Program-made: the position numbers and the translations under genes
Notes under the pieces: model-generated
The model's database searches: none
The model's input: the letters and a program-made list of their open reading frames with translations, nothing else
Told to the model about the DNA's origin: nothing
Assembly: GCA_044343155.1 (NCBI GenBank)
Contig: JAVZSS010000001.1
Coordinates: 6,023-70,022 of the forward strand
Source of the DNA: Candidatus Aenigmatarchaeota archaeon
GTDB taxonomy: Archaea; Aenigmatarchaeota; Aenigmatarchaeia; CG10238-14; SpSt-28
DNA length: 64,000 bases
Reading direction: 5' to 3'
Part shown: positions 1 to 64,000 of the stretch, one piece after another
Layout: each line of letters opens with the position of its first letter
How positions within the stretch are numbered: position 1 is the stretch's first letter

Positions 1-84
1 CAACATAACAATTTATTAATTTTCTTCCTTTTCTTTCACCTATATAGCTTCCAGGTAAAACTATTTCTCTTAAAGCCATAAATC

Positions 85-792
85 TCACACATCTATTTTT
101 CTAACTATCTTAGATTCAAAACTTCCCTTCGTTATTTCAGCTAACTTTCTAAACAACTCATCTTGTATACCAGAAAAAATTTCGATTTCAAGAATCAAAC
201 TCCCATCTGAAGAATAATTCTCACTCTTTATTTCACCTGCAGAAGAAATAACAGAATACGCTTTTCCAATAAACTGAGCAGGTATTTTAATTTGTAGCAA
301 AGTTTTTTGAAATTTTATTGGTAAGATTTGTTTTATAGCTTTTAAAACTTTTTCTACTTGAACTTCTGCATCTAAAAAAGGATCTATATTAACTCCAACT
401 TGCTCCATAGCATTCAATATTCTTTGAGGTGGATGTGGAGTATTTGTTTGCGGATTTATTGCTCTTTTAGAAATTAAAGTTGCTATTAAATTTTTCTTTT
501 CTTCTATCATCTCCCTCTTTTGCTCTGTTGTTAATGAAAATTCTCCCTTCTTTATTATTTCTTCAGCTATCTTATACAAATCTGTAGTCCCAAAAACTTT
601 TTGAAGCTCTTGCTGTTGGATAACCTCACCTTTTCGAGCATTTTTATAAATAGCTGGATACGCTAAAACTTCATCAATATTAACTTTTTTTCCATTCTTT
701 AGTTCCCATGCCTTTTTCGGATCTACAAGTATTTCGAATACCAATCCTTTTAAACTCAATCTAGCAACTACAGCTTTATCTACACTTATCAT
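85..792 (-). CDS. sdo1: Ribosome maturation protein Sdo1 (SBDS family)
   Basis: 235 aa; SBDS-like N-terminal and central domains; sits next to proteasome alpha and Pop5 as in the archaeal exosome superoperon. Confidence 0.75.
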   Translation of the reverse strand: MISVDKAVVARLSLKGLVFEILVDPKKAWELKNGKKVNIDEVLAYPAIYKNARKGEVIQQQELQKVFGTTDLYKIAEEIIKKGEFSLTTEQKREMIEEKKNLIATLISKRAINPQTNTPHPPQRILNAMEQVGVNIDPFLDAEVQVEKVLKAIKQILPIKFQKTLLQIKIPAQFIGKAYSVISSAGEIKSENYSSDGSLILEIEIFSGIQDELFRKLAEITKGSFESKIVRKIDV

Positions 793-809
793 GGCAAAAA
801 CCCAAAAAT

Positions 810-1523
810 TTACTTAATCATTTTTTCTATTTCTTCTAAACTCAAAATTTTGAACGTAAAATTCTCAATTATAGCTAAATCCATTCTTTCTATGCTAACT
901 TTTTCTGTTTTTTCCAGAATATCTATAGCCAATTTGATTGCATCTTTTTTAGTAATCTTATTACTCCATTCTTCTTTTAAAATTTTTATTGCGTTTTGTG
1001 CTCCTCTTCCTATAGAATGTGCATACCATTCAAATAGCATTCCGGAAGGATCACTTTCTATTAAATGTGGGCCTGTATCGTCTTCCCCACCAAATATTAT
1101 TGATACACCATAAGGTCTTAATCCACCATATTGTGTTAAGAGTTGCATTCTATCTCCAACTTCTTTAGATAGACTCCAAACGTCTATAGGCTCTTCAAAA
1201 GTTACTCTATGTGTTTGAGCCTTAACTCTAGCAAAATCTATTAAAACTCGAGCATCAGCTAAATATCCTGCTGCTACTGCTCCTATATGTGTATCTACTT
1301 TAAATATTTTCTCTATTGAAGATGGTGCCATAAGATCATCCAGTATTTTTGCTGTAGCTAAAAGAACTCCTTTATTAAAAATCATTCCTAAGGCTGTTAC
1401 CCCTCTTTTAACGGCTTCTTTTGCATATTCTACTTGAAATAGTCTTCCATCTGGGGAAAACATAGCTATTGTTCTATCATAACCCATAGCTTCAGCAAAG
1501 GTATCTGGCATATTATCACCCAA
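810..1523 (-). CDS. psmA: Proteasome alpha subunit
   Basis: 237 aa; N-terminal YDRTIAMFSPDGRLFQVEYA signature typical of 20S alpha subunits. Confidence 0.9.
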   Translation of the reverse strand: MGDNMPDTFAEAMGYDRTIAMFSPDGRLFQVEYAKEAVKRGVTALGMIFNKGVLLATAKILDDLMAPSSIEKIFKVDTHIGAVAAGYLADARVLIDFARVKAQTHRVTFEEPIDVWSLSKEVGDRMQLLTQYGGLRPYGVSIIFGGEDDTGPHLIESDPSGMLFEWYAHSIGRGAQNAIKILKEEWSNKITKKDAIKLAIDILEKTEKVSIERMDLAIIENFTFKILSLEEIEKMIK

Positions 1524-1526
1524 ATC

Positions 1527-1880
1527 TCAATTTTTTAATTCTTTTCTATCTTTTAAAGTTTTAATTGTACCCGAAACTTTATAAATTTTTATATTAACTC
1601 TACTGTCTCCAATCCTAGAAATTAAACCAAGCCCAACTATAGATTTGTATTTTCCCCTATTACTTATCTTTAATATACCTATTTGTTCTTCATCATCCCA
1701 TAAATTTTCTAGAAATTTTGCATTTATTTGGGCTAAACCTTTTTCTCCAAACATATTTAAAATAGAGTTAAAAAAGGCTTCTTTTATTTGTTCTAAATTT
1801 ACTTTTTCTTCAGAAATAACTTTAAATAATATATATCTCTTTTTTTCTCTTAAACTTGGTAATAAAGGTTTTAATCTCAT
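1527..1880 (-). CDS. rnp2: RNase P protein component 2 (Pop5/Rpp14 homolog)
   Basis: 117 aa; LPSLREKKRYILFKVISEE and C-terminal KVSGTIKTLKDRK closely match archaeal Pop5. Confidence 0.85.
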   Translation of the reverse strand: MRLKPLLPSLREKKRYILFKVISEEKVNLEQIKEAFFNSILNMFGEKGLAQINAKFLENLWDDEEQIGILKISNRGKYKSIVGLGLISRIGDSRVNIKIYKVSGTIKTLKDRKELKN

Positions 1881-2744
1881 TTAAGATTTTGTACCAATAA
1901 GATTAATCTCTTTTATATATTCTGCCGCTTGCTCATTTGCAAATTCTAAACATTCTCTTAAATCGTATCCAAAATAATAATGATGCAAGAAGCTAGCATT
2001 AAAAACATCCCCAGCACCAGTTGTATTTAAAACTTTTTCAATTTTTACTCCTTCTACCTCTACCCTCTCTCCATTTTCTATTGCAAAAGCCCCTTTACTA
2101 CCTCTCTTAATTACTATAGTTCTATTTTTAAACCAATCTAAATTTTTGCTTATCTTTTTACATTCTTCTTCATTCATAAACAAAACATCAACTTTTTTTA
2201 CTAATTCAAAAAATTCTTCTTTATTAAAATTTATATTTGCCTTTATGTCTGGATCTAAACATACAATCATTCCTTTTTCTTTCGCCCTATTCGCTAAAGT
2301 AATAAAATCCTTTCTAAGATTATCAAGCAAATTGTATCCGGAAAGATAAAGTACCTCTCCTTCTAATAAATTTAAAGGTATGTGTTTAATAGAAAATAGA
2401 GTGTTGCTTCCTCTATAAGTTAATAATTGCTTTCTTCCATTTTCTAGCTCATATGCCAATGTTATTCCAGTATTAGTGTTTTCTATTGCTATCTTTGTTT
2501 CTATACCAAATCTTTTTAACTCATTAATTATAAAATTAGAAAAAATATCTTTTCCTAAACATCCAATAAGTCTTACTTTCATTTTTAGTTTGGACGCCCA
2601 TATCGAAAAATTTGCTGCACCTCCACCTACTTTAATTATAATGTTATTAACAAACTCTTGTTCGTTTTTCGCATCTTTGGAAAAAACTTTACCTAAAATT
2701 AGTAAGTCTATATTTACGTCTCCAATAGAAGTTATATCAACCAT
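1881..2744 (-). CDS. PfkB-family carbohydrate/nucleoside kinase
   Basis: 287 aa; ribokinase-like fold motifs including C-terminal GAGDVFNASFL. Confidence 0.7.
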   Translation of the reverse strand: MVDITSIGDVNIDLLILGKVFSKDAKNEQEFVNNIIIKVGGGAANFSIWASKLKMKVRLIGCLGKDIFSNFIINELKRFGIETKIAIENTNTGITLAYELENGRKQLLTYRGSNTLFSIKHIPLNLLEGEVLYLSGYNLLDNLRKDFITLANRAKEKGMIVCLDPDIKANINFNKEEFFELVKKVDVLFMNEEECKKISKNLDWFKNRTIVIKRGSKGAFAIENGERVEVEGVKIEKVLNTTGAGDVFNASFLHHYYFGYDLRECLEFANEQAAEYIKEINLIGTKS

Positions 2745-2773
2745 ATTTTTTATTTAAGTTTAAGAATAATATT

Positions 2774-3520
2774 ATGAAAGTTATTATTCTTGCCGGCGGT
2801 TTTGGTCAAAGATTAAAACCAATAAGTGAGTTCTTACCAAAAACTTTGTTACCAGTTAATGGTAAACCTCTTTTAGATTATATAATCTATAAGATAGAAG
2901 AAATAGAAGATATAGATGAAATAATAATATCTACAAACAAGTATTTTGAAAATCACTTTAATTACTGGATAGAAAAATACAACGGAAATAAAAAAATCTT
3001 GCTTGTAGTTGAACCTTCCCTTAAAGAAGAAGAAAAATTGGGTGCTATAGGTGGTTTAAATTATGCTTTGAAGACTTTAAATATTGAAGATGATATACTT
3101 GTAATTGCAAGTGATAACTTTTTAGATGTTAACCTTAAAGATATGGTCTATCTATTCAAAAAAGAAAGAAAGATTATAATTGGTGTTTATGAAATTATTA
3201 AAGATGATCCTTCTAGATTTGGAATAGTATTAATGCAAAACAATGTCATCATAGATTTTCAAGAAAAACCTAAAGAACCTAAAAGTAGATTAGTTTCAAC
3301 TGGATGTTACATAATACCTAAGGAAAAAATTAAGCTCATAGAAGATTATATAAACTCAAAAATGAATCCAGATGCATTGGGTTATTTCTTTGAGTGGATA
3401 GTAAAGAAAGAAACTGTTTTAGGTTTTAAATTTGATGGAATTTGGTTTGATATTGGAACTGTAGATGCGTATAAAGAGTTAGACAGATTAGTTAGAGGTG
3501 GTTTTATTAAGCATATTTAA
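2774..3520 (+). CDS. Sugar-1-phosphate nucleotidyltransferase (glucose-1-P thymidylyl/uridylyl/adenylyl-transferase-like)
   Basis: 248 aa; N-terminal ILAGGFGQRLKP..KTLLPV NTP-transferase signature. Confidence 0.75.
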   Translation: MKVIILAGGFGQRLKPISEFLPKTLLPVNGKPLLDYIIYKIEEIEDIDEIIISTNKYFENHFNYWIEKYNGNKKILLVVEPSLKEEEKLGAIGGLNYALKTLNIEDDILVIASDNFLDVNLKDMVYLFKKERKIIIGVYEIIKDDPSRFGIVLMQNNVIIDFQEKPKEPKSRLVSTGCYIIPKEKIKLIEDYINSKMNPDALGYFFEWIVKKETVLGFKFDGIWFDIGTVDAYKELDRLVRGGFIKHI

Positions 3521-4838
3521 GCAATACGATATTAGAGGTGTTTATCCGAAAGAAATAAATGAAAAAATTTTTTACAAGTTAGCTAAAGCTTGTAGTAAAT
3601 ATTTTGAAGGTAAAACCGCTTTAATTGGTTGTGATGGTAGATTGTCTAGCCTAAATTTAAAAAATAGTGTCATTCAAGCTCTTCTAGATGATGGTATAGA
3701 AGTTTATGATGTAGGTCTTGTTTCTACTTCAACTTTCAATTTTTTAATTTCTCTTAAGAAATTTGACTTTGGTATTCAAATAACAGCATCCCACAATCCA
3801 AAGGATTATAATGGCATGAAAATTTATGATAATAATGGAAACTCTATAGGTTTGGGGTTTGGCTTAGAAAAAATTAAAGAAATATTCGAAAATGAAAAAT
3901 TTAATAGAAACAAAATTGGTGGAAAACTTGTCAATGGCGATTTTCTAAAAAAGCTTCACATAGATTTTTTAATCAAAAAGGCTGTTAAAAGTGATGTTAA
4001 ATTTGCTTTAGATTTTTCAAATGGAGTTGGTAGCATAGTACTTAAAGAAGTTTTAAATAATAACTACAATTTTATTTCAATAAATGAAAAAATTGATGGT
4101 AATTTTCCTTCCCATTCTCCAGAACCAAGTGAAGAAAGTTTATCAGAACTTAGAAATATAGTCAAAATTAAAAATTTGGATTTTGGAGCATGTTTTGATG
4201 GAGATGCTGATAGAATAGTTTTTGTCGATGATAAAGGAAATATTATTAGAGGTGATCAAATCCTATATCTATTTTCTTATCATTTAAATGCTAAAAAAAT
4301 AGTTTGTGAAGTTTCTTTTCCTCCCAAATTTTCAAAATTTTTAAAATCTTTAGGAAAGGAAATATACGAAACCAAAGTTGGTAGAACATTCATAATAAAT
4401 AAAATGAGAGAAGTTGATGCTGATGTTGGTGGAGAAATATCATCCCATTTTTATTTTAAAGAAACAAACTTTATGGAAGATGCCTTCTATTCTTTACTCA
4501 TTTTAATTAGCATTTTAGAAAAAGAAAAGAAAAAACTTAGCGAGATTTTAAAAGATTATACCTTGGGTAAATTTATTAATTATAAAATTGAAGTTGATGA
4601 AGATAAAAAATATACAATAATCGAAAAACTTAAAGAGGAATTTAGAAAAGATTATGAAGTTTTAGAAATTGATGGTATTAAAGTCATAATTTCTGATGAA
4701 GATTGGTTTCTAATAAGAGCTTCTAATACTGAGCCTGTAATAAGAATTTATATTGAATCTTTAGAGGAGAAAAAAATTGAAGAATATAGAAAAATAATTG
4801 ACAACTATATAAAAAGCTTCGCATCTAATTTAAAGTAA
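3498..4838 (+). CDS. Phosphoglucomutase/phosphomannomutase
   Basis: 446 aa; active-site Ser loop TASHNPKDYNGMK; metal-binding FDGDADR; apparent GTG start overlaps the upstream gene by 23 nt. Confidence 0.85.
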   Translation: MVLLSIFKQYDIRGVYPKEINEKIFYKLAKACSKYFEGKTALIGCDGRLSSLNLKNSVIQALLDDGIEVYDVGLVSTSTFNFLISLKKFDFGIQITASHNPKDYNGMKIYDNNGNSIGLGFGLEKIKEIFENEKFNRNKIGGKLVNGDFLKKLHIDFLIKKAVKSDVKFALDFSNGVGSIVLKEVLNNNYNFISINEKIDGNFPSHSPEPSEESLSELRNIVKIKNLDFGACFDGDADRIVFVDDKGNIIRGDQILYLFSYHLNAKKIVCEVSFPPKFSKFLKSLGKEIYETKVGRTFIINKMREVDADVGGEISSHFYFKETNFMEDAFYSLLILISILEKEKKKLSEILKDYTLGKFINYKIEVDEDKKYTIIEKLKEEFRKDYEVLEIDGIKVIISDEDWFLIRASNTEPVIRIYIESLEEKKIEEYRKIIDNYIKSFASNLK

Positions 4839-4855
4839 AAAAATATACCAAATTA

Positions 4856-6340
4856 ATGGAAGAAATTAAAGATAGAAAAATCCTTTTCGTAACTCCTGAA
4901 CTAAAAACATTCAAATCTAGGGCTGGAGGATTAGGACAAGTAGCTGAAGAGTTGGTTAAGGCTTTTGGTGAACTAAATTTAAATTTACATGTGGTGTCTT
5001 GCTTGTATAAATATACAATAATAGATAGCTACAAGAAAGAAAACGACTTCAGCGATTTAAATCTAGAAGTTATTGATAGAATAAAAATAAAAATTGATAA
5101 AGAATATGAAGCAACTATATACAAAACTAAAAAATATGGGATTAACTTTTACTTTTTATATAATGATGAATTGACAGAAGGATTGTATATTGGAGATTTA
5201 TTAAAATTTGCTATATTTCTAGGTAAAGGAACTGTTGAAATCATGAAAAAAATTAATTTGATTCCTGATATTATTCACTTACATGATGCCTTAACTTCTT
5301 TGGTTCTTTTCTATTCTAAGTATGATCCATCTTATTCTGAGTTTAAAAAATGTAAATTTGTGTTTACAATACATAATGCTGGATACGCTTACCAACAAAT
5401 TTATCCTGTAGATAGAATAAATCTAATAAATCTTCCTCCATTTGAATTAAAAAAGCTAATATGGAATGGTAACATAAATTTACTTTATGGAGGAGTAGAA
5501 AATAGCGATTTAGTTAATACTGTTAGTGAAGATTATGCTATAAATTTAAAGGTTAATGGAGAAGGACTTAAAGACGTTTTTGAAAGAAAGAACGTTTTTG
5601 GTATAATAAATGGAATTGATATAGATTATTGGAGAGACCCTTACTATAAAAATGCTACAAAAGAAAACATACTTAATTTGAAACTTGAGAAGAAAATGGA
5701 ACTAATAAATGAAATAAAGATTAGAACAGGAAAGAAACTTGATATAAATAAAATAATTGCTATTATGCCAAGAAGATTAAGTAGCCAAAAAGGTTTTGAC
5801 ACATTAATGCCAATTATGGAAAAACTTCATAATGATTTAGGAATTCAATTTATTGTTCTTGGTGTTGCCCATCCAAATGATGAAATTGGACACCAATGGG
5901 CAAATTACTTTTACGAACTTCACAATAAGTTACCTGGCTTTGTATTTATTTATTCTTTTGACGAAAATCTAGCAAAACTTATGTATGCAGGAGCAGATAT
6001 AATACTATATCCATCTTTACCAAATAAAGAACCATGTGGAACAGGATATATGATGGCTCTAGTAAATGGTACTCCAGTTGTAGGAACAAAAACTGGTGGA
6101 TTAGCTGAAGTTATAAAAGAGTTTGATGAAACAACCCTAGAAGGAAATGGTTTCTTAATTTGGAAAGAAGAATATTCTACAGAAACGTTTTTAAGAAAAA
6201 TTGAAAAAGCGAGAAGGATATTTGAAGATAGAGAAAAATGGAAATCTTTAGTTTGGAATGCATTTAAAACTGAGGTTGATATAAAGAGTTGCGCTATTGA
6301 ATATATTAAAAGAGTTTATTTACCTGTACTAAAAATTTAA
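4856..6340 (+). CDS. glgA: Glycogen/starch synthase (GlgA-like, GT5)
   Basis: 494 aa; N-terminal K(S)RAGGLGQV motif (KTGGLGDV-type) and GT-B C-terminal domain. Confidence 0.8.
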   Translation: MEEIKDRKILFVTPELKTFKSRAGGLGQVAEELVKAFGELNLNLHVVSCLYKYTIIDSYKKENDFSDLNLEVIDRIKIKIDKEYEATIYKTKKYGINFYFLYNDELTEGLYIGDLLKFAIFLGKGTVEIMKKINLIPDIIHLHDALTSLVLFYSKYDPSYSEFKKCKFVFTIHNAGYAYQQIYPVDRINLINLPPFELKKLIWNGNINLLYGGVENSDLVNTVSEDYAINLKVNGEGLKDVFERKNVFGIINGIDIDYWRDPYYKNATKENILNLKLEKKMELINEIKIRTGKKLDINKIIAIMPRRLSSQKGFDTLMPIMEKLHNDLGIQFIVLGVAHPNDEIGHQWANYFYELHNKLPGFVFIYSFDENLAKLMYAGADIILYPSLPNKEPCGTGYMMALVNGTPVVGTKTGGLAEVIKEFDETTLEGNGFLIWKEEYSTETFLRKIEKARRIFEDREKWKSLVWNAFKTEVDIKSCAIEYIKRVYLPVLKI

Positions 6341-6341
6341 A

Positions 6342-7577
6342 ATGAAAATAGCATTTTTTTGTTGGGAATTTTGGCCTAGATTGGTAGGTGGATTAGGGAC
6401 TTATGCAATAGAAATCACAAAAAAGTTTGTTGAAATGGGAAACGAAGTTGTTGTTTTTACATTAAACGATGGAAACTATCCTACAAAAGATTATTGGAAT
6501 AATGTAGAAATTCATAGACCATTGATATTAGACAGTAGTGATACTTTTCCACTATTTGTCAAAGAAGATCTAAAAAGATGGGGGCATCATCTTAGATTTT
6601 TTTCAGATATCTATTCATATAATTATCTCTCTGCTTCAAAACTTTTAAACCAAATAATAAAAAAAGAAGGTAGAAAATTTGATATAATTTCTTTTCATGA
6701 TTGGCTATCTTCTTTTGCTGGCATAATGCTTAAGAAAAACTCTAATTTACCAGCGGTTTTTCATATTCATTCTTTAGAAGAACAAAGAAATATGGGTGGT
6801 GGCTCAGATACAATTAAAGAAATAGAAAGAGAAGCTGCCAAGGTTGCAGATAAAATAATAACTGTTTCATATTCAATGAAAGATTTTCTTATAAATGTTG
6901 GATATCCTAAAGAAAAGATAAATGTTGTTTATAATGGAATAGATACAGAAAAATATAATCCCAAAAATGTAAATTGGTCTTTGGTAGAGAATCTAAAGAA
7001 AAAATATAACATAAATAATGAGAAAGTTGTTTTTTTCATAGGAAGATTAACTTGGATAAAAGGAATATTTAATTTAATAAAAGCCATTCCTATTGTTATT
7101 GAAAAACACAAAGATGTAAAGTTTATAATTTTGGGTAAAGGTGAAAATTATTTGGATTTAATTCATTTAGCACAATCTTTAAACATTAGTAAATATTTGG
7201 AAATTAGATCAGAATGGGTTAGTGAAGAAGAAAGAATAGCTCATTATGCTTTGGCTGACGTTTGTGTTTTTCCGAGTATAAGTGAACCGTTTGGTATAGT
7301 TAGTATAGAAGCTATGGCTATGGAAAGACCAGTTATTGTTGGTGCTAGAGGTGTTTCTGGATTAAGAGAACAAGTAATTCCTGATGGTGAAAATAAATGT
7401 GGATTACATATAAATGGTGAAGATCCGAACGATATTGCTTGGGGAATAAATGTAGTTTTAGATAATCTAGAAGAGGCTAAAAAATGGGGTAAAAATGGAA
7501 GAAAAAGGGTAATAGAAAATTTTACAATAGAAAAGACTGCAAAAGAAACTTTAAAAATTTATGAGTCTTTGCTATAA
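6342..7577 (+). CDS. Glycosyltransferase, archaeal (Pyrococcus-type) glycogen synthase-like GT-B
   Basis: 411 aa; N-terminal MKIAFFCWEFWP..VGGLG; C-terminal EPFGIVSIEAMA motif (E-x7-E region of GT4/GT5). Confidence 0.65.
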   Translation: MKIAFFCWEFWPRLVGGLGTYAIEITKKFVEMGNEVVVFTLNDGNYPTKDYWNNVEIHRPLILDSSDTFPLFVKEDLKRWGHHLRFFSDIYSYNYLSASKLLNQIIKKEGRKFDIISFHDWLSSFAGIMLKKNSNLPAVFHIHSLEEQRNMGGGSDTIKEIEREAAKVADKIITVSYSMKDFLINVGYPKEKINVVYNGIDTEKYNPKNVNWSLVENLKKKYNINNEKVVFFIGRLTWIKGIFNLIKAIPIVIEKHKDVKFIILGKGENYLDLIHLAQSLNISKYLEIRSEWVSEEERIAHYALADVCVFPSISEPFGIVSIEAMAMERPVIVGARGVSGLREQVIPDGENKCGLHINGEDPNDIAWGINVVLDNLEEAKKWGKNGRKRVIENFTIEKTAKETLKIYESLL

Positions 7578-7604
7578 ATTTATTTTAAAAATACAAGAAA
7601 AACT

Positions 7605-8378
7605 ATGATAATTGGTATTGTTTCTGGCAAAGGAGGGGTTGGCAAAACAACTATTGCTTCTAATTTAAGCTATTATCTTTCTCTTTTTGGAAAAAGAGTA
7701 ACTCTAATAGATTGTAATATAACAACATCTCATTTAAACTTTAACTTTGGCATCTTTGCTCCAGAAGTTACATTGAATAATATACTAAGAGGAGAAAACG
7801 ATATAAATGAAGCAATCTACAGATATAAAAATCTTAACATTATTCCAGCTTCTTTACGTTTAGAGGATTTAAATTACATAGATTTATTAGGATTAAAAAA
7901 TTTAGTTAGAAAGATAGATGCAGATTATGTTATACTTGATTCAGCCCCAGGATTTGGAAGAGAAGCTATTTCAGTTTTGAATTCGGTAGATACAGTCATT
8001 TTTGTGACTTTACCTTTTTTAAGTTCTGTAGCAGATGTAATTAGAGCAAAAAAAATCTTGGAAGAATTCAACATATTTCCTCTTGGAATTATAGTAAATA
8101 TGGTAAGAGGTAAAAGATATGAATTAAAGAGGGGGGAAATCGAAGCTTTAACAAAAATTAAAGTTCTAGGAGAAATACCATATGACGAAAACGTAGAAAT
8201 CGCTTTATCTTTAGGAAAACCTTTTATTGAATTATATCCAAATTCTCCGGCAAGTATTTCATTAAAAAGAATATGTAGTAACATATTTGGTACTCCAATT
8301 GAAGAAAAAAAATTGAATTTTTTGGAAAGATTCTATGAAAAATTTAGAAATATATCAAACAAAATTAGAATTATTTAG
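7605..8378 (+). CDS. MinD/ParA/Mrp-family P-loop ATPase
   Basis: 257 aa; deviant Walker A GKGGVGKTT. Confidence 0.75.
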   Translation: MIIGIVSGKGGVGKTTIASNLSYYLSLFGKRVTLIDCNITTSHLNFNFGIFAPEVTLNNILRGENDINEAIYRYKNLNIIPASLRLEDLNYIDLLGLKNLVRKIDADYVILDSAPGFGREAISVLNSVDTVIFVTLPFLSSVADVIRAKKILEEFNIFPLGIIVNMVRGKRYELKRGEIEALTKIKVLGEIPYDENVEIALSLGKPFIELYPNSPASISLKRICSNIFGTPIEEKKLNFLERFYEKFRNISNKIRII

Positions 8379-8925
8379 AAACGAAAAAATTGTTTTTTGC
8401 AAAGAATCTCAAATTTTTACTTAAATCCTTTCTTACACCTATTCTTTTAGAACTTCCAATTTCATAAGAAATTCCTCTATCTTCAATCCAAATATTACTT
8501 TTTTCTCCAAGAATTTTCCCATTTAAAGATTTATCAATTCTCAATGTTTTTGTTAACCTTCCCGGACCACTAAACATTTTTTTCAATTCTTTATTATCAA
8601 AATCTTTCAAAATACTACCAATTGGTTCTATTGCCCTAATCAAAACTGCCCCGATTTCATTTTTTTCATGGGCTACTATATTAAACATCCAATATTTATG
8701 AACATTGTATATGAAAATTTTACCCGGCTCTTCCCACATTACTTTGTTATAATTTTTAATGCCGTTGTAAGCCCTAGATGCTGGATCTTTAAGTCCAAAA
8801 TATGCCTCAGTTTCAACTATTATTCCCTCTATAAAGTTATCATCTATTTTTCTAATCAATACCTTGCCAATAAGTTCTTTAGCAACTAAATCCGTTTTTC
8901 TTTCAAAGAATTTTAATTCAATCAT
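8371..8925 (-). CDS. DNA-3-methyladenine (methylpurine) glycosylase, MPG/AAG family
   Basis: 184 aa; VETEAYFG..DPASRAYNG motif region of the MPG family. Confidence 0.75.
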   Translation of the reverse strand: MIELKFFERKTDLVAKELIGKVLIRKIDDNFIEGIIVETEAYFGLKDPASRAYNGIKNYNKVMWEEPGKIFIYNVHKYWMFNIVAHEKNEIGAVLIRAIEPIGSILKDFDNKELKKMFSGPGRLTKTLRIDKSLNGKILGEKSNIWIEDRGISYEIGSSKRIGVRKDLSKNLRFFAKNNFFVSK

Positions 8926-8930
8926 AAATT

Positions 8931-10361
8931 TTATTCTAGTATTATTGGTCTTATCTTTTCTTTACTTAATTCTTCAAGCTGTTTTATCTTCGCTTCCAAA
9001 AAACTAATTTTGTTCGTAATATTTTGAATTATATTTTCTGGAATAAGCTTATTCTTAGTTTCATCTAAAACTCTTTTAATATCTTCAATATCCTTTTTAA
9101 TAAAGTTTACCTCCTCTTTTGTTGAATAACTTGAGCTATCTTTCTTAAATTTCTCAATTTCTGTTAAAGCCTTTTTAACATCTGCTACAAGATTAGAAAA
9201 ATCTTCAACTCTAACATAATTATTCAAGTTAAACTCTTCTTTAATCTTACTTAAATCATATATTTTGTTATCTAAAGTACTCAACCCCTTCATTAATACG
9301 TTGATGTCAACAATAACTTTATTTATCTGTTTCTCACCATTCTCTAATCTATTTTTAATTTCTGTAAGCTCCTTTTCAAGTACATCAACTTTTTCTTTTT
9401 CTGCAGCACTACTTTTTATATCTTCTAAATTAGAAGTCAACTTTGCTATTATTCTCTTCACTTCTTCTAAATCATTTTTTGAAGAAAACAATGAAAGCTG
9501 GGTAGATATTAACTCGATATTTGATTTAATCTTACTCAAATCTCTATAAATTTCCTCAATCTTAGCTTCTATGATGGGAATCTCTTTTATTTTTTCTTTA
9601 CTACCAGAAATGTTAGATATTAAAGAGATAATTTCTTGAGTCTTGTTTTCCATTTCTCCTTTAATTTCAATTACCCTATTCAAAACTTCTTTTATTACAT
9701 CTGGCTTTAATAATTGTACATCCGAAAAAATTCTTTCTAATTCCTTAGAAATAGATGATAAATTAATTTTCATCAATCCTACTTCATTTTCCAATTTAAC
9801 AAAATCTGTAAGAAAAGATTCTGGTAATCTTTTATTTAACTCTTCTTCTATTTTTTTCTTAGTTTCTTCTAATTCTTCCAATTTCCTACTAACCTCTTGA
9901 TTTGAAGAAAGAAAAGATAAAGAAATTTCTTCAAAATCTTTCTTTACTTCGTTCAATACTTTCTTAATATTTTCAACATCCTCATTTAAATTACTAAACT
10001 TTTGTTTTTCATTCAAATAATCATCTTTTACTTTTTCTAAATCATTCAAAATTTGCATTATTTCAAATATTTTGTTCTCTATTACATTTATTCTTTCTTC
10101 ATTTAATTTCTTATATTCTTCTATTTTGTTTTCAAACTCATAGCTAAATTCACTTTCAAACAAATTTTTTAACTCACTTAAAGAAGCGGTCTCTACTAAA
10201 AACAAATCTTCCAATTCTTCAACTTTATCTAAAAGCTCTTTAACATTTATACTTTCTATATTTTTTAAATTTTCTTTAATTGAAGAAACTACCATCTCCA
10301 ATTCAACTAGTCTTTTTTCCAATTCAAGAATTTTTATTTTAAGGTTGTTTTCTTCTACCAT
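8931..10361 (-). CDS. Long coiled-coil protein (E/K/L-rich heptad repeats), function unknown
   Basis: 476 aa, low-complexity coiled-coil composition throughout; overlaps next gene by 23 nt (operon). Confidence 0.45.
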   Translation of the reverse strand: MVEENNLKIKILELEKRLVELEMVVSSIKENLKNIESINVKELLDKVEELEDLFLVETASLSELKNLFESEFSYEFENKIEEYKKLNEERINVIENKIFEIMQILNDLEKVKDDYLNEKQKFSNLNEDVENIKKVLNEVKKDFEEISLSFLSSNQEVSRKLEELEETKKKIEEELNKRLPESFLTDFVKLENEVGLMKINLSSISKELERIFSDVQLLKPDVIKEVLNRVIEIKGEMENKTQEIISLISNISGSKEKIKEIPIIEAKIEEIYRDLSKIKSNIELISTQLSLFSSKNDLEEVKRIIAKLTSNLEDIKSSAAEKEKVDVLEKELTEIKNRLENGEKQINKVIVDINVLMKGLSTLDNKIYDLSKIKEEFNLNNYVRVEDFSNLVADVKKALTEIEKFKKDSSSYSTKEEVNFIKKDIEDIKRVLDETKNKLIPENIIQNITNKISFLEAKIKQLEELSKEKIRPIILE

Positions 10362-10890
10362 ATAATCTTCCTAATATAGTTAGTTCTTTACCAATATTAT
10401 ATTTTTGATTATAGATAAATAAAAACCAAAAAGCAAGAACATATATACCCATAAAATATCTCCAAAGAAATAAATGGAAAAAATTAAAATCGATATTGAG
10501 AATTATTGTTGAATATATTGTTATAAAAAGCCTTAACAAGTTAATAAAAATTGTGGCAGGTATTGCTATTAGTATGTATTTATATTTATTTCTAAATTTA
10601 AGTGGTGTTGCAAAGATCAAAGCTAACAATATATACATACTTTTCCAGCCGGTAGAATCCCAAGAAATTTCAAAAATACTATCATTTATTATTAAATAGT
10701 TTTCTTCTACAATAACATTTACTTTAATAAATGAAAAAAGAAAAGAAACCAATTTGGCTTGAAAAACTTTAAACGACAATATTTCAAAATTATAAATAAT
10801 TAATATATAAAACGGTATTAACAACAGAAGTAAAATAAAAATAAATTCAAAAAAAATAAATTCTACTTCAATTTTTCTTCTTCTATCCAT
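10339..10890 (-). CDS. Polytopic membrane protein, possible minimal exosortase/archaeosortase-family protein
   Basis: 183 aa, about 6 TM helices; EISWDSTGWKSM resembles the exosortase CSG(L/I)(R/K)S active-site block but with Ser/Asp at the Cys position; downstream N-L-L-R resembles the conserved Asn/Arg. Confidence 0.4.
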   Translation of the reverse strand: MDRRRKIEVEFIFFEFIFILLLLLIPFYILIIYNFEILSFKVFQAKLVSFLFSFIKVNVIVEENYLIINDSIFEISWDSTGWKSMYILLALIFATPLKFRNKYKYILIAIPATIFINLLRLFITIYSTIILNIDFNFFHLFLWRYFMGIYVLAFWFLFIYNQKYNIGKELTILGRLYGRRKQP

Positions 10891-11894
10891 TTTTTCAGTT
10901 CCTCCTTTAAAATTTCCTTCATCATTTTTTCAAATTTTGCTTTTTCTATTCCATAGATATCTTCAACCTTATACAAATCTCCCTTTTTAACAAAAAATAC
11001 TGGAAATTTAAATATTTCTTTATTTTTTATTTCAACCTCTGTAAACAAAGCCCTAATCCCAAAACCTTTAAGAAGAGAAAAAATTCTTTCATTATTAGAA
11101 AAAACAATTCTGTTTTCTAAGCCTATGTATTGATTGAATTCAAAAATATCAAAATTATCTAAATCTATAATTGGTAATATGTTTTTCCTTTCTAGTTCAT
11201 AAATCTTTTTAAAAATATTAAAATATTTCTCAATTTTTAAAAACTTTTCTTTATATTCTAACAATTCTGAAAAAACAAAATTTATCCTTTTATAATAATT
11301 AAGTTCTTTTTCCAACTCTCTAATTCTTTTCTTTAATCTCAAATTTTCTTCAAAAAAATTGAATTGATGGACAACTTCTTCTTTTCTTTTATCTTCTACC
11401 TTTTCCTCAGTTTTGCTAATTAAATTATTTATTATACTAATCAAATTTTTTCCATAATCTCTAAAAAGCCTATAAACAACTTCATCATAAAATTCCATTA
11501 AATTTTTCTTTTCTAAAAAAATTCTAATTGTATCTAGTCTTTTTCTAATTTTCTTATAAGCATAATAGGCTGCAGCAACTGCATCTCTTTGATGCCCATC
11601 CTTCACTTCAACTCCAATTTTTCTAACTAAATCTTCCTTTTCTTCAACCAATAAATCCCTTTTTGGTCTAATTACTCTACAACCAAAAGATGAAGCAATT
11701 TCTTTTATGCTTTTTGGAACTTTTTTTCTGTCTGTAGAAAAAATTATTGGCCTACCAAACTTTAAAATTTCACTAATTATTTTTTCTCTATCTTCTCCTC
11801 TATACGTATTTAAAAAAATAACATTTCCAGATGTATCTAAAATAGCTATACCGACATTTAATCCAGAATCGTAGCCAATAATCAAATTTTTCAA
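10863..11894 (-). CDS. RNase H-fold (YqgF/RuvC-like, DUF460-type) predicted nuclease with C-terminal coiled-coil
   Basis: 343 aa; N-terminal IIGYDSGLNVGIAILD and QRDAVAAAYYAY resemble YqgF/RuvC catalytic motifs. Confidence 0.55.
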   Translation of the reverse strand: MKNLIIGYDSGLNVGIAILDTSGNVIFLNTYRGEDREKIISEILKFGRPIIFSTDRKKVPKSIKEIASSFGCRVIRPKRDLLVEEKEDLVRKIGVEVKDGHQRDAVAAAYYAYKKIRKRLDTIRIFLEKKNLMEFYDEVVYRLFRDYGKNLISIINNLISKTEEKVEDKRKEEVVHQFNFFEENLRLKKRIRELEKELNYYKRINFVFSELLEYKEKFLKIEKYFNIFKKIYELERKNILPIIDLDNFDIFEFNQYIGLENRIVFSNNERIFSLLKGFGIRALFTEVEIKNKEIFKFPVFFVKKGDLYKVEDIYGIEKAKFEKMMKEILKEELKKWIEEEKLK

Positions 11895-12551
11895 TTAATC
11901 ACCTTTATATTCAAATTCAACTATTTTTTTAATTTTTTTAGACAATTTTTCCCCTATACCTTCAACTTTCATTAAATCTTTTTCTGAAGCTAACACAAAA
12001 TTCTTTATACTCTTAAATTTTTTTATTATTCTATCACTCAAAACAGTAGAAATTCCCGGAAATGAAGACAAAATTCTTTTTTGAACTTCTACTAAATCTT
12101 CATTTTTCTTTTTTATTTTATATGAAGAATAATTTTTATCACCACTTTTTTCCTTTTTCAAAATCCAATATATTAACTTCGCTGTTTCCATTTTACTTTT
12201 AGTAAAAACTATGCTTATGTTATTTAAAACCAAATAACTTAAAACAGAAAGATAATAATTTTCATTTATCCTTTCTACATCACCACTACCTTCCACTATA
12301 ATAATTCTTTTTTCATAAGTTTCAATCATTTTCTTTGCTTGTTCAAAAATTCTTCCATCTAAAATTGAAGAAATAAAATCAAAAAAAGTTTTTCTTTCTA
12401 TACCTATGTTATTATATACAAAATCACAAACATCTAGCTTAACAATATTTACTTTAACTCCAAGTTTTTCCAAAAAAATTATAACTTCATTTTCTCTATA
12501 ATCTGCAAATATTTGCAATTCATTTAAAGGCAAGCTCAATTGTTTCTCCAT
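11895..12551 (-). CDS. hef: Hef/XPF-type ERCC4 nuclease domain with tandem HhH (stand-alone nuclease part of Hef)
   Basis: ERCC4 motif GIERKTFFDF; C-terminal GISTVLSDRI..VEGIGEKLSKKI HhH2; ATG at 12551 lies 2 nt after the TGA of the upstream helicase gene. Confidence 0.8.
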   Translation of the reverse strand: MEKQLSLPLNELQIFADYRENEVIIFLEKLGVKVNIVKLDVCDFVYNNIGIERKTFFDFISSILDGRIFEQAKKMIETYEKRIIIVEGSGDVERINENYYLSVLSYLVLNNISIVFTKSKMETAKLIYWILKKEKSGDKNYSSYKIKKKNEDLVEVQKRILSSFPGISTVLSDRIIKKFKSIKNFVLASEKDLMKVEGIGEKLSKKIKKIVEFEYKGD

Positions 12552-12553
12552 AC

Positions 12554-14077
12554 TCACAACCAATCAACCAAACTTTTTTTCTTAATTAAACCATTTTTAA
12601 ACATTTTCAAAGTCTTTTTCATTTTTTTCTCTTTATAATAAGAAGAAAAGAAATATCCTTCATCGATACTATCTTTAGTTAACAAAAATATAACTTTTCC
12701 TTCAGTTTGTCTACCTATTCTCCCTCTTCTCTGAATCATTCTTATTTCACTAGGAACAGCTTCGTAAAATATTGCATAATTAACTGAAGCAATATCTAAG
12801 CCTTCTTCACCTATACTAGAACAAACCAAAACATTGAATTCATTATTAGCAAACTTTTTAACAATCTCTATTTGTTGTTTTTGACTAAGACCTTTTCCCT
12901 CTTTTTTTGCCTGACCTATCAACATTTCAGCCCTAATTCCATTTTCTTTTAATAAATTTGTGATTCTTTCTACTGTATCCCTAAGATTTGCAAAAACAAT
13001 AATTCTAACATTAGGATTTTCTTTAATTATAGATTGTATTATTTCAATTAATTTTTTCATTTTTGGATGTACATTATATTTTCCTTCTAATATTGGTAGC
13101 ATCTTGTATATTTCTATAAAATTTTTATGAGAAGCTAAAATTTTCTCTGCATGTTTTTTGCTAGAATAAAGCTCTTTAACATATGAAGAAAAAACACTAA
13201 TATCTTGAGTTTCTAGAAGTTCAATTAAATGAAGAATTTTGACTGCTTGCGTTACTCTAATCATACCTAAAACATATTTATGATCTTTAATTCCAGCTTC
13301 ATAGCTCTTAATTAAGCTTTCTTGTAAACTCAAAAGCTCTTTTTTACTAATACTTTTAGAAGTTATTATAGAATTTTGTTTTAAACTTTCCAAAATTTCA
13401 TCATAAATTCCATATAATAGTTTTCTAATATGTTCCATTTCTTCCGGTAATTCAACTTTAACGTACTCTTTTTCTATTTCTTTAATATATGGTTTTACAT
13501 CTTTGTCATATTCTGTTCTAATTTCAACAAATTTTATAAAAAGATTCCTCATAACTTCTCTAATTCTTTCTTCTTCTCCTCCAGGTGAAGCCGTTAAACC
13601 AATTATTAATGGATTTTCCGCTTGTGTTATATATGTCTTAGCAACTTCTGTATAAGAATATTCCTTAACAGCTCTATGTGCTTCATCAAAAATTGCCAAA
13701 ACAAAATCCTTAAGATTTATTCTTCCATTTTGAATATCATTAGCTATTGTTTGGGGGGTTGCAATTATAACTTTACAGCTATTATATAAAATCTTTCTTT
13801 TTTCTGGCTTAACTTTCCCTGTAATTAGCCCCACTTCTCTTTCATTTATATCAGTAAATTTTAAAAAACTTCTAAAATGCTGCTCATTTAATGGTCTAGT
13901 TGGAGCCATAAACAAAATTTTTCCATTTGGATATTGCTCTAACCTTTTTATTGCAACATAAATCGCAATAATTGTTTTACCTAATCCTGTAGGTAAAACT
14001 ACTAAAGTATTTCCTTTCAAACAAGTATTAGCTATATTTTTTTGGTACTCTCTTAACTCTATATCTTTAAGATTCAT
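12554..14077 (-). CDS. hef: Hef-type (FANCM-like) superfamily-2 helicase domain protein
   Basis: 507 aa; REYQ, Walker A PTGLGKT, DEAH-like FDEAHRAV, QRRGRIGR motif VI. Confidence 0.85.
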   Translation of the reverse strand: MNLKDIELREYQKNIANTCLKGNTLVVLPTGLGKTIIAIYVAIKRLEQYPNGKILFMAPTRPLNEQHFRSFLKFTDINEREVGLITGKVKPEKRKILYNSCKVIIATPQTIANDIQNGRINLKDFVLAIFDEAHRAVKEYSYTEVAKTYITQAENPLIIGLTASPGGEEERIREVMRNLFIKFVEIRTEYDKDVKPYIKEIEKEYVKVELPEEMEHIRKLLYGIYDEILESLKQNSIITSKSISKKELLSLQESLIKSYEAGIKDHKYVLGMIRVTQAVKILHLIELLETQDISVFSSYVKELYSSKKHAEKILASHKNFIEIYKMLPILEGKYNVHPKMKKLIEIIQSIIKENPNVRIIVFANLRDTVERITNLLKENGIRAEMLIGQAKKEGKGLSQKQQIEIVKKFANNEFNVLVCSSIGEEGLDIASVNYAIFYEAVPSEIRMIQRRGRIGRQTEGKVIFLLTKDSIDEGYFFSSYYKEKKMKKTLKMFKNGLIKKKSLVDWL

Positions 14078-14491
14078 TTACTCACCTATAATAGTAATAT
14101 AAACCTTTCTTTCCCTTGGCTCAAAAAGCTCAACTAAAATAATTCTTTGCCATGTTCCTAAAACAATTTCCCCATTTTTAATTGGTATACTTAAATTTTG
14201 AGAAAGTATTAAATTTTTAAGATGGGCAGTGGCATTAATATTTCCTTCATAAGAATGCTTATATTTTCCATTTAAAGGAAATACTTTTTCTAATATGTTT
14301 TTCATGTCTTCAAATATTGTTTCATCATATTCTTGAATTAATAAGGCCGCTGTATTGTGTTCTAAAAAAAGAAAAATTAAACCATTATTTATTTTAGATT
14401 TTTCGACCTCCTTTTTTATTTCTTCGGTTATATCCAATATATCATAATATCCTTTTGTTAAAAACTTTAGTTCTTTTTGGTAAATCCTCAT
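14078..14491 (-). CDS. YjbQ/UPF0047 family protein (secondary thiamine-phosphate synthase-like)
   Basis: 137 aa; TAHLKN..GTWQRI signature region. Confidence 0.75.
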   Translation of the reverse strand: MRIYQKELKFLTKGYYDILDITEEIKKEVEKSKINNGLIFLFLEHNTAALLIQEYDETIFEDMKNILEKVFPLNGKYKHSYEGNINATAHLKNLILSQNLSIPIKNGEIVLGTWQRIILVELFEPRERKVYITIIGE

Positions 14492-14520
14492 AATTTTAAA
14501 TTTATTTTAAAAAACTAATT

Positions 14521-15195
14521 ATGAAGGTTGTTATTTCAATTGGAGGATCTTTACTAACTCAAGAAGTTTCATATAAAAATTTTAAAAGATATGCTAATAT
14601 AATTCAAAAACTGAGTAAGCAGAATAAAATTATTGTTGTTTGTGGTGGAGGAAAAATAGCTAGAGAATACATAAAAATAGGGAAAAAAGCTAAAAGTAGT
14701 AGAGATGTTCAAGACTTTATAGGAATAATGGCGACTCATCTCAATGCTTCTGCTTTTTATTCCCTACTTCAAAATGCTTTCTTAGTAAAATGGAAAAGTC
14801 TAAAAGAAGCTGGAGAAGAAGTTAAAAAATATTTTGGAAAAAAAATTATAGTTGCTGCGGGCTATAATACTAGGCATTCAACAGATTATAATGCCGCCTA
14901 TTTCGCTTCAATAGTTAAAGCTGATCTTCTCATAAACGCTACAAATGTTGATGGTGTTTATGATAAAGACCCGACAAAATATAAAGATGCAAAAAAGTTC
15001 GCATTTTTAAGCTATGATGATTTTATAAAAATACTTTCTAAACTGAAACAATCTCCTGGAGAATATAGATTATTTGATTTAGATGCCGCAAAAATTTTGA
15101 AAAGATGTAGAATTCCCTTGAAAATAATAGATGGAAGAAATCCTAAAAACATAGAAAGAGCTCTAAAAGAAAATATAGGAACGTTAATAAAGTGA
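14521..15195 (+). CDS. pyrH: Uridylate (UMP) kinase, archaeal type
   Basis: 224 aa; amino-acid-kinase fold; ATNVDGVYDKDPTKYKDAKK matches archaeal PyrH. Confidence 0.85.
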   Translation: MKVVISIGGSLLTQEVSYKNFKRYANIIQKLSKQNKIIVVCGGGKIAREYIKIGKKAKSSRDVQDFIGIMATHLNASAFYSLLQNAFLVKWKSLKEAGEEVKKYFGKKIIVAAGYNTRHSTDYNAAYFASIVKADLLINATNVDGVYDKDPTKYKDAKKFAFLSYDDFIKILSKLKQSPGEYRLFDLDAAKILKRCRIPLKIIDGRNPKNIERALKENIGTLIK

Positions 15196-15239
15196 TTTTA
15201 ATAAAATCCATTAAAAGAAACTTTAAGAAATTAATTTAT

Positions 15240-15336
15240 GCTGGGGTCGCCTAACCAGGTAGGGCGCCGGCCTCGAGTATGTAAGATAGCCGGTTGGGCT
15301 TTTAGCCCTGTGTGGGTTCGAATCCCACCCCCAGCG
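15240..15336 (+). tRNA. tRNA-Ser (anticodon CGA) with about 10-nt anticodon-loop intron
   Basis: Acceptor GCUGGGG/CCCCAGC, discriminator G73, long variable arm GGGCU-UUUA-AGCCC, T-arm GUGGG-UUCGAAU-CCCAC; anticodon stem CCGGC/GCCGG encloses 17 nt (loop CUCGAG + intron). Confidence 0.8.
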
Positions 15337-15391
15337 AATTTAAAATCATTACCAAAGTAAAAAATAAAAAAATTCAATCTGTATAATTTAT

Positions 15392-16042
15392 ATGACGAGA
15401 TTATCCACAGGTTTCGTAATAGTTGGAGCATATGCAAAAAAACTGAGAAAAACATTGTTTGCTCAACTCAAAGATAAAATTAAAGATAAAGAAATTGCTA
15501 ATAAGTTGGCATATTCTTCAGCCCAACTTAATAAACTTTTGTTTGAAGTTATAGTAAATAAACTAAAACTAGAAAAGGGGGATTTGGTAAAAATAGTAAT
15601 AGAATATGAGTTTGATGAAAACAAAAAAGAAGTTGAATGGAAATATGATACTTTAAAAATAATTAGCTATAAAAAAGTTCCTCAGGAAGAAATAGAAAAA
15701 CATTTAGAAGAAACATTAAAAGAGTTAAAAGGTGAACCTATCTTTACAATTGAAAAAATTGGAGAAAGCGCTGATGGAGATTTGATTTTTTCTGTACTTA
15801 GTAATAATAAAGATGTTGGTATAATGGTAATTACTCCACTAGATGAAAAATCCTATCTACTAAAAAAAGCAGTTGTTGTAGATAAAGAGGCTTTTGAAAT
15901 AGAAAAAGTTAAATTGGAAGAAGTAGAATCACTGTTTGAAACTTTAACTAACATAGTAAATTTTGAAACTAGTTTAAGAAAAACGATAAATAAAGAAGAA
16001 GGTTTAAACTTAATAAACATGATAAAGAAAAAATTAAGTTAA
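15392..16042 (+). CDS. Hypothetical protein
   Basis: 216 aa ORF, no recognisable motif. Confidence 0.4.
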   Translation: MTRLSTGFVIVGAYAKKLRKTLFAQLKDKIKDKEIANKLAYSSAQLNKLLFEVIVNKLKLEKGDLVKIVIEYEFDENKKEVEWKYDTLKIISYKKVPQEEIEKHLEETLKELKGEPIFTIEKIGESADGDLIFSVLSNNKDVGIMVITPLDEKSYLLKKAVVVDKEAFEIEKVKLEEVESLFETLTNIVNFETSLRKTINKEEGLNLINMIKKKLS

Positions 16043-16714
16043 CTTTGGCATTAATTCAACCTCTTCAAAAACTAAAATTCCAGAATAATTTTTGTAGATT
16101 TTTTTAGAAGATTTTATTATAATTTTTTTTCTAAAATTTGGCGCATCCAAAACAAAAGTTTCATATTCTCCTCCTTCACCACTTGGATTAATCCCAAATT
16201 TAGAACTAAGAATCTTCATATCCTCTATAAATTTTTCATCAATTTTTCTTCCTAAATAAGATTCATCTAAAGGATAAGCAGCAATTCCAGTTATTATTGC
16301 ATCTATTTTTAATCTTAAAATTTCTTCCAGAACTTCAAATTCATTAACTTGCCACAAAGGAGTAACAAACTTTATTCCAAATTTTTCACAAATCTTTTTA
16401 AATTTTTCAAACTGAAATTTTGACTTTATTACACCACAAACAATTCCTTCTATTTTATATTCTAAAATTGCTCTATCTATCAAACTCTCTAATTTTTCTA
16501 TTTCTTCCCCAATATCACTTTTTTCTTGAATTAAAGGAATCTCCATAGCTTCAGCTTGGTATTTTACAAATTTTGTGTTTGGATAGTGGAAAAAGTAGCT
16601 TTCTTCTGAAGAAGGAATTATATTTATTAAACACTCTATAGAGTTTTCCTTACTTACTTTTAAAATAGCCAAAGTAGAATCTTTTCCGCCAGAATATATT
16701 GCTGCTAGTTTCAT
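16034..16714 (-). CDS. Diphthine-ammonia ligase-like PP-loop ATPase (MJ0570/Dph6 family)
   Basis: 226 aa; N-terminal PP-loop AIYSGGKDST. Confidence 0.7.
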   Translation of the reverse strand: MKLAAIYSGGKDSTLAILKVSKENSIECLINIIPSSEESYFFHYPNTKFVKYQAEAMEIPLIQEKSDIGEEIEKLESLIDRAILEYKIEGIVCGVIKSKFQFEKFKKICEKFGIKFVTPLWQVNEFEVLEEILRLKIDAIITGIAAYPLDESYLGRKIDEKFIEDMKILSSKFGINPSGEGGEYETFVLDAPNFRKKIIIKSSKKIYKNYSGILVFEEVELMPKLT

Positions 16715-16788
16715 TTTATTCTTTTAACATTAAGAGAAAAAACCTTATCCTTTTTAAAAATTATATATTAAAATTTAAAATAAACTCT

Positions 16789-17718
16789 ATGAAAGTGTTG
16801 GTAACTGGAGTTGCAGGTTTTATTGGTTCTCATATTGCTGAAGAATTAATTAAAAGAGGTTTTACAGTTTATGGAATAGATAATCTACATACTGGTAATA
16901 TAGAAAATATAAAAGAAATGAACATTAATTTTATTGAAGGTAGAGCTAAGAAAATTATAGAAATTAATGAAAAGTTTGATGTTATATTTCACAATGGAAT
17001 TTATTCTTCAAGTCCTATGTATAAAGAAAACCCCTTTCTTGTTAATGAAGTTATAGAAGATATGATTGCTATTTTAGAGTATGCAAAGAAAAATGGCTCT
17101 AAAATTATTTTAGCTTCAACTTCTAGTTTGTATAATCAGAATCAAATTCCCTGGAAGGAAGATGTGGAAATTAAAGTTACAGATTATTATACTGAAGCAA
17201 GATATGCTTGTGAAAGATTATGTCAATTATATTCAAAACTTTTCAAAATTAAATGTGTTTCTTTAAGATACTTTAGTGTTTTCGGAGAAAGAGAAGAATA
17301 TAAAAGAAAATATGCAAATGTGATAACTCAAATGATTTGGTGTGCCTTAAAAGGAAAAGAATTTGAAATTTTCGGAGATGGAAATCAAAGTAGAGATTTA
17401 ATTTATGTAAAAGATGTAGTTGAAGCTAATATAAAAGCTATGAATTTTGAAGATTTTGATGAAAAATACTTTGAAGTTTTTAATGTTGGTTCTGGAAAAA
17501 ATTATTCCTTTAATGAAATGGTTGAAATAATTAGAAAGTTTTTAGACTTAAAAGTAAATTATAAGCCTAACCCCATACCAAATTACGTTTATCATACTTT
17601 GGCGGATACCAAAAAATCTGAAGAACTACTCAAATTTGAAACTAAATTTAAAATAGAAAAAGTTATACCAAAAATAATAGAATACTACAAAAAGAAAATA
17701 GAAAAAATAATAATATAG
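16789..17718 (+). CDS. NAD-dependent sugar epimerase/dehydratase (UDP-glucose 4-epimerase-like SDR)
   Basis: MKVLVTGVAGFIGSH Rossmann motif; start taken at internal ATG 16789 rather than ORF-track 16699. Confidence 0.8.
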   Translation: MKVLVTGVAGFIGSHIAEELIKRGFTVYGIDNLHTGNIENIKEMNINFIEGRAKKIIEINEKFDVIFHNGIYSSSPMYKENPFLVNEVIEDMIAILEYAKKNGSKIILASTSSLYNQNQIPWKEDVEIKVTDYYTEARYACERLCQLYSKLFKIKCVSLRYFSVFGEREEYKRKYANVITQMIWCALKGKEFEIFGDGNQSRDLIYVKDVVEANIKAMNFEDFDEKYFEVFNVGSGKNYSFNEMVEIIRKFLDLKVNYKPNPIPNYVYHTLADTKKSEELLKFETKFKIEKVIPKIIEYYKKKIEKIII

Positions 17719-17752
17719 AAACTTTTTTATTAAATCTCTCCAATAATATTTA

Positions 17753-20700
17753 ATGAAGTTTGTAAAATGGATTAAGGAGTTATCTAAAAATGATTTGAAT
17801 TTAGTTGGAGGTAAAGCTGCAAACTTAGGAGAAATGATAAATGCTGGTTTACCTGTCCCTAATGCTTTTGTTGTTACTGCAGAAGCATATAAACATTTTA
17901 TCACAAAGAACAAACTTATGGGTAAAATAAAAAAAATACTAAGAAAAACTAATTTTAATGATCCTAAAAATTTAGAAGAATCTACACGAAAAATTAGAGA
18001 ACTTATTGAAAATTCTCCAATGCCAAAAGAAATAGAAGACGAAATAAAAGAAGCTTACAGAATGTTGTCTGAAGAATTTGGAGAAAATGAAATATCTGTA
18101 GCTATAAGAAGTTCGGCCACTGCAGAAGACATTCCCAGTGTAGCTGAAGACGAATTCATTTTATTAAGAATTGATGGAATGTTAAAACTAATTAAAATGA
18201 AGGATCTTTTTAAATTTACAAATTCTTTCATAGAAGTTTTAGGAATGAAAGAAGATGGAAGTCTAGATTGGTTTAAAGTAGATGGAATTTATAAGCATTA
18301 TGTTGATACATTTCTTTATAAAATAATAACAAAAAGCAAAAGAGAATTAGTTATATCTCCAAACCATTCGCTGATAGTACTAAATGGAAATTTGGAACCG
18401 GAAGTAATTTCGGCTATAGATGAAGTTAAAAAAGATAAAATTAAAGTTCCTGTATTAAGAAGAATTCCTAATGATAAATTTATTAAATATATTGATTTAA
18501 GAGAAATTTTTAAGGAAGGTTATGAAATTCATGATGGTAAGCTAAAACTTTTGAACAATTCATCCAATTGGAAAGTTCAAAATGGCTTAAATCCTATACT
18601 TCAGCTTACAGAAAATCTAATGTATTTTCTTGGAGTTTTCCTAGCTGATGGAACTATTGATATGCATTCTAGAAGAACCATAATTATAACAAGTGAAGAA
18701 AAAGAAGTTAAAGAAAAAATAAAGGAATTTTGTAGGGAGGTTGAATTAAATGCTAAAGAAGGAAGAAAGAACTCAATAAATATTCATTCAAGAGTTCTAA
18801 CTGAATTTTTAATCAAAACTACTTTTGCGGAAGAGCCAAGAAAGGGTGGTAAAGGTATTATTACCAGATTAAAAAAAGTTCCAGACTTTGTATTCAATGC
18901 TGAACCAAAATTAATTGGAGCATTTTTAAGGGGTTGCTTTGATGGAGATGGGAGTGTAACTAGAAATGAAGTGACCTTTAGCAACAAATCAATATATCTA
19001 ATTAATGGTATTGCAAAATTACTTGAACTACTTGGGATAGAGTATTGTATACAAAGAAAAAAGGACTGTATAGACATTTCTATATTATATAAATCACTTG
19101 AAAATTTTATGACAATGATTGGATTTGAGATTGAGGAAAAAAAGGAAAAATTAAAAAGGATTGTAGAAAAATATAAAGCTTCTAAAAAACACCTTGATTA
19201 TTTTGAAGTATTTGAAGTAAGAAGTGATATTTTAAGAAAACTATTAGAGAAAAAATTACCTAAATGTTTAGTAGAGTTTGCATATTGTCCAATTTGTAAT
19301 AAAAAGTTAGAGAAAACATCAAACTATAAAAACAAAACAAGATATGTTTGTAAAAATTGTAGAAGAACTTTCTATGAGGAAGAAGTTATAAAATATAAAG
19401 AATATGTTTATAAGTACTGGAACGAAAAGGGACAATTTACCACAAATCAAGTGCCTTGGAATAAAGGTAGAATAAGTAAGAGAGTTGGTAGAAGAAGGTT
19501 AGAAGCTATATTAGAAAATCTTGGAATTAGAGAAGAGGTGAAAATGTTAAATTCAGATATAAAATGGGAAGATGTGGTAAAAATTGAGCCAATTAAATAT
19601 AAAGGATTTGTTTATGACTTATTTGTTCCTAACGTTCAAAATTTTGCAGCAGGCTTAGGAGGAATTATTACTCATAATTCTGCAAGTTTTGCTGGCTTGC
19701 AACTTACTTTACTAAATATTAAAAATATAGAAAACGTTTTAAATGGAGTAAAAAAATGTTGGGCTTCTCTTTTTACACCCAGAGCAACTTTTTATAGAGA
19801 GCAAAAAGGGTTTAAGCATGAAAAAGTTTATATAGCAGTAATAGTTCAAAAACAACTTGGTGTTTTAAATAGAAAAGAGTATGAGGAAGGTAAATACAAA
19901 GCTGGAGTTGGATTCACGATTCATCCTTCTACTGGAGAAAAAGATAAAATTGTAATAGAATCTTCTTATGGACAAGGAGAAAGTGTAGTTAGTGGAGCTG
20001 TTAATCCCGATACTATAATAATAGATAAAAATACTGGAAATATTTTGGAGTTTCATGTTGGAAGAAAAGAAAAAATGAGAGTAACTAGTGAATTAGGAGA
20101 ATTGGAAGAAATTGAAACTCCACAAAATTTAAAAGAAAAACTTTCTTTAAACGAAGATGAAATAAAACAACTTTGGGAATTAGCTTTAAAGCTTGAAAAA
20201 CATTATAATTTCCCCCAGGATTTCGAATGGGTTTCCGAAAATGGAAAAGTTTACTTAGTTCAATCTAGACCGGTAACAGTTTTTTATGAAAAGAAGGAAA
20301 GCAAAACAATAACTGAAAAAAGTCCTTTAATTAAAGGTTTGGGTGCATCTCCTGGAGTAGCTATAGGAAAAGTTAAGATTGCGTTAACTGTTGAAGAAGC
20401 AAGCACAAAAATAGAAAGAGGAGATATACTAGTAACTAAAATGACTTCTCCTGATTGGACACCATTTATGAAAATTGCTTCTGCAATTATAACAACTGAA
20501 GGTGGGCTAACTTCTCATGCAAGCATAGTATCTAGAGAATTAGGAATACCTTGCATAGTTGGTGCTTCTGAGGCTTTGAATAAATTGAAAGATGGAATGT
20601 TAATAACAGTTGATGGAAGGAACGGTTTAGTTTATGAAGGTGAAATTAAAGAATTGATAGAAAGAGAAAAAGCTGAGGAGATTTCCATAGAAGATGTTGC

Positions 20701-21607
20701 CGGTTTGGAAACTAAAACAAAAATATTAATGAATTTGGGTGTACCAACAGAAATAGAGAAATATAAAGACTTACCTTTTGAAGGAATTGGATTGATGAGA
20801 ATTGAATTTATAATTGCAGAATGGATTAAAGAGCATCCCAATTATTTAATTGAAAGGGGGGAAGAGCAAAAGTATGTTGATAAATTAGCTGAAGGAATAG
20901 CTATGGTTGCTAAATCTATTTATCCTAGATTTGTTGTTGTTAGGTTTAGTGATTTCAAAACCAATGAATACAGAAAACTAAATGGTGGGGAGAAATTTGA
21001 ACCAATAGAAGCTAATCCTATGATTGGATGGAGAGGTGTTTCAAGATATATAAGCAAAGATTTTGAAAAAGCCTTTAGATTGGAATGTAAAGCTATTAAA
21101 AAAGTTAGAGAAGAATATAAACTTGATAACGTTTGGGTGATGCTTCCTTTTGTTAGAACAGTTTGGGAAGTTAAAAAAGTTCTTAAAATAATGGAAGAGG
21201 AAGGTTTGAAAAGAAGTGAAAATTTCAAAATTTGGATTATGGCTGAAGTTCCTAGTGTTGTATTTTTGGCCGATAAATTTGCAAAATATTGTGATGGGTT
21301 TTCTATTGGAAGTAATGATTTAACTCAATTAATTTTGGGTGTAGATAGAGATTCCGCAATTTTAACAAACATGGGTTATTTTGATGAAAGAAATGATGCC
21401 GTTTTAAAAGCAATTAGAGATTTGATAAAAAAAGCGCATAGAGCAAAAGTTACAGTTTCTATATGTGGGCAAGCTCCTAGTTTTTATCCTGAGTTTACTG
21501 AATTTTTAGTTAAATGTGGTATAGATTCTATTTCTGTTAATCCTGATGCTGTTCTAAAAACTAAGAAAATTGTTTATGATGTTGAAAGAAGATTGTATTC
21601 CCAATAA
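17753..21607 (+). CDS. ppsA: Phosphoenolpyruvate synthase (pyruvate, water dikinase) interrupted by an in-frame intein
   Basis: 1284 aa; N-terminal VGGKAANLGEM..VPNAFVVT; SSATAEDIP|intein|SASFAG; swivel-His GGLTSHASIVSRELGIPCIVG; C-terminal ICGQAPS; mature length about 770 aa. Confidence 0.9.
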   Translation: MKFVKWIKELSKNDLNLVGGKAANLGEMINAGLPVPNAFVVTAEAYKHFITKNKLMGKIKKILRKTNFNDPKNLEESTRKIRELIENSPMPKEIEDEIKEAYRMLSEEFGENEISVAIRSSATAEDIPSVAEDEFILLRIDGMLKLIKMKDLFKFTNSFIEVLGMKEDGSLDWFKVDGIYKHYVDTFLYKIITKSKRELVISPNHSLIVLNGNLEPEVISAIDEVKKDKIKVPVLRRIPNDKFIKYIDLREIFKEGYEIHDGKLKLLNNSSNWKVQNGLNPILQLTENLMYFLGVFLADGTIDMHSRRTIIITSEEKEVKEKIKEFCREVELNAKEGRKNSINIHSRVLTEFLIKTTFAEEPRKGGKGIITRLKKVPDFVFNAEPKLIGAFLRGCFDGDGSVTRNEVTFSNKSIYLINGIAKLLELLGIEYCIQRKKDCIDISILYKSLENFMTMIGFEIEEKKEKLKRIVEKYKASKKHLDYFEVFEVRSDILRKLLEKKLPKCLVEFAYCPICNKKLEKTSNYKNKTRYVCKNCRRTFYEEEVIKYKEYVYKYWNEKGQFTTNQVPWNKGRISKRVGRRRLEAILENLGIREEVKMLNSDIKWEDVVKIEPIKYKGFVYDLFVPNVQNFAAGLGGIITHNSASFAGLQLTLLNIKNIENVLNGVKKCWASLFTPRATFYREQKGFKHEKVYIAVIVQKQLGVLNRKEYEEGKYKAGVGFTIHPSTGEKDKIVIESSYGQGESVVSGAVNPDTIIIDKNTGNILEFHVGRKEKMRVTSELGELEEIETPQNLKEKLSLNEDEIKQLWELALKLEKHYNFPQDFEWVSENGKVYLVQSRPVTVFYEKKESKTITEKSPLIKGLGASPGVAIGKVKIALTVEEASTKIERGDILVTKMTSPDWTPFMKIASAIITTEGGLTSHASIVSRELGIPCIVGASEALNKLKDGMLITVDGRNGLVYEGEIKELIEREKAEEISIEDVAGLETKTKILMNLGVPTEIEKYKDLPFEGIGLMRIEFIIAEWIKEHPNYLIERGEEQKYVDKLAEGIAMVAKSIYPRFVVVRFSDFKTNEYRKLNGGEKFEPIEANPMIGWRGVSRYISKDFEKAFRLECKAIKKVREEYKLDNVWVMLPFVRTVWEVKKVLKIMEEEGLKRSENFKIWIMAEVPSVVFLADKFAKYCDGFSIGSNDLTQLILGVDRDSAILTNMGYFDERNDAVLKAIRDLIKKAHRAKVTVSICGQAPSFYPEFTEFLVKCGIDSISVNPDAVLKTKKIVYDVERRLYSQ
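18137..19678 (+). other. Intein (514 aa) with LAGLIDADG homing endonuclease and embedded CxxC..CxxC zinc ribbon
   Basis: Begins SVAEDEFILL (Ser1, block A) right after AEDIP; ends GGIITHN followed by +1 Ser; two LAGLIDADG motifs FLGVFLADGTI and FLRGCFDGDGSV; CPICNKK..CKNCRR between them. Confidence 0.8.
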
Positions 21608-21835
21608 CTTTTTGAATATAGTTTTTAATTCATTTCCTATTTTTTTTCATAAAGAGTTACCTCTAAGCAAAATAACTTGAATCTGCAATCTAGAAGTCGC
21701 CCAATCAACATAAATATTTCAAAACAACAAATAAAATAAATTTATATAGAAAGTAAAGAAAAAATAATTGAAAGGCAACGCATAAAGTGTTTATAATCCA
21801 TAACATATGAGAATTTATGTTGAACTAAAAAAGAT

Positions 21836-23284
21836 TTGTATATGTTCAATTTAATTTCAATATTTCAAGAGATAATGAGAGAAGTGGAGCTTGAAAATAA
21901 AGCAATAAAGAAGCTAGATAAAATAGAGGTTCCCAATAACTATAAAGAACTAATCTTGAAAGAGTTTATAAATGAAGCCGAAAAAATAAAGAGAAAATAT
22001 CAAGATATATATGAGGAACTAATTAAATTATATAAGTTGTATTTTTCGAATCTAGTATTATTTGATGAATATCTAAGTTATGATAAATTAATGTTTTTTC
22101 CTAAGGAAATTGAAGTTATTGGTAAGCTGTTAAAAGGTCATTGGTATATAAATTTGTTAATATACGATATAGGATTGAAAGAAAAACCGTACGCTGAAAA
22201 AAAACTAAAAAATAGAATAAATTATATACCTACTTTTATATCATTTTTTTCTGATATAATCGAAAAAATAAACAACTTAGATGAAGCATTAAAAATAAGA
22301 GATGAGAGAGGGAAAATTTTGTATCATAGCCTATTAGGTAGTGATGTCCTCTTTAAAAACTTGAAATCAAAGGTAAAAGATAAGCTCTATGAAAGAAAAT
22401 ATTATCCACTTATAGAAGATAGACTCTTGAAAAATCGTCCATTTAGAGTTATGCTAATCGATAATGTATTGGAAGAACTTTGGCACATCTCTAAAGTAAG
22501 TATGTTAGATTTAGGAGTTTATTACAAACTGTTAAAAGCATTCAATAAGAAAAGTGTAAAAGAACTTTTTAATCATTTGGAGAAAAAAGCTCGTAATATA
22601 AAAAAATTAGTATATCCCATACCAAAGTTTTACCAACATTATGATAGTTGTGGTGTTGTTTGTTTGTTAAACGCAGCAAAAGTTTATTATCCAAAGCTAA
22701 AACTGAATAAAAAATTAGAAAAAGATCTTCTTATTAAAGTTCAATACAAAGGATATCCTGGAAATCTTGCACCTCTTTTGGTAAGTGTTGCAAAAGATAT
22801 GCTAAATTTAGAGGCCAAAATGTTTTTTGACTTAGATACATACGTTAAAAAATTTGAAATTATGAAAGATTATGCTAAAGAAATTGGATTTAGCGAAGAA
22901 AAAATATTAGATGTGGCCAAATTTTTTATCGAAAAAGCGAAAAGTATTGGGTTTATAGAAAAGAAGGAATGGAATTATAAAGAAATAGAAAGTTTATTGA
23001 ATAATGGCTCATTAATTTTATTTGCTAGAGATCTGAAGAATATACTTCATTATAATTTAATATTTGGTTATGATGAAAGAAAGTTTTACATATTTGACCC
23101 TATATATGGTGATTTTTCCATTTCTAAAGATGAAATAGGTAATATTATGAAAAATAGATTTGGGATGTGGGGTGTCATAATATATCCACCTTATATTGAA
23201 ACTATAAGCAAAATGGAAAAAAATATAGAAGAATGTAGAAAGAGGTTGAATTACTATGGAATTGAATTATCCTCAAATATTTAA
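21836..23284 (+). CDS. Hypothetical protein with C-terminal C39-like cysteine peptidase domain
   Basis: 482 aa; QHYDSCGVVCLLNAA (Q-x4-C-G Cys motif) and HYNLIFGYDERKFYIFDPIYGD (His motif) in C-terminal 200 aa. Confidence 0.5.
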   Translation: MYMFNLISIFQEIMREVELENKAIKKLDKIEVPNNYKELILKEFINEAEKIKRKYQDIYEELIKLYKLYFSNLVLFDEYLSYDKLMFFPKEIEVIGKLLKGHWYINLLIYDIGLKEKPYAEKKLKNRINYIPTFISFFSDIIEKINNLDEALKIRDERGKILYHSLLGSDVLFKNLKSKVKDKLYERKYYPLIEDRLLKNRPFRVMLIDNVLEELWHISKVSMLDLGVYYKLLKAFNKKSVKELFNHLEKKARNIKKLVYPIPKFYQHYDSCGVVCLLNAAKVYYPKLKLNKKLEKDLLIKVQYKGYPGNLAPLLVSVAKDMLNLEAKMFFDLDTYVKKFEIMKDYAKEIGFSEEKILDVAKFFIEKAKSIGFIEKKEWNYKEIESLLNNGSLILFARDLKNILHYNLIFGYDERKFYIFDPIYGDFSISKDEIGNIMKNRFGMWGVIIYPPYIETISKMEKNIEECRKRLNYYGIELSSNI

Positions 23285-23400
23285 CAAATTAAGTTGTACT
23301 TACAACTAAATGTTTTATTTTCATTCTCTAAGATTTATCATTGACTTTTTTCATTATAAACTTTTTGAAATTCTAGAAGTTATTTTCATCAATTAAAATT

Positions 23401-23416
23401 CGCCCCCGCCGGGATT
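23401..23416. repeat. attL: 16-bp exact copy of the 3' end of tRNA-Asp (cgcccccgccgggatt)
   Basis: Identical 16-mer at 33468..33483 inside the tRNA-Asp gene; flanking bases give a degenerate T-arm remnant (gggattgggtcc vs gggattcgaaccc). Confidence 0.65.
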
Positions 23417-23476
23417 GGGTCCGTAAGTTAAAAACCTTTTTCTTTCATTTAAATTAACATAAGTTTAATTTCAAAT

Positions 23477-23611
23477 ATGAAATGTAGTATTTGTAGAGCG
23501 CCCGCTGAATTTTTTTACAAAAAAAAGAAAATAAAATACTTTTGCAGAAAACACGCAGCCGAATTCTTACTTTCTCACCCAGATGTTTCATTCTTGCCCA
23601 GAATTAAGTAA
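23477..23611 (+). CDS. Small zinc-ribbon protein (44 aa), MKCxxC...C(R)xHA family
   Basis: Not in ORF track (below size cut-off); translates MKCSICRAPAEFFYKKKKIKYFCRKHAAEFLLSHPDVSFLPRIK; same Cys/His pattern as the 73-aa ORF at 55524..55745. Confidence 0.4.
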   Translation: MKCSICRAPAEFFYKKKKIKYFCRKHAAEFLLSHPDVSFLPRIK

Positions 23612-23878
23612 TATAAGTCTTGTGAGCATATTCATCATTAAATAAGAGGAAGTCATTTCAAACTTTAGTACTAAATTGCTAGGTTCTTGTTTATTTTTTA
23701 AATTCAAGAGCATATTCGTTACACGAATATATTATAGAATTTTCTTCATTTAGATTAAAATAAAAATTCATACCGAAATTGAAAGTATTACAATTTGTAC
23801 AGATTAGTTTTCCTTCATCCACCTTTTGTAAGATCTAAATTCTCTTCCTTTATGATTTGTTTTTTGGGTTTTCCAACA

Positions 23879-25831
23879 TTATCTATTCTTTTCTATTTCA
23901 TTTCCATACTCTTTTATCAACTCTTCTACTGCTTTTTTTACACAACTAATACATGCCGGTTTCCATGTTTGCTTAAAGAAATCAAAAAGACGTAATCTAG
24001 TAAGTATTTTATGTTCAACGCATATTTCCTCTTTTTCTCCTACCCCTATCTTTGCTTTAAAAGTTCTTTCATTAACACCCTTTTTCTTTACTTCCTCCAG
24101 TATTTGATTGTAGAACTTTAAGTAGGGATCGGTCAAGTGATACATCAAATTACTATTTGATAATGTCGGATTATCTTGGATTCCAATATTTTTTTGCTCC
24201 TTACCTGAGATTAAGCTATTTTTTTGGTTTTCAATATATTGGAAGACAAAACCATCTTTATATTCATATAAAAATCTATAAAGGAACGGATCCGTATAAG
24301 AGTAGATATCCTCAGGCACTTGTGAAACAATCTTCTCATATGTTTCTAAATCGTCTTCCAGCATTTGTTTTAAAACAAAACAAAACTTTTCTCTAGTTAA
24401 CTCGCTATTTAATGTTGGATTCCAAGTTTCTCCGCTATTTTTTTCTTCTAAAAGCTTATATAAGTTATTTTTTCCAACCTTTATTTTACTTAGAAACCCT
24501 TTTTTAACCAATGAGTTGAATGTTTTAAACGTCAAATCATATTTATACTTCCACTCGCTTCTTTCAACACAATCATTTAAGAAAAACCAAGGACCACCAT
24601 TTACATTTCCTTTTTCGTCTCGACAACCTGGCTTTAATTTTTTTATCATTTCTAGCATATCTTCTTCTCTTTTATTTAATCCACCTCGACTCAATGCTAA
24701 AATTTTACTTGCAATCCTACAAGCTATATAAAAATCGGAAGGTAATGAAACCAAAATTCCTTTCTCTTCGTTTCTAGGCCTTTGGTATTGATAAAAATGA
24801 GCTATCAGTTTTATAAGTGTTATAAAATTCTCTTCTTTTCTCCTATCATCAATAGAGTTAGATGGAAAATTTAGAAAGTCAAGGTAAGGTATAAGAATGT
24901 AGGGATATGCTTTAAGTTTGTTTATCGCATGTTTAATGACTTTTAGTTTTCGTTCATAAAGATTTTGCTGTGTAATAGAAAGCTTGGCTTTCCATTTTCT
25001 CCATAAAGAGATTCGTTTGGTCTGTTCCATACTCTCATCAGGATTTATTGTCCATTCTCTTGCGGCTCTGTGAAGGGACGGATTTTCTGTTGAGGTTGTT
25101 ATATAAACAAGAGGACCTCTAAGTCGTATTTCTATTGGTTCCCAATTTTTTCCTTTAGGAACATTTATACCAATTACTATTTCCTCTTCGCCATAAAGTT
25201 GCTCGAATTGAATACCTTGAATACCACTTCGATCCTCTAAGTGAATTATTATGGAACCTTGTGTTTGTATTTTATTTTGAAGAACTTTCCTATAAAAATA
25301 GGCAGAAGTAGTAGAAGCAAAAACATACACATTATCAAAGAGTTTTGGAATGATTTTTATTTCTGCATTTTTTCCTGCAGACGGAATACCTCTCACGCCA
25401 ATCAACTGAGTTGAATACTTTCTTGCCTCACTCAAGATAACTAAACAAATCCTATTAGCTTCATCACCAGTGATTTCATACTCAAGGGCCTTGTTTATTT
25501 CAGCCAAAAAAGCTGGATTATATAAAAGTTCAGTCGCCTCTTTCTCAATCATAGTATCTGTTTCTATACTTTTTTCATCAGGCTTATGCGAAAACTGCTG
25601 AGTCTTTTGATGTAATTCTATTTCTATTTCTTTCAATGTACTCTTTAAGGTAGTTAATGGAATTTTTGTTTTGGTTGCAATTAACTTTAATACTTCATGT
25701 TTTTGTAAAGTTGTGAGAGGCAACTTAAGTAACTCTTTTAAAAAAAATTCAATAGTTTGGGCTGGTGATTCTTTCTTTAAGTTTGTTTTGATTATTTCTT
25801 TCAAGTTTTCAAAAGAAATTGTTTCTTCCAT
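23879..25831 (-). CDS. Large element-encoded protein, putative replication/NTPase protein
   Basis: 650 aa; degenerate P-loop GVRGIPSAGKN followed by hydrophobic strand plus IIIHLED; largest ORF on the element, next to Zn-finger proteins. Confidence 0.45.
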   Translation of the reverse strand: MEETISFENLKEIIKTNLKKESPAQTIEFFLKELLKLPLTTLQKHEVLKLIATKTKIPLTTLKSTLKEIEIELHQKTQQFSHKPDEKSIETDTMIEKEATELLYNPAFLAEINKALEYEITGDEANRICLVILSEARKYSTQLIGVRGIPSAGKNAEIKIIPKLFDNVYVFASTTSAYFYRKVLQNKIQTQGSIIIHLEDRSGIQGIQFEQLYGEEEIVIGINVPKGKNWEPIEIRLRGPLVYITTSTENPSLHRAAREWTINPDESMEQTKRISLWRKWKAKLSITQQNLYERKLKVIKHAINKLKAYPYILIPYLDFLNFPSNSIDDRRKEENFITLIKLIAHFYQYQRPRNEEKGILVSLPSDFYIACRIASKILALSRGGLNKREEDMLEMIKKLKPGCRDEKGNVNGGPWFFLNDCVERSEWKYKYDLTFKTFNSLVKKGFLSKIKVGKNNLYKLLEEKNSGETWNPTLNSELTREKFCFVLKQMLEDDLETYEKIVSQVPEDIYSYTDPFLYRFLYEYKDGFVFQYIENQKNSLISGKEQKNIGIQDNPTLSNSNLMYHLTDPYLKFYNQILEEVKKKGVNERTFKAKIGVGEKEEICVEHKILTRLRLFDFFKQTWKPACISCVKKAVEELIKEYGNEIEKNR

Positions 25832-26334
25832 TCTTTCACCGCAAACTTTGATAAAGTTTTAAGAAAATTTGAATAACGTAAAGGAGCATAATTACGGCGT
25901 TTTACATATTGATATTGATAATTCAGACGCTTTCCTGATTTCTTATATTCCTCTTCTGAGTAACCACAGATTTTAAACCATTTCAAAATAACTTCAATAC
26001 TCTCTTTTTCTCCCAGTTTTTTTACATTTGCTAGATAGGGCATTAAGATTAGATCAACTATTCTTTTTCGTCCGTCTCTAAAAGGGGTTTCTAAAATTTT
26101 TTCAATCCATTTATAATTTCTTTGGGAAAACAGTGTTTGTCTGCATGAGCTACATACAGGCAGATTATAGGATTCAATAACATATAAGATATTTCCGTCA
26201 CTATCTACAATCACATCAACAGGAGTGGGTAGGAAAGAAATACCTTTTTTCGAGTTGCAAAATGAACAACTTTTCAAAAACTCTAAAAATTTCAACTTAT
26301 TGTCTTCCATTATAATCAACCATATTACTATCAA
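25801..26334 (-). CDS. Zinc-finger protein (CxxC-x30-CxxC), element-encoded
   Basis: 177 aa; CSFCNSKKG...CSSCRQTL; basic C-terminus. Confidence 0.4.
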   Translation of the reverse strand: MIVIWLIIMEDNKLKFLEFLKSCSFCNSKKGISFLPTPVDVIVDSDGNILYVIESYNLPVCSSCRQTLFSQRNYKWIEKILETPFRDGRKRIVDLILMPYLANVKKLGEKESIEVILKWFKICGYSEEEYKKSGKRLNYQYQYVKRRNYAPLRYSNFLKTLSKFAVKEWKKQFLLKT

Positions 26335-26437
26335 ATAGGTAAGATCTTTTTTTACGCTCTTGCCATACCTTTTTAAAAGTAAGAAACCATTTAGGCAATT
26401 TCGTATTTGTTTCTTGGCTATTTTCCACCGATATCAC

Positions 26438-26692
26438 CTATTTTTTAGTGCTACGGTTTCTAACATTTCTTGAAAGGTAAAGGGTGCTGGGAAATTTCAA
26501 GAAACTTTCTCTGTAGTTTTCTTCTTTTTGATAATTAGGTGGAAAAACAATAAGGACATCATCGTAAAGGATGTTTAATTTTTGTTTCTTTTTTATGTCC
26601 CAAAATTTTGCCCAAGCTTGCGGTAATGTAATAGCTAGACTTTTCTTTTGGCTTCCAAGTTCTAGTACGCTTCTTCTTTCTATTCCAGGCAT
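26438..26692 (-). CDS. AbrB/SpoVT-like (swapped-hairpin) DNA-binding protein
   Basis: 84 aa; LAITLPQAWAKFWDIKKKQKLNILYDDVLIVFP matches the AbrB-domain pattern. Confidence 0.45.
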   Translation of the reverse strand: MPGIERRSVLELGSQKKSLAITLPQAWAKFWDIKKKQKLNILYDDVLIVFPPNYQKEENYRESFLKFPSTLYLSRNVRNRSTKK

Positions 26693-26740
26693 TTATAAAC
26701 ATATTTAAAATTTATTTATACCACCAATGGTGGCATCATA

Positions 26741-27079
26741 ATGATTGAGGAAATCTTAAAAAAGAAAGGACGTCCTTTAAGTGAAAAGGAAATTATAGAA
26801 ATTGCCAAAAGAGATGGTTATCTAAAAGATGAAAAAAATATCAAGAAACATATTAGGAAAGCTGTTGAAAGAGGTGAAATTTACAGGTTTGCAACGCATT
26901 TAGAAGGGAGTTTAAAAACTCATAATTTATACTATTTACCTGAATGGAAAAGCCAACTAATTTTTAATCCTAGTGATAAAACATTTGAGTTTAGGATTAA
27001 TAATAAAACCATTGGAACAGGGTGGGTAGATGTTGTGAGATTTGAAGTTTCAAAAAAAAAGAATGAGCTTGTTTTTTAA
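26741..27079 (+). CDS. Hypothetical small protein (possible winged-helix)
   Basis: 112 aa ORF on element, opposite strand to neighbours. Confidence 0.35.
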   Translation: MIEEILKKKGRPLSEKEIIEIAKRDGYLKDEKNIKKHIRKAVERGEIYRFATHLEGSLKTHNLYYLPEWKSQLIFNPSDKTFEFRINNKTIGTGWVDVVRFEVSKKKNELVF

Positions 27080-27102
27080 AGCTATTCTATCCAAAGATAT
27101 GT

Positions 27103-27552
27103 ATGCGGCTTTCAGTTGCAGAAGAAATTGTGCAAAAGCTAAATTCGGGAAAATATGGGTTGCTTACACTTAGTAAAGAATACGGAATTTCACCAAAACA
27201 AATCCTTAGTCTTTCAAAGCGGATAGATAAGGAGAGAAAGAAGAGAGAAATAAAAGAAAAACTTATAATTGAGGGAAAAAAGAAGATTGTGTTAGGCAAA
27301 CTTAACTACTATATTACTACTATCAAAAAAACTTTAGAAGAATATGATGATTGTGATGAGTTCATGAAATATTGTTTAGTTTGCCTTAATGTGCTAGAAG
27401 AATTAGCAGTTCAAGTGAAAAAATGTTCTGATAGAGAAGAATTAAACGTGATTAAAAACTTATGTGAACAATGCTTCCGAGGAATTAAGATTAAATATGG
27501 AGAAGTTTGGGAAATTTCTAGTCCTGAATATTTTGAGTCAATTTTTGACTAA
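27103..27552 (+). CDS. Hypothetical protein
   Basis: 149 aa ORF; Cys pairs CLVCLN...CEQC could form a metal site. Confidence 0.35.
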   Translation: MRLSVAEEIVQKLNSGKYGLLTLSKEYGISPKQILSLSKRIDKERKKREIKEKLIIEGKKKIVLGKLNYYITTIKKTLEEYDDCDEFMKYCLVCLNVLEELAVQVKKCSDREELNVIKNLCEQCFRGIKIKYGEVWEISSPEYFESIFD

Positions 27553-28474
27553 CTTCCAATCGCTGTGCATTTTTTTCTATAAATTTTTCAAATTCTTCTA
27601 GTGGCTTCAGTACTTTTTCCTCATAAACAGTTTTAAGTTTAATGTAAGATAGAAACATTAATAGATTATCGTTAAAACATTCCTGTAAGATTTGTTCTAG
27701 TGAAATTCGTTTTTTCAGCGTATTTATAAAAGTTAAAATTTCCTGTAAAAATGCCCATAATTCATTCGGGTCTAACAAGAACTTAACTTTTTTCTCTTCA
27801 ATTAATTTTTCCAGTTTTTTTATTTCTTCATGTAAACTCATTAACTTACCTCTATATTGTTCTTCTAACAAATCTTTTTCCTTTCTTATCTTTTCTCTAA
27901 TCTCTTTAATTATTGCTTCTCTTTCTCTAACTACTATATCTCGTTGCTCAATTAGTTTATTCACTTCTTTATCTAACTTTTCTTTTTTTTCTGTAAGCTG
28001 ATTACAGATGTAACTTAATTCCTTTATTTTTCTTTCCATCTCTTTTTGTTTATTTATCATAATTTTGTTCAAATCCCTAAGTTTTTTCCCACTCTCCCGA
28101 AGTTTTCTTATTGCAATTTTGATGTCTTCTTTACCTCCAACTCTTTCCAACTCTTTTTGAAGAACCAAAATTTCCTTTAATTTGTTAAAAGAGATTTTGG
28201 TTTTTTGAATTTTCCAAATACCTTCGACTAGATCTATTAAAGAAATTCCACGCTGCTTACATAATTCTAAAACTTCTTGAAAAGTTGCTGTTTCCCAGTC
28301 CTTTGTTACTTCTCTCTTCTTTTTTGCTTCAGTATAGTACTTTGAGCAAGTGTCATCAGAAAGGTTTAGCCTTTTTCCTATTTCTCGAAAGGATAATCTC
28401 TCCTCATCACGCAGCCTAACAATTTCTTCAATTGTTTTCCGGCTTATAATTTTAGGCATTTTATTCCCAAACAA
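27518..28474 (-). CDS. HTH-containing coiled-coil protein
   Basis: 318 aa; N-terminal EERLSFREIGKRLNLSDDTCSKYY helix-turn-helix, rest E/K-rich coiled coil. Confidence 0.45.
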   Translation of the reverse strand: MFGNKMPKIISRKTIEEIVRLRDEERLSFREIGKRLNLSDDTCSKYYTEAKKKREVTKDWETATFQEVLELCKQRGISLIDLVEGIWKIQKTKISFNKLKEILVLQKELERVGGKEDIKIAIRKLRESGKKLRDLNKIMINKQKEMERKIKELSYICNQLTEKKEKLDKEVNKLIEQRDIVVREREAIIKEIREKIRKEKDLLEEQYRGKLMSLHEEIKKLEKLIEEKKVKFLLDPNELWAFLQEILTFINTLKKRISLEQILQECFNDNLLMFLSYIKLKTVYEEKVLKPLEEFEKFIEKNAQRLEVSQKLTQNIQD

Positions 28475-28756
28475 AGATAGTTAAACTACAATAAAAACCT
28501 TTAAAAGTTTTAAAAAACTACTAACTTTTAACGGGTGTAGAAAGAATGTAAAATTAATAACTTCTATATAAAGGTAAAAGAATAAAATCTTACAAAATCC
28601 ATCTTAAATTGGCTTTATTTCGTCTTGTTTTCTTTGTTTTAGAAGGTTTATATTTTTTGACAGAAAAAAGAAAAGATACTGAATCTTAAAAATACTGCCA
28701 AGTTCTTTTTCATTTTTAACCTTTCATTTCCTTTTTCAAAGGATAGAAACACAATT

Positions 28757-30067
28757 TTAAATTTTTTTCTTCTTAACAAGAATAAGTAAAACTATAAACA
28801 CCATTATTATAAAGATTATTGCTATTCCTAGTGGTGAGGTTACCAATATAACTAAACCTGTTAATCCAGCAGGTGTGGGTTGTATAATTGCTGTACAGAC
28901 ATTTGCTATGCATTTAGTTCCTGATGGACAAACACAATCTTCTGGACAACTTGAGCAAGTTTCTCCAGCCTCACAATATCCGTTACCACATATTGGAGAT
29001 GGAGGTATTTTTTCCTCTATTACTCTTTCAATAGGTCTTTCAATAAATCTAGTTTCAGTTATATTTGTAACATTAGTTATAGTTGTCACATAGGTCGGAT
29101 AACTAACGTAAGTTACCCTAGGAGGATAGTAGAAAGATGTAAATACGCCATAAACACTTAAACTTGTTACATTCATAGAAACATAATTATCAGTTACCTT
29201 TGAGAACATTTGTACCCAGCTTGCAGTTCCATTTGTTATATATAATCTGTAAAAAGTCAGTTTGCTTATATCCCAACCTTTTGCGATTAAAACATCCCTA
29301 TCAAAGTAGTACCTTACTTCTATACTACCGTTAAAAGAGGTTTGATTTATAAGATCAAAATAAATTACTGGAAATGGACTGTTAGTAGGAACTCCTTTAA
29401 AGAATATTGAGCTATAAATTAAAGCTTTAATAGTTATGTTTTGTTGTGGATATGAAATAAATTCAATCTTTTCGAAAGGAGGATTAATTATCAAACTTCC
29501 ATATCCATTTATTACATTAACTGTCGGTTCTAATATAGGAACTCCTATATCTGTCATGAGCTCAATAGTAAAATCAAAAGTCGCTGGTGTAAGTGCTACG
29601 TTTGGAATTAAAGTTATTGTAACATAGTTAAAACTAGATGGCATTACTATGTAAAAGAACTCCGGATTATAGCAATAAAGAGTAAAATTATTTGGAATAG
29701 ATGATTTGAAAGTTTCTCCTATTTGCTCAAAGGTAACAGGCGGTAATACACATGTAAGTGAAATTTCTTGTGTTATAGGACCATTTAAAGCTTGTGTTAA
29801 TAAGTTTCCATAACCAATAAAATCGTTTTCACTAAAAAGATAGCCTTCTGAAGATACATTAACTCTTACTACTAAAGGTGCCCATTCATTGCCTATATAT
29901 TTAAAGCTTACCCTTGATGTGATGGGAGCACCAGCAACTACATTCGTAAAATTCTGGACTACTTGACATAACCTGAAAGGATAAGAAGACTCATCACAAA
30001 GAAGTTGAGCTTTAACTAAGGGAATTACTACCAAGCTTAACAATATAAATATGATTAGCTTTTTCAT
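28757..30067 (-). CDS. Secreted Cys-rich surface protein with C-terminal membrane anchor
   Basis: 436 aa; N-terminal signal peptide; many N-x-S/T sequons; CGNGYCEAGETCSSCPEDCVCPSGTKCIANVC module; C-terminal PTPAG + TM helix + KKKKI. Confidence 0.5.
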   Translation of the reverse strand: MKKLIIFILLSLVVIPLVKAQLLCDESSYPFRLCQVVQNFTNVVAGAPITSRVSFKYIGNEWAPLVVRVNVSSEGYLFSENDFIGYGNLLTQALNGPITQEISLTCVLPPVTFEQIGETFKSSIPNNFTLYCYNPEFFYIVMPSSFNYVTITLIPNVALTPATFDFTIELMTDIGVPILEPTVNVINGYGSLIINPPFEKIEFISYPQQNITIKALIYSSIFFKGVPTNSPFPVIYFDLINQTSFNGSIEVRYYFDRDVLIAKGWDISKLTFYRLYITNGTASWVQMFSKVTDNYVSMNVTSLSVYGVFTSFYYPPRVTYVSYPTYVTTITNVTNITETRFIERPIERVIEEKIPPSPICGNGYCEAGETCSSCPEDCVCPSGTKCIANVCTAIIQPTPAGLTGLVILVTSPLGIAIIFIIMVFIVLLILVKKKKI

Positions 30068-30624
30068 CCCGTCACCTGAAGTCTTGTATCACCATTTGGG
30101 TTTGTTTCCAGATAAAAGATAATTGAGGGAGAAGCCATTCCTTTAACTTCATATACTATATATTTTACCGAATTTAGATTTAGAATTGAAGAACTTGTGC
30201 AAGACTCTGAAATTACTGTGAAGTCTGTTGAAGTATTGATACTTTTTTCACAAATCTGAATTTCATTATCATTAGTATCATAGTATTTACAAATTAACCT
30301 TACTTTTGAAGGTTGGGAAGAATAGATTTTTATAGAAAAGTGACATGTAGGAATATAACTAAAGTTAATTCCTCCAAAGTCATCTGACCAAAAGATAATA
30401 GATTGACCATCTTGAAATTGGATTGTGTAAGTAGAATTTGGTTGTACGTTTAGTAGAAGCTTACCTATAGTGTTATTATTGCTCTCTAAATCAGCATAGA
30501 ATGTTGGTCCTCGAACACTAACAGTTCCCAGAACTTTACCATAATAACTTAAAACTCCGGCATAAGTTAGACTAATGAATAAGAAAAACACCATTCCAAA
30601 CATTATCAAGTGTCCCACCTTCAT
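30064..30624 (-). CDS. Secreted/membrane-anchored protein, paralog 1
   Basis: 186 aa; N-terminal hydrophobic segment then LSYYGKVLGTVSV, shared with the 30738..31334 protein. Confidence 0.45.
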   Translation of the reverse strand: MKVGHLIMFGMVFFLFISLTYAGVLSYYGKVLGTVSVRGPTFYADLESNNNTIGKLLLNVQPNSTYTIQFQDGQSIIFWSDDFGGINFSYIPTCHFSIKIYSSQPSKVRLICKYYDTNDNEIQICEKSINTSTDFTVISESCTSSSILNLNSVKYIVYEVKGMASPSIIFYLETNPNGDTRLQVTG

Positions 30625-30737
30625 TTTCTCCCTTCTTCAAGACCCCTGGCAGTTTGACCTGCCCAGAGCTCATAAAAAAACAAAAATGGGGTAGAAACAA
30701 AACTATAGTATTTTACTTGTTTTAATGCTGTTTTACT

Positions 30738-31334
30738 TTATGCTGGTAAGACTTTTACAGTATAGGTATAGTTACCTGGTTCTGCATTAATCTTGAATTT
30801 TATTTTAATACAAAAGTCTTTTTCTCCTCCCGCTTCAAGCTCTAATCTTCTTCCTACTTTTCCTTCTTCAATTCCTGAACCTATCTCATTGTCTGTACAA
30901 CTACCACTAATATATTCTACAAACTTAACCGACTCAATTGCTGCATCTAAATTTGTTTCATTGTCTACTTCATTGTTATTATCATTATCTATACCCACTA
31001 TAATGCTTGCAGATGATTGGCTTGCATAATTTTTAACTCTAAAATATTTTATCTCAGCATTGTTTGACGAGTCCTTTCCATTAACTAGTTCGTCTCCTGC
31101 AACTATCTCACTATAAAAATTTATCTCTCCTTTATAGTCAATTTCCTGAATTTGTTGGTTATCACTACCATAATCAGAAAGTTTTACCGACTGTTGTACT
31201 GTTGCTGTTCCTACTGCTCTTCCATAATAAGTTAGTAGTCCTGCAATTCCTAAACCTGCTAGAACGCTCAAGACAATCATTGTTGCTAGCACAACCCCCC
31301 AATTCAACTTATTACCTTTCATTCGACTCACCAT
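30738..31334 (-). CDS. Secreted/membrane-anchored protein, paralog 2
   Basis: 198 aa; N-terminal TM then LTYYGRAVGTATV; D/N-rich middle; higher GC codons than host genes. Confidence 0.45.
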   Translation of the reverse strand: MVSRMKGNKLNWGVVLATMIVLSVLAGLGIAGLLTYYGRAVGTATVQQSVKLSDYGSDNQQIQEIDYKGEINFYSEIVAGDELVNGKDSSNNAEIKYFRVKNYASQSSASIIVGIDNDNNNEVDNETNLDAAIESVKFVEYISGSCTDNEIGSGIEEGKVGRRLELEAGGEKDFCIKIKFKINAEPGNYTYTVKVLPA

Positions 31335-31377
31335 AATATTTTTTGAACAAAACTAATTTAAGCTTTACCATTTTTAA

Positions 31378-31406
31378 TGTACCAACTGTGTACCATTATT
31401 GTACCA
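31378..31406. promoter_or_regulatory. Three phased direct repeats TGTACCA at exact 11-bp spacing (putative operator)
   Basis: tgtacca at 31378, 31389 and 31400, in the 81-bp gap between the ArsR-family gene stop and the start of the 198-aa secreted-protein gene. Confidence 0.5.
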
Positions 31407-31415
31407 ATTTTGAAT

Positions 31416-31799
31416 TTATCTAACCTTTTTATTTATGTTACATGCTTTTTCTAATTGGGCCTGAGTAAAGAAGTTTCTAGTAGCATAGAGATATATTTCT
31501 TTAATTAAATCAATTTTTTCCTTAACTAGCCCCCAAATTTTTCTTCTCTTTCCATTCTTAGATGTCTTGACTACATTTACAATTCCGTATTCTTTCAATT
31601 TCTCTAAATGATGTAAAACTACTCTATGATTTTTCCCTAAATGATAAGAAATCCTCTCAACACTTAAAGAATGGTCAGTTATACTTGATTTTATCAATAA
31701 ATAAAGGATAGCTACTCGAGTTAAATTCGAGCAAATAAAATCAAGGTCGGCATATATTGCTCTTTCATTTACTTCTTTGCTCTTAAAAATTAACTCCAT
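31416..31799 (-). CDS. ArsR-family winged-helix transcriptional regulator
   Basis: 127 aa; RVAILYLL..SVERISYHLGKNHRVVLHHLEKLKEYGIV classic ArsR HTH. Confidence 0.65.
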   Translation of the reverse strand: MELIFKSKEVNERAIYADLDFICSNLTRVAILYLLIKSSITDHSLSVERISYHLGKNHRVVLHHLEKLKEYGIVNVVKTSKNGKRRKIWGLVKEKIDLIKEIYLYATRNFFTQAQLEKACNINKKVR

Positions 31800-31854
31800 A
31801 AACTTAGTTTTATGTTGAATATTTAAATTTAATAAATAAAAACAAATACTATCT

Positions 31855-32154
31855 ATGGAAATAGAAATAGAAAAGTACTTTCTAAAAATAGATCCTAATA
31901 AGGTACTTTCAAAAATTGTAGAAGAAAGAGTTAATCGCGCTTTTTCTATTTTATTGCTGATTGAAACAATAATAAAAGAAAAACTTGGAAAAAATGTTGA
32001 ATCTTTAAACTTACCTCTTCTAATTGGAAATTCAGTTAAATCTCAAGATGAAAAAGATCAATTCTTAAAGTTGTTAAAAGAAAGGGGAATGAAAGAAAAG
32101 GATTTAGATTTTATAAGGAAACTTATAGAAGAAGTTTATTTCTTAATAGGTTAA
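31855..32154 (+). CDS. Hypothetical small protein
   Basis: 99 aa ORF, divergent from integrase. Confidence 0.3.
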   Translation: MEIEIEKYFLKIDPNKVLSKIVEERVNRAFSILLLIETIIKEKLGKNVESLNLPLLIGNSVKSQDEKDQFLKLLKERGMKEKDLDFIRKLIEEVYFLIG

Positions 32155-32188
32155 GAAATTAACAAAAATTTTTGTTTCATCAATCATG

Positions 32189-33418
32189 TCATTCACTTAA
32201 CATTTGTATTAATTTTTTCTTAAATTCTTTTGGTAGCTCTTCATTCAGCATTTTTTCGGTTCCTTCTATCATTGCTTTTAAAACTTTAGGGTCCCCCATC
32301 AATCTTAACATCCATTCGTCTATAATTTTTCTTCTTTCCTCTATCTCAAAAGAAGCCTGTAAGGTTAAAGGCATTCCACAACTTCTGCAAAAACTATTAG
32401 TTGCTTCGTTAATTGTTTTACATCTTACACATACAATTGGTTCCATTTTACTTTCTACTTTTTCTTTTTCTACTCTCTTTATTCCATAAACTTTTCCTAA
32501 AATTGCCTCATCTATATCCCTTGCAGACAAATGTACATAGGTTGCTGCCATTTTACTTGCTTGAGTCCAACCAGCGTAAAATTTTAGCTCTTGTTCAGTT
32601 AAAAACTTTGCTAATTGAGTTAACCTACTATGCCTAAATAAATAAGGATTTATTGTCTTTTTTAAACCAGCAAGTTTTGCAGCTTTTCTTATAACCTTAA
32701 CAAGAGCAGCATAGGTCATAGGTTGGTATTTTCCAACATTCCCTGTTAATATCCACAAAGGTGAGCTCTTATCTTGCTTGAAAGGATGATTTTCAATCCA
32801 ATTTGCCAAGTACGGAGATGCTATTAACAGTCTAATCTTCCTCATTCCAGTTTTCCCAGTAAGAACAATTAAAGCACCATATTCGTCGAAAGTTACATCC
32901 ATTATTCGCATTCCCAGAATTTCTCCAGGTCTTCCTGCACTTTCATATAAACATGCTATTAATGCTTTATCTCTTAAGTTATCGCATTTCTCTATAAGTT
33001 TTTTAACATCTTCTTCAGTAAGTAACTCTTCAGGTAGTTTTGTTTCATTGAGTTTTACATGAATTTTAATATCTTTAACCAAATCTTCTTTTCCCAACCA
33101 TTTGAAAAATTTTCTTATAATAACTCTATACATAGAAACTGTCCAAGGAGAAAAACCACTTTCCTCTATTTTTCTAAGTAGTACTAATATATCATTCTTA
33201 TTTACTTTCTTCAAATCTTTCCTTACCCATTTACAAATTTTATGTAAACATTGTACATACCTACTTACTCTTCCTTTACTCAGTCTTTCATAAACACTTG
33301 TTTCAACAAACTTTTTAATAAGCTCCTTATTACTTTTCAGAACTCCTTTATCTTTCTCCAATCTTTTTAGATCATCCTTAAGCCTTTCTTCATAGTTATG
33401 TATATCAACCTTTTCCAT
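32189..33418 (-). CDS. int: Tyrosine recombinase/integrase (intact)
   Basis: 409 aa; catalytic box residues in RPGEILGMRI, LFRHSRLT and ATYVHLS (R..H-x-x-R..Y); 50 nt from tRNA-Asp 3' end. Confidence 0.85.
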   Translation of the reverse strand: MEKVDIHNYEERLKDDLKRLEKDKGVLKSNKELIKKFVETSVYERLSKGRVSRYVQCLHKICKWVRKDLKKVNKNDILVLLRKIEESGFSPWTVSMYRVIIRKFFKWLGKEDLVKDIKIHVKLNETKLPEELLTEEDVKKLIEKCDNLRDKALIACLYESAGRPGEILGMRIMDVTFDEYGALIVLTGKTGMRKIRLLIASPYLANWIENHPFKQDKSSPLWILTGNVGKYQPMTYAALVKVIRKAAKLAGLKKTINPYLFRHSRLTQLAKFLTEQELKFYAGWTQASKMAATYVHLSARDIDEAILGKVYGIKRVEKEKVESKMEPIVCVRCKTINEATNSFCRSCGMPLTLQASFEIEERRKIIDEWMLRLMGDPKVLKAMIEGTEKMLNEELPKEFKKKLIQMLSE

Positions 33419-33467
33419 ATTTAGAGGTTAAGAGTAAGGGTTTAAATATTTTTAACTTAAGGATAAG

Positions 33468-33540
33468 CGCCCCCGCCGGGATTCGAACCCGGGTCTCAGG
33501 CGTGACAGGCCTGCATCCTAGACCACTAGACGACGAGGGC
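33468..33540 (-). tRNA. tRNA-Asp (anticodon GTC)
   Basis: Acceptor GCCCUCG/CGGGGGC (one G-U), anticodon arm CAGGC-CUGUCAC-GCCUG, T-arm CCGGG-UUCGAAU-CCCGG, discriminator G. Confidence 0.85.
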
Positions 33541-33593
33541 ATTTTATATATTTATTAAAGCTCATAAGATAAATTTTAAAACAATAAAAATAG

Positions 33594-33714
33594 GGTTGGC
33601 AGCGACGTGGATTTCCCACTCCATAGCGGAGCAGTACTTTCCACACCTCTGGGAGGCTTAACTTCCGGGTTCGGAATGGGACCGGGTGTTTCCCTCCCGA
33701 TCTGGCCGCCAACC
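33594..33714 (-). rRNA. rrf: 5S ribosomal RNA
   Basis: GC-rich 121-nt island; minus-strand read GGUUGGCGGCC...CACCCGGUCCCAUUCCGAACCCGGAAGUUAAGCC...GCUGCCAACC with helix I pairing of the ends and universal loop C/helix III block. Confidence 0.85.
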
Positions 33715-33777
33715 AATATAATATTGGAGAATGTTATTTAAATTTTATTTTTTTAATCCAATTTTTAAATTTAAAAG

Positions 33778-34167
33778 ATGGAAGAAGAGAGAAAAAGAGA
33801 ATTGGGAGAAAAATATACATATTTACAGATTCTTTTGGAAAATTTGCTAAGACAGCGAGAGGCTTTAGTTAAAAACTTAGAAGAAATAGAAGAAACCCTA
33901 GAAGCAATTAAAAATTTAAAAAGCGATATGGAAATTCTTTTTTCGGTTGGGGGAAATGTTTTTGGTTTTGGGAAGCTATTAAGTGAAAGATTTTTAGTAA
34001 ATGTTGGCTCTAATATTGGAATTGAAGTTAACAAAGAAAAAGCTTCCGAAATTTTGGAAAGAAGTAAGGAAACTTTAATAAAAAATCTAAATGAAATAGA
34101 AAAAAATATAAATAAAATTGTTTCTGAACAACAAAAAATATTAAACATACTTCAAAATAAAAAATAA
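33778..34167 (+). CDS. pfdA: Prefoldin alpha subunit
   Basis: 129 aa coiled coil - two beta hairpins (ILFSVGGNVFGFGKLL, FLVNVGSNIGIEV) - coiled coil; conserved position upstream of ftsY. Confidence 0.65.
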   Translation: MEEERKRELGEKYTYLQILLENLLRQREALVKNLEEIEETLEAIKNLKSDMEILFSVGGNVFGFGKLLSERFLVNVGSNIGIEVNKEKASEILERSKETLIKNLNEIEKNINKIVSEQQKILNILQNKK

Positions 34168-34170
34168 AAT

Positions 34171-35112
34171 ATGTTAGATTTTCTAAAAAACAAATTTAAA
34201 AAAATTTTAGAAAAAATTACCAAAGAAGTTAAAACTAAGGAAGAAAAGGCCCCTAAAATTATAAAAAAACTATTTATCAAAAAATTAGAAGAAAAAGATA
34301 TAAGACCGGTTTTAGAAGATCTAGAAGTTGAACTAATACAAGCTGATGTCGCTTTAGAAGTTTGTGAAAAAATTAAAGAAGAACTAATCAAAGAATTGGT
34401 ATCCAAAGAAATAAAAAAAGGTGAAGAAGAAAAATTTATAAAAAACGCATTAAGGAAGAGTTTGCTAAACATTCTAGATCTACCTAAAATTGATTTGTTA
34501 AAAGAGATTCAAAGAAAAAAACCATTTTTAATTGTCTTCTTCGGTTTTAACGGTTCTGGAAAAACTACTACTATAGCAAAAATAGCAAACTATCTTAAAA
34601 ATAGGAATTTAAAATGTGTACTTGCAGCTGGTGACACGTTTAGGGCTGCATCCATTGAACAATTAGAAGAACATGCAAAAAAATTGGGAATAGAAGTTAT
34701 AAAACAAAAATATGGTGCCGATCCTGCCGCAGTAATATATGATGCAAAAAAACACGCTGAAGCAAAAAAGATTGATGTTATACTTGCTGATACTGCTGGT
34801 AGAAGCTATTCAAATGAAAATTTAATGGAAGAATTAAAAAAAATTGTTAGAGTTAATAAGCCAGACCTAAAAATTTTAGTTATAGATAGCTTAACTGGTA
34901 ATGATGCTGTCAATCAAGCAAAATATTTTGGGGAAATAGGTGTTGATGCATTAGTTTTTACTAAGTTAGATGTTAATGAAAAAGGCGGTGCAATTCTTAG
35001 TGTTAGTTATATTTTAAAAAAGCCAATATTGTTTTTGGCAGATGGACAATCGTATGAGGATCTTAAAGAATTTGATGCCGAATCTTTTATCGATAATTTA
35101 TTGGGAGAATGA
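34171..35112 (+). CDS. ftsY: Signal recognition particle receptor FtsY
   Basis: 313 aa; NG domain with GFNGSGKTTT, DTAGR, TKLD motifs. Confidence 0.9.
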   Translation: MLDFLKNKFKKILEKITKEVKTKEEKAPKIIKKLFIKKLEEKDIRPVLEDLEVELIQADVALEVCEKIKEELIKELVSKEIKKGEEEKFIKNALRKSLLNILDLPKIDLLKEIQRKKPFLIVFFGFNGSGKTTTIAKIANYLKNRNLKCVLAAGDTFRAASIEQLEEHAKKLGIEVIKQKYGADPAAVIYDAKKHAEAKKIDVILADTAGRSYSNENLMEELKKIVRVNKPDLKILVIDSLTGNDAVNQAKYFGEIGVDALVFTKLDVNEKGGAILSVSYILKKPILFLADGQSYEDLKEFDAESFIDNLLGE

Positions 35113-35123
35113 TAATTTAGTTT

Positions 35124-36425
35124 ATGTTAGAGACTTTAGCTGAAAAGCTTAAAAATAGTATAAGAAAATTAATTGGAAAGAGCTCAGTAGATGAAAAGGC
35201 CATAGAAGAATTATTAAAAGAATTAAAACTAATATTGTTAGAGGCTGACGTAGATGTAGAAATTGTTAATTCCTTTTTAGAAAATATTAAAAAGAGAGTG
35301 TTTAAAGAAAAGATCCCTCCAGGTTTCACTTTAAGAGATTATACAATCAAAGTCGTTTATGAAGAACTAGTTAAAATACTTGGTGAAAAACCGTATGAAA
35401 TAAATGGGAAAAAAATTATGTTGATTGGTTTGTTTGGCTCCGGAAAAACCACTACTGCCGCAAAACTTGCAAATTATTTGAAGAAATTCGGTAAGGTCGG
35501 GTTGGTTGGATTAGATTATCATAGACCTGCTGCACCAGAACAGCTAAAACAACTAGCTGAAAAGATAAATGTGAAGTATCTGATTGGGTTTAATGCTTAT
35601 GAAGTGGCCAAAGAAAGTTTAGAAAAATTTAAAAATTTTGATTATATAATTTACGATACTGCTGGTAGAGATGCTTTGGATAAAGAATTATCTACTGAAT
35701 TGAAAAAATTAGAAGAATTAATAAAACCAGATGAAAAAATACTTATAATTCCTGCAGAAATTGGTAAAATCGCAAAAAAACAAGCTGAGGAGTTTAATAA
35801 ATTAGTCGGAATAACTGGAATTATAGTTACTAAAATGGATTCTTCTGCAAAGGCTGGATCGGCAATTTCTGCATGTGTTGCGACTGGTGCCAAAGTAAAA
35901 TTTGTTTGTTATGGCGAAAAGTTGGATGCTATAGAAAAATATGACCCAAAAAGATTTGTTTCTAGAATTTTAGGTTTGGGTGATTTAGAAACTTTACTGG
36001 AAAAAGCAAAAGAGGTCATTAAACCTGAAAAAGTTGAAAAAATTGTTGAAGGTGATTTTACTCTAGAAGATTTTATTGAACAATTAGAAAGTTTAAAACA
36101 AATGGGACCGTTTGATAAAATATTATCTATGATACCAGGTTTCAGTATGCCCAAGGATTTAATTAGTAAACAAGAAGAAAGCATGAAAAAATGGAAATAC
36201 ATATATCAATCTATGACTCCTAAAGAAAGAAAAAATCCTGAAATAATCGATGAAAGTAGAATAAAAAGAATTGCTAAAGGGAGTGGGACCTCAGAAGAAG
36301 ATGTAAGAAATCTTCTTTCTAATTATTTTAAGTTTAAAAAAATTATGAAAAGTCTAGGTGGATTACGAGGAATTAATTTTAGCAATATCCAAAAGTTTAT
36401 GAAACAATTTGGATTTAAAATGTGA
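35124..36425 (+). CDS. srp54: Signal recognition particle protein SRP54
   Basis: 433 aa; GLFGSGKTTT, DTAGR, TKMD and Met-rich C-terminal M domain. Confidence 0.9.
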   Translation: MLETLAEKLKNSIRKLIGKSSVDEKAIEELLKELKLILLEADVDVEIVNSFLENIKKRVFKEKIPPGFTLRDYTIKVVYEELVKILGEKPYEINGKKIMLIGLFGSGKTTTAAKLANYLKKFGKVGLVGLDYHRPAAPEQLKQLAEKINVKYLIGFNAYEVAKESLEKFKNFDYIIYDTAGRDALDKELSTELKKLEELIKPDEKILIIPAEIGKIAKKQAEEFNKLVGITGIIVTKMDSSAKAGSAISACVATGAKVKFVCYGEKLDAIEKYDPKRFVSRILGLGDLETLLEKAKEVIKPEKVEKIVEGDFTLEDFIEQLESLKQMGPFDKILSMIPGFSMPKDLISKQEESMKKWKYIYQSMTPKERKNPEIIDESRIKRIAKGSGTSEEDVRNLLSNYFKFKKIMKSLGGLRGINFSNIQKFMKQFGFKM

Positions 36426-36429
36426 AATT

Positions 36430-37011
36430 ATGAGGGAGTTTATTCTTTTTTCTCGAGGTGTAACTTCAGATTTTAGCTTAAATAATCTGGTTAATGCTGG
36501 TAGAATGGATTTAGTTGCAAGATGTATATCTACAGCCATATTTCTTTCATATTCTTTAAGAAAAGATGTTAAATTTCATGTAGTATTAAACGGACCGCCT
36601 AATCCTCCAGTGACTATATCCTTTTTTACAAATGAACTAAAAAATGTTTCTCCAGATGAAAGAAATATTGCCTCCCATATAAAAATTGCATTAAAAAATT
36701 TAGGTAAAAAAGAAATAAGTGAACCAGGAATATATGTGAAAAAAATTGGTTTTGAAAATTTAGTAAGAGAAAAAGTAGAAGAATACAAAAATTCAGTTTT
36801 TTATTTACACAAAGATGGGGAAGATATAAAAAATATAAACATAAATAAAGATTTTGTTGTAATAATTGGTGATAATAAGGGAATTCCAAAAATATATGAA
36901 AATTTTTTAGAAAAAATAAGTGTTAAAAAAATTTCTTTAGGAAAGATAGAATATTTGAGCTCCCAATGTATAGCAATATTTAATTATGAGGTAGATAGAA
37001 GATGGATATAA
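36430..37011 (+). CDS. trmY: tRNA (pseudouridine54-N1)-methyltransferase TrmY (SPOUT, DUF358)
   Basis: MREFILFSRG..GRMDLVARCISTAIFLSYSLRKD N-terminus typical of TrmY; start moved to ATG 36430. Confidence 0.65.
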   Translation: MREFILFSRGVTSDFSLNNLVNAGRMDLVARCISTAIFLSYSLRKDVKFHVVLNGPPNPPVTISFFTNELKNVSPDERNIASHIKIALKNLGKKEISEPGIYVKKIGFENLVREKVEEYKNSVFYLHKDGEDIKNININKDFVVIIGDNKGIPKIYENFLEKISVKKISLGKIEYLSSQCIAIFNYEVDRRWI

Positions 37012-38294
37012 TACAAACTGCTTTAGAATTGATGAAAAGAGGTAAAATTTGTAACAACTGCTTAGGTAGAGTTTTTGCCAATTTGTTAAGTGGCTATTCT
37101 AATGAAGAAAGGGGTAAATTTATAAGAAATGTTGTTGCAATGATGTATGATTCTGGAAAAGAGATGGAAATAGATTTATCAAACTTTTATGGAATAAAGT
37201 TTAGAAATAAAAAACTTGAGATTTCGGATAAAAAATGTTATATTTGTAATAACTTTTTTCAAGAAAAAATATTTGAGATTTCAAAAAAGATAATTGAAAA
37301 ATTAAAAGAATATGAATTTTCAACCTTTTTAATAGGCACAAAGCTTTCTTCAGAACTAAAAATTAGAGAAGAAGAATTGCTTGAATTCATCAATCCAGAA
37401 TATTATGAATCAATAAAAAACGAGATAAATAGAGAAATTGGAAAAATAGTAGAAAAAAACTTGAATAAGAAAATGGATCGAAACAACCCAGAAATTACAG
37501 TGTTAATAGATTTAGAAAAAGAAACAATATCATTGAATATAAAAAGTTTGTTCATAGCTGGTGAATATAAAAAGTTTGTTAGAAATATTCCACAAGCAAC
37601 TTGGTATTGTCAAGAATGTAATGGAAAAGGATGTGAAAAATGTGGTGGAAAAGGTTTATTATATTCAACTTCAATTCAAATGATAATAGAAAAACCTTTA
37701 CTTAAGATGGCTAAAGGAAAAAAATCCAAATTACATGCTGAAGGTAGAGAGGATATAGATGTTAGATGTTTAGGTTGGAGACCATTTGTTATAGAAATTG
37801 TCAAACCTAAAATTAGAAAAATAGATTTAAAAAAAGCTGAAAAAAATATTAACAAATCCAAGAAAATAAAGGTAAGGTTTTTGAAAATACTCGAGGAAGG
37901 GAAAAGAGTAATAAAGTTTTTGAAAACGGAAAAATCAGATAAATTATACAGAGCTGAGATTATTTTTAAGAACAATATAGATTTGGAAAAATTAAAATTA
38001 TTAAAAAAAATTAAAAATTTGGTAGTAATTCAAAGAACACCCTTGAGAGTTTTGAAGAGAAGAAGTGATAAAATTAGAAAAAAAATAGTTAAAAAAATTA
38101 AATTCAAATTAAAAAACAAAAAAACCATTATACTAGAAATACTCTCCTCTTCAGGGCTTTATGTTAAGGAATTTATAACCGGAGATATGGGGAGGACAAA
38201 ACCTAGTATAGCTGAAATTTTAAATAATACACCAATAAAGGTTATATTAGATGTAGTTAAAATTAATAGTAAGTTTAAAGAAGTGATACAATGA
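37002..38294 (+). CDS. pus10: tRNA pseudouridine(54/55) synthase Pus10
   Basis: 430 aa; N-terminal CNNCLGR Zn knuckle, second CxxC..CxxC cluster (CQECNGKGCEKCGGKG), THUMP-like and PUS catalytic region. Confidence 0.7.
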   Translation: MDIIQTALELMKRGKICNNCLGRVFANLLSGYSNEERGKFIRNVVAMMYDSGKEMEIDLSNFYGIKFRNKKLEISDKKCYICNNFFQEKIFEISKKIIEKLKEYEFSTFLIGTKLSSELKIREEELLEFINPEYYESIKNEINREIGKIVEKNLNKKMDRNNPEITVLIDLEKETISLNIKSLFIAGEYKKFVRNIPQATWYCQECNGKGCEKCGGKGLLYSTSIQMIIEKPLLKMAKGKKSKLHAEGREDIDVRCLGWRPFVIEIVKPKIRKIDLKKAEKNINKSKKIKVRFLKILEEGKRVIKFLKTEKSDKLYRAEIIFKNNIDLEKLKLLKKIKNLVVIQRTPLRVLKRRSDKIRKKIVKKIKFKLKNKKTIILEILSSSGLYVKEFITGDMGRTKPSIAEILNNTPIKVILDVVKINSKFKEVIQ

Positions 38295-38833
38295 AAGCTA
38301 TAGTACCTTTGGCTGAAGGATTTGAAGAAATAGAAGCAATAACAATAATAGATATCCTTAGAAGAGCTGGGATAAAAGTAGATGTTGTAGGAATAGAAGA
38401 TGAAATAGTTATGGGGAGAAATGGTATAAAAGTTATTTGTGATAAAACTTTAAACGAAATTGAAGAGTTAGATTATGAGTTAATCGTTTTACCTGGGGGA
38501 AATCCGGGATATAAAAATTTAATGAATTCTGAAACCATTTTAAACATTATTAGAAATATGAATTCTAAAGGAAGAATTATTGGAGCCATTTGTGCTGCTC
38601 CATTAGTTTTAGTTAAAGCTGGTATACTCAAAGATAAAAAAGCAACTTGCTATCCAAAATTGAAAGATGAAATCCCAAATTATGAAGATAAAAAGGTTGT
38701 AGTTGACGGCAATATTATAACATCTCAAGGTCCCTCAACTGCCCTTGAATTTTCTCTCGAAATAGTAAAAATTTTAAAACCAGAAATATATGAACAAATT
38801 AGAAGAGATTTGCTATGTGATAAATATGGTTAA
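38291..38833 (+). CDS. DJ-1/PfpI family protein
   Basis: 180 aa; nucleophile elbow AICAAPLVL. Confidence 0.85.
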   Translation: MKAIVPLAEGFEEIEAITIIDILRRAGIKVDVVGIEDEIVMGRNGIKVICDKTLNEIEELDYELIVLPGGNPGYKNLMNSETILNIIRNMNSKGRIIGAICAAPLVLVKAGILKDKKATCYPKLKDEIPNYEDKKVVVDGNIITSQGPSTALEFSLEIVKILKPEIYEQIRRDLLCDKYG

Positions 38834-39113
38834 AAAATCACAAGGTTTTAGAGTAAAAACAAGAAAGAAACTTGAAAGAGAAGCAAGGTATAGAACACCA
38901 ATAACTAAATTTTTACAAGAATTTAATATTGGAGATAAAGTTGCAATAGTTCAGGAACCTAGTAGCTTTAAAGGTATGCCTTTTTCTAGATTCAGAGGCC
39001 TAGTTGGAGAAATAATTGAAAAAAGAGGTAGGGCTTATGTCGTCAAAATTAAAGTTGGAAATAAGATTAAGAAAGTTATTTCTAATCCGGAACATCTAAA
39101 ACCAATAGCTTAA
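38826..39113 (+). CDS. rpl21e: 50S ribosomal protein L21e
   Basis: MVKKSQGFRVKTRKKL..GDKVAIV typical L21e; start at internal ATG 38826. Confidence 0.85.
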   Translation: MVKKSQGFRVKTRKKLEREARYRTPITKFLQEFNIGDKVAIVQEPSSFKGMPFSRFRGLVGEIIEKRGRAYVVKIKVGNKIKKVISNPEHLKPIA

Positions 39114-39138
39114 AAATAGATAAAACAATAATTTTTTA

Positions 39139-39459
39139 ATGGAAGTTTTAGAAGAAAAGTCAATAACGCTATCTGAAGCGAAAGAAATTTTGGAAAAAAA
39201 GAAAGACGATAAAAGGTATGAAATAGTCAATGCCTTAGAATACTTAAGAAAATTTAGTTCTCTTTCTTCTGAAGATGTTGAAAAACTAAAAAAAGAACTG
39301 GCTAATATTTCTAAATTAAGTGAAGAAGAAATAGTAAAGATATGTGACTTTCTTCCAAAAACAAAAGATGAAATAAGAGTAATATTATATAAAAGTTATA
39401 ACAAGTTTGAAGAAAAGGAAATTGAGAAGATAATTGAGATTGTAAAAAAATTTGCATAA
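39139..39459 (+). CDS. rpoF: DNA-directed RNA polymerase subunit Rpo4 (F)
   Basis: 106 aa; ITLSEAKEILEKK N-terminus; conserved L21e-rpoF-DUF655 gene order. Confidence 0.65.
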   Translation: MEVLEEKSITLSEAKEILEKKKDDKRYEIVNALEYLRKFSSLSSEDVEKLKKELANISKLSEEEIVKICDFLPKTKDEIRVILYKSYNKFEEKEIEKIIEIVKKFA

Positions 39460-39463
39460 ATAG

Positions 39464-40012
39464 GTGATATTTATGCCAAAAGAAGAATATCTAATAGTAT
39501 TAGACTTTCTACCGCAGGGAAAACCAATAGATAAAAAGCCGGAGCCTATAGCTCAAGGTATTGGAGAGAGGTATTTTTCATTATTAGAGGTTGTTATTAA
39601 AAAAGGTTGTTTCGTTAAACCCAAAGATAGAATTTATATTGGTAGTGGAAAAAGGGATGTAGTAGAATACATAAAAAGAAAAATTAAATATGATGACTTA
39701 ACTAGCATTGCAAAAAATATCTTAGAAGAAGTTATTCATGAAATAGTAGAAAAAGATGAAAAGAGATTTGTGAATATAATAAATACAGCTCCACCTTTAA
39801 GTGCTAGAATGCACTCTTTAGAGCTCTTACCTGGAATAGGTAAAAAACATTTATTCGCTATACTGCAAGAAAGAAAAAAGAAACCTTTCGAAAGTTTTGA
39901 AGATATTAAAAAAAGGGTTGAAATGATACCAGATCCTAAAAAAATGATAGAAAAAAGAATTTTGTCCGAAATTAAAAACGAAGATAGGCATAGACTTTTT
40001 GTTTTAGAATAG
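39464..40012 (+). CDS. DUF655-family HhH protein
   Basis: 182 aa; KEEYLIVLDFLPQGK N-terminus and LELLPGIGKKHLFAIL HhH. Confidence 0.7.
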   Translation: MIFMPKEEYLIVLDFLPQGKPIDKKPEPIAQGIGERYFSLLEVVIKKGCFVKPKDRIYIGSGKRDVVEYIKRKIKYDDLTSIAKNILEEVIHEIVEKDEKRFVNIINTAPPLSARMHSLELLPGIGKKHLFAILQERKKKPFESFEDIKKRVEMIPDPKKMIEKRILSEIKNEDRHRLFVLE

Positions 40013-40017
40013 AATAA

Positions 40018-40131
40018 TAGCCCCGGGCGGATTCGAACCGCCGTCCCCGGGTTTCTTTCTCATCCTAAACCTCAAAGCTTTAGTCTTTTGAGACCAAAGC
40101 CCGGTATCCTTGGCCGCTAGACGACGGGGCT
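40018..40131 (-). tRNA. tRNA-Gln (anticodon TTG) with about 41-nt intron
   Basis: Acceptor AGCCCCG/CGGGGCU, T-arm GGCGG-UUCGAAU-CCGCC, anticodon stem CCGGG/CCCGG enclosing CUUUGG + intron (CAAAAG..CUUUGAG can pair with the anticodon region). Confidence 0.75.
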
Positions 40132-40156
40132 ATATATTTAATATAAGCATAAGTTT

Positions 40157-40576
40157 TTAAGAAAATGCAATATGCATTATTCCATTTGTTATTCTTCCTA
40201 TCCTAGATAATTGTTCTGTGGGGTGTGCTCTAGAGTATAAGACTAAACTATATATTCCATCGGAAACATTCCAAATAAATGGTATTATAGGTGAAATTAC
40301 CCCACTTAAATTAGCAACTATTCTTCCGAATCTTATAAATTGGTATGGGAAAAGTTTTTCTTCTTTATACATTTTGTAAGAAATATATCCATCTATAATC
40401 CCCCAAGAAATTAAGAAGGCCTTAATCCAACCAACGAAAGAAATCAAAATCTTTAGAAATAGGCCACATATTAAAATGAAAGGAAGACTTAAAGAAGAAT
40501 AAATTCTCTCTTTTAGTTTTTTAATCCTATCAGAATTAAATCTCTCAAAGAGTTTAAAAAAGTTATCAACTATCAT
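40157..40576 (-). CDS. Hypothetical membrane protein
   Basis: 139 aa, 3-4 predicted TM helices. Confidence 0.35.
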   Translation of the reverse strand: MIVDNFFKLFERFNSDRIKKLKERIYSSLSLPFILICGLFLKILISFVGWIKAFLISWGIIDGYISYKMYKEEKLFPYQFIRFGRIVANLSGVISPIIPFIWNVSDGIYSLVLYSRAHPTEQLSRIGRITNGIMHIAFS

Positions 40577-40607
40577 CCAATATCTTAGACTTGAAAATTT
40601 AAAAATT

Positions 40608-41426
40608 TTAAATTAGAGATAAATAAACTAGTAAAGTTGGTAAGAATAAGAATGGTAAAGCTGGTAGTGGTTTCCCTTTCTTTCTTTTTGATACGAAAAA
40701 GAATACTAAAAAAATAACTACAGTATTTAGTATTGAAAGAAGCATAGAAACACCAATCCCTTTCTCCAATGAAGATACAACACTTAATCCTGGAAGAAAA
40801 TAGTCTCCTGAGCCTAGGGCTATAACTTTAATTTTCTTTATTTTACCTCTAAAACTAACTTTTCTTATTTTACTTGATGGGAAAACGGAGATAAAGGTTG
40901 ATGGATTTTCGACTAAATTCTCCGCCATATAGACCATATGCTTGGTTAAAAATACAGATAATATATCATAAATAGAAAGAAGGAAAAACAAAACCAATAC
41001 TACTTCAAATGACAAAGAAGATCCTATTAAAGCGCTCGCAGAACTTATAGAAAGAAAAATTATAATATTTTTCAACAAATAACTCTTCCTAATTTCAGAA
41101 ATAGCTATTAAAATAAAAGAAAAAAGAAATGATACAAATGCTGGTAAAAAGAAAGAAAATGTGGTTGTTGTTAATAAAAAAGCTGCTAAGTTTTCTATAA
41201 TTTTCAAAACAAAAATTCTAGTTCTTATTAACAAAATAACAAGGATTGTAGAAAAAAGAACTATTGAAATGATTAATACTACATTTTTATAATCTTTTGG
41301 AGATGGGAAAAGTGGCTCAATTTCTCCCCTTAAAATTGCTTCCCTCGTTAGAATTCCTAAGTACATAGAAAAAAACATTACTGAAAGAAAAAATAAAGAA
41401 ACCAAAATTATTTCTTTATCAACCAT
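40608..41426 (-). CDS. Presenilin/signal-peptide-peptidase-like intramembrane aspartyl protease (A22 family homolog)
   Basis: 272 aa polytopic; ordered YD (LSIYDILSV), GxGD (LGSGDYFLPGL) and PAL (LPALPFLF) motifs. Confidence 0.6.
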   Translation of the reverse strand: MVDKEIILVSLFFLSVMFFSMYLGILTREAILRGEIEPLFPSPKDYKNVVLIISIVLFSTILVILLIRTRIFVLKIIENLAAFLLTTTTFSFFLPAFVSFLFSFILIAISEIRKSYLLKNIIIFLSISSASALIGSSLSFEVVLVLFFLLSIYDILSVFLTKHMVYMAENLVENPSTFISVFPSSKIRKVSFRGKIKKIKVIALGSGDYFLPGLSVVSSLEKGIGVSMLLSILNTVVIFLVFFFVSKRKKGKPLPALPFLFLPTLLVYLSLI

Positions 41427-41467
41427 TATATTGCTTTAACTTAAATAATTATAAGTTAAATAATAGG

Positions 41468-41884
41468 ATGATATTGGGATATACGTTTGAAGAAATTGAA
41501 GGAAAAAGAGCTGAGATTTCTGGTAAAGTGGATATAAATTCAACTATAGACATAAAGGATGTAAAAGAAATAGAAATAGAAATAGGAGAAAAGAAAAAAG
41601 TTGTTGAAATAAGTTTTGAATTTAAAGTTGAATATAAACCATCTGATGGAAAAATAACATTTAAAGGAAATATTCTATATTATTCAAAAAATAATAAAGA
41701 AGTTATAAAAGAGTGGGAAAAAAATAGAAGATTGCCTGAAGATATAGATATTGAAGTAAAGAACTTCCTATTGAAAAAATGTCTTACTTTTGCTTTAAGT
41801 ATAGCTGAAGAAATAAGAATGCCTTCACCAATACCATTTCCAATGATTGTTAAAAAGAAAGAAGATAAAAGCTATATTGGATAA
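41468..41884 (+). CDS. Hypothetical protein
   Basis: 138 aa ORF. Confidence 0.35.
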   Translation: MILGYTFEEIEGKRAEISGKVDINSTIDIKDVKEIEIEIGEKKKVVEISFEFKVEYKPSDGKITFKGNILYYSKNNKEVIKEWEKNRRLPEDIDIEVKNFLLKKCLTFALSIAEEIRMPSPIPFPMIVKKKEDKSYIG

Positions 41885-41887
41885 AAG

Positions 41888-42361
41888 ATGATTTTTATGC
41901 TTAACATTATTAAAACACTTGGATATTTTGGTATTTTTTTAATTAGTTTAATTTCTACCTCTACTATTTTTTTACCATTCCCACTTTACTTGTTAATAAC
42001 GACAGCAACAGCCTTAGGAATGAACCCAATTTTAGTTTCTGTTGTTTCCGCTTTAGGAATGAGTTTAGGTGAATTTACTAGCTATTTTATTGGATTGGGA
42101 AGCAGGTCGATAATTGAAAAAAAGCATAAAAAGACTATTAAAATTTTTGAAAATTTTTTCAAAAAGTATGGAATTGCTGCCGTAAGTATATTTGCTTTTC
42201 TTCCTTTTCCTTTCGATGTAATAGGAATTATGGCCGGTATAGGAAAACAAGATATAAAAAAATTCTTCATAGCGACTTTTATAGGAAAATTCTTTAAAGC
42301 TCTCTTTCTTTCCTATGCGGGATACTTAATGTCTAAGATATTGTGGCAATTTTATTTTTAA
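41888..42361 (+). CDS. Small DedA/YqaA-like membrane protein
   Basis: 157 aa, 4 TM; Gly-rich re-entrant-like segments. Confidence 0.4.
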   Translation: MIFMLNIIKTLGYFGIFLISLISTSTIFLPFPLYLLITTATALGMNPILVSVVSALGMSLGEFTSYFIGLGSRSIIEKKHKKTIKIFENFFKKYGIAAVSIFAFLPFPFDVIGIMAGIGKQDIKKFFIATFIGKFFKALFLSYAGYLMSKILWQFYF

Positions 42362-42366
42362 TATAA

Positions 42367-43644
42367 TTGACAAATATTTTTATGCCATCCATAACATTTT
42401 GTTTTCAAGTACATCAACCAATAAGAATTACAAATTTTCAATCCAATGGTTTCTTAAAGAATTCCGACCTTTATCAAGCCTATTTTAACCATGGCTTAAA
42501 CAAATGGATTTTTGAGAGAGTAGCAAATAAATGTTATTTACCAACAAATAGGATATTATTAGAAATTTTGGATAATTTAAAGCATGAAAAGAAAAAGTTT
42601 AAGATTGCTTTTAGCTTGACAGGCACTTTTGTTGAAAGCGCAGAAAAATATAATAAGGACGTTTTATCAACTTTTAAACAATTAGCAGAAAAATCTGAAG
42701 TTGAATTTTTAGGCGAAACATACTATCATTCTTTAGCTAGTTTATATGATAGTGAAGACGAATTTATAGAACAAATTGAAATGCACAAACAAATGCTTAA
42801 AGATTATTTTGGAATTACTCCAAAAGTTTTTGTTAATACTGAAATGATTTACAATAATAGAATAGCTAAAATAGTAGAAAACTTAGGATTTAAAGCAATT
42901 TATACGGAAGGTGCAGAAAGAATACTAGAGTGGAGAAGTCCAAACTATGTTTACGTTAGAAAGTACTGCTTTCCGGATGATCCCCCTCCAAATAAGAGAA
43001 TAAGAGTTTTGCTTAGAAATTATAGATTAAGTGATGATATTGGATATAGATTTTCTGCTAGAAATTGGGATCAGTGGCCCCTAACTGCTGAAAAATATAC
43101 CGCTTGGCTTAGTGCAACTCCAGGGCAAGTAATAAATATTTTTATGGATTACGAAACCTTTGGAGAACATCAGCCAGAAGATAGTGGAATATTTTGGTTT
43201 TTAAAGGCTTTACCATATATGATACTAAAAGATCCTAACCTAGAGGTTTTAAAACCAAGTGAAATTATAGAAAAATATCAACCAATTGGGGAGATAGATG
43301 TTTTTGAATTTTCTACAGTTTCTTGGGCCGATATGGAAAGAGACGTTTCCGCATGGCTGGGAAATAAAATGCAACAAATTTCTTTTAACGAGATAAAAAA
43401 TTTAGAAAAGCTAGTAAAGCAAGCAAAAAATCCTGATTTGATTAAGATTTGGCGATTATTACAACAAAGTGACCATTATTACTACATTTGCAATAAATGG
43501 TGGAGTGATGGAGATGTACACAAATATTTTAGCATTTTTGGTACTCCTGAAGAAGCTTTTGCTAATTTCATGAATATTATTTCAGATTTTAAAACAAGAA
43601 TTTTAATAGAGGTAGAAAAAAATAAGGAGGGTTTAAATAAATGA
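42367..43644 (+). CDS. Glycoside hydrolase family 57 protein (alpha-amylase / alpha-glucanotransferase-like)
   Basis: 425 aa; N-terminal CFQVHQP (GH57 HQP block). Confidence 0.65.
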   Translation: MTNIFMPSITFCFQVHQPIRITNFQSNGFLKNSDLYQAYFNHGLNKWIFERVANKCYLPTNRILLEILDNLKHEKKKFKIAFSLTGTFVESAEKYNKDVLSTFKQLAEKSEVEFLGETYYHSLASLYDSEDEFIEQIEMHKQMLKDYFGITPKVFVNTEMIYNNRIAKIVENLGFKAIYTEGAERILEWRSPNYVYVRKYCFPDDPPPNKRIRVLLRNYRLSDDIGYRFSARNWDQWPLTAEKYTAWLSATPGQVINIFMDYETFGEHQPEDSGIFWFLKALPYMILKDPNLEVLKPSEIIEKYQPIGEIDVFEFSTVSWADMERDVSAWLGNKMQQISFNEIKNLEKLVKQAKNPDLIKIWRLLQQSDHYYYICNKWWSDGDVHKYFSIFGTPEEAFANFMNIISDFKTRILIEVEKNKEGLNK

Positions 43645-44576
43645 AAGCAATAGTCGCTGGCTCTCTTGTAATGGATATTGTCATATATCCAACAAAAGAT
43701 TTTAAACTCGTAAAAGATTTTATTGCAATTCCTTTTGACCATAAAATTCAAGTAAGTAAGATTTTTATTGAAGCTGGTGGTTCTGGTTATAATGTTGCTT
43801 CTACACTTACTAATTTTGGAAACAAAGTAGATTTGTTTGGTGCCGTAGGAAAAGATACATATGGCCAAATAATATTGAAATCCATGAAAAAAAATAAAAT
43901 TAGTTTAGATTGTATAAAAACTATAACAAATGACCTCACAGGTTTTTCTTTAATATTTTTATATGAAGGAGAAAAAACGATTGTAACCTATAGAGGTGCT
44001 AACAACCACCTTTCTGAAGAAGATTTAATCGAAAGCAAATTTAGAAATAGCAATATATTTATATTTACAAGTATGGTAAGCAATCAAAATGTGAAATTTA
44101 TAGACAAAGCAATATCTATAAGCAAAAAGTATGGACTTAAGATATTTTGCAATCCGAGTATTGCCATGGTTGAATATCAAAAAGAAAAATTAAAAGAATT
44201 CATAAAAAATTGTGATTTTGTTATAATGAATAAAAAAGAAGCGTTAAAATTAACTAAAACAAATAACTTGAAAGCTTCTATTTCTAAGTTAAAAAAGATG
44301 TGTAATGGAATACCTATAATAACTGCAGGTAAACTTGGTTGTTTTGCTTATGATAAAAAAATAAAAAATTTTAGAGCTTATGATGTTGAAGTTATAGACA
44401 CCACAGGAGCCGGAGACACCTTTACTGGAGCATTTATTCATACATTTTATCTAACAGAAGATTTAGAATATTCATTAAGATTTGCCAATGCTGCAGCTGC
44501 TATAAAAATAAGTAGTCATAACAGAAAAATTCCTAGCGAAAAAGAGGTTGTAAAATTTATGGAGGAAAAATCATGA
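43641..44576 (+). CDS. PfkB-family sugar/nucleoside kinase
   Basis: 311 aa; GAGDTFTGAFI anion-hole motif; overlaps neighbours by 4 nt (operon with aldolase, TIM). Confidence 0.75.
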   Translation: MKAIVAGSLVMDIVIYPTKDFKLVKDFIAIPFDHKIQVSKIFIEAGGSGYNVASTLTNFGNKVDLFGAVGKDTYGQIILKSMKKNKISLDCIKTITNDLTGFSLIFLYEGEKTIVTYRGANNHLSEEDLIESKFRNSNIFIFTSMVSNQNVKFIDKAISISKKYGLKIFCNPSIAMVEYQKEKLKEFIKNCDFVIMNKKEALKLTKTNNLKASISKLKKMCNGIPIITAGKLGCFAYDKKIKNFRAYDVEVIDTTGAGDTFTGAFIHTFYLTEDLEYSLRFANAAAAIKISSHNRKIPSEKEVVKFMEEKS

Positions 44577-45343
44577 TATTTTCATCTAAAGAAAAAAATT
44601 TAAAAAAAGTCTTAAAAGATGGAAAAGCCTTAATATTGGCATTTGACCATGCTGTAGAGCATGGACCACAAGAATATGAAGGAGTTGATCTTTCTCCTCA
44701 AAGAATAGGAAAAATTGCATATGAAGGTAAGGTTGATGGTTTAATAGTTCATATTGGGGTTGCAAAAATTGTGAAAAAATTATATCCAAAGGTACCTCTA
44801 ATAATAAAGCTAACCGCAAGAAATGAATTATTAGATAGTAGAATTCAGTTACAAGAAATTGTGACTAAAGTCAAGGAAGCAAAAAATGTTGGGGCTGTTG
44901 GAGTAGCTTATACAATTTATTTTGGATCTGATTTTGAAAATCAAATGATTAGAACATTTTCTGAAATAAAAGAAGAAGCCAATAAATATAAAATGCCAAT
45001 ATTCGGTTTTGCTTATCCTCGAAGTAATAAATTTAAATCGAAGTATGATCCTATTGCTGTTAGGTATGCTGCTAGAGTTGGTGCTGAAATAGGATTCGAT
45101 GTTGTTAAAACATATTACACTGGTGATAAAGAAAGTTTTTCCAAGGTTGTTAAAGATTGCTTTGTTCCAATATTAGTTGCAGGCGGTCCAAAAATAGAAG
45201 AGGAAAGGGAATTTATAAAAATTGTAGAAGATGTGATGAGTGTTGGTGCTGCTGGTATTGCTGTAGGTAGAAACGTTTGGGAAAGAAATGACGAAGAAGC
45301 TCTAAAGATATTAGAAGATTTAAGGAGGATAATCCACAAATGA
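44573..45343 (+). CDS. fbaB: Class I fructose-bisphosphate aldolase, archaeal type (DhnA family)
   Basis: 256 aa; LILAFDHAVEHGP N-terminus; operon context with PfkB kinase and TIM (ADH synthase paralog not excluded). Confidence 0.65.
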   Translation: MIFSSKEKNLKKVLKDGKALILAFDHAVEHGPQEYEGVDLSPQRIGKIAYEGKVDGLIVHIGVAKIVKKLYPKVPLIIKLTARNELLDSRIQLQEIVTKVKEAKNVGAVGVAYTIYFGSDFENQMIRTFSEIKEEANKYKMPIFGFAYPRSNKFKSKYDPIAVRYAARVGAEIGFDVVKTYYTGDKESFSKVVKDCFVPILVAGGPKIEEEREFIKIVEDVMSVGAAGIAVGRNVWERNDEEALKILEDLRRIIHK

Positions 45344-45996
45344 TAATAATTAATTTTAAAAATTATAAAGAGGCCTTAGGAAAAAATGCCTTGAAAATTT
45401 GTAGAATTATTGAAGATGTTTGCAAAAAAAGTAGAATTAAAATTTTTGTAGCTCCGCAATATACAGACATTCCATTAATTTCTAGAAATTTCTCTTTTCC
45501 TGTATTAGCTCAGCATGTAGATGATGTTGAAGAAGGAAAATTTACAGGAAGTGTGTCAATTTTTTCTTTAAAAGAATATAATGTATTTGGTTCTCTTTTA
45601 AACCACTCCGAAAGAAAAATATCTATAGAAAAAATCAAAAGAACTATAAAATTGGCTAAAAAAAATAATCTTAAAATATTCGCTCTTGCATCATCACTAA
45701 AAGAAGCTAAAGAAATTTTAAAGTTTAAGCCATATTCTTTGGCATATGAACCACCAGAATTAATAGGAACCGGTAGAGCTGTTTCAAAAGAAAAACCAGA
45801 TATTCTAAAAAAATTTGTTGATTTGACAAAAAACAAAAAAGTTATTAAGCTTGCTGGAGCTGGCATTTCTAATGAAGAGGATGTTAAAAAGGCGTTAGAA
45901 ATTGGATGTGATGGTGTTCTAATATCATCAGCTTTTGTTTTTTCTAAAAATAAAAAAGAATTCTTAGAAAAGGTTATTTCCGCTTTTTATAGATAG
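45340..45996 (+). CDS. tpiA: Triosephosphate isomerase (archaeal short type)
   Basis: 218 aa; MIIINFKNYKEA, NHSERK, AYEPPELIGTG motifs. Confidence 0.85.
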   Translation: MIIINFKNYKEALGKNALKICRIIEDVCKKSRIKIFVAPQYTDIPLISRNFSFPVLAQHVDDVEEGKFTGSVSIFSLKEYNVFGSLLNHSERKISIEKIKRTIKLAKKNNLKIFALASSLKEAKEILKFKPYSLAYEPPELIGTGRAVSKEKPDILKKFVDLTKNKKVIKLAGAGISNEEDVKKALEIGCDGVLISSAFVFSKNKKEFLEKVISAFYR

Positions 45997-46031
45997 TCTC
46001 AATATTTTAAAATTTCAAAAAAATAAACATA

Positions 46032-47174
46032 ATGGATAAAGAAGAAATAATAAAATTAGTTGAAAAAGAACCTACAGAAGAAATATTAACAAAAGAAAGA
46101 TTGGCACAATATTTAGATGAAAAAAGAAAGATTAATCATTACATAGGCTTTGAAATTTCTGGCTTTGTTCATCTTGGAACTGGAATAATTTGCATGAGTA
46201 AAGTTGCAGATTTTCAAAAAGCAGGAATAAACACTACCATATTTTTAGCTGATTTTCATTCTTGGATAAATAAAAAGTTGGGTGGTGATTTATCTACAAT
46301 AAAAAAAGTCGCAGGTGGGTATTTCAAAGAAGCATTAAAGATTTCTTTAAAAATTGTTGGTGGTGACCCAGATAAATCTAAATTTGTTTTAGGCTCAGAT
46401 CATTATAAAGAGGTTGGTTTAGAATACTTTGAAACTGTGTTAAAAGTTTCTATGAATACTAATTTGTCTAGAATTAAAAGGTCACTAACAATTATGGGAA
46501 GAAAAGAAAGCGATTCTATAGATTTTGCCCAACTTATTTATCCGCCTATGCAAGTTGCAGATATTTTTTCTTTGAAAGTAAACTTAGCTCACGGTGGTAT
46601 GGACCAAAGAAAAGCACACGTAATAGCAATAGATGTGGGTGAAAAAGTTTCTGGCTACAAACCTATTGCTGTTCATCATCATTTACTAATTGGAATGCAA
46701 ATAGATGAAAAAATTAGAGAAAATATTTTATCTGCTAAAAAAGAAGGAAAGAGAGAACTTTTTGAAGAAAGTATAATAGATATAAAAATGTCGAAATCTA
46801 AGCCTGAAAGTGCAATTTTTATACATGATTCAGAGGAAGAAATAAAGAGAAAAATAAGTAAAGCTTTTTGTCCTCCAAAAGAAATAGAACTAAATCCAGT
46901 AATAGATATTGTTAGATATGTAATATTTCCTTGGATTTCTAGATTAGAAAAAAAATTCGAAATAGAAAATCTTAAAAGTGGAAAAATAAAAGAATATAGT
47001 AGTTTATCTGAATTAATAGATGATTATAAAAATGGTAATATTCATCCTCTAGATTTGAAAAACTCTACAACTAATTACCTAATAGAAATGCTTAAACCTG
47101 CTAGAGATTATTTCTTGTACGGAAGTGGGAAATCATATTTAGAAGAAATTCAAAATCTAAAAATAACTAGATAG
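46032..47174 (+). CDS. tyrS: Tyrosyl-tRNA synthetase
   Basis: 380 aa; class I HIGH-region [20 protein letters not shown], strong similarity to the archaeal TyrRS pattern ([20 protein letters not shown]). Confidence 0.75.
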
Positions 47175-48453
47175 TTTTACTGACAAATTTTTTATAAGAA
47201 GTTTCTAAAGCCTTTATTCCTGGTAACTCTCCTTTAGATAAATAATCTATTAAAGCCCCTCCAGCTAAACTAACATAAGAAAATTTGTTTTCAGGTATTC
47301 CAAATAGTTCTAATGCAGTTGATGTATCTCCTCCGCCAATTAAAGAAAATGTTTTTAATTCTGCTATCTTTTCTAAAATTTCTCTAGTTGATTTTGCAAA
47401 TGGTGCTTTTTCGTACATTCCCAAAGGACCTTTAACAATTATATATTTTGAGGAAGATAAAATTTCCTTAAATTTTTCAACAGTCTTTTTTCCAACATCT
47501 AAAATCAAACCAGAAGATGGTATACTATTAACATCGTATTCAACTCTTTCTCCATTTTCTTCAATAGCAACATCTTCAGGAATTACTATCTGTTTTTTTC
47601 TTTCTTTTAACAACTCTTTTGCCCTATCTAAAAGATTTAAATATCCTAACTTTTCCAAAACTTTCAAATTATCTTGATTTATATCAATTCCACTAGCATA
47701 CAAAAATAGATTTCCAATTAAACCACCAAGTAAAACTTTCTTCATTTCTATTCCTTTTTGGCTTAAAATTCTTTCCATAACTTTTAAACAATCATCGACT
47801 TTTGCTCCACCTAAAACAAAAGTGTCCCATTTTAGTTGAAATCTTGGTAAGTCGTGAACATAAATGTTTCCTACAATTTTAAAATTGTCTCCTAGTGAAA
47901 AAAACGCCTTGCTTATTGATTTTAACTCTTTCTCCATAACTCTTCCAGCTATAGATGGTAAAACCGTAGAAAAACCTACTATACTTGCATGTGCCCTATG
48001 AGAAGCTGAAAAACCGTCCAATATAAAATAATCAGCAAATGGATATAATTCTCTAACTATTGTTGAATTAGCGTGTTCCTCTATGCTTTTTTCCTTAGTT
48101 TCATCATCTAAAAATCTAACATTATCTAACAAGATTGCTTCTCCTTCCTTAAGATTTTTAATCTTACTTTTAGCTTTTTCTCCAACTACATCATTAACAA
48201 ACTCTATTTTTTTATCCAAGTATTTATTTAGAAGATCAGCATGTTTATCTAGGCTTATAAAATCTTCATCTCCCTTTCTACCTTGATGTGCTAAGACAAC
48301 AACTTTTGCTCTTCTATCTTGAAGCTCTTTTATAGTTTTTGCATGAGCTTTAATTCTTGGAGAATCTATCAATCTTTTTGAATCTGAATCATAAGGAGAA
48401 TTTATATCAACTCTAATCAAAACTGTTTTTCCGCTAAAATCAAAGCAATCCAT
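47167..48453 (-). CDS. pgk: Phosphoglycerate kinase
   Basis: [18 protein letters not shown]-terminal motif; probable start at internal Met (ORF track 48510). Confidence 0.85.
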
Positions 48454-48512
48454 AGTAAAGAAATTCATTAAAAATTTTTGTTTAAAATAATTAAAAATCT
48501 TTATAATCATAT

Positions 48513-48624
48513 GCTGGGGTCGCCTAACCAGGTAGGGCGCCGGTCTTGAGTTATCAAGATCTGATGAAAATGAAGAAAACCGGTGGGCTTAACGCCCGTG
48601 TGGGTTCAAATCCCACCCCCAGCG
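48513..48624 (+). tRNA. tRNA-Ser (anticodon TGA) with about 27-nt intron
   Basis: 5' 31 nt and 3' T-arm/acceptor identical to the tRNA-Ser at 15240; anticodon stem CCGGU/ACCGG; loop CUUGAG + intron; long variable arm; G73. Confidence 0.8.
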
Positions 48625-48657
48625 ATATGTTTTTAAATCTATAAATCTTTACGATTT

Positions 48658-49839
48658 TTAAGAAGTCAATAATTTTCTTATTATTATTAAAAATGTCATT
48701 GAAAATGTTTGAGAAAAAACTATGAAAAATGTCAAATATGTTAAAGAAATTTCGTAAAGATAACCAATTAATGAAGAACCTATAAACAAAGATGCTCCTA
48801 AAATAAAAGAATAAATACCATATGCTATTCCTCTCTTTGAAATTGGAGAAACATCTGCAATGAAAGCTCTCATTATTGTTTCTTGCGTTCCAATAACGAA
48901 ACCATAAAGTAAAATTGCTATTATTATCAGGAATTTTGACTCAGAAAAAATAAAAAATGGTATCAATATGCTTAAGGATGGTATAATAAAAAGTAAATTT
49001 ACTTTATAGACTTTTTTTACTCTATCATAAATTTTACCTATAAATGGCGCTATTAGTGCATCAGAAAGCATAGCTAAAGAATACAAAAATACTATTATGT
49101 AATCTGGAAATATTTTATTTAACTTAAAATGATAACCTAAAATAGCAAAATTTATGAAGCCCAAAAAAGTGAAAAAGGAAAACAAAGTATAAAACCAAAA
49201 AATTTTTGTTAATCTTTCTTTTTTTACATTTTTCGAAACTTCTATTTTAATGTTTCGAGAGTAAGAGTAAGCCAAAAATAAAACAAAAATCAATATTATA
49301 AAGGGCAACGATAATATAGAGTAAGCAAATCTATAAATATTGATTTGGTTTTGAGAATAAACCAAAAACAAAAAACCTAATATAATTGGTCCTATTAAAG
49401 CTCCAACTTGATCTAACAGCTCTATTATACCAAAAGAAAATCCTATGTTTTTAGTTTTTTTAGTTAAAAAAGAAACAATAGTATCTCTAGCTGGACCTCT
49501 AATAGCTTTTCCTATTCTTTCAAATAGAATAAATATAAAAGCTACCTGCCAGGTTTTAGCCAAAGCAAGTAGTGGAATTGAAATTAAAAGAAAATAACCA
49601 AAAATTATGAAAAACCAATACTTTTTCGTTTTATCAGAAGCAAAACCGAATACGAATCTTAAAAAATTACTTAAAAGTTCTGTTAGTCCAGAAAAAAATC
49701 CTATAATAGAAGCTGAAGCGCCTAACAGAAGTAAATATTGGCCATTAATGCTTTTTGCACTCTCATAAATTAAATCTCCAAAAAGACTAACTAATCCAAA
49801 CATTATTATAAGCAATTGAATTTTTTTTATTTTCTCCAT
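48658..49839 (-). CDS. MFS-type transporter
   Basis: 393 aa, about 12 TM helices. Confidence 0.5.
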   Translation of the reverse strand: MEKIKKIQLLIIMFGLVSLFGDLIYESAKSINGQYLLLLGASASIIGFFSGLTELLSNFLRFVFGFASDKTKKYWFFIIFGYFLLISIPLLALAKTWQVAFIFILFERIGKAIRGPARDTIVSFLTKKTKNIGFSFGIIELLDQVGALIGPIILGFLFLVYSQNQINIYRFAYSILSLPFIILIFVLFLAYSYSRNIKIEVSKNVKKERLTKIFWFYTLFSFFTFLGFINFAILGYHFKLNKIFPDYIIVFLYSLAMLSDALIAPFIGKIYDRVKKVYKVNLLFIIPSLSILIPFFIFSESKFLIIIAILLYGFVIGTQETIMRAFIADVSPISKRGIAYGIYSFILGASLFIGSSLIGYLYEISLTYLTFFIVFSQTFSMTFLIIIRKLLTS

Positions 49840-49873
49840 CTATTTATTTTTTCTAATGTAATTTAAGATAAAA

Positions 49874-50311
49874 ATGAGACTGTGGAGTATACATTCAAAA
49901 TATTTGGACAGAATAGGTTTAATTGCTGAGTGGAGAGAAGGTCTACTGGCTCAAAAGGTTTTATTAGGTAAAACAAAAGGCTATAAAAATCATCCACAAC
50001 TAATAAGATTCAAAAATTATGAAGATCCTGTGCTTGCTATAGGAACCTTTCTATTCCACGTTTATTTAGAGGGTAAAAGAAGGAATTTTAGTTTTGATAA
50101 ATCTAAAATTGTTAAGTTTGATGAAAAACTAGAAAAAATAATACCCATAACTAAGGGTCAAATAGAATATGAGTTTAAACTTTTAAGATATAAGATCAGT
50201 AAAAGAGAAGGAAGAATTATTAAAGAAGATGGAAAAATAGAAGTTAAGCCTATATTTTATGAAATAGATGGTCCTGTAGAAAGTTGGGAAAAAGTCAAAA
50301 ATTATGTTTAA
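49874..50311 (+). CDS. Pyrimidine dimer DNA glycosylase (T4 endonuclease V / DenV family)
   Basis: 145 aa; N-terminal MRLWSIHSKYLDRIGLIAEWREGLLAQ matches the Pyr_excise family. Confidence 0.65.
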   Translation: MRLWSIHSKYLDRIGLIAEWREGLLAQKVLLGKTKGYKNHPQLIRFKNYEDPVLAIGTFLFHVYLEGKRRNFSFDKSKIVKFDEKLEKIIPITKGQIEYEFKLLRYKISKREGRIIKEDGKIEVKPIFYEIDGPVESWEKVKNYV

Positions 50312-50317
50312 TATAAT

Positions 50318-51046
50318 TTAAGCAACGAAGAAATTTCCCAACAAAAATATGAATAAAATGCCGATTATAAAAAATAAAGCTGTCATAATATTTTTACCTT
50401 TATTGTTTTGATTCAATCTAGGAATTAGATCGGAAGCAGAAATGTACAGAAAACCACCTGCAGCAAAAGGCAATATCAAAAATACATACTCCTTAGGAAA
50501 TCCGAACCAGCCATACAATCCACCAATTATTGCACTAACTTGAGCTAAAAACTTTAATATCAACGCTTTTTTCTTACTGAATCCGCCATACAAAAGTGTT
50601 GCAAAACTTCCAAGCTCTTGTGGAATTTCGTGCAGTATTATTGCTAAAACTACAAATAATCCCAAATTAAAGTTTATTATAAATGTTGCTGCTATGGTTA
50701 ACCCATCTATAAAATTATGAACAAAATCTCCTATTAGTAAAAGGTAGCTAAAAGAATGAATTTTACACCTAATTTCATGACAATGATGCCAATTTATTAC
50801 TTTTTCTAAAAAGAAAAATGAAACAAAACCTATTAATAAAAGCGTAATTGCTTCTTTAGCCTCTATTTCTTCTAAACTTTCCAAAAACAAATGGTACAAT
50901 CCTGCTGATAACAAAACACCTGCTGAAAAAGCAACTAAAGGTAAAATTATTTTTCTTAATAATCTATCATTTACTATAAATGAAAAAACGCCGATGAGAC
51001 CTAGAAAACTAACTATAATCGTTGAAAATATTATCCAAACTAACAT
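50318..51046 (-). CDS. ZIP-family divalent metal transporter
   Basis: 242 aa; HEIPQELGSFATLL signature. Confidence 0.8.
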   Translation of the reverse strand: MLVWIIFSTIIVSFLGLIGVFSFIVNDRLLRKIILPLVAFSAGVLLSAGLYHLFLESLEEIEAKEAITLLLIGFVSFFFLEKVINWHHCHEIRCKIHSFSYLLLIGDFVHNFIDGLTIAATFIINFNLGLFVVLAIILHEIPQELGSFATLLYGGFSKKKALILKFLAQVSAIIGGLYGWFGFPKEYVFLILPFAAGGFLYISASDLIPRLNQNNKGKNIMTALFFIIGILFIFLLGNFFVA

Positions 51047-51190
51047 AGTTAGTAATTTGATTAATATGTTAAAAACAACAAACGGTAAGAAATTGAAATC
51101 TCTGCTAATTTTAAAATAAAATACTTAATTGTTTTCACTACCCTTAAGTAATTAATATTTATATACTTTTCTTCCCAATTATTAATAGGG

Positions 51191-51628
51191 GTGAAAACGA
51201 TGTACATAGAAAATATTCCAATTGAAAATAGAATAGGAACATATGTTGCAGGAATTGTAAGGCTGGCTTTAGAAGAAGATGAATTACTTAAACATAACGA
51301 AAAAGAAGAAATAAACAATGCAATAAAACTATTATCTTACTTGGTAGGAGTAAACGACATGCTCCTAGAGCTATATAATATAAATCCCTCAAAAGTTGAT
51401 GAGTTCGTTAGAACTAATCGCGCTCAATATCTACTAATAGAGTTAATAGAAAAACGAACATATTCAGCTTTAGAAATGAATCCTTATAGTCCTCCAGATG
51501 TTAAACTACTAAACCATATTTTTCTTAACACTAAGGAGGACTTAGAAGGAATTTCAAATAAACTAAGAAACTTCCTAGAAGAATCTAAAAACGAACTTAA
51601 AAGATTACACCAAGAAATGTACATTTAA
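51191..51628 (+). CDS. Hypothetical protein
   Basis: 145 aa ORF (GTG start in track). Confidence 0.3.
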   Translation: MKTMYIENIPIENRIGTYVAGIVRLALEEDELLKHNEKEEINNAIKLLSYLVGVNDMLLELYNINPSKVDEFVRTNRAQYLLIELIEKRTYSALEMNPYSPPDVKLLNHIFLNTKEDLEGISNKLRNFLEESKNELKRLHQEMYI

Positions 51629-51707
51629 ATATTTTTTTCTTTTTCTTTCATAATTTCTTAAAAATAGGAAAATTAGCTACTGAAGACGATAACTACAATT
51701 TTTTAGA

Positions 51708-52277
51708 TCATATCTTTTCTTCTACTACTTCAGCTTCAAACTTATAAAATTCCGTACCTTCCTTAGTCCATTCATTAGGAGGTAATCCTGCTTTTATACA
51801 TAAATGAGAAAGAAACTCTTCTTTTTTCGGAATATCATCCCAAACTTGAGGTAAAAACAAAGCAGATTTAGTACCTTTTTTTATTATTATACCATCTTTA
51901 AATGGTCTAATTTTTTCCAAAATTTCTTTATAATTTTTCCCTTCTATTTTTTCTGGCTTACTTAGTATAGAAACTTCAACAAATATTTCTTTTAGTTCTT
52001 TTTCATCTAAAGGTGGGAATCTAGGGTCTCTAGTCGCTGATATAGCAGCTTCGATTATTCCCTCTATTAATGGTTTTGTTGGATATGGTAAACCTATACA
52101 GCCTCTTAAATAGCTCTGATTATTTACCTTCTTATATATTGTTACAAAAACTCCTCTTTTTTCATTTAATTCACTGGGATATTCTCTGGGTTTTGAAATT
52201 ATTCTATTTGCTTTTACATAAACTTCAATAGCTTTTTTTGCAAGATTTATAATGAACTTTTTGGTTTCCTCTTCCAT
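51708..52277 (-). CDS. AMMECR1 domain protein
   Basis: 189 aa; RGCIG motif. Confidence 0.8.
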   Translation of the reverse strand: MEEETKKFIINLAKKAIEVYVKANRIISKPREYPSELNEKRGVFVTIYKKVNNQSYLRGCIGLPYPTKPLIEGIIEAAISATRDPRFPPLDEKELKEIFVEVSILSKPEKIEGKNYKEILEKIRPFKDGIIIKKGTKSALFLPQVWDDIPKKEEFLSHLCIKAGLPPNEWTKEGTEFYKFEAEVVEEKI

Positions 52278-52600
52278 TATTTAATTTTACTTCCTTCCTT
52301 TACATCTTTTATCGGTTGAAGTAAAGCTATATTCTTCTCATCTTCAGCAGCAAGAATCATACATTCCGACTCTATTCCCATAATTTTTCTTCTCTCTAAA
52401 TTTGTAACAAAAATAAATTTTTTCTCAACTAATTCTTCTGGTTTATATTGTTGTTTTATTCCAGCTACAGCTATCCTTTTTTCATTTCCAAAATCAACAA
52501 TTAACTTATATAATTTGTTAGAGTTTGGAATTTCTTCTACTTTAATAACTTTCCCAACTTTCATTTCAATTTTTGAAAAATCCTCATAACTTACAGTCAT
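52277..52600 (-). CDS. tRNA-binding domain protein (Trbp111/CsaA, EMAP-like OB fold)
   Basis: 107 aa; KLYKLIVDFG..RKIMGIESECMIL pattern. Confidence 0.7.
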   Translation of the reverse strand: MTVSYEDFSKIEMKVGKVIKVEEIPNSNKLYKLIVDFGNEKRIAVAGIKQQYKPEELVEKKFIFVTNLERRKIMGIESECMILAAEDEKNIALLQPIKDVKEGSKIK

Positions 52601-52636
52601 TCTAAAAAATTAAAAAGAGAGAATAAAAATTTTATA

Positions 52637-52900
52637 CTACTTTTTTCTCCTAGATTTTCTTTCTTTTTCCTCTATTTCTTTTTCTTCTTTTTGAAGTTCT
52701 TTTTCAATTTTCCACTCATCCCATTCTAGCCAAACTATCAAAACTCCTAATAGAAGAACAAACAATGGTAAAGCTCCATTTATTACTGTTAATACGTCTT
52801 TTAAAGCTGGTGCTAAAATTCCTGGAATTCCTGCAAAAATATAGTATATACTTGCTAGAATCAATATTACTCCTATTAAAGCTTTTGCTAATGGATGCAT
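52637..52900 (-). CDS. Small membrane protein with K/E-rich tail
   Basis: 87 aa, two TM helices. Confidence 0.3.
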   Translation of the reverse strand: MHPLAKALIGVILILASIYYIFAGIPGILAPALKDVLTVINGALPLFVLLLGVLIVWLEWDEWKIEKELQKEEKEIEEKERKSRRKK

Positions 52901-52961
52901 ACTATCACTAAAAATAATTTCGAATTAAAACATTTAAATCTAAAGAAACAATTGGTTTTTT

Positions 52962-53498
52962 ATGATAAACTTATATAAGGCCTTAGCAAATCTCTGGAAA
53001 ATTAGATTTAAAAAGGATGAATTAGAAAATTTAGTAAAAAAAAGGCTCGAAGAATGGAGAAAACAACCAGCTGTTATTAGAATTGAAAAACCTACTAGAT
53101 TGGATAGAGCCAGAGCTTTGGGTTACAAAGCTAAACAAGGATTTATAATTGCTAGAGTTAGGGTTAGAAAAGGAGGAAAGCCAAGGAGATTATATGAAAG
53201 ATCTGGTGGTAGAAAGCCTTCTTCTGCAGGCTTACTTAAATTTACAGCAAGAAAATCCGACAGATGGATAGCAGAAGAAAGGGCAGCGAGAAAGTTTCCC
53301 AATTTAGAAGTATTAAATTCTTACTATGTTGGTGAAGATGGAATGTATAAATGGTTTGAAGTAATACTAGTTGATCCTCATCATCCCAATATTCAAAATG
53401 ATCCAAAAATAAACTGGATTTGCTCTCCGAAAAATAGAAGAAGAGTTTTCAGAGGTTTAACTAGTGCTGGAAAAAAATCGAGAGGATTAAAGTCATAA
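52962..53498 (+). CDS. rpl15e: 50S ribosomal protein L15e
   Basis: 178 aa; [24 protein letters not shown] typical L15e. Confidence 0.85.
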
Positions 53499-53522
53499 AT
53501 TTAGAAAATTTAAACTATTTCT

Positions 53523-54806
53523 ATGACCAAATTAGAAAAAAAATTTGATATTCCACAACTAATATTTTTGGGAATAGCAAACATAATTGGAGCTGGAATA
53601 TATGTAGTTGGTGGTATAGCGGCTGGAATTGCTGGCCCATCTGTAATAATTTCTTTTATAATAGCTGGAATTATAGCAACTCTAACCGCTCTTGTTATTG
53701 CAGAATTATCCTCTGCTATAACAGACATTGGAGAATCTTATACATATTCAAAAAAAGCCTTTGGAAATTATATTGGGTTTATTGTTGGTTTTATCAGATT
53801 TTTAAGCTCAGTTTTTTCCACAACCTCGGTATCAATGGGGTTTTCAGCATACTTAATAATATTCTTTTTTCCAAACTACAATTTTCCTATCTTTCTATAT
53901 TTACTTTCAACTTTAGTAATAATAATTTCATCTGTACTAAATATCTTAGGAATATCTAAAATGATTAAATTCGCCACATTTCTAACTATCTTTAAAATAT
54001 TCGCCCTTTCATTTTTTATAACTTTAGGAATACATTACTCATTAAAAAATTTCGACATACAAAAACTGATTCCTCCATTTCCAAATGGTTTTAAAGCTAC
54101 TTTAGAGGCAGCTAGTTTAGTTTTTTTTGCTTACATAGGTTTTCAAACTATTGCTTTGGCTTCTGAAGAAACAAAAAATCCAAAGAAAAACATACCTTTA
54201 GCTATTTTTTTCACCATGCTATTTTGCTCAATATTTTATACTCTTATATCTTTAATTCAGATTACCACAGTATATTGGTATGAATTAAAAAATGTTGAGT
54301 ATTCTTTGCTTTATATTACAAGAAAAATAACAGAAAATTATATAGTAAATCTTTTGATAACATCCTCTGCCTTGGCTGCAATGCTTTCAGTTTTATTGAC
54401 AACTGTATACTCTAGCTCAAGAATTGCTTATGCTCTTGCAAAAGATGGTTTTCTTCCCAGTTTTCTCAAAAAAATAGATAAAAAATATAAAACTCCTATA
54501 TACTCTATTATAATTTCTTGTTTCTTGAGTACTCTTCTTTTACTAATAAAAAATCTATCCACATTAATTTCATTTGTAAGCTTTGGCTATCTAACGATAT
54601 TTCTAATTACACATTTAAGCTTGATAAAACTGAAGAAAAAAATAAAACCAAAATTTGAACTACCATTTCATCCATTCATACCAATAATTTCTATATTTTT
54701 TATAATTGTTTTAATAGCATTCCTAGAAAACACTGCCAAACTATTAGGGATTTGTTTTATTTTAATAGGAAGTTTAATTTATCTTTTCTTAACAAAAAGA
54801 AAATAG
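53523..54806 (+). CDS. APC-family amino acid permease
   Basis: 427 aa, 12 TM; N-terminal GAGIYVV consensus. Confidence 0.75.
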   Translation: MTKLEKKFDIPQLIFLGIANIIGAGIYVVGGIAAGIAGPSVIISFIIAGIIATLTALVIAELSSAITDIGESYTYSKKAFGNYIGFIVGFIRFLSSVFSTTSVSMGFSAYLIIFFFPNYNFPIFLYLLSTLVIIISSVLNILGISKMIKFATFLTIFKIFALSFFITLGIHYSLKNFDIQKLIPPFPNGFKATLEAASLVFFAYIGFQTIALASEETKNPKKNIPLAIFFTMLFCSIFYTLISLIQITTVYWYELKNVEYSLLYITRKITENYIVNLLITSSALAAMLSVLLTTVYSSSRIAYALAKDGFLPSFLKKIDKKYKTPIYSIIISCFLSTLLLLIKNLSTLISFVSFGYLTIFLITHLSLIKLKKKIKPKFELPFHPFIPIISIFFIIVLIAFLENTAKLLGICFILIGSLIYLFLTKRK

Positions 54807-54812
54807 AAATTT

Positions 54813-55523
54813 ATGTATGACTTGCATGTACACAGCACTTTTAGTGGTGGTGAATCTACACTAGAAGAAATAGTAAAAACTGCTAAAGAACTAGGCTATA
54901 AAGGAATTGGTTTTATATCCTATTTACTCAAAAAGGAAGAGGAAAATATATTGATTGCTGAAATAAAAAGAGTTTCGTCTCAATTTAATTTCGAAATATT
55001 TTTTGGTTATGAAGCAACAAATAGAAAGGAAGTTTTTCACCTATTGAAAAGAAGAAAAGAAATAGATTTGATTTTAGTTAGAGGCGGAAAAATAGAAATG
55101 AATAGAGTAGCTGTAGAAAACAGAGGAATAGATATTTTGACGCATCCGGATTTTGAAAGGAAAGATTGTGGAGTAAATCATGTTATAGCAAAATTTGCAA
55201 AAGAAAACGAAGTTGCAATTGAAATTAACTTTAGAGAAGTTTTAAATTCTGAAAAAGTTAAAAGATCACAAGTTCTAAAAAATCATAATCAAATAATAAA
55301 CTTGTACAAAAAATTTAAATTTCCCTTAACTATTTCTTCTGGATCTCTATCTCATTGGCAAATAAAAGATCCAAAAGTTCTAATTTCTTACTTGGTAACA
55401 CTTGGTTTGGAAATTCATGAAGCAAAAAAAATTTTGAAAGAATATCCTAAAAAGATTATAGAAAGGTCAAAAGAATGGAAAGATGAAAAATGGATTATGA
55501 GGGGGGTTAAATTACTAGATTAA
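54813..55523 (+). CDS. rnp3: RNase P protein component 3 (Rpp30 homolog, PHP/TIM-barrel)
   Basis: 236 aa; YDLHVHS start, IDILTHPDF..GVNHVIAKFAKENEVAIEINF and TISSGSLSHWQIKDPKVLISYLVTLGLE parallel Pyrococcus Rpp30. Confidence 0.6.
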   Translation: MYDLHVHSTFSGGESTLEEIVKTAKELGYKGIGFISYLLKKEEENILIAEIKRVSSQFNFEIFFGYEATNRKEVFHLLKRRKEIDLILVRGGKIEMNRVAVENRGIDILTHPDFERKDCGVNHVIAKFAKENEVAIEINFREVLNSEKVKRSQVLKNHNQIINLYKKFKFPLTISSGSLSHWQIKDPKVLISYLVTLGLEIHEAKKILKEYPKKIIERSKEWKDEKWIMRGVKLLD

Positions 55524-55745
55524 CTATGTTCTAACGACTTTTTTTCCACCCTCCCAACTTTCCCATTCTATCCATTCGTCTGGAGCTAAAACTACATTAT
55601 GAACCCATTCGTATGTTGCATAACCTGTACTAGTATCGGATTTTGCAAAGCATATTCTATCAATTACGTTTGCATGTTCTCTACATACTGCTTTTCCGCC
55701 TATAGAAACAGCAACAGCATCTTTACCACAAAACCAACACTTCAT
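55524..55745 (-). CDS. Small zinc-ribbon protein (73 aa), same family as ORF 23477..23611
   Basis: MKCWFCGKDA..AVCREHANV shares the MKCxxC-x(9-15)-C-R-x-H-A pattern; W/E-rich tail. Confidence 0.4.
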   Translation of the reverse strand: MKCWFCGKDAVAVSIGGKAVCREHANVIDRICFAKSDTSTGYATYEWVHNVVLAPDEWIEWESWEGGKKVVRT

Positions 55746-55959
55746 TTTTTCACCTCCATTAAAAGCAAATATGGTATTTGTTTATAAGAAACAAAAAACA
55801 AAACAAAGATGATTATAACAAAAAGGAGAATAGTCGATATTAAATCAAAAGGAGAAACCTTTTGATTTGAGTATGCATAATACATTTGAACAGATAGTAA
55901 TAAGAAAATTATCAAAACGAACCATGCAACCCACTTTGGTAAAATAATCTTTTTTAGCT

Positions 55960-57129
55960 TCACACAATTTCACCATATACTTGCTCAGTTTTTTTAGCGA
56001 TTTCATCCCAATTGAAAACTGTTTCGGCAGCGTATCTTCCTTTTTCACCCATCCATCTTGCATGCTCCAAATTTCTTAAAATTTCTTTAATACCCCACGC
56101 TATTGAGTTTGGAGCTTGATAGACTCTATATCCCGTTACATTATGCCATATTAGTTCGCCTGCACCTGTTCCATGAGTAGCTATAACTGGCTTTTTACAA
56201 GCCCACGCCTCTAAAACTACAATTCCAAATGGCTCATTTCTACTTGGAACAACAACAACTTCACTAGCTTTAATAATCTTAGTTTTCCAATCATTAGGAA
56301 TATATCCAGTAAATCTAACTGCATGCCATAAATTCAATTCAGAAACTCTTTTTTCTAGTTGATGTTTCATATATCCATCCCCAATAAATACAAATTTCGC
56401 ATTTGGAAAATCTTTCAAAACGTCTGGTATAGCTTCAACTAATAGATCTGGACCTTTTTGATAAGTCATTCTACCAACAAAAACTATAAGTGGGTCATAA
56501 ACACCAAAACCAAAATGTTTCTTTACATCATTCCATGCATCTATTTCTCCATCAAATTTATGTGCCCAAATTCCATTTGGAACAATTCTAATTTTCCAAT
56601 CTGGAACTCTATATAACCTCATAACCTCATCTTTCATAACATTAGAACAAACTATAAGTCTATCTGCTATATATGTCCCATACCACTCTAAATTTGCTAT
56701 ATCTTGGGCATAACCGCCATTTAAATTATTACCATCCCTTCCATATTGGGTTGAGTGAAGAGTAAAAACTATCTTTCTTCCTCTAGCTTTTTTTATTTCA
56801 TCTAGTGCCATAACTACATGCCAATCATGACCATGAACAATATCAAACTTTCCTATATAATTTTCTGTTTCAAAAAAATAGTAAGCCATTGATTTACACA
56901 TATTATTACTCATTTCATATATAAAGTTTCTATCGAAATTAAAAGGGCATCTATGATAATGTACTCCATCAATATTTTGATATAAACTCTGATTGTTTCC
57001 TATTCTTGTAAAAACATGGACTTCATGACCTAATCTTTGTAACGCAGCAGCCAATTCCGTAACATGAACTGCTAAACCTCCACAAGCAATAGAATGTAAG
57101 GATTCCCAACTAAAAAAAGCGATTCTCAT
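55960..57129 (-). CDS. GT4/GT5-type glycosyltransferase, glycogen-synthase-like (third paralog)
   Basis: 389 aa; MRIAFFSWESL..GGLAVHVTELAAAL; EPFGIVVLEAWA motif; A/H/R-rich composition unlike host proteins. Confidence 0.7.
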   Translation of the reverse strand: MRIAFFSWESLHSIACGGLAVHVTELAAALQRLGHEVHVFTRIGNNQSLYQNIDGVHYHRCPFNFDRNFIYEMSNNMCKSMAYYFFETENYIGKFDIVHGHDWHVVMALDEIKKARGRKIVFTLHSTQYGRDGNNLNGGYAQDIANLEWYGTYIADRLIVCSNVMKDEVMRLYRVPDWKIRIVPNGIWAHKFDGEIDAWNDVKKHFGFGVYDPLIVFVGRMTYQKGPDLLVEAIPDVLKDFPNAKFVFIGDGYMKHQLEKRVSELNLWHAVRFTGYIPNDWKTKIIKASEVVVVPSRNEPFGIVVLEAWACKKPVIATHGTGAGELIWHNVTGYRVYQAPNSIAWGIKEILRNLEHARWMGEKGRYAAETVFNWDEIAKKTEQVYGEIV

Positions 57130-57183
57130 TTTTTAAATTAAACAACGTATTTAAATATTTTCGAAAAAATTTTTAAGTATTTC

Positions 57184-58389
57184 TCAACTGTAGCTTTGAG
57201 TAATTTTTTCTTTAATTTTCTTAATTACCTTTCTTCCTTGATCAAACCAATAATCTGTACCCCAATATACATAGCAACTTGTTTCTGCAATCAGTAAAAG
57301 TTTAATCAATTCTTCATCTTTGGTCTCATTAACGATTTTACTTATTTCATCTATTTCTTTAGCAATACTAGCTCTTTTTTCTCCCCACATCCATCTTTCA
57401 TGTCCAACTATCCAAGAAGCCCCAACCAATTTTAATTCTACATTTTCCAATTTTTCATCTTTATAATAATTTTCCAAAAAATCCGAAACAAGAATAGAAG
57501 ATACTTTTCCGTCTTTAAACCTAGTGAAAAACTCTGTATAAGTTTCTGGGAAAAATTGATTCATCATAACATTTCCGTTTTCTCCATCACTTGCTGTTAT
57601 AATTAAAGCCGGTTTATTTCCACCTAAAATTTCTTTAGCTTTTCTACATTGCTGATAAATATAGCTAGCAGACATTCCTGCTTGTTGATCTAAAAAATAA
57701 TATGGTGCAGAAAAAAAGACAATAATTTCTTGCCCACTTATAGAAATCTTATAAGGCTTAGAAAAGTATCTTACTCTCTCTTCAAAACCCAATCTTTCAT
57801 AATTTGCTAAAGAAAAAATTGGTAATATAATCCACTCATAACCAAAATCTCTAAGAATTTTTATTAACTTTGCTAGCTTATCTCCATAAGATGGAACTCC
57901 CATTTCTGGCAACCAAAATCCTTTAACATTTTTAAGATGACCTTTTCCAAAAATAGAGGAAAAAACATTTTGCCATTCTCTAACTTGCCATTCCCAATCT
58001 CTTTCTGGAGTTACAGGAAAATAACAATGAGAATATGCAGTACCTGCAAACTCTATACTATTCGGAAATATTTTCATTATTCTTTTATAATATTCAATTA
58101 TGTTTCCTATTTTTTCACCATGAACTTCTATATTTTCTAGAAATTTGGATAAACTATTTAAAGATTCTAGAAGAATTCCGGAGAAATCCAACATAATTTT
58201 TGGTTCATATTTTTTCAACTTTTCAATATAAGTTGCAGGATTTTTGTATGCTCTAGCAATCAACTTTCCATCCCAACTCTCTTTTGAATCTCTTGACAAA
58301 ATCATCTTTTTCAAATTACTTTCAAGAATATCATCAATCCAAATTAAAGGTTGATGCATGTGTAGCCATGGAGTCCAAAAAGCTTCCAT
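57184..58389 (-). CDS. GH57-family protein (second GH57 paralog)
   Basis: 401 aa; N-terminal WLHMHQP block. Confidence 0.55.
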   Translation of the reverse strand: MEAFWTPWLHMHQPLIWIDDILESNLKKMILSRDSKESWDGKLIARAYKNPATYIEKLKKYEPKIMLDFSGILLESLNSLSKFLENIEVHGEKIGNIIEYYKRIMKIFPNSIEFAGTAYSHCYFPVTPERDWEWQVREWQNVFSSIFGKGHLKNVKGFWLPEMGVPSYGDKLAKLIKILRDFGYEWIILPIFSLANYERLGFEERVRYFSKPYKISISGQEIIVFFSAPYYFLDQQAGMSASYIYQQCRKAKEILGGNKPALIITASDGENGNVMMNQFFPETYTEFFTRFKDGKVSSILVSDFLENYYKDEKLENVELKLVGASWIVGHERWMWGEKRASIAKEIDEISKIVNETKDEELIKLLLIAETSCYVYWGTDYWFDQGRKVIKKIKEKITQSYS

Positions 58390-58426
58390 ATGAAAGATTA
58401 AAAATAAAAAATTAATTTGAAATTTT

Positions 58427-58498
58427 TGGACCGGCCGGGATTCGAACCCGGAGCCTCCGCCTTGCGAGGGCGGCGATCTACCATTGATCTACCGGCCC
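58427..58498 (-). tRNA. tRNA-Ala (anticodon CGC)
   Basis: Acceptor GGGCCGG with G3:U70, anticodon arm CCGCC-CUCGCAA-GGCGG, T-arm CCGGG-UUCGAAU-CCCGG, discriminator A. Confidence 0.85.
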
Positions 58499-58526
58499 AT
58501 TTTAATTTTTAGAAAAAAAGATTATA

Positions 58527-59252
58527 ATGAAGGTAGATGGGTTAAAAATCAAAGGAGATTATATTTTGAATCTGGAGTTTGAAGAAGAACCATTCTGTTG
58601 GCAAAGAAAAATGAGTGAATTGATAAAAGAAAAGGTTATCTTGGATTTGAGAAGTGGAAGAAAGGCTCTCGAATTTTTTGGTGATAGAGTTGTTTATTTT
58701 GTTTATAATTTATGGAAAGGTATAAGAAAATACAACATTATTAAAGAAAAATTTGGGCTAAACTTTGATTTAACACTGCTTAAAAAAGGAATTTTTTCTG
58801 TAGAAAAAAATGGAGAGCTTTTTTTAACATATGGTCATAAACATGAAAAAAATAGAGGTGAATTTTACAAAGTTATTAAAAATGAATGTATAATTCTTCT
58901 TTCCGATATAGAAAAAAAGAAATCATATTTTGTTGAACTAAAAGAAGGTGATTCCATATTTATATCCCCAAGATATATTCATCGTTTAATCTCCAAAAAT
59001 GTTGATTGCTTAATTTTAGGAGTTGTTCCAGAAGATGCTGGTCATAATTATGAGATTGTAAAAAATAGAGGATTTCCATTTCATTTTTTCCTAAAAGATA
59101 GTTGGATAAAAATAGTTGAAAATAAAAAATATAAAAATCATAAGATATTCAAAGCTTTTCCGAAAAATAGAGAAATACCAATAGAAAAATTAAAAAAAGT
59201 TTTGTATAATCCTAAAAATTATAAGAATCTATATGACTTAAATTTCTTCTAA
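58527..59252 (+). CDS. Cupin-type glucose-6-phosphate isomerase (cPGI)-like protein
   Basis: 241 aa; TYGHKHEKNRGEFY matches the T-x-G-H-x-H...E-x-Y metal-binding signature. Confidence 0.5.
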   Translation: MKVDGLKIKGDYILNLEFEEEPFCWQRKMSELIKEKVILDLRSGRKALEFFGDRVVYFVYNLWKGIRKYNIIKEKFGLNFDLTLLKKGIFSVEKNGELFLTYGHKHEKNRGEFYKVIKNECIILLSDIEKKKSYFVELKEGDSIFISPRYIHRLISKNVDCLILGVVPEDAGHNYEIVKNRGFPFHFFLKDSWIKIVENKKYKNHKIFKAFPKNREIPIEKLKKVLYNPKNYKNLYDLNFF

Positions 59253-61178
59253 AGCAAAAATCTTGTATTCTTTTCCTAAGCTACTTTTATAATTTACTCT
59301 TAATTTTTTTTCTTTAAACTCGATAGAAATAGTAACCATATCGTCCCCTATTCTTATAGTTCTTACAAAATTTCCTTCAATTTTTGGAGAAACCTTAATA
59401 ACTTTCGAAATTGCATCATATTCTAAACCTAACAATCCTTCGTCTATCGCTTTTATTATCATCGCAGAACTCCATAGTTGAATAAAAGCGCTTTCTTCTT
59501 TACCTATTGGTTTTTCTACTATTAAATCTCCGTTTTCTGAATTCCACACTTCTGGGATTGAAGAAATAGCCAAAGAATTGCACTTATTATAAATTCTTCT
59601 CAAATTCTCCAAAGCTCTTTCTATTCTTCCTACTTTAAATTCAAGAAATGATAATAAAGCTAATAAGTGAGACCAACTAGCCCCTTTGTGATAAGATGCA
59701 GGACTGTATTCTTTAGAATTTTTTGGCAATGTAGATAAACCTACATCTGTAAGAAAAGTTTCTTCTAACTTAATAACGAAATCTTTCTTTAAAGGAATAA
59801 CTTCAGCTAAAGGTAAAAATATCTGATTAATTGATGTATATTCTTTATCAAGAACGTCTAAATAATACTCATCCTTTCTAAAGTATTTAGCTATGTTTTT
59901 CTTAAGAATTTTCTTCGCTTGCTCTATCTCTTTTAAAATTTCTTTTTCTTCTATCAAGCTAAAAATTTTTGACATACAATCTAAAGCATAATACCAAAAT
60001 GCTTGAACTTCTAAACAATAGCCTTCTCTTTCTAAGGAGTCCATCCAAGTTGAATTTTTATTAGAATAAATGAAGCCATTTTCGTTTTTATTTTTTTGGT
60101 AAAATCTGAAAATTTCTATTAGTTTTTCTTTAATTTCTTCAATAAGAAAAACTTTTCCAGTCTTTATTATGTATTTGTAAAGAGCTATTACAAACAATGG
60201 AGTTGAATCTGAAGAATTGTAATCTATATAATCTTTAGCAATAAAGTTTGGAATCATTCCATTTTTCAAATTCTTGGCAAACAATAAAATGGTGTTTTTA
60301 GCTGCATCTTCATCAAAAATATAACTCCAAATTGCTAGAAAAGAATCTCTACTCCAAACTTGAGTAAACCATGGATAGCCAGCTACAAATACTCTTTTAT
60401 CTTCGAACTCAACAATATTCTTCTTCATATTGAGAATTGCTATTTTGAAAAGTTCATTTAAGTAATTAATATCACTAGAAAACATGTTTTCTTTTAAAAC
60501 TTTTTCATATACTTCTCTTTTCTCTTTTTCTAAATTTTCCACATTTTTTATTATAGTCTCTACTTCAAAAACCTCCAAATTTATAGCAAAAGCAAAATAT
60601 AATACCTTAACTTCTTTGCCTTCAAGATACAAATTAATCAAAAAATTTTTCGTAACAAAACACCTTTGTGGCTCATTACTAGGATAATGTGTTTTATAAA
60701 AGTGATAACCAATAAATTCTCCTTGATGACTTGAGTAAAATATTACCTTTCCTTTTTCGCATTTAGCAACATAATAGTTGTTTCTATAACTTATTTCATA
60801 CTCTCTCTCATTCCAATTTTCATTCCAATCTCTTATGTTTAAGGCTGTTTCTAATTCTATTTTAACATTCTCTTTATTTTCATTTTTGTTTTCAATTCTA
60901 AGTTTTATAATCAAACATCTTTCTTTTTCTGGAACAAATAGTGTTTCTTCAATTTTTAAATTTTGAGTTTCATAAAAATGTTTAAATTTTTCTAGATCTT
61001 CTTCAACAGCTTTTTGAATAGAAGGTAGCCAAACATCGTTTATCTTTATCGCATAATATTCCAAAAACTTTCTACTCAAAGACCACAACCCATTCCATTT
61101 GGATTTAAAACCACAATCTGTGAATCTGTTAAAAAAACATTTTTCTCCAACAAGAAAATAAATTTTGCTATCGTTCAT
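59238..61178 (-). CDS. Glycogen debranching enzyme (amylo-alpha-1,6-glucosidase, GDE_C family)
   Basis: 646 aa; VAGYPWFTQVWSRDSFLAIW catalytic-domain motif. Confidence 0.7.
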   Translation of the reverse strand: MNDSKIYFLVGEKCFFNRFTDCGFKSKWNGLWSLSRKFLEYYAIKINDVWLPSIQKAVEEDLEKFKHFYETQNLKIEETLFVPEKERCLIIKLRIENKNENKENVKIELETALNIRDWNENWNEREYEISYRNNYYVAKCEKGKVIFYSSHQGEFIGYHFYKTHYPSNEPQRCFVTKNFLINLYLEGKEVKVLYFAFAINLEVFEVETIIKNVENLEKEKREVYEKVLKENMFSSDINYLNELFKIAILNMKKNIVEFEDKRVFVAGYPWFTQVWSRDSFLAIWSYIFDEDAAKNTILLFAKNLKNGMIPNFIAKDYIDYNSSDSTPLFVIALYKYIIKTGKVFLIEEIKEKLIEIFRFYQKNKNENGFIYSNKNSTWMDSLEREGYCLEVQAFWYYALDCMSKIFSLIEEKEILKEIEQAKKILKKNIAKYFRKDEYYLDVLDKEYTSINQIFLPLAEVIPLKKDFVIKLEETFLTDVGLSTLPKNSKEYSPASYHKGASWSHLLALLSFLEFKVGRIERALENLRRIYNKCNSLAISSIPEVWNSENGDLIVEKPIGKEESAFIQLWSSAMIIKAIDEGLLGLEYDAISKVIKVSPKIEGNFVRTIRIGDDMVTISIEFKEKKLRVNYKSSLGKEYKIFALEEI

Positions 61179-61224
61179 TTATAAATTTTATGCTGTTCTT
61201 TAAATTGCTTTATTAAATTATTTT

Positions 61225-61566
61225 ATGTTAAAGCAAGTTATAATAGTAAGAAAGGATTTAGATTGGAGCAAAGGTAAGCTAGCTGCACATGTAGCTCATG
61301 CTAGTTTAGAAGCAGCCCTAAATGTTGATAAAGAATTATTAGAAAAATGGAGAAGGTCTGGTGCAAAAAAAGTTGTTCTTAAAGTTAAAGATCTAAAAGA
61401 GTTGAGAAAAATAGAAAAAGAGTTGAGAAAAGAAAAGATAAGTTATGTAAAAATTTCCGATGCTGGATTAACTCAATTAAGAAAGGGAACTATAACTTGT
61501 ATAGGAATTGGACCTATAGAAGAAAAAAGAATTGATAAAATAACTGGGGATTTAAGTCTCTTGTGA
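61225..61566 (+). CDS. pth2: Peptidyl-tRNA hydrolase, archaeal PTH2
   Basis: 113 aa; IVRKDLDWSKGKLAAHVAHAS signature. Confidence 0.85.
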   Translation: MLKQVIIVRKDLDWSKGKLAAHVAHASLEAALNVDKELLEKWRRSGAKKVVLKVKDLKELRKIEKELRKEKISYVKISDAGLTQLRKGTITCIGIGPIEEKRIDKITGDLSLL

Positions 61567-62031
61567 AAGTTTATTTTTCAATAGTATAGCCAATGCACTT
61601 TTTATTACGTTTATTTGATCTTCTCTGGGGATATAAAAGTATATAGTGCGCTCGAGCATCCTTCTTACGACATTATAAATATATAGTATTGCATCTGAAT
61701 AACCTACTAGATAACAGTAAATAGCCAGCTGATATTTTCCTTTTCTTTTTTGAAAATCCAGATTCTCTTTAAATCTATAAGTCTTAAGCTCTTCCACAAC
61801 CCTTCTTTCTCTATCTACTCTGTCAGGAGACCCGTAAATTCTAACTCTAAAACCACCATATTCTATTATAGATTCATAAAGTTCACTACCATAAAATTCC
61901 AAAATTTGATGATAGTATTTTCCATTTTCATTTTTTTTGTAGTTTCTTTTTTTGTTTTTTATACTATTTTCACTTTCCACTAAAGCATTAACCAGCCTAG
62001 TTACAGAACAGGAAAAATCAAAATCTTTCAT
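61552..62031 (-). CDS. PD-(D/E)xK (RecB/Cas4-like) nuclease-fold protein
   Basis: 159 aa; GSPDRVD..VVEELKT (D...E-x-K) then QLAIY (QxxxY); no Cas4-type Cys cluster. Confidence 0.4.
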   Translation of the reverse strand: MKDFDFSCSVTRLVNALVESENSIKNKKRNYKKNENGKYYHQILEFYGSELYESIIEYGGFRVRIYGSPDRVDRERRVVEELKTYRFKENLDFQKRKGKYQLAIYCYLVGYSDAILYIYNVVRRMLERTIYFYIPREDQINVIKSALAILLKNKLSQET

Positions 62032-62062
62032 TTTTTATTAAGCTAGAAAAATCTTAAATATT

Positions 62063-62653
62063 TTATATTCTTATTCCTAAAACTGTCATAATAAATTTTG
62101 TTGTTGCTAAATCTAACTCTCTTAAACTTCTTCCAGAAATGAAAACAGTGTAATTTTCTAATCTTACTAAAGTTTCATTTGCTATTGCTGGTGGTATTAT
62201 ATATATTACAGGATTTGTAGAATTTCCTTTTAACTCTAAAATATCTGAAACCTCTTTTCCCTTTACTTCAACTGATAAACCATTTAAAGTGTAAAAACTT
62301 ACTAATTTAAACGTTATTTCATAAGCTTCTACTCCAATATAATGAGTTTCGTTTGTCGTGTTTAATATAGCTATTGTTATTCTATTCAAATTTTTATTCC
62401 AAAAAACATCTTTTATAATTTCTTCATTAGGATAAACCTCTATATTTTTCGCTAATCTTAAATCTGCTCTAAACTCCATTGGAATATTAAAGTAAACTAT
62501 TTTTGTAACCGGTTGAAGAGATTTATACCAACTATATATTTGTGGTAGACAAAAATCAATAATAAAAAGTGCAAATATTAGAACAGATATCAATATTATT
62601 TTCTTAATATCAAGGCTTATTTTAACGTCTTCTATTTTCTTTCTTTGTCTCAT
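62063..62653 (-). CDS. Membrane-anchored hypothetical protein
   Basis: 196 aa; N-terminal TM anchor. Confidence 0.3.
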   Translation of the reverse strand: MRQRKKIEDVKISLDIKKIILISVLIFALFIIDFCLPQIYSWYKSLQPVTKIVYFNIPMEFRADLRLAKNIEVYPNEEIIKDVFWNKNLNRITIAILNTTNETHYIGVEAYEITFKLVSFYTLNGLSVEVKGKEVSDILELKGNSTNPVIYIIPPAIANETLVRLENYTVFISGRSLRELDLATTKFIMTVLGIRI

Positions 62654-62666
62654 AAATTTATTTTAT

Positions 62667-63326
62667 TCAATCAATAAATTCTTTTAATTGAATCTCATTA
62701 TAAAATCCTTCAAGCTTTACTTTTTCATTTATTATGATTGTGGGAAGATAATTTACAGAAAAATATTGTTTAAGTGTTGAAACTATTCCTAACTTAGAAT
62801 CCGCATCTATAGCAAAAATCATATATTTTTCCGGATTTTTCCTCTTTAACCTATCTAAAATTATACCTTGCGCTATACAGTCGTCACATCTGTATAAAGA
62901 TGTGTAGAAAAACAAAATAGTAGTTACATTATAATTACATTTTTCTCTCAAGTTTTTCATATGTAACCAAAGCTGAAGGTTTGTTAAAAAATATTTTTGT
63001 TTCAATATCTCCAAATCATAAGATTTTAGTTTAGTAGTTTCTTTAAAAGTTTCTAAGTAACTACCTAATTTACCAGCTTCTTCTGCTAATTTTGTAGTTT
63101 TTTCATTATATATCTCACAAATTTTTTCATTTTCAATTTCAAAAGATTTGAAAAATAATTCTTCTAGCATTAGATTTGAAAAATCTATTTGAAACTCTTC
63201 TAATTTTGACGCAAAAAAACCTATTCTTATTGAGTCCAAATAAATACCTATTCCTATACCTACTACAAAAACTAAAATTGTTAAAAGTGCTGCTTTTAAA
63301 TAAATTTTGGTGTCTATCTTTCCCAT
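62667..63326 (-). CDS. Membrane-anchored thioredoxin-like protein (CDDC)
   Basis: 219 aa; N-terminal TM; single C-x-x-C (CDDC) motif. Confidence 0.3.
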   Translation of the reverse strand: MGKIDTKIYLKAALLTILVFVVGIGIGIYLDSIRIGFFASKLEEFQIDFSNLMLEELFFKSFEIENEKICEIYNEKTTKLAEEAGKLGSYLETFKETTKLKSYDLEILKQKYFLTNLQLWLHMKNLREKCNYNVTTILFFYTSLYRCDDCIAQGIILDRLKRKNPEKYMIFAIDADSKLGIVSTLKQYFSVNYLPTIIINEKVKLEGFYNEIQLKEFID

Positions 63327-64000
63327 TTTGTTTTCGCCCTTAAAATTTCTTTAATTATACTCAAAAACCAACTGTAAGCTAATACAAAAGGATAGATAAA
63401 TATTTGTACTAGGTAAGAAAATAAATTTTTCACAAAATTTTTTTCTTTACTCATTATTAGACTTAGATAAAAAATATAAGCGTACAAAATTATGTTTGCC
63501 AACCAAAACACATTAGAAACTGTTGTATATAATATTGGTGAGTCTAAATTTCTTAGATCTATTTCTGGTATTTCTATCCCTGTTTTGAAATATATAGAAT
63601 ACAAATCTAAAACAATTCTATAAATTGAATAAACCAAAGAAGAAATATTTATGAAAAGTAATCCAACAAAAACTACATATAATGGTAATGTGTAAACTCC
63701 TAAATTTCCAAATTTTGGATTAAAAAACATTTCCTTATATTCTCTAGATGTTATTATAAATCCTCTATACCACCTAACTCTTTGCCTTATTAGTCTTTTA
63801 AAAGTTTCTGGAGTTTTTGTATAAACTATTGAATTTAAACATGTTTCAATCTTATATCCAGCTTTTTGTAACCTGAATGTTAATTCCATATCTTCAGTTA
63901 TATTTTTTTCGTCCCAACCACCAACTCTTTCTAATGCTTCCTTTCTATATAGCCCAAAAGGTCCTGGAACCACAAAAACTGAATCCATTAAAGCCAAAAC
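63314..64000 (-). CDS. GT2-family glycosyltransferase, C-terminal part (gene continues past window end)
   Basis: TEDMELTFR and QRVRWYRG (Q-x-x-R-W) motifs of processive GT2 enzymes, followed by TM helices; N-terminus outside window. Confidence 0.7.
   Translation of the reverse strand, partial: VLALMDSVFVVPGPFGLYRKEALERVGGWDEKNITEDMELTFRLQKAGYKIETCLNSIVYTKTPETFKRLIRQRVRWYRGFIITSREYKEMFFNPKFGNLGVYTLPLYVVFVGLLFINISSLVYSIYRIVLDLYSIYFKTGIEIPEIDLRNLDSPILYTTVSNVFWLANIILYAYIFYLSLIMSKEKNFVKNLFSYLVQIFIYPFVLAYSWFLSIIKEILRAKTKWER

Follow-up and report, generated by a model that had tools for sequence, protein, structure and literature searches.

The stretch of DNA analyzed here, a 64-kb window from a Candidatus Aenigmatarchaeota contig, raises the question of what lies between a tRNA-Asp gene and a second copy of that gene's 3' end. 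The tRNA-Asp(GTC) gene, recognized by ARAGORN and by the Rfam tRNA model (63 bits), occupies 33467-33540 on the minus strand (start at 33467 or 33468) and adjoins a 5S rRNA at 33594-33713 (Rfam). Its 3'-terminal 16-mer, CGCCCCCGCCGGGATT, recurs 10,067 bp away, as the initial annotation had claimed; the two copies lie at 23401-23416 and 33468-33483 and bound a region of 10,083 bp (23401-33483). The annotation had also considered a chance match very unlikely and allowed that a 16-mer common in the genome would speak against the element. We found no match in 100 dinucleotide shuffles and exactly two occurrences in the window, even with two mismatches allowed. The copy at 23401-23416 is the distal att core (attL in window orientation), while that at 33468-33483, made of the 3' acceptor and T-stem bases of tRNA-Asp, is the tRNA-proximal core (attR), and the tRNA stays intact because the element supplies its 3' end. 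The degenerate T-arm remnant reported beyond 23416 was not convincing (GGGTCCGTAAG versus CGAACCCGGGT), and the repeat is exactly 16 bp.

Inside the two cores, a repeat search revealed an inverted-repeat arm, TCCGTAAGTTAAAAA (23420-23434, 3 nt from the distal core), and its partner, TTTTTAACTTAAGGA (33449-33463, 4 nt from the tRNA-proximal core), which represent candidate integrase-binding sites in the reconstituted attP. When the ends are joined, the att core falls between these arms, which match at 14 of 15 positions, a level reached by 0.055% (5.5e-4) of random 40-nt segment pairs. The attP junction as reconstructed reads …AACTTAAGGATAAG-CGCCCCCGCCGGGATT-GGGTCCGTAAGTT…, and the empty attB would read …CAATTAAAATT-CGCCCCCGCCGGGATT-CGAACCCGGG…. 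No empty site was observed, the closest relatives, found through the left-flank gene, having lost synteny on the PpsA side, nor was a circular form, none of the related contigs being circular.

The composition of the bounded region also sets it apart. Its GC content is 30.6% versus 27.9% outside, where the highest 10-kb segment reaches at most 29.2%, and its GC3 is 23.2% versus 17.7% (Mann-Whitney p = 1e-4), which agrees with the earlier remark that codon GC is unlike that of the flanks. All 12 of the larger genes are intact and free of frameshifts. The tRNA-proximal end is occupied by the single integrase gene (32189-33418, minus strand), which is full-length, starts 49 nt from the att core and is not split by integration. 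The 409-aa product matches Pfam Phage_integrase (68.8 bits), Phage_int_SAM_1 and the PHROG 1 integrase (E 1e-30), can be aligned to XerA of P. abyssi (PDB 4a8e), and consists of a SAM-like N-terminal domain, a catalytic domain and a C-terminal C4 zinc ribbon whose cysteines (C330/C333/C344/C347) are conserved. Residues R163, K189, R262, W284 and Y294 are invariant. An intact tyrosine recombinase with an R..HxxR..Y signature had been described; the intactness and the R and Y residues stand, whereas the HxxR motif is actually Y259-x-x-R262. His occupies this position in 113 of 117 relatives, and Tyr is found only here and in the three closest integrases (64-70% identity), so the variant is maintained rather than a recent lesion. 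We assume that the enzyme is active despite this replacement of the conserved His. Members of the same integrase family lie directly after tRNA genes in three related loci (L002, L014 and L029), and the L002 and L014 islands have 14-nt and 12-nt tRNA 3'-end repeats at their far sides. These observations support an integrated element at tRNA-Asp that has defined ends, differs in composition from its surroundings and encodes its tyrosine integrase in one unsplit gene.

How such an element might replicate is suggested by two genes near its distal end. The larger (23879-25831, minus strand) encodes a 650-aa protein that had been proposed as a candidate replication NTPase with a degenerate P-loop. 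The P-loop indeed reads GxxxxGKN (GKN versus the usual GK[ST]), and the predicted structure is an MCM-like AAA+ fold with all catalytic residues conserved, followed by a winged helix and C-terminal domain; its N terminus is predicted to be helical, with no recognizable MCM N-terminal OB/Zn domain, and the protein has no match to Pfam MCM. Its relatives are fused to DnaG primases and are carried on bacterial plasmids, and archaeal ones occur in two integrase-bearing contigs (L006 and L007). The modeled fold thus supports a role as a replication NTPase, a candidate replicative helicase or initiator, with helicase activity assumed for the GKN-type Walker A. Upstream, and overlapping the helicase gene start by 31 nt at its 3' end, lies a 177-aa gene (25801-26334, minus strand). 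Its product had been listed as a Zn-finger protein; a C4 Zn-ribbon is present, and the identity is refined by a PriX primase helix-bundle domain (Pfam PriX, 38.6 bits, cut-off 25; NCBIfam primase_PriX, 62.5 bits, cut-off 50). PriX, PriCT and PriL are primase accessory domains (PMC5862659), and the element has genes for neither a catalytic primase nor a polymerase. The PriX-helicase pair is kept in L001.

The C-terminal winged helix, and the position of the helicase gene directly downstream of a primase-related gene, recall the MCMs of mobile elements, the SCCmec Cch/Cch2 proteins with their upstream primase (PMC7581432) and SaPI Rep, from all of which the 650-aa protein differs in its missing Pfam MCM match, missing MCM N-terminal domain and GKN motif. 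The upstream partner here has only the accessory PriX domain and no catalytic primase. Similarly, pRN1-type helix-bundle primases of mobile elements share the helicase-linked PriX/PriCT-type domain after a Zn-binding element (PMC2965215, PMC5862659), whereas the present element lacks the catalytic AEP (prim-pol) domain and encodes the helix-bundle protein as a polypeptide of its own.

The most distinctive genes form a triad on the minus strand, secA-secB-surf. SecA (198 aa, 30738-31334) has a signal-like N terminus, after which comes the invariant motif AG[LV]L.YYG[KR]..G...V, and finds no match among Pfam, PHROG, NCBIfam or PDB sequences. SecB (186 aa, 30064-30624) is its distant paralogue (BLASTP E 6e-8) and shares the N-terminal motif, in line with the two paralogous secreted proteins noticed earlier. 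The surf gene (28757-30067), whose start overlaps the secB stop, encodes the Cys-rich membrane-anchored surface protein of the initial annotation, a 436-aa glycoprotein candidate with a signal peptide, 10 N-glycosylation sequons, the Cys-rich module CGNGxCExGExCxxCPxDC, a C-terminal transmembrane anchor and a lysine tail; none of its 18 homologues contains a Pfam domain. More than 20 related loci retain the order secA-secB-surf; several of them share the tRNA-integrase layout, and others are stand-alone. The description as secreted-protein cargo is thereby refined, the triad being a conserved signature cassette of the element family that also turns up where no integrase is present, and not incidental cargo.

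Immediately upstream of the triad lies a gene for a 127-aa ArsR-type winged-helix regulator (31416-31799, minus strand; Pfam HTH_5, 29.9 bits, cut-off 22), and a homologue with 46-77% identity precedes the triad in many loci. The AbrB-type and HTH coiled-coil proteins named together with it were also recovered: an 84-aa AbrB/SpoVT/MazE-fold small DNA-binding protein (26438-26692, minus strand; Pfam MazE_antitoxin, a borderline 24.4 bits, cut-off 24.7), and a 318-aa protein that combines an HTH at the N terminus with a long coiled coil (27518-28474, minus strand; Sigma70_r4_2 and HTH_24, both below cut-off), which has a homologue with 39-44% identity in L024. On the plus strand, orf99 (99 aa, 31855-32154) matches no family and is conserved in L001 (58% identity) and L024 (41%); a 149-aa protein (27103-27552), likewise without a family match, has a homologue in L024, and a 112-aa protein (26741-27079) has weak winged-helix matches only. 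Two putative CxxC...C mini-ORFs, of 43 aa (23691-23822, minus strand) and 44 aa (23477-23611, plus strand, adjoining the distal att), are ORF calls only.

Taken together, 23401-33483 is very probably one integrated mobile element of Candidatus Aenigmatarchaeota, for which the best fit is a "cryptic integrated element" or integrative plasmid. Such elements (CIEs), described in Thaumarchaeota with MCM or Cch-like helicases and said to have no signature genes (PMC6563490), share with it the non-split tyrosine integrase, short direct repeats of which one lies in the 3' end of a tRNA, a length near 10 kb, a replication protein of MGE type (MCM or Cch-like AAA+), wHTH regulators and the lack of virion or conjugation hallmarks. 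It differs from them in its DPANN host, in the unmodeled MCM-like helicase family paired with a stand-alone Zn-ribbon/PriX protein, and in the three-gene secreted-protein cassette conserved across its family. The pT26-2, pTN3 and SSV-type elements, suggested for comparison in the initial annotation, are also archaeal and integrate into tRNA genes, and some carry MCM (PMC6972569, PMC7253208), but theirs is a "suicidal" integrase gene split by integration, whereas here the att core lies outside an intact gene, a distinction drawn from the integrase/att layout.

Searches of PHROGs, INPHARED, IMG/VR and PADLOC found no viral, conjugative or defense hallmarks, consistent with the earlier statement that none of the cargo was recognized as a core protein of archaeal viruses or plasmids, and on this absence of viral hallmark matches a plasmid-like reading fits best over a viral one. 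It is nevertheless possible, if rather doubtful, that the region is a provirus of an enveloped pleolipovirus-like virus of Aenigmatarchaeota, with secA, secB and surf encoding virion membrane and spike proteins and a genome that leaves by budding within vesicle-like particles and has tRNA-Asp as its integration site. Among viral sequences, the integrase is matched best by two pleomorphic proviruses of Archaeoglobi, GacPV1 (37% identity, E 6e-61) and ThalV2, and homology at 35-37% identity extends over the "Thalassapleoviridae" proviruses AvPV1, GacPV1 and ThalV2 (PMC10919331) and temperate pleolipoviruses. These proviruses (13-18 kb) integrate at tRNA genes, and GacPV1 and ThalV2 show the order integrase, small ORF, VP3-like, VP4-like fusogen and replication protein, with membrane or secreted-protein genes straight after the integrase, a run that ends in a large type-I anchored glycoprotein; the order here is, in parallel, integrase, small ORF/ArsR, secA, secB and surf. 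The spike-like topology of surf, with its heavy N-glycosylation potential, a compatible size of 8-12 kb, and the triad's persistence beside the integrase in three or more integrase lineages point the same way, and structural proteins of pleomorphic viruses can diverge beyond the reach of sequence methods (PMC10919331). Against this, hhalign gave probabilities of only 1.3-1.5% for surf versus VP4-like proteins and 0.1% for the sec proteins versus VP3-like ones, the surf profile found nothing in PDB at E <= 10 (HRPV fusogens included), and neither secA nor secB crosses the membrane several times as VP3 does. Moreover, no homologue of ORF6-like proteins or of the VP8 NTPase was found in the element, the MCM-like helicase and PriX stand in place of a rolling-circle Rep, and the triad occurs in none of the 2.9 million IMG/VR contigs. 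Because the same integrase family also carries defense islands, the integrase link is weak evidence for a provirus.

Elsewhere the triad stands with no integrase within 10 kb (L012/L013, L020-22, L030-33, L038-41 and L018), and it lacks an integrase at other chromosomal sites and even at the same tRNA-Asp locus (L018/L025/L027), so it could be a host cassette picked up by elements. This distribution, together with the His-to-Tyr change in the integrase and the unseen excised form, might indicate an immobile fixed island, either a decaying remnant or a chromosomal surface-protein operon beside a resident recombinase that neighbors tRNA-Asp by coincidence, which we regard as improbable given the intact genes, the perfect 16-bp repeats with preserved inner inverted repeats, the persisting GC3 shift and the maintained Tyr variant. 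Furthermore, the triad here is closer to that of L012 at a different locus (ArsR 72%, secA 64%, surf 65-72% identity) than to that of L018 at the same locus (32/40/53%), despite L018 housekeeping neighbors that are 54-81% identical to those of the window.

Related elements were found only in uncultured Aenigmatarchaeota-like contigs, four of which (L014, L016, L024 and L029) combine integrase, triad, PriX and a helicase (MCM, MCM-like or AAA_25). The L016 and L029 integrases are 97% identical while their triads and helicases differ, indicating mosaicism; L001 holds PriX, helicase and orf99 in 6 kb without the triad, and L002 is a tandem with a second integrase after the repeat. Such shuffling could reflect at least two successive insertions at a tRNA hotspot (for example, integrase-triad and PriX-helicase units) that left the outermost att copies, an origin with very little likelihood here, since the core exists in two copies only, there is one integrase, and the recurrence of integrase, triad and helicase in one island marks the combination as a recurrent unit.

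For the preferred reading of an integrated plasmid-like element, the integrase would recombine the 16-bp core of a circular attP, flanked by the 15-nt inverted repeats, with the identical bases of tRNA-Asp and thereby regenerate the tRNA. The excised circle may replicate through its own MCM-like AAA+ helicase, with the translationally coupled Zn-ribbon/PriX protein as a putative non-catalytic partner that holds template and nucleotide; as no catalytic primase is encoded, a host enzyme would have to supply the activity. Regulation of maintenance and expression would fall to the ArsR-, AbrB- and HTH-type proteins. The earlier suggestion of an undescribed family is supported, and apparently such a family, with a DPANN host, is marked by three conserved secreted or surface proteins. 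Its ArsR-linked operon would export a C-terminally anchored glycoprotein and two paralogues that are processed by signal peptidase and whose mature N terminus is strictly conserved, and we infer that the triad either modifies the cell surface or assembles into a structure, be it on the surface or as a particle.

The segment at 23401-33483 is an intact-looking, tRNA-Asp-integrated and putatively self-replicating mobile element of a DPANN archaeon, and the initial annotation, which proposed an integrated element of about 10 kb with an intact integrase at this tRNA gene, is borne out and was largely correct in its interpretation. Both ARAGORN and Rfam detect tRNA-Asp(GTC) on the minus strand at 33467/8-33540, and a 5S rRNA gene lies at 33594-33713. 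The 16-mer CGCCCCCGCCGGGATT, the reverse complement of the tRNA-Asp 3' acceptor and T-stem bases, occurs inside the tRNA gene (33468-33483) and again at 23401-23416, with no third copy at up to two mismatches in the 64-kb window. Matches were found in 0/100 dinucleotide shuffles, which bears out the original view that the upstream repeat of the tRNA 3' end is unlikely to be due to chance. The degenerate T-arm remnant described after the distal copy has to be dropped, since the repeat is exactly 16 bp long and the bases that follow bear no convincing likeness to a T-arm. Direct repeats, one of them the 3' part of a tRNA gene, are what is expected of tRNA-targeting integrative elements of the non-split (pNOB8/XerA-like) type.

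When the circle is reconstituted, the core lies between the 15-nt arm TTTTTAACTTAAGGA (33449-33463) and the inverted arm TCCGTAAGTTAAAAA (23420-23434), at distances of 4 nt and 3 nt, respectively, and the inverted arms agree at 14/15 positions, a match attained by 0.055% of random 40-nt segment pairs drawn from the window. Because this symmetry arises only on pairing these two particular ends, it independently supports that they belong together, and we infer that the arms form a candidate integrase-binding site. The predicted attP junction of the excised circle is TTAAATATTTTTAACTTAAGGATAAG-CGCCCCCGCCGGGATT-GGGTCCGTAAGTTAAAAACC, and that of the empty site, attB, is TTATTTTCATCAATTAAAATT-CGCCCCCGCCGGGATT-CGAACCCGGGTCTCAGG. 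The element (10,083 bp) has a GC content of 30.6% versus 27.9% outside, where 10-kb windows reach at most 29.2%; the GC3 of its long ORFs is 23.2% versus 17.7% (Mann-Whitney p = 1e-4), and nearly all its genes are encoded on the minus strand, whereas those of both flanks face the other way, as the differences in strand and codon GC noted at first reading had indicated.

Genes for a 482-aa protein and an intein-containing PEP synthase lie in the left flank, and those for prefoldin, FtsY and SRP54 in the right. The intein of the PEP synthase gene (17753-21607, plus strand) contains a LAGLIDADG homing endonuclease (Intein_splicing, LAGLIDADG_3, Hom_end). Searching genome contigs for an empty site with the 482-aa protein returned four Aenigmatarchaeota MAG loci, none of which (0/4) has a tRNA-Asp adjoining that gene, its neighbours there being other than in the window, and terminal repeats of a circular form were absent from every related contig checked. 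The integrase and the 650-aa and 436-aa proteins of the element are identical to those on a 77.9-kb contig of an NCBI MAG of Candidatus Aenigmatarchaeota archaeon.

The integrase gene (32189-33418) encodes 409 aa that match the Phage_integrase and SAM-like N-terminal domains of Pfam and are alignable to Pyrococcus XerA (PDB 4a8e). Five residues (R163, K189, R262, W284, Y294) and a C4 zinc ribbon at the C-terminus do not vary in an alignment of 117 integrases, while the HxxR histidine is replaced by Tyr259 solely in the window integrase and its three closest relatives. The intact R..HxxR..Y recombinase annotated beside the tRNA is thus full-length and keeps R163, R262 and Y294, but not the histidine; judged from its sequence, an integrase with a putatively complete catalytic set, Y259 being the one atypical residue, adjoins the att site. 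It is not of the SSV (suicidal) type that includes pT26-2, in which att lies inside a split gene, because here the core lies outside the intact gene, 49 nt upstream of its start codon.

At least 628 relatives of the integrase, of about 400 aa each, come from MAGs of many archaeal phyla. Among related loci in other contigs and metagenomes, L002, L014 and L029 carry same-family integrases directly downstream of intron-containing tRNA genes, which were found with Rfam and missed by ARAGORN. A copy of the tRNA 3' end recurs on the other side of the island in L002 (14 nt) and L014 (12 nt); a second att copy was sought without success in L018, L021, L024, L026 and L029, and only L014 and L002 gave one. 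Because of these far-side repeats, short cores in tRNA 3' ends look typical of the family, and the resulting rule, cores of 12-16 bp in tRNA 3' ends for a widespread archaeal Zn-ribbon integrase family, could serve to mine further elements. Elsewhere, same-family integrases occur with other cargo, such as the defence genes of L002 and L004. In L002, a defence island (1246-12683; AAA_15/AAA_21, SduA-like) is bounded by the 14-nt repeat of the intron-containing tRNA, and a second integrase immediately after it makes a tandem array at a tRNA hotspot. Rfam also finds three more tRNA genes in the window, at 15240-15336 (plus), 40018-40131 (minus) and 48513-48624 (plus), all missed by ARAGORN; they are 97-114 nt long and probably contain introns. 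ARAGORN therefore overlooks intron-containing tRNAs in these genomes, and its negative tRNA calls at related loci are unreliable.

The 650-aa protein (23879-25831, minus strand) has no match in Pfam, PHROG, NCBIfam or PADLOC. A word-indexed search gave two relatives only, and a full HMMER profile search gave 7,534 (representative clusters, E <= 1e-3), most of which are bacterial, 800-1100 aa long, and begin with a DnaG-type primase (Zn ribbon, DNAG_N, Toprim). The region common to the relatives corresponds to query residues ~12-460 and is placed after the primase, and weak tblastn matches fall on bacterial plasmids, under genes annotated as CHC2 zinc-finger proteins. One archaeal relative has a Gins51_C domain in place of the DnaG-type primase. 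AlphaFold2, run with an 81-sequence alignment, gave a confident model (pLDDT 85.9) in which residues 1-120 are predicted to be helical and the protein appears to adopt an MCM-clade AAA+ fold with Walker A/B, arginine finger and sensor 2. The shared domain has no sequence match in the PDB; the window protein also escapes the MCM P-loop domain PF00493, which the helicases of L024 and L029 match. Against viral models, Foldseek reports resemblance to primase-helicases and fusellovirus proteins. K154, E199, R258 and R330/R331 are invariant in the family. The P-loop once called degenerate does read GKN instead of GK[S/T], but the four archaeal members share this variant, so it is a feature of the clade rather than decay.

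Upstream of the helicase gene, and overlapping it by 31 nt, lies the gene of a 177-aa protein (25801-26334, minus strand) that consists of a C4 zinc ribbon and a PriX domain, the latter scoring above both curated cut-offs (PF18689, 38.6 bits against 25; NF033412, 62.5 bits against 50). The same gene pair is found in L001, with 52% and 48% identity. PriX, PriCT and the C-terminal domain of PriL form a set of related helical modules, which keep the template and the initiating nucleotides in place for archaeo-eukaryotic primases and which, in mobile elements, are usually fused to the catalytic domain (PMC5862659, PMC2965215). No AEP/prim-pol catalytic domain was detected in the element proteins with Pfam or NCBIfam, and the 177-aa protein would link the host primase with the helicase of the element. 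In bacteria, relatives of the helicase achieve this primase-helicase coupling through fusion to DnaG, whereas here a stand-alone PriX protein would serve the purpose. This MCM-like AAA+ family of ~7,500 clusters, mostly DnaG-fused in bacteria and with a stand-alone PriX-type partner in archaea, has no Pfam or NCBIfam model, and its two arrangements amount to a natural experiment in primase-helicase coupling.

Following the ArsR-type gene (31416-31799, minus strand), a tight operon encodes secA (198 aa, 30738-31334), secB (186 aa, 30064-30624) and surf (436 aa, 28757-30067), all on the minus strand. As first annotated, secA and secB are secreted paralogues, though distant ones (E 6e-8): in the ten sequences compared, both start with a hydrophobic leader that has a terminal AxA-like site, followed by the invariant motif G[LV]L.YYG[KR]..G...V. 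The annotation of surf as a Cys-rich, membrane-anchored surface protein agrees with its signal peptide, ten N-glycosylation sequons, CGNGxCExGExCxxCPxDC module, C-terminal transmembrane anchor and lysine tail. All three lack a match in Pfam, PHROGs, NCBIfam and the PDB sequences; sec and surf family profiles run against the PDB returned nothing, and Pfam over all sec members returned noise only. There are 18 surf homologues, and scanning metagenomes yielded more than 20 full-length loci; the secA-secB-surf order is constant in all of them, often preceded by an ArsR homologue (46-77% identity). The Cys-rich module by itself (surf residues ~360-391, window 28869-28967) is a widespread extracellular mini-domain without a family assignment in this analysis: dozens of metagenomic proteins that are unrelated in other respects contain it, among them those of many loci in L043-L097.

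The triad is combined with an integrase and a replication module in four loci. L014 and L016 have the order tRNA/integrase, triad, AAA_25 NTPase and PriX protein, L029 has tRNA, integrase, triad and MCM, and L024 has tRNA-Arg, a divergent integrase, MCM, PriX and triad, together with homologues of the HTH-coiled-coil protein, orf149 (27103-27552, plus strand) and orf99 (31855-32154, plus strand). The integrases of L016 (79-1296) and L029 (6877-8103), from different metagenomes, are 97% identical, but their triads differ (57% versus 37-40% identity to the window surf), as do their helicases (AAA_25 plus PriX versus MCM). Therefore, the triad elements are mosaics, and the comparison points to recent module exchange. 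In the 237-kb contig of L014, fragments matching DNA polymerase B flank the element on both sides (2047-4746 and 17592-17966), and many genes look broken, which may stem from frameshifts in the assembly or from disruption of polB.

Several loci have a triad with no integrase within 10 kb. The stand-alone triad L012/L013 is flanked by Lhr on one side and by SSB/TruB on the other in an Aenigmatarchaeota contig of 622 kb, where the Lhr helicase likewise bears an intein. The 387-kb contig Ga0315280_10000010 holds two divergent triads (L030 and L031) separated by ~125 kb; an ArsR homologue accompanies one of them, and neither has a same-family integrase within 10 kb. The most informative case is L018/L025/L027, in which the SRP54-FtsY-prefoldin-5S-tRNA-Asp side is collinear with the window (54-81% protein identity); the tRNA-Asp of L018 ends in the same 16-mer and a triad (8324-11380) starts ~440 nt downstream, and the 6 kb available contain no integrase, no ArsR gene and no further copy of the att core. 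The window triad is nearer to the L012 copy, from a different locus, than to the L018 copy from the same tRNA-Asp locus. We read stand-alone triads as remnants, or as cassettes captured or domesticated at integration hotspots.

No element protein matches capsid, packaging, conjugation, transposase or defence families in Pfam, PHROGs, NCBIfam or PADLOC, and the triad and helicase are absent from 50,697 deposited phage and archaeal-virus genomes (INPHARED) and from IMG/VR, where scans with the helicase alignment, the 436-aa protein and the surf and sec alignments found nothing. The early remark that the cargo is unlike known archaeal virus or plasmid core proteins is hence sustained for all but the integrase. 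With an integrase and att sites and none of the virion, packaging, conjugation or transposase hallmarks, the element is a cryptic integrated element by the usual criteria (PMC6563490).

The best viral matches of the integrase are the Archaeoglobi pleomorphic proviruses GacPV1 (37% identity) and ThalV2 (36%), whose gene order (integrase, small ORF, VP3-like, VP4-like fusogen, Rep) resembles the layout of the triad family and would fit a provirus of an unknown pleomorphic virus, a reading we consider possible but rather doubtful. The study that reported these proviruses notes that their structural proteins could be recognised only through HHpred and AlphaFold (PMC10919331). At the level of sequence, neither the VP4-like fusogen nor the VP3-like protein of Pleolipoviridae/'Thalassapleoviridae' is seen in the element: profile comparison by hhalign gave surf-VP4 and sec-VP3 probabilities of at most 1.5%, the surf profile finds no PDB sequence, and VP3, a multi-spanning membrane protein, is unlike secA and secB. 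A defence-island reading was rejected, as PADLOC found no known defence-system protein, only a generic wHTH similarity of the ArsR-like protein.

The cryptic integrated element overturns no concept; in archaea, elements that integrate at tRNA genes and carry MCM-type helicases are familiar. For DPANN archaea, to our knowledge, mobile elements have hardly been characterised. The novelty is the host lineage, the PriX and MCM-like module and the conserved secreted triad, not the kind of element. No description of the triad-element family was found, with a prior one in Wu et al. 2024 (Nat Microbiol 9:3362) being possible. The window element is the best-bounded example in this analysis, in that its att sites are exact and both its integrase and its replication module are intact, and it belongs to a family with further members in Aenigmatarchaeota-like contigs. 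The conserved cassette of three genes, in which the mature N-terminus is strictly conserved, is found in company with different integrases and helicases and may encode a virion or surface structure. Tentatively, and less probably than not, the triad could be the structural module of a new family of temperate pleomorphic viruses with an envelope, or of vesicles that carry plasmids, infecting DPANN Aenigmatarchaeota; surf436 would then be a new type of fusogen or spike, the processed paralogues virion proteins, and the stand-alone triads proviral remnants or domesticated copies. In a variant of this proposal, mobile elements would spread the triad as the builder of a surface fibre or adhesin of the donor-strand type, which, if true, would alter the attachment of these episymbionts to their hosts.
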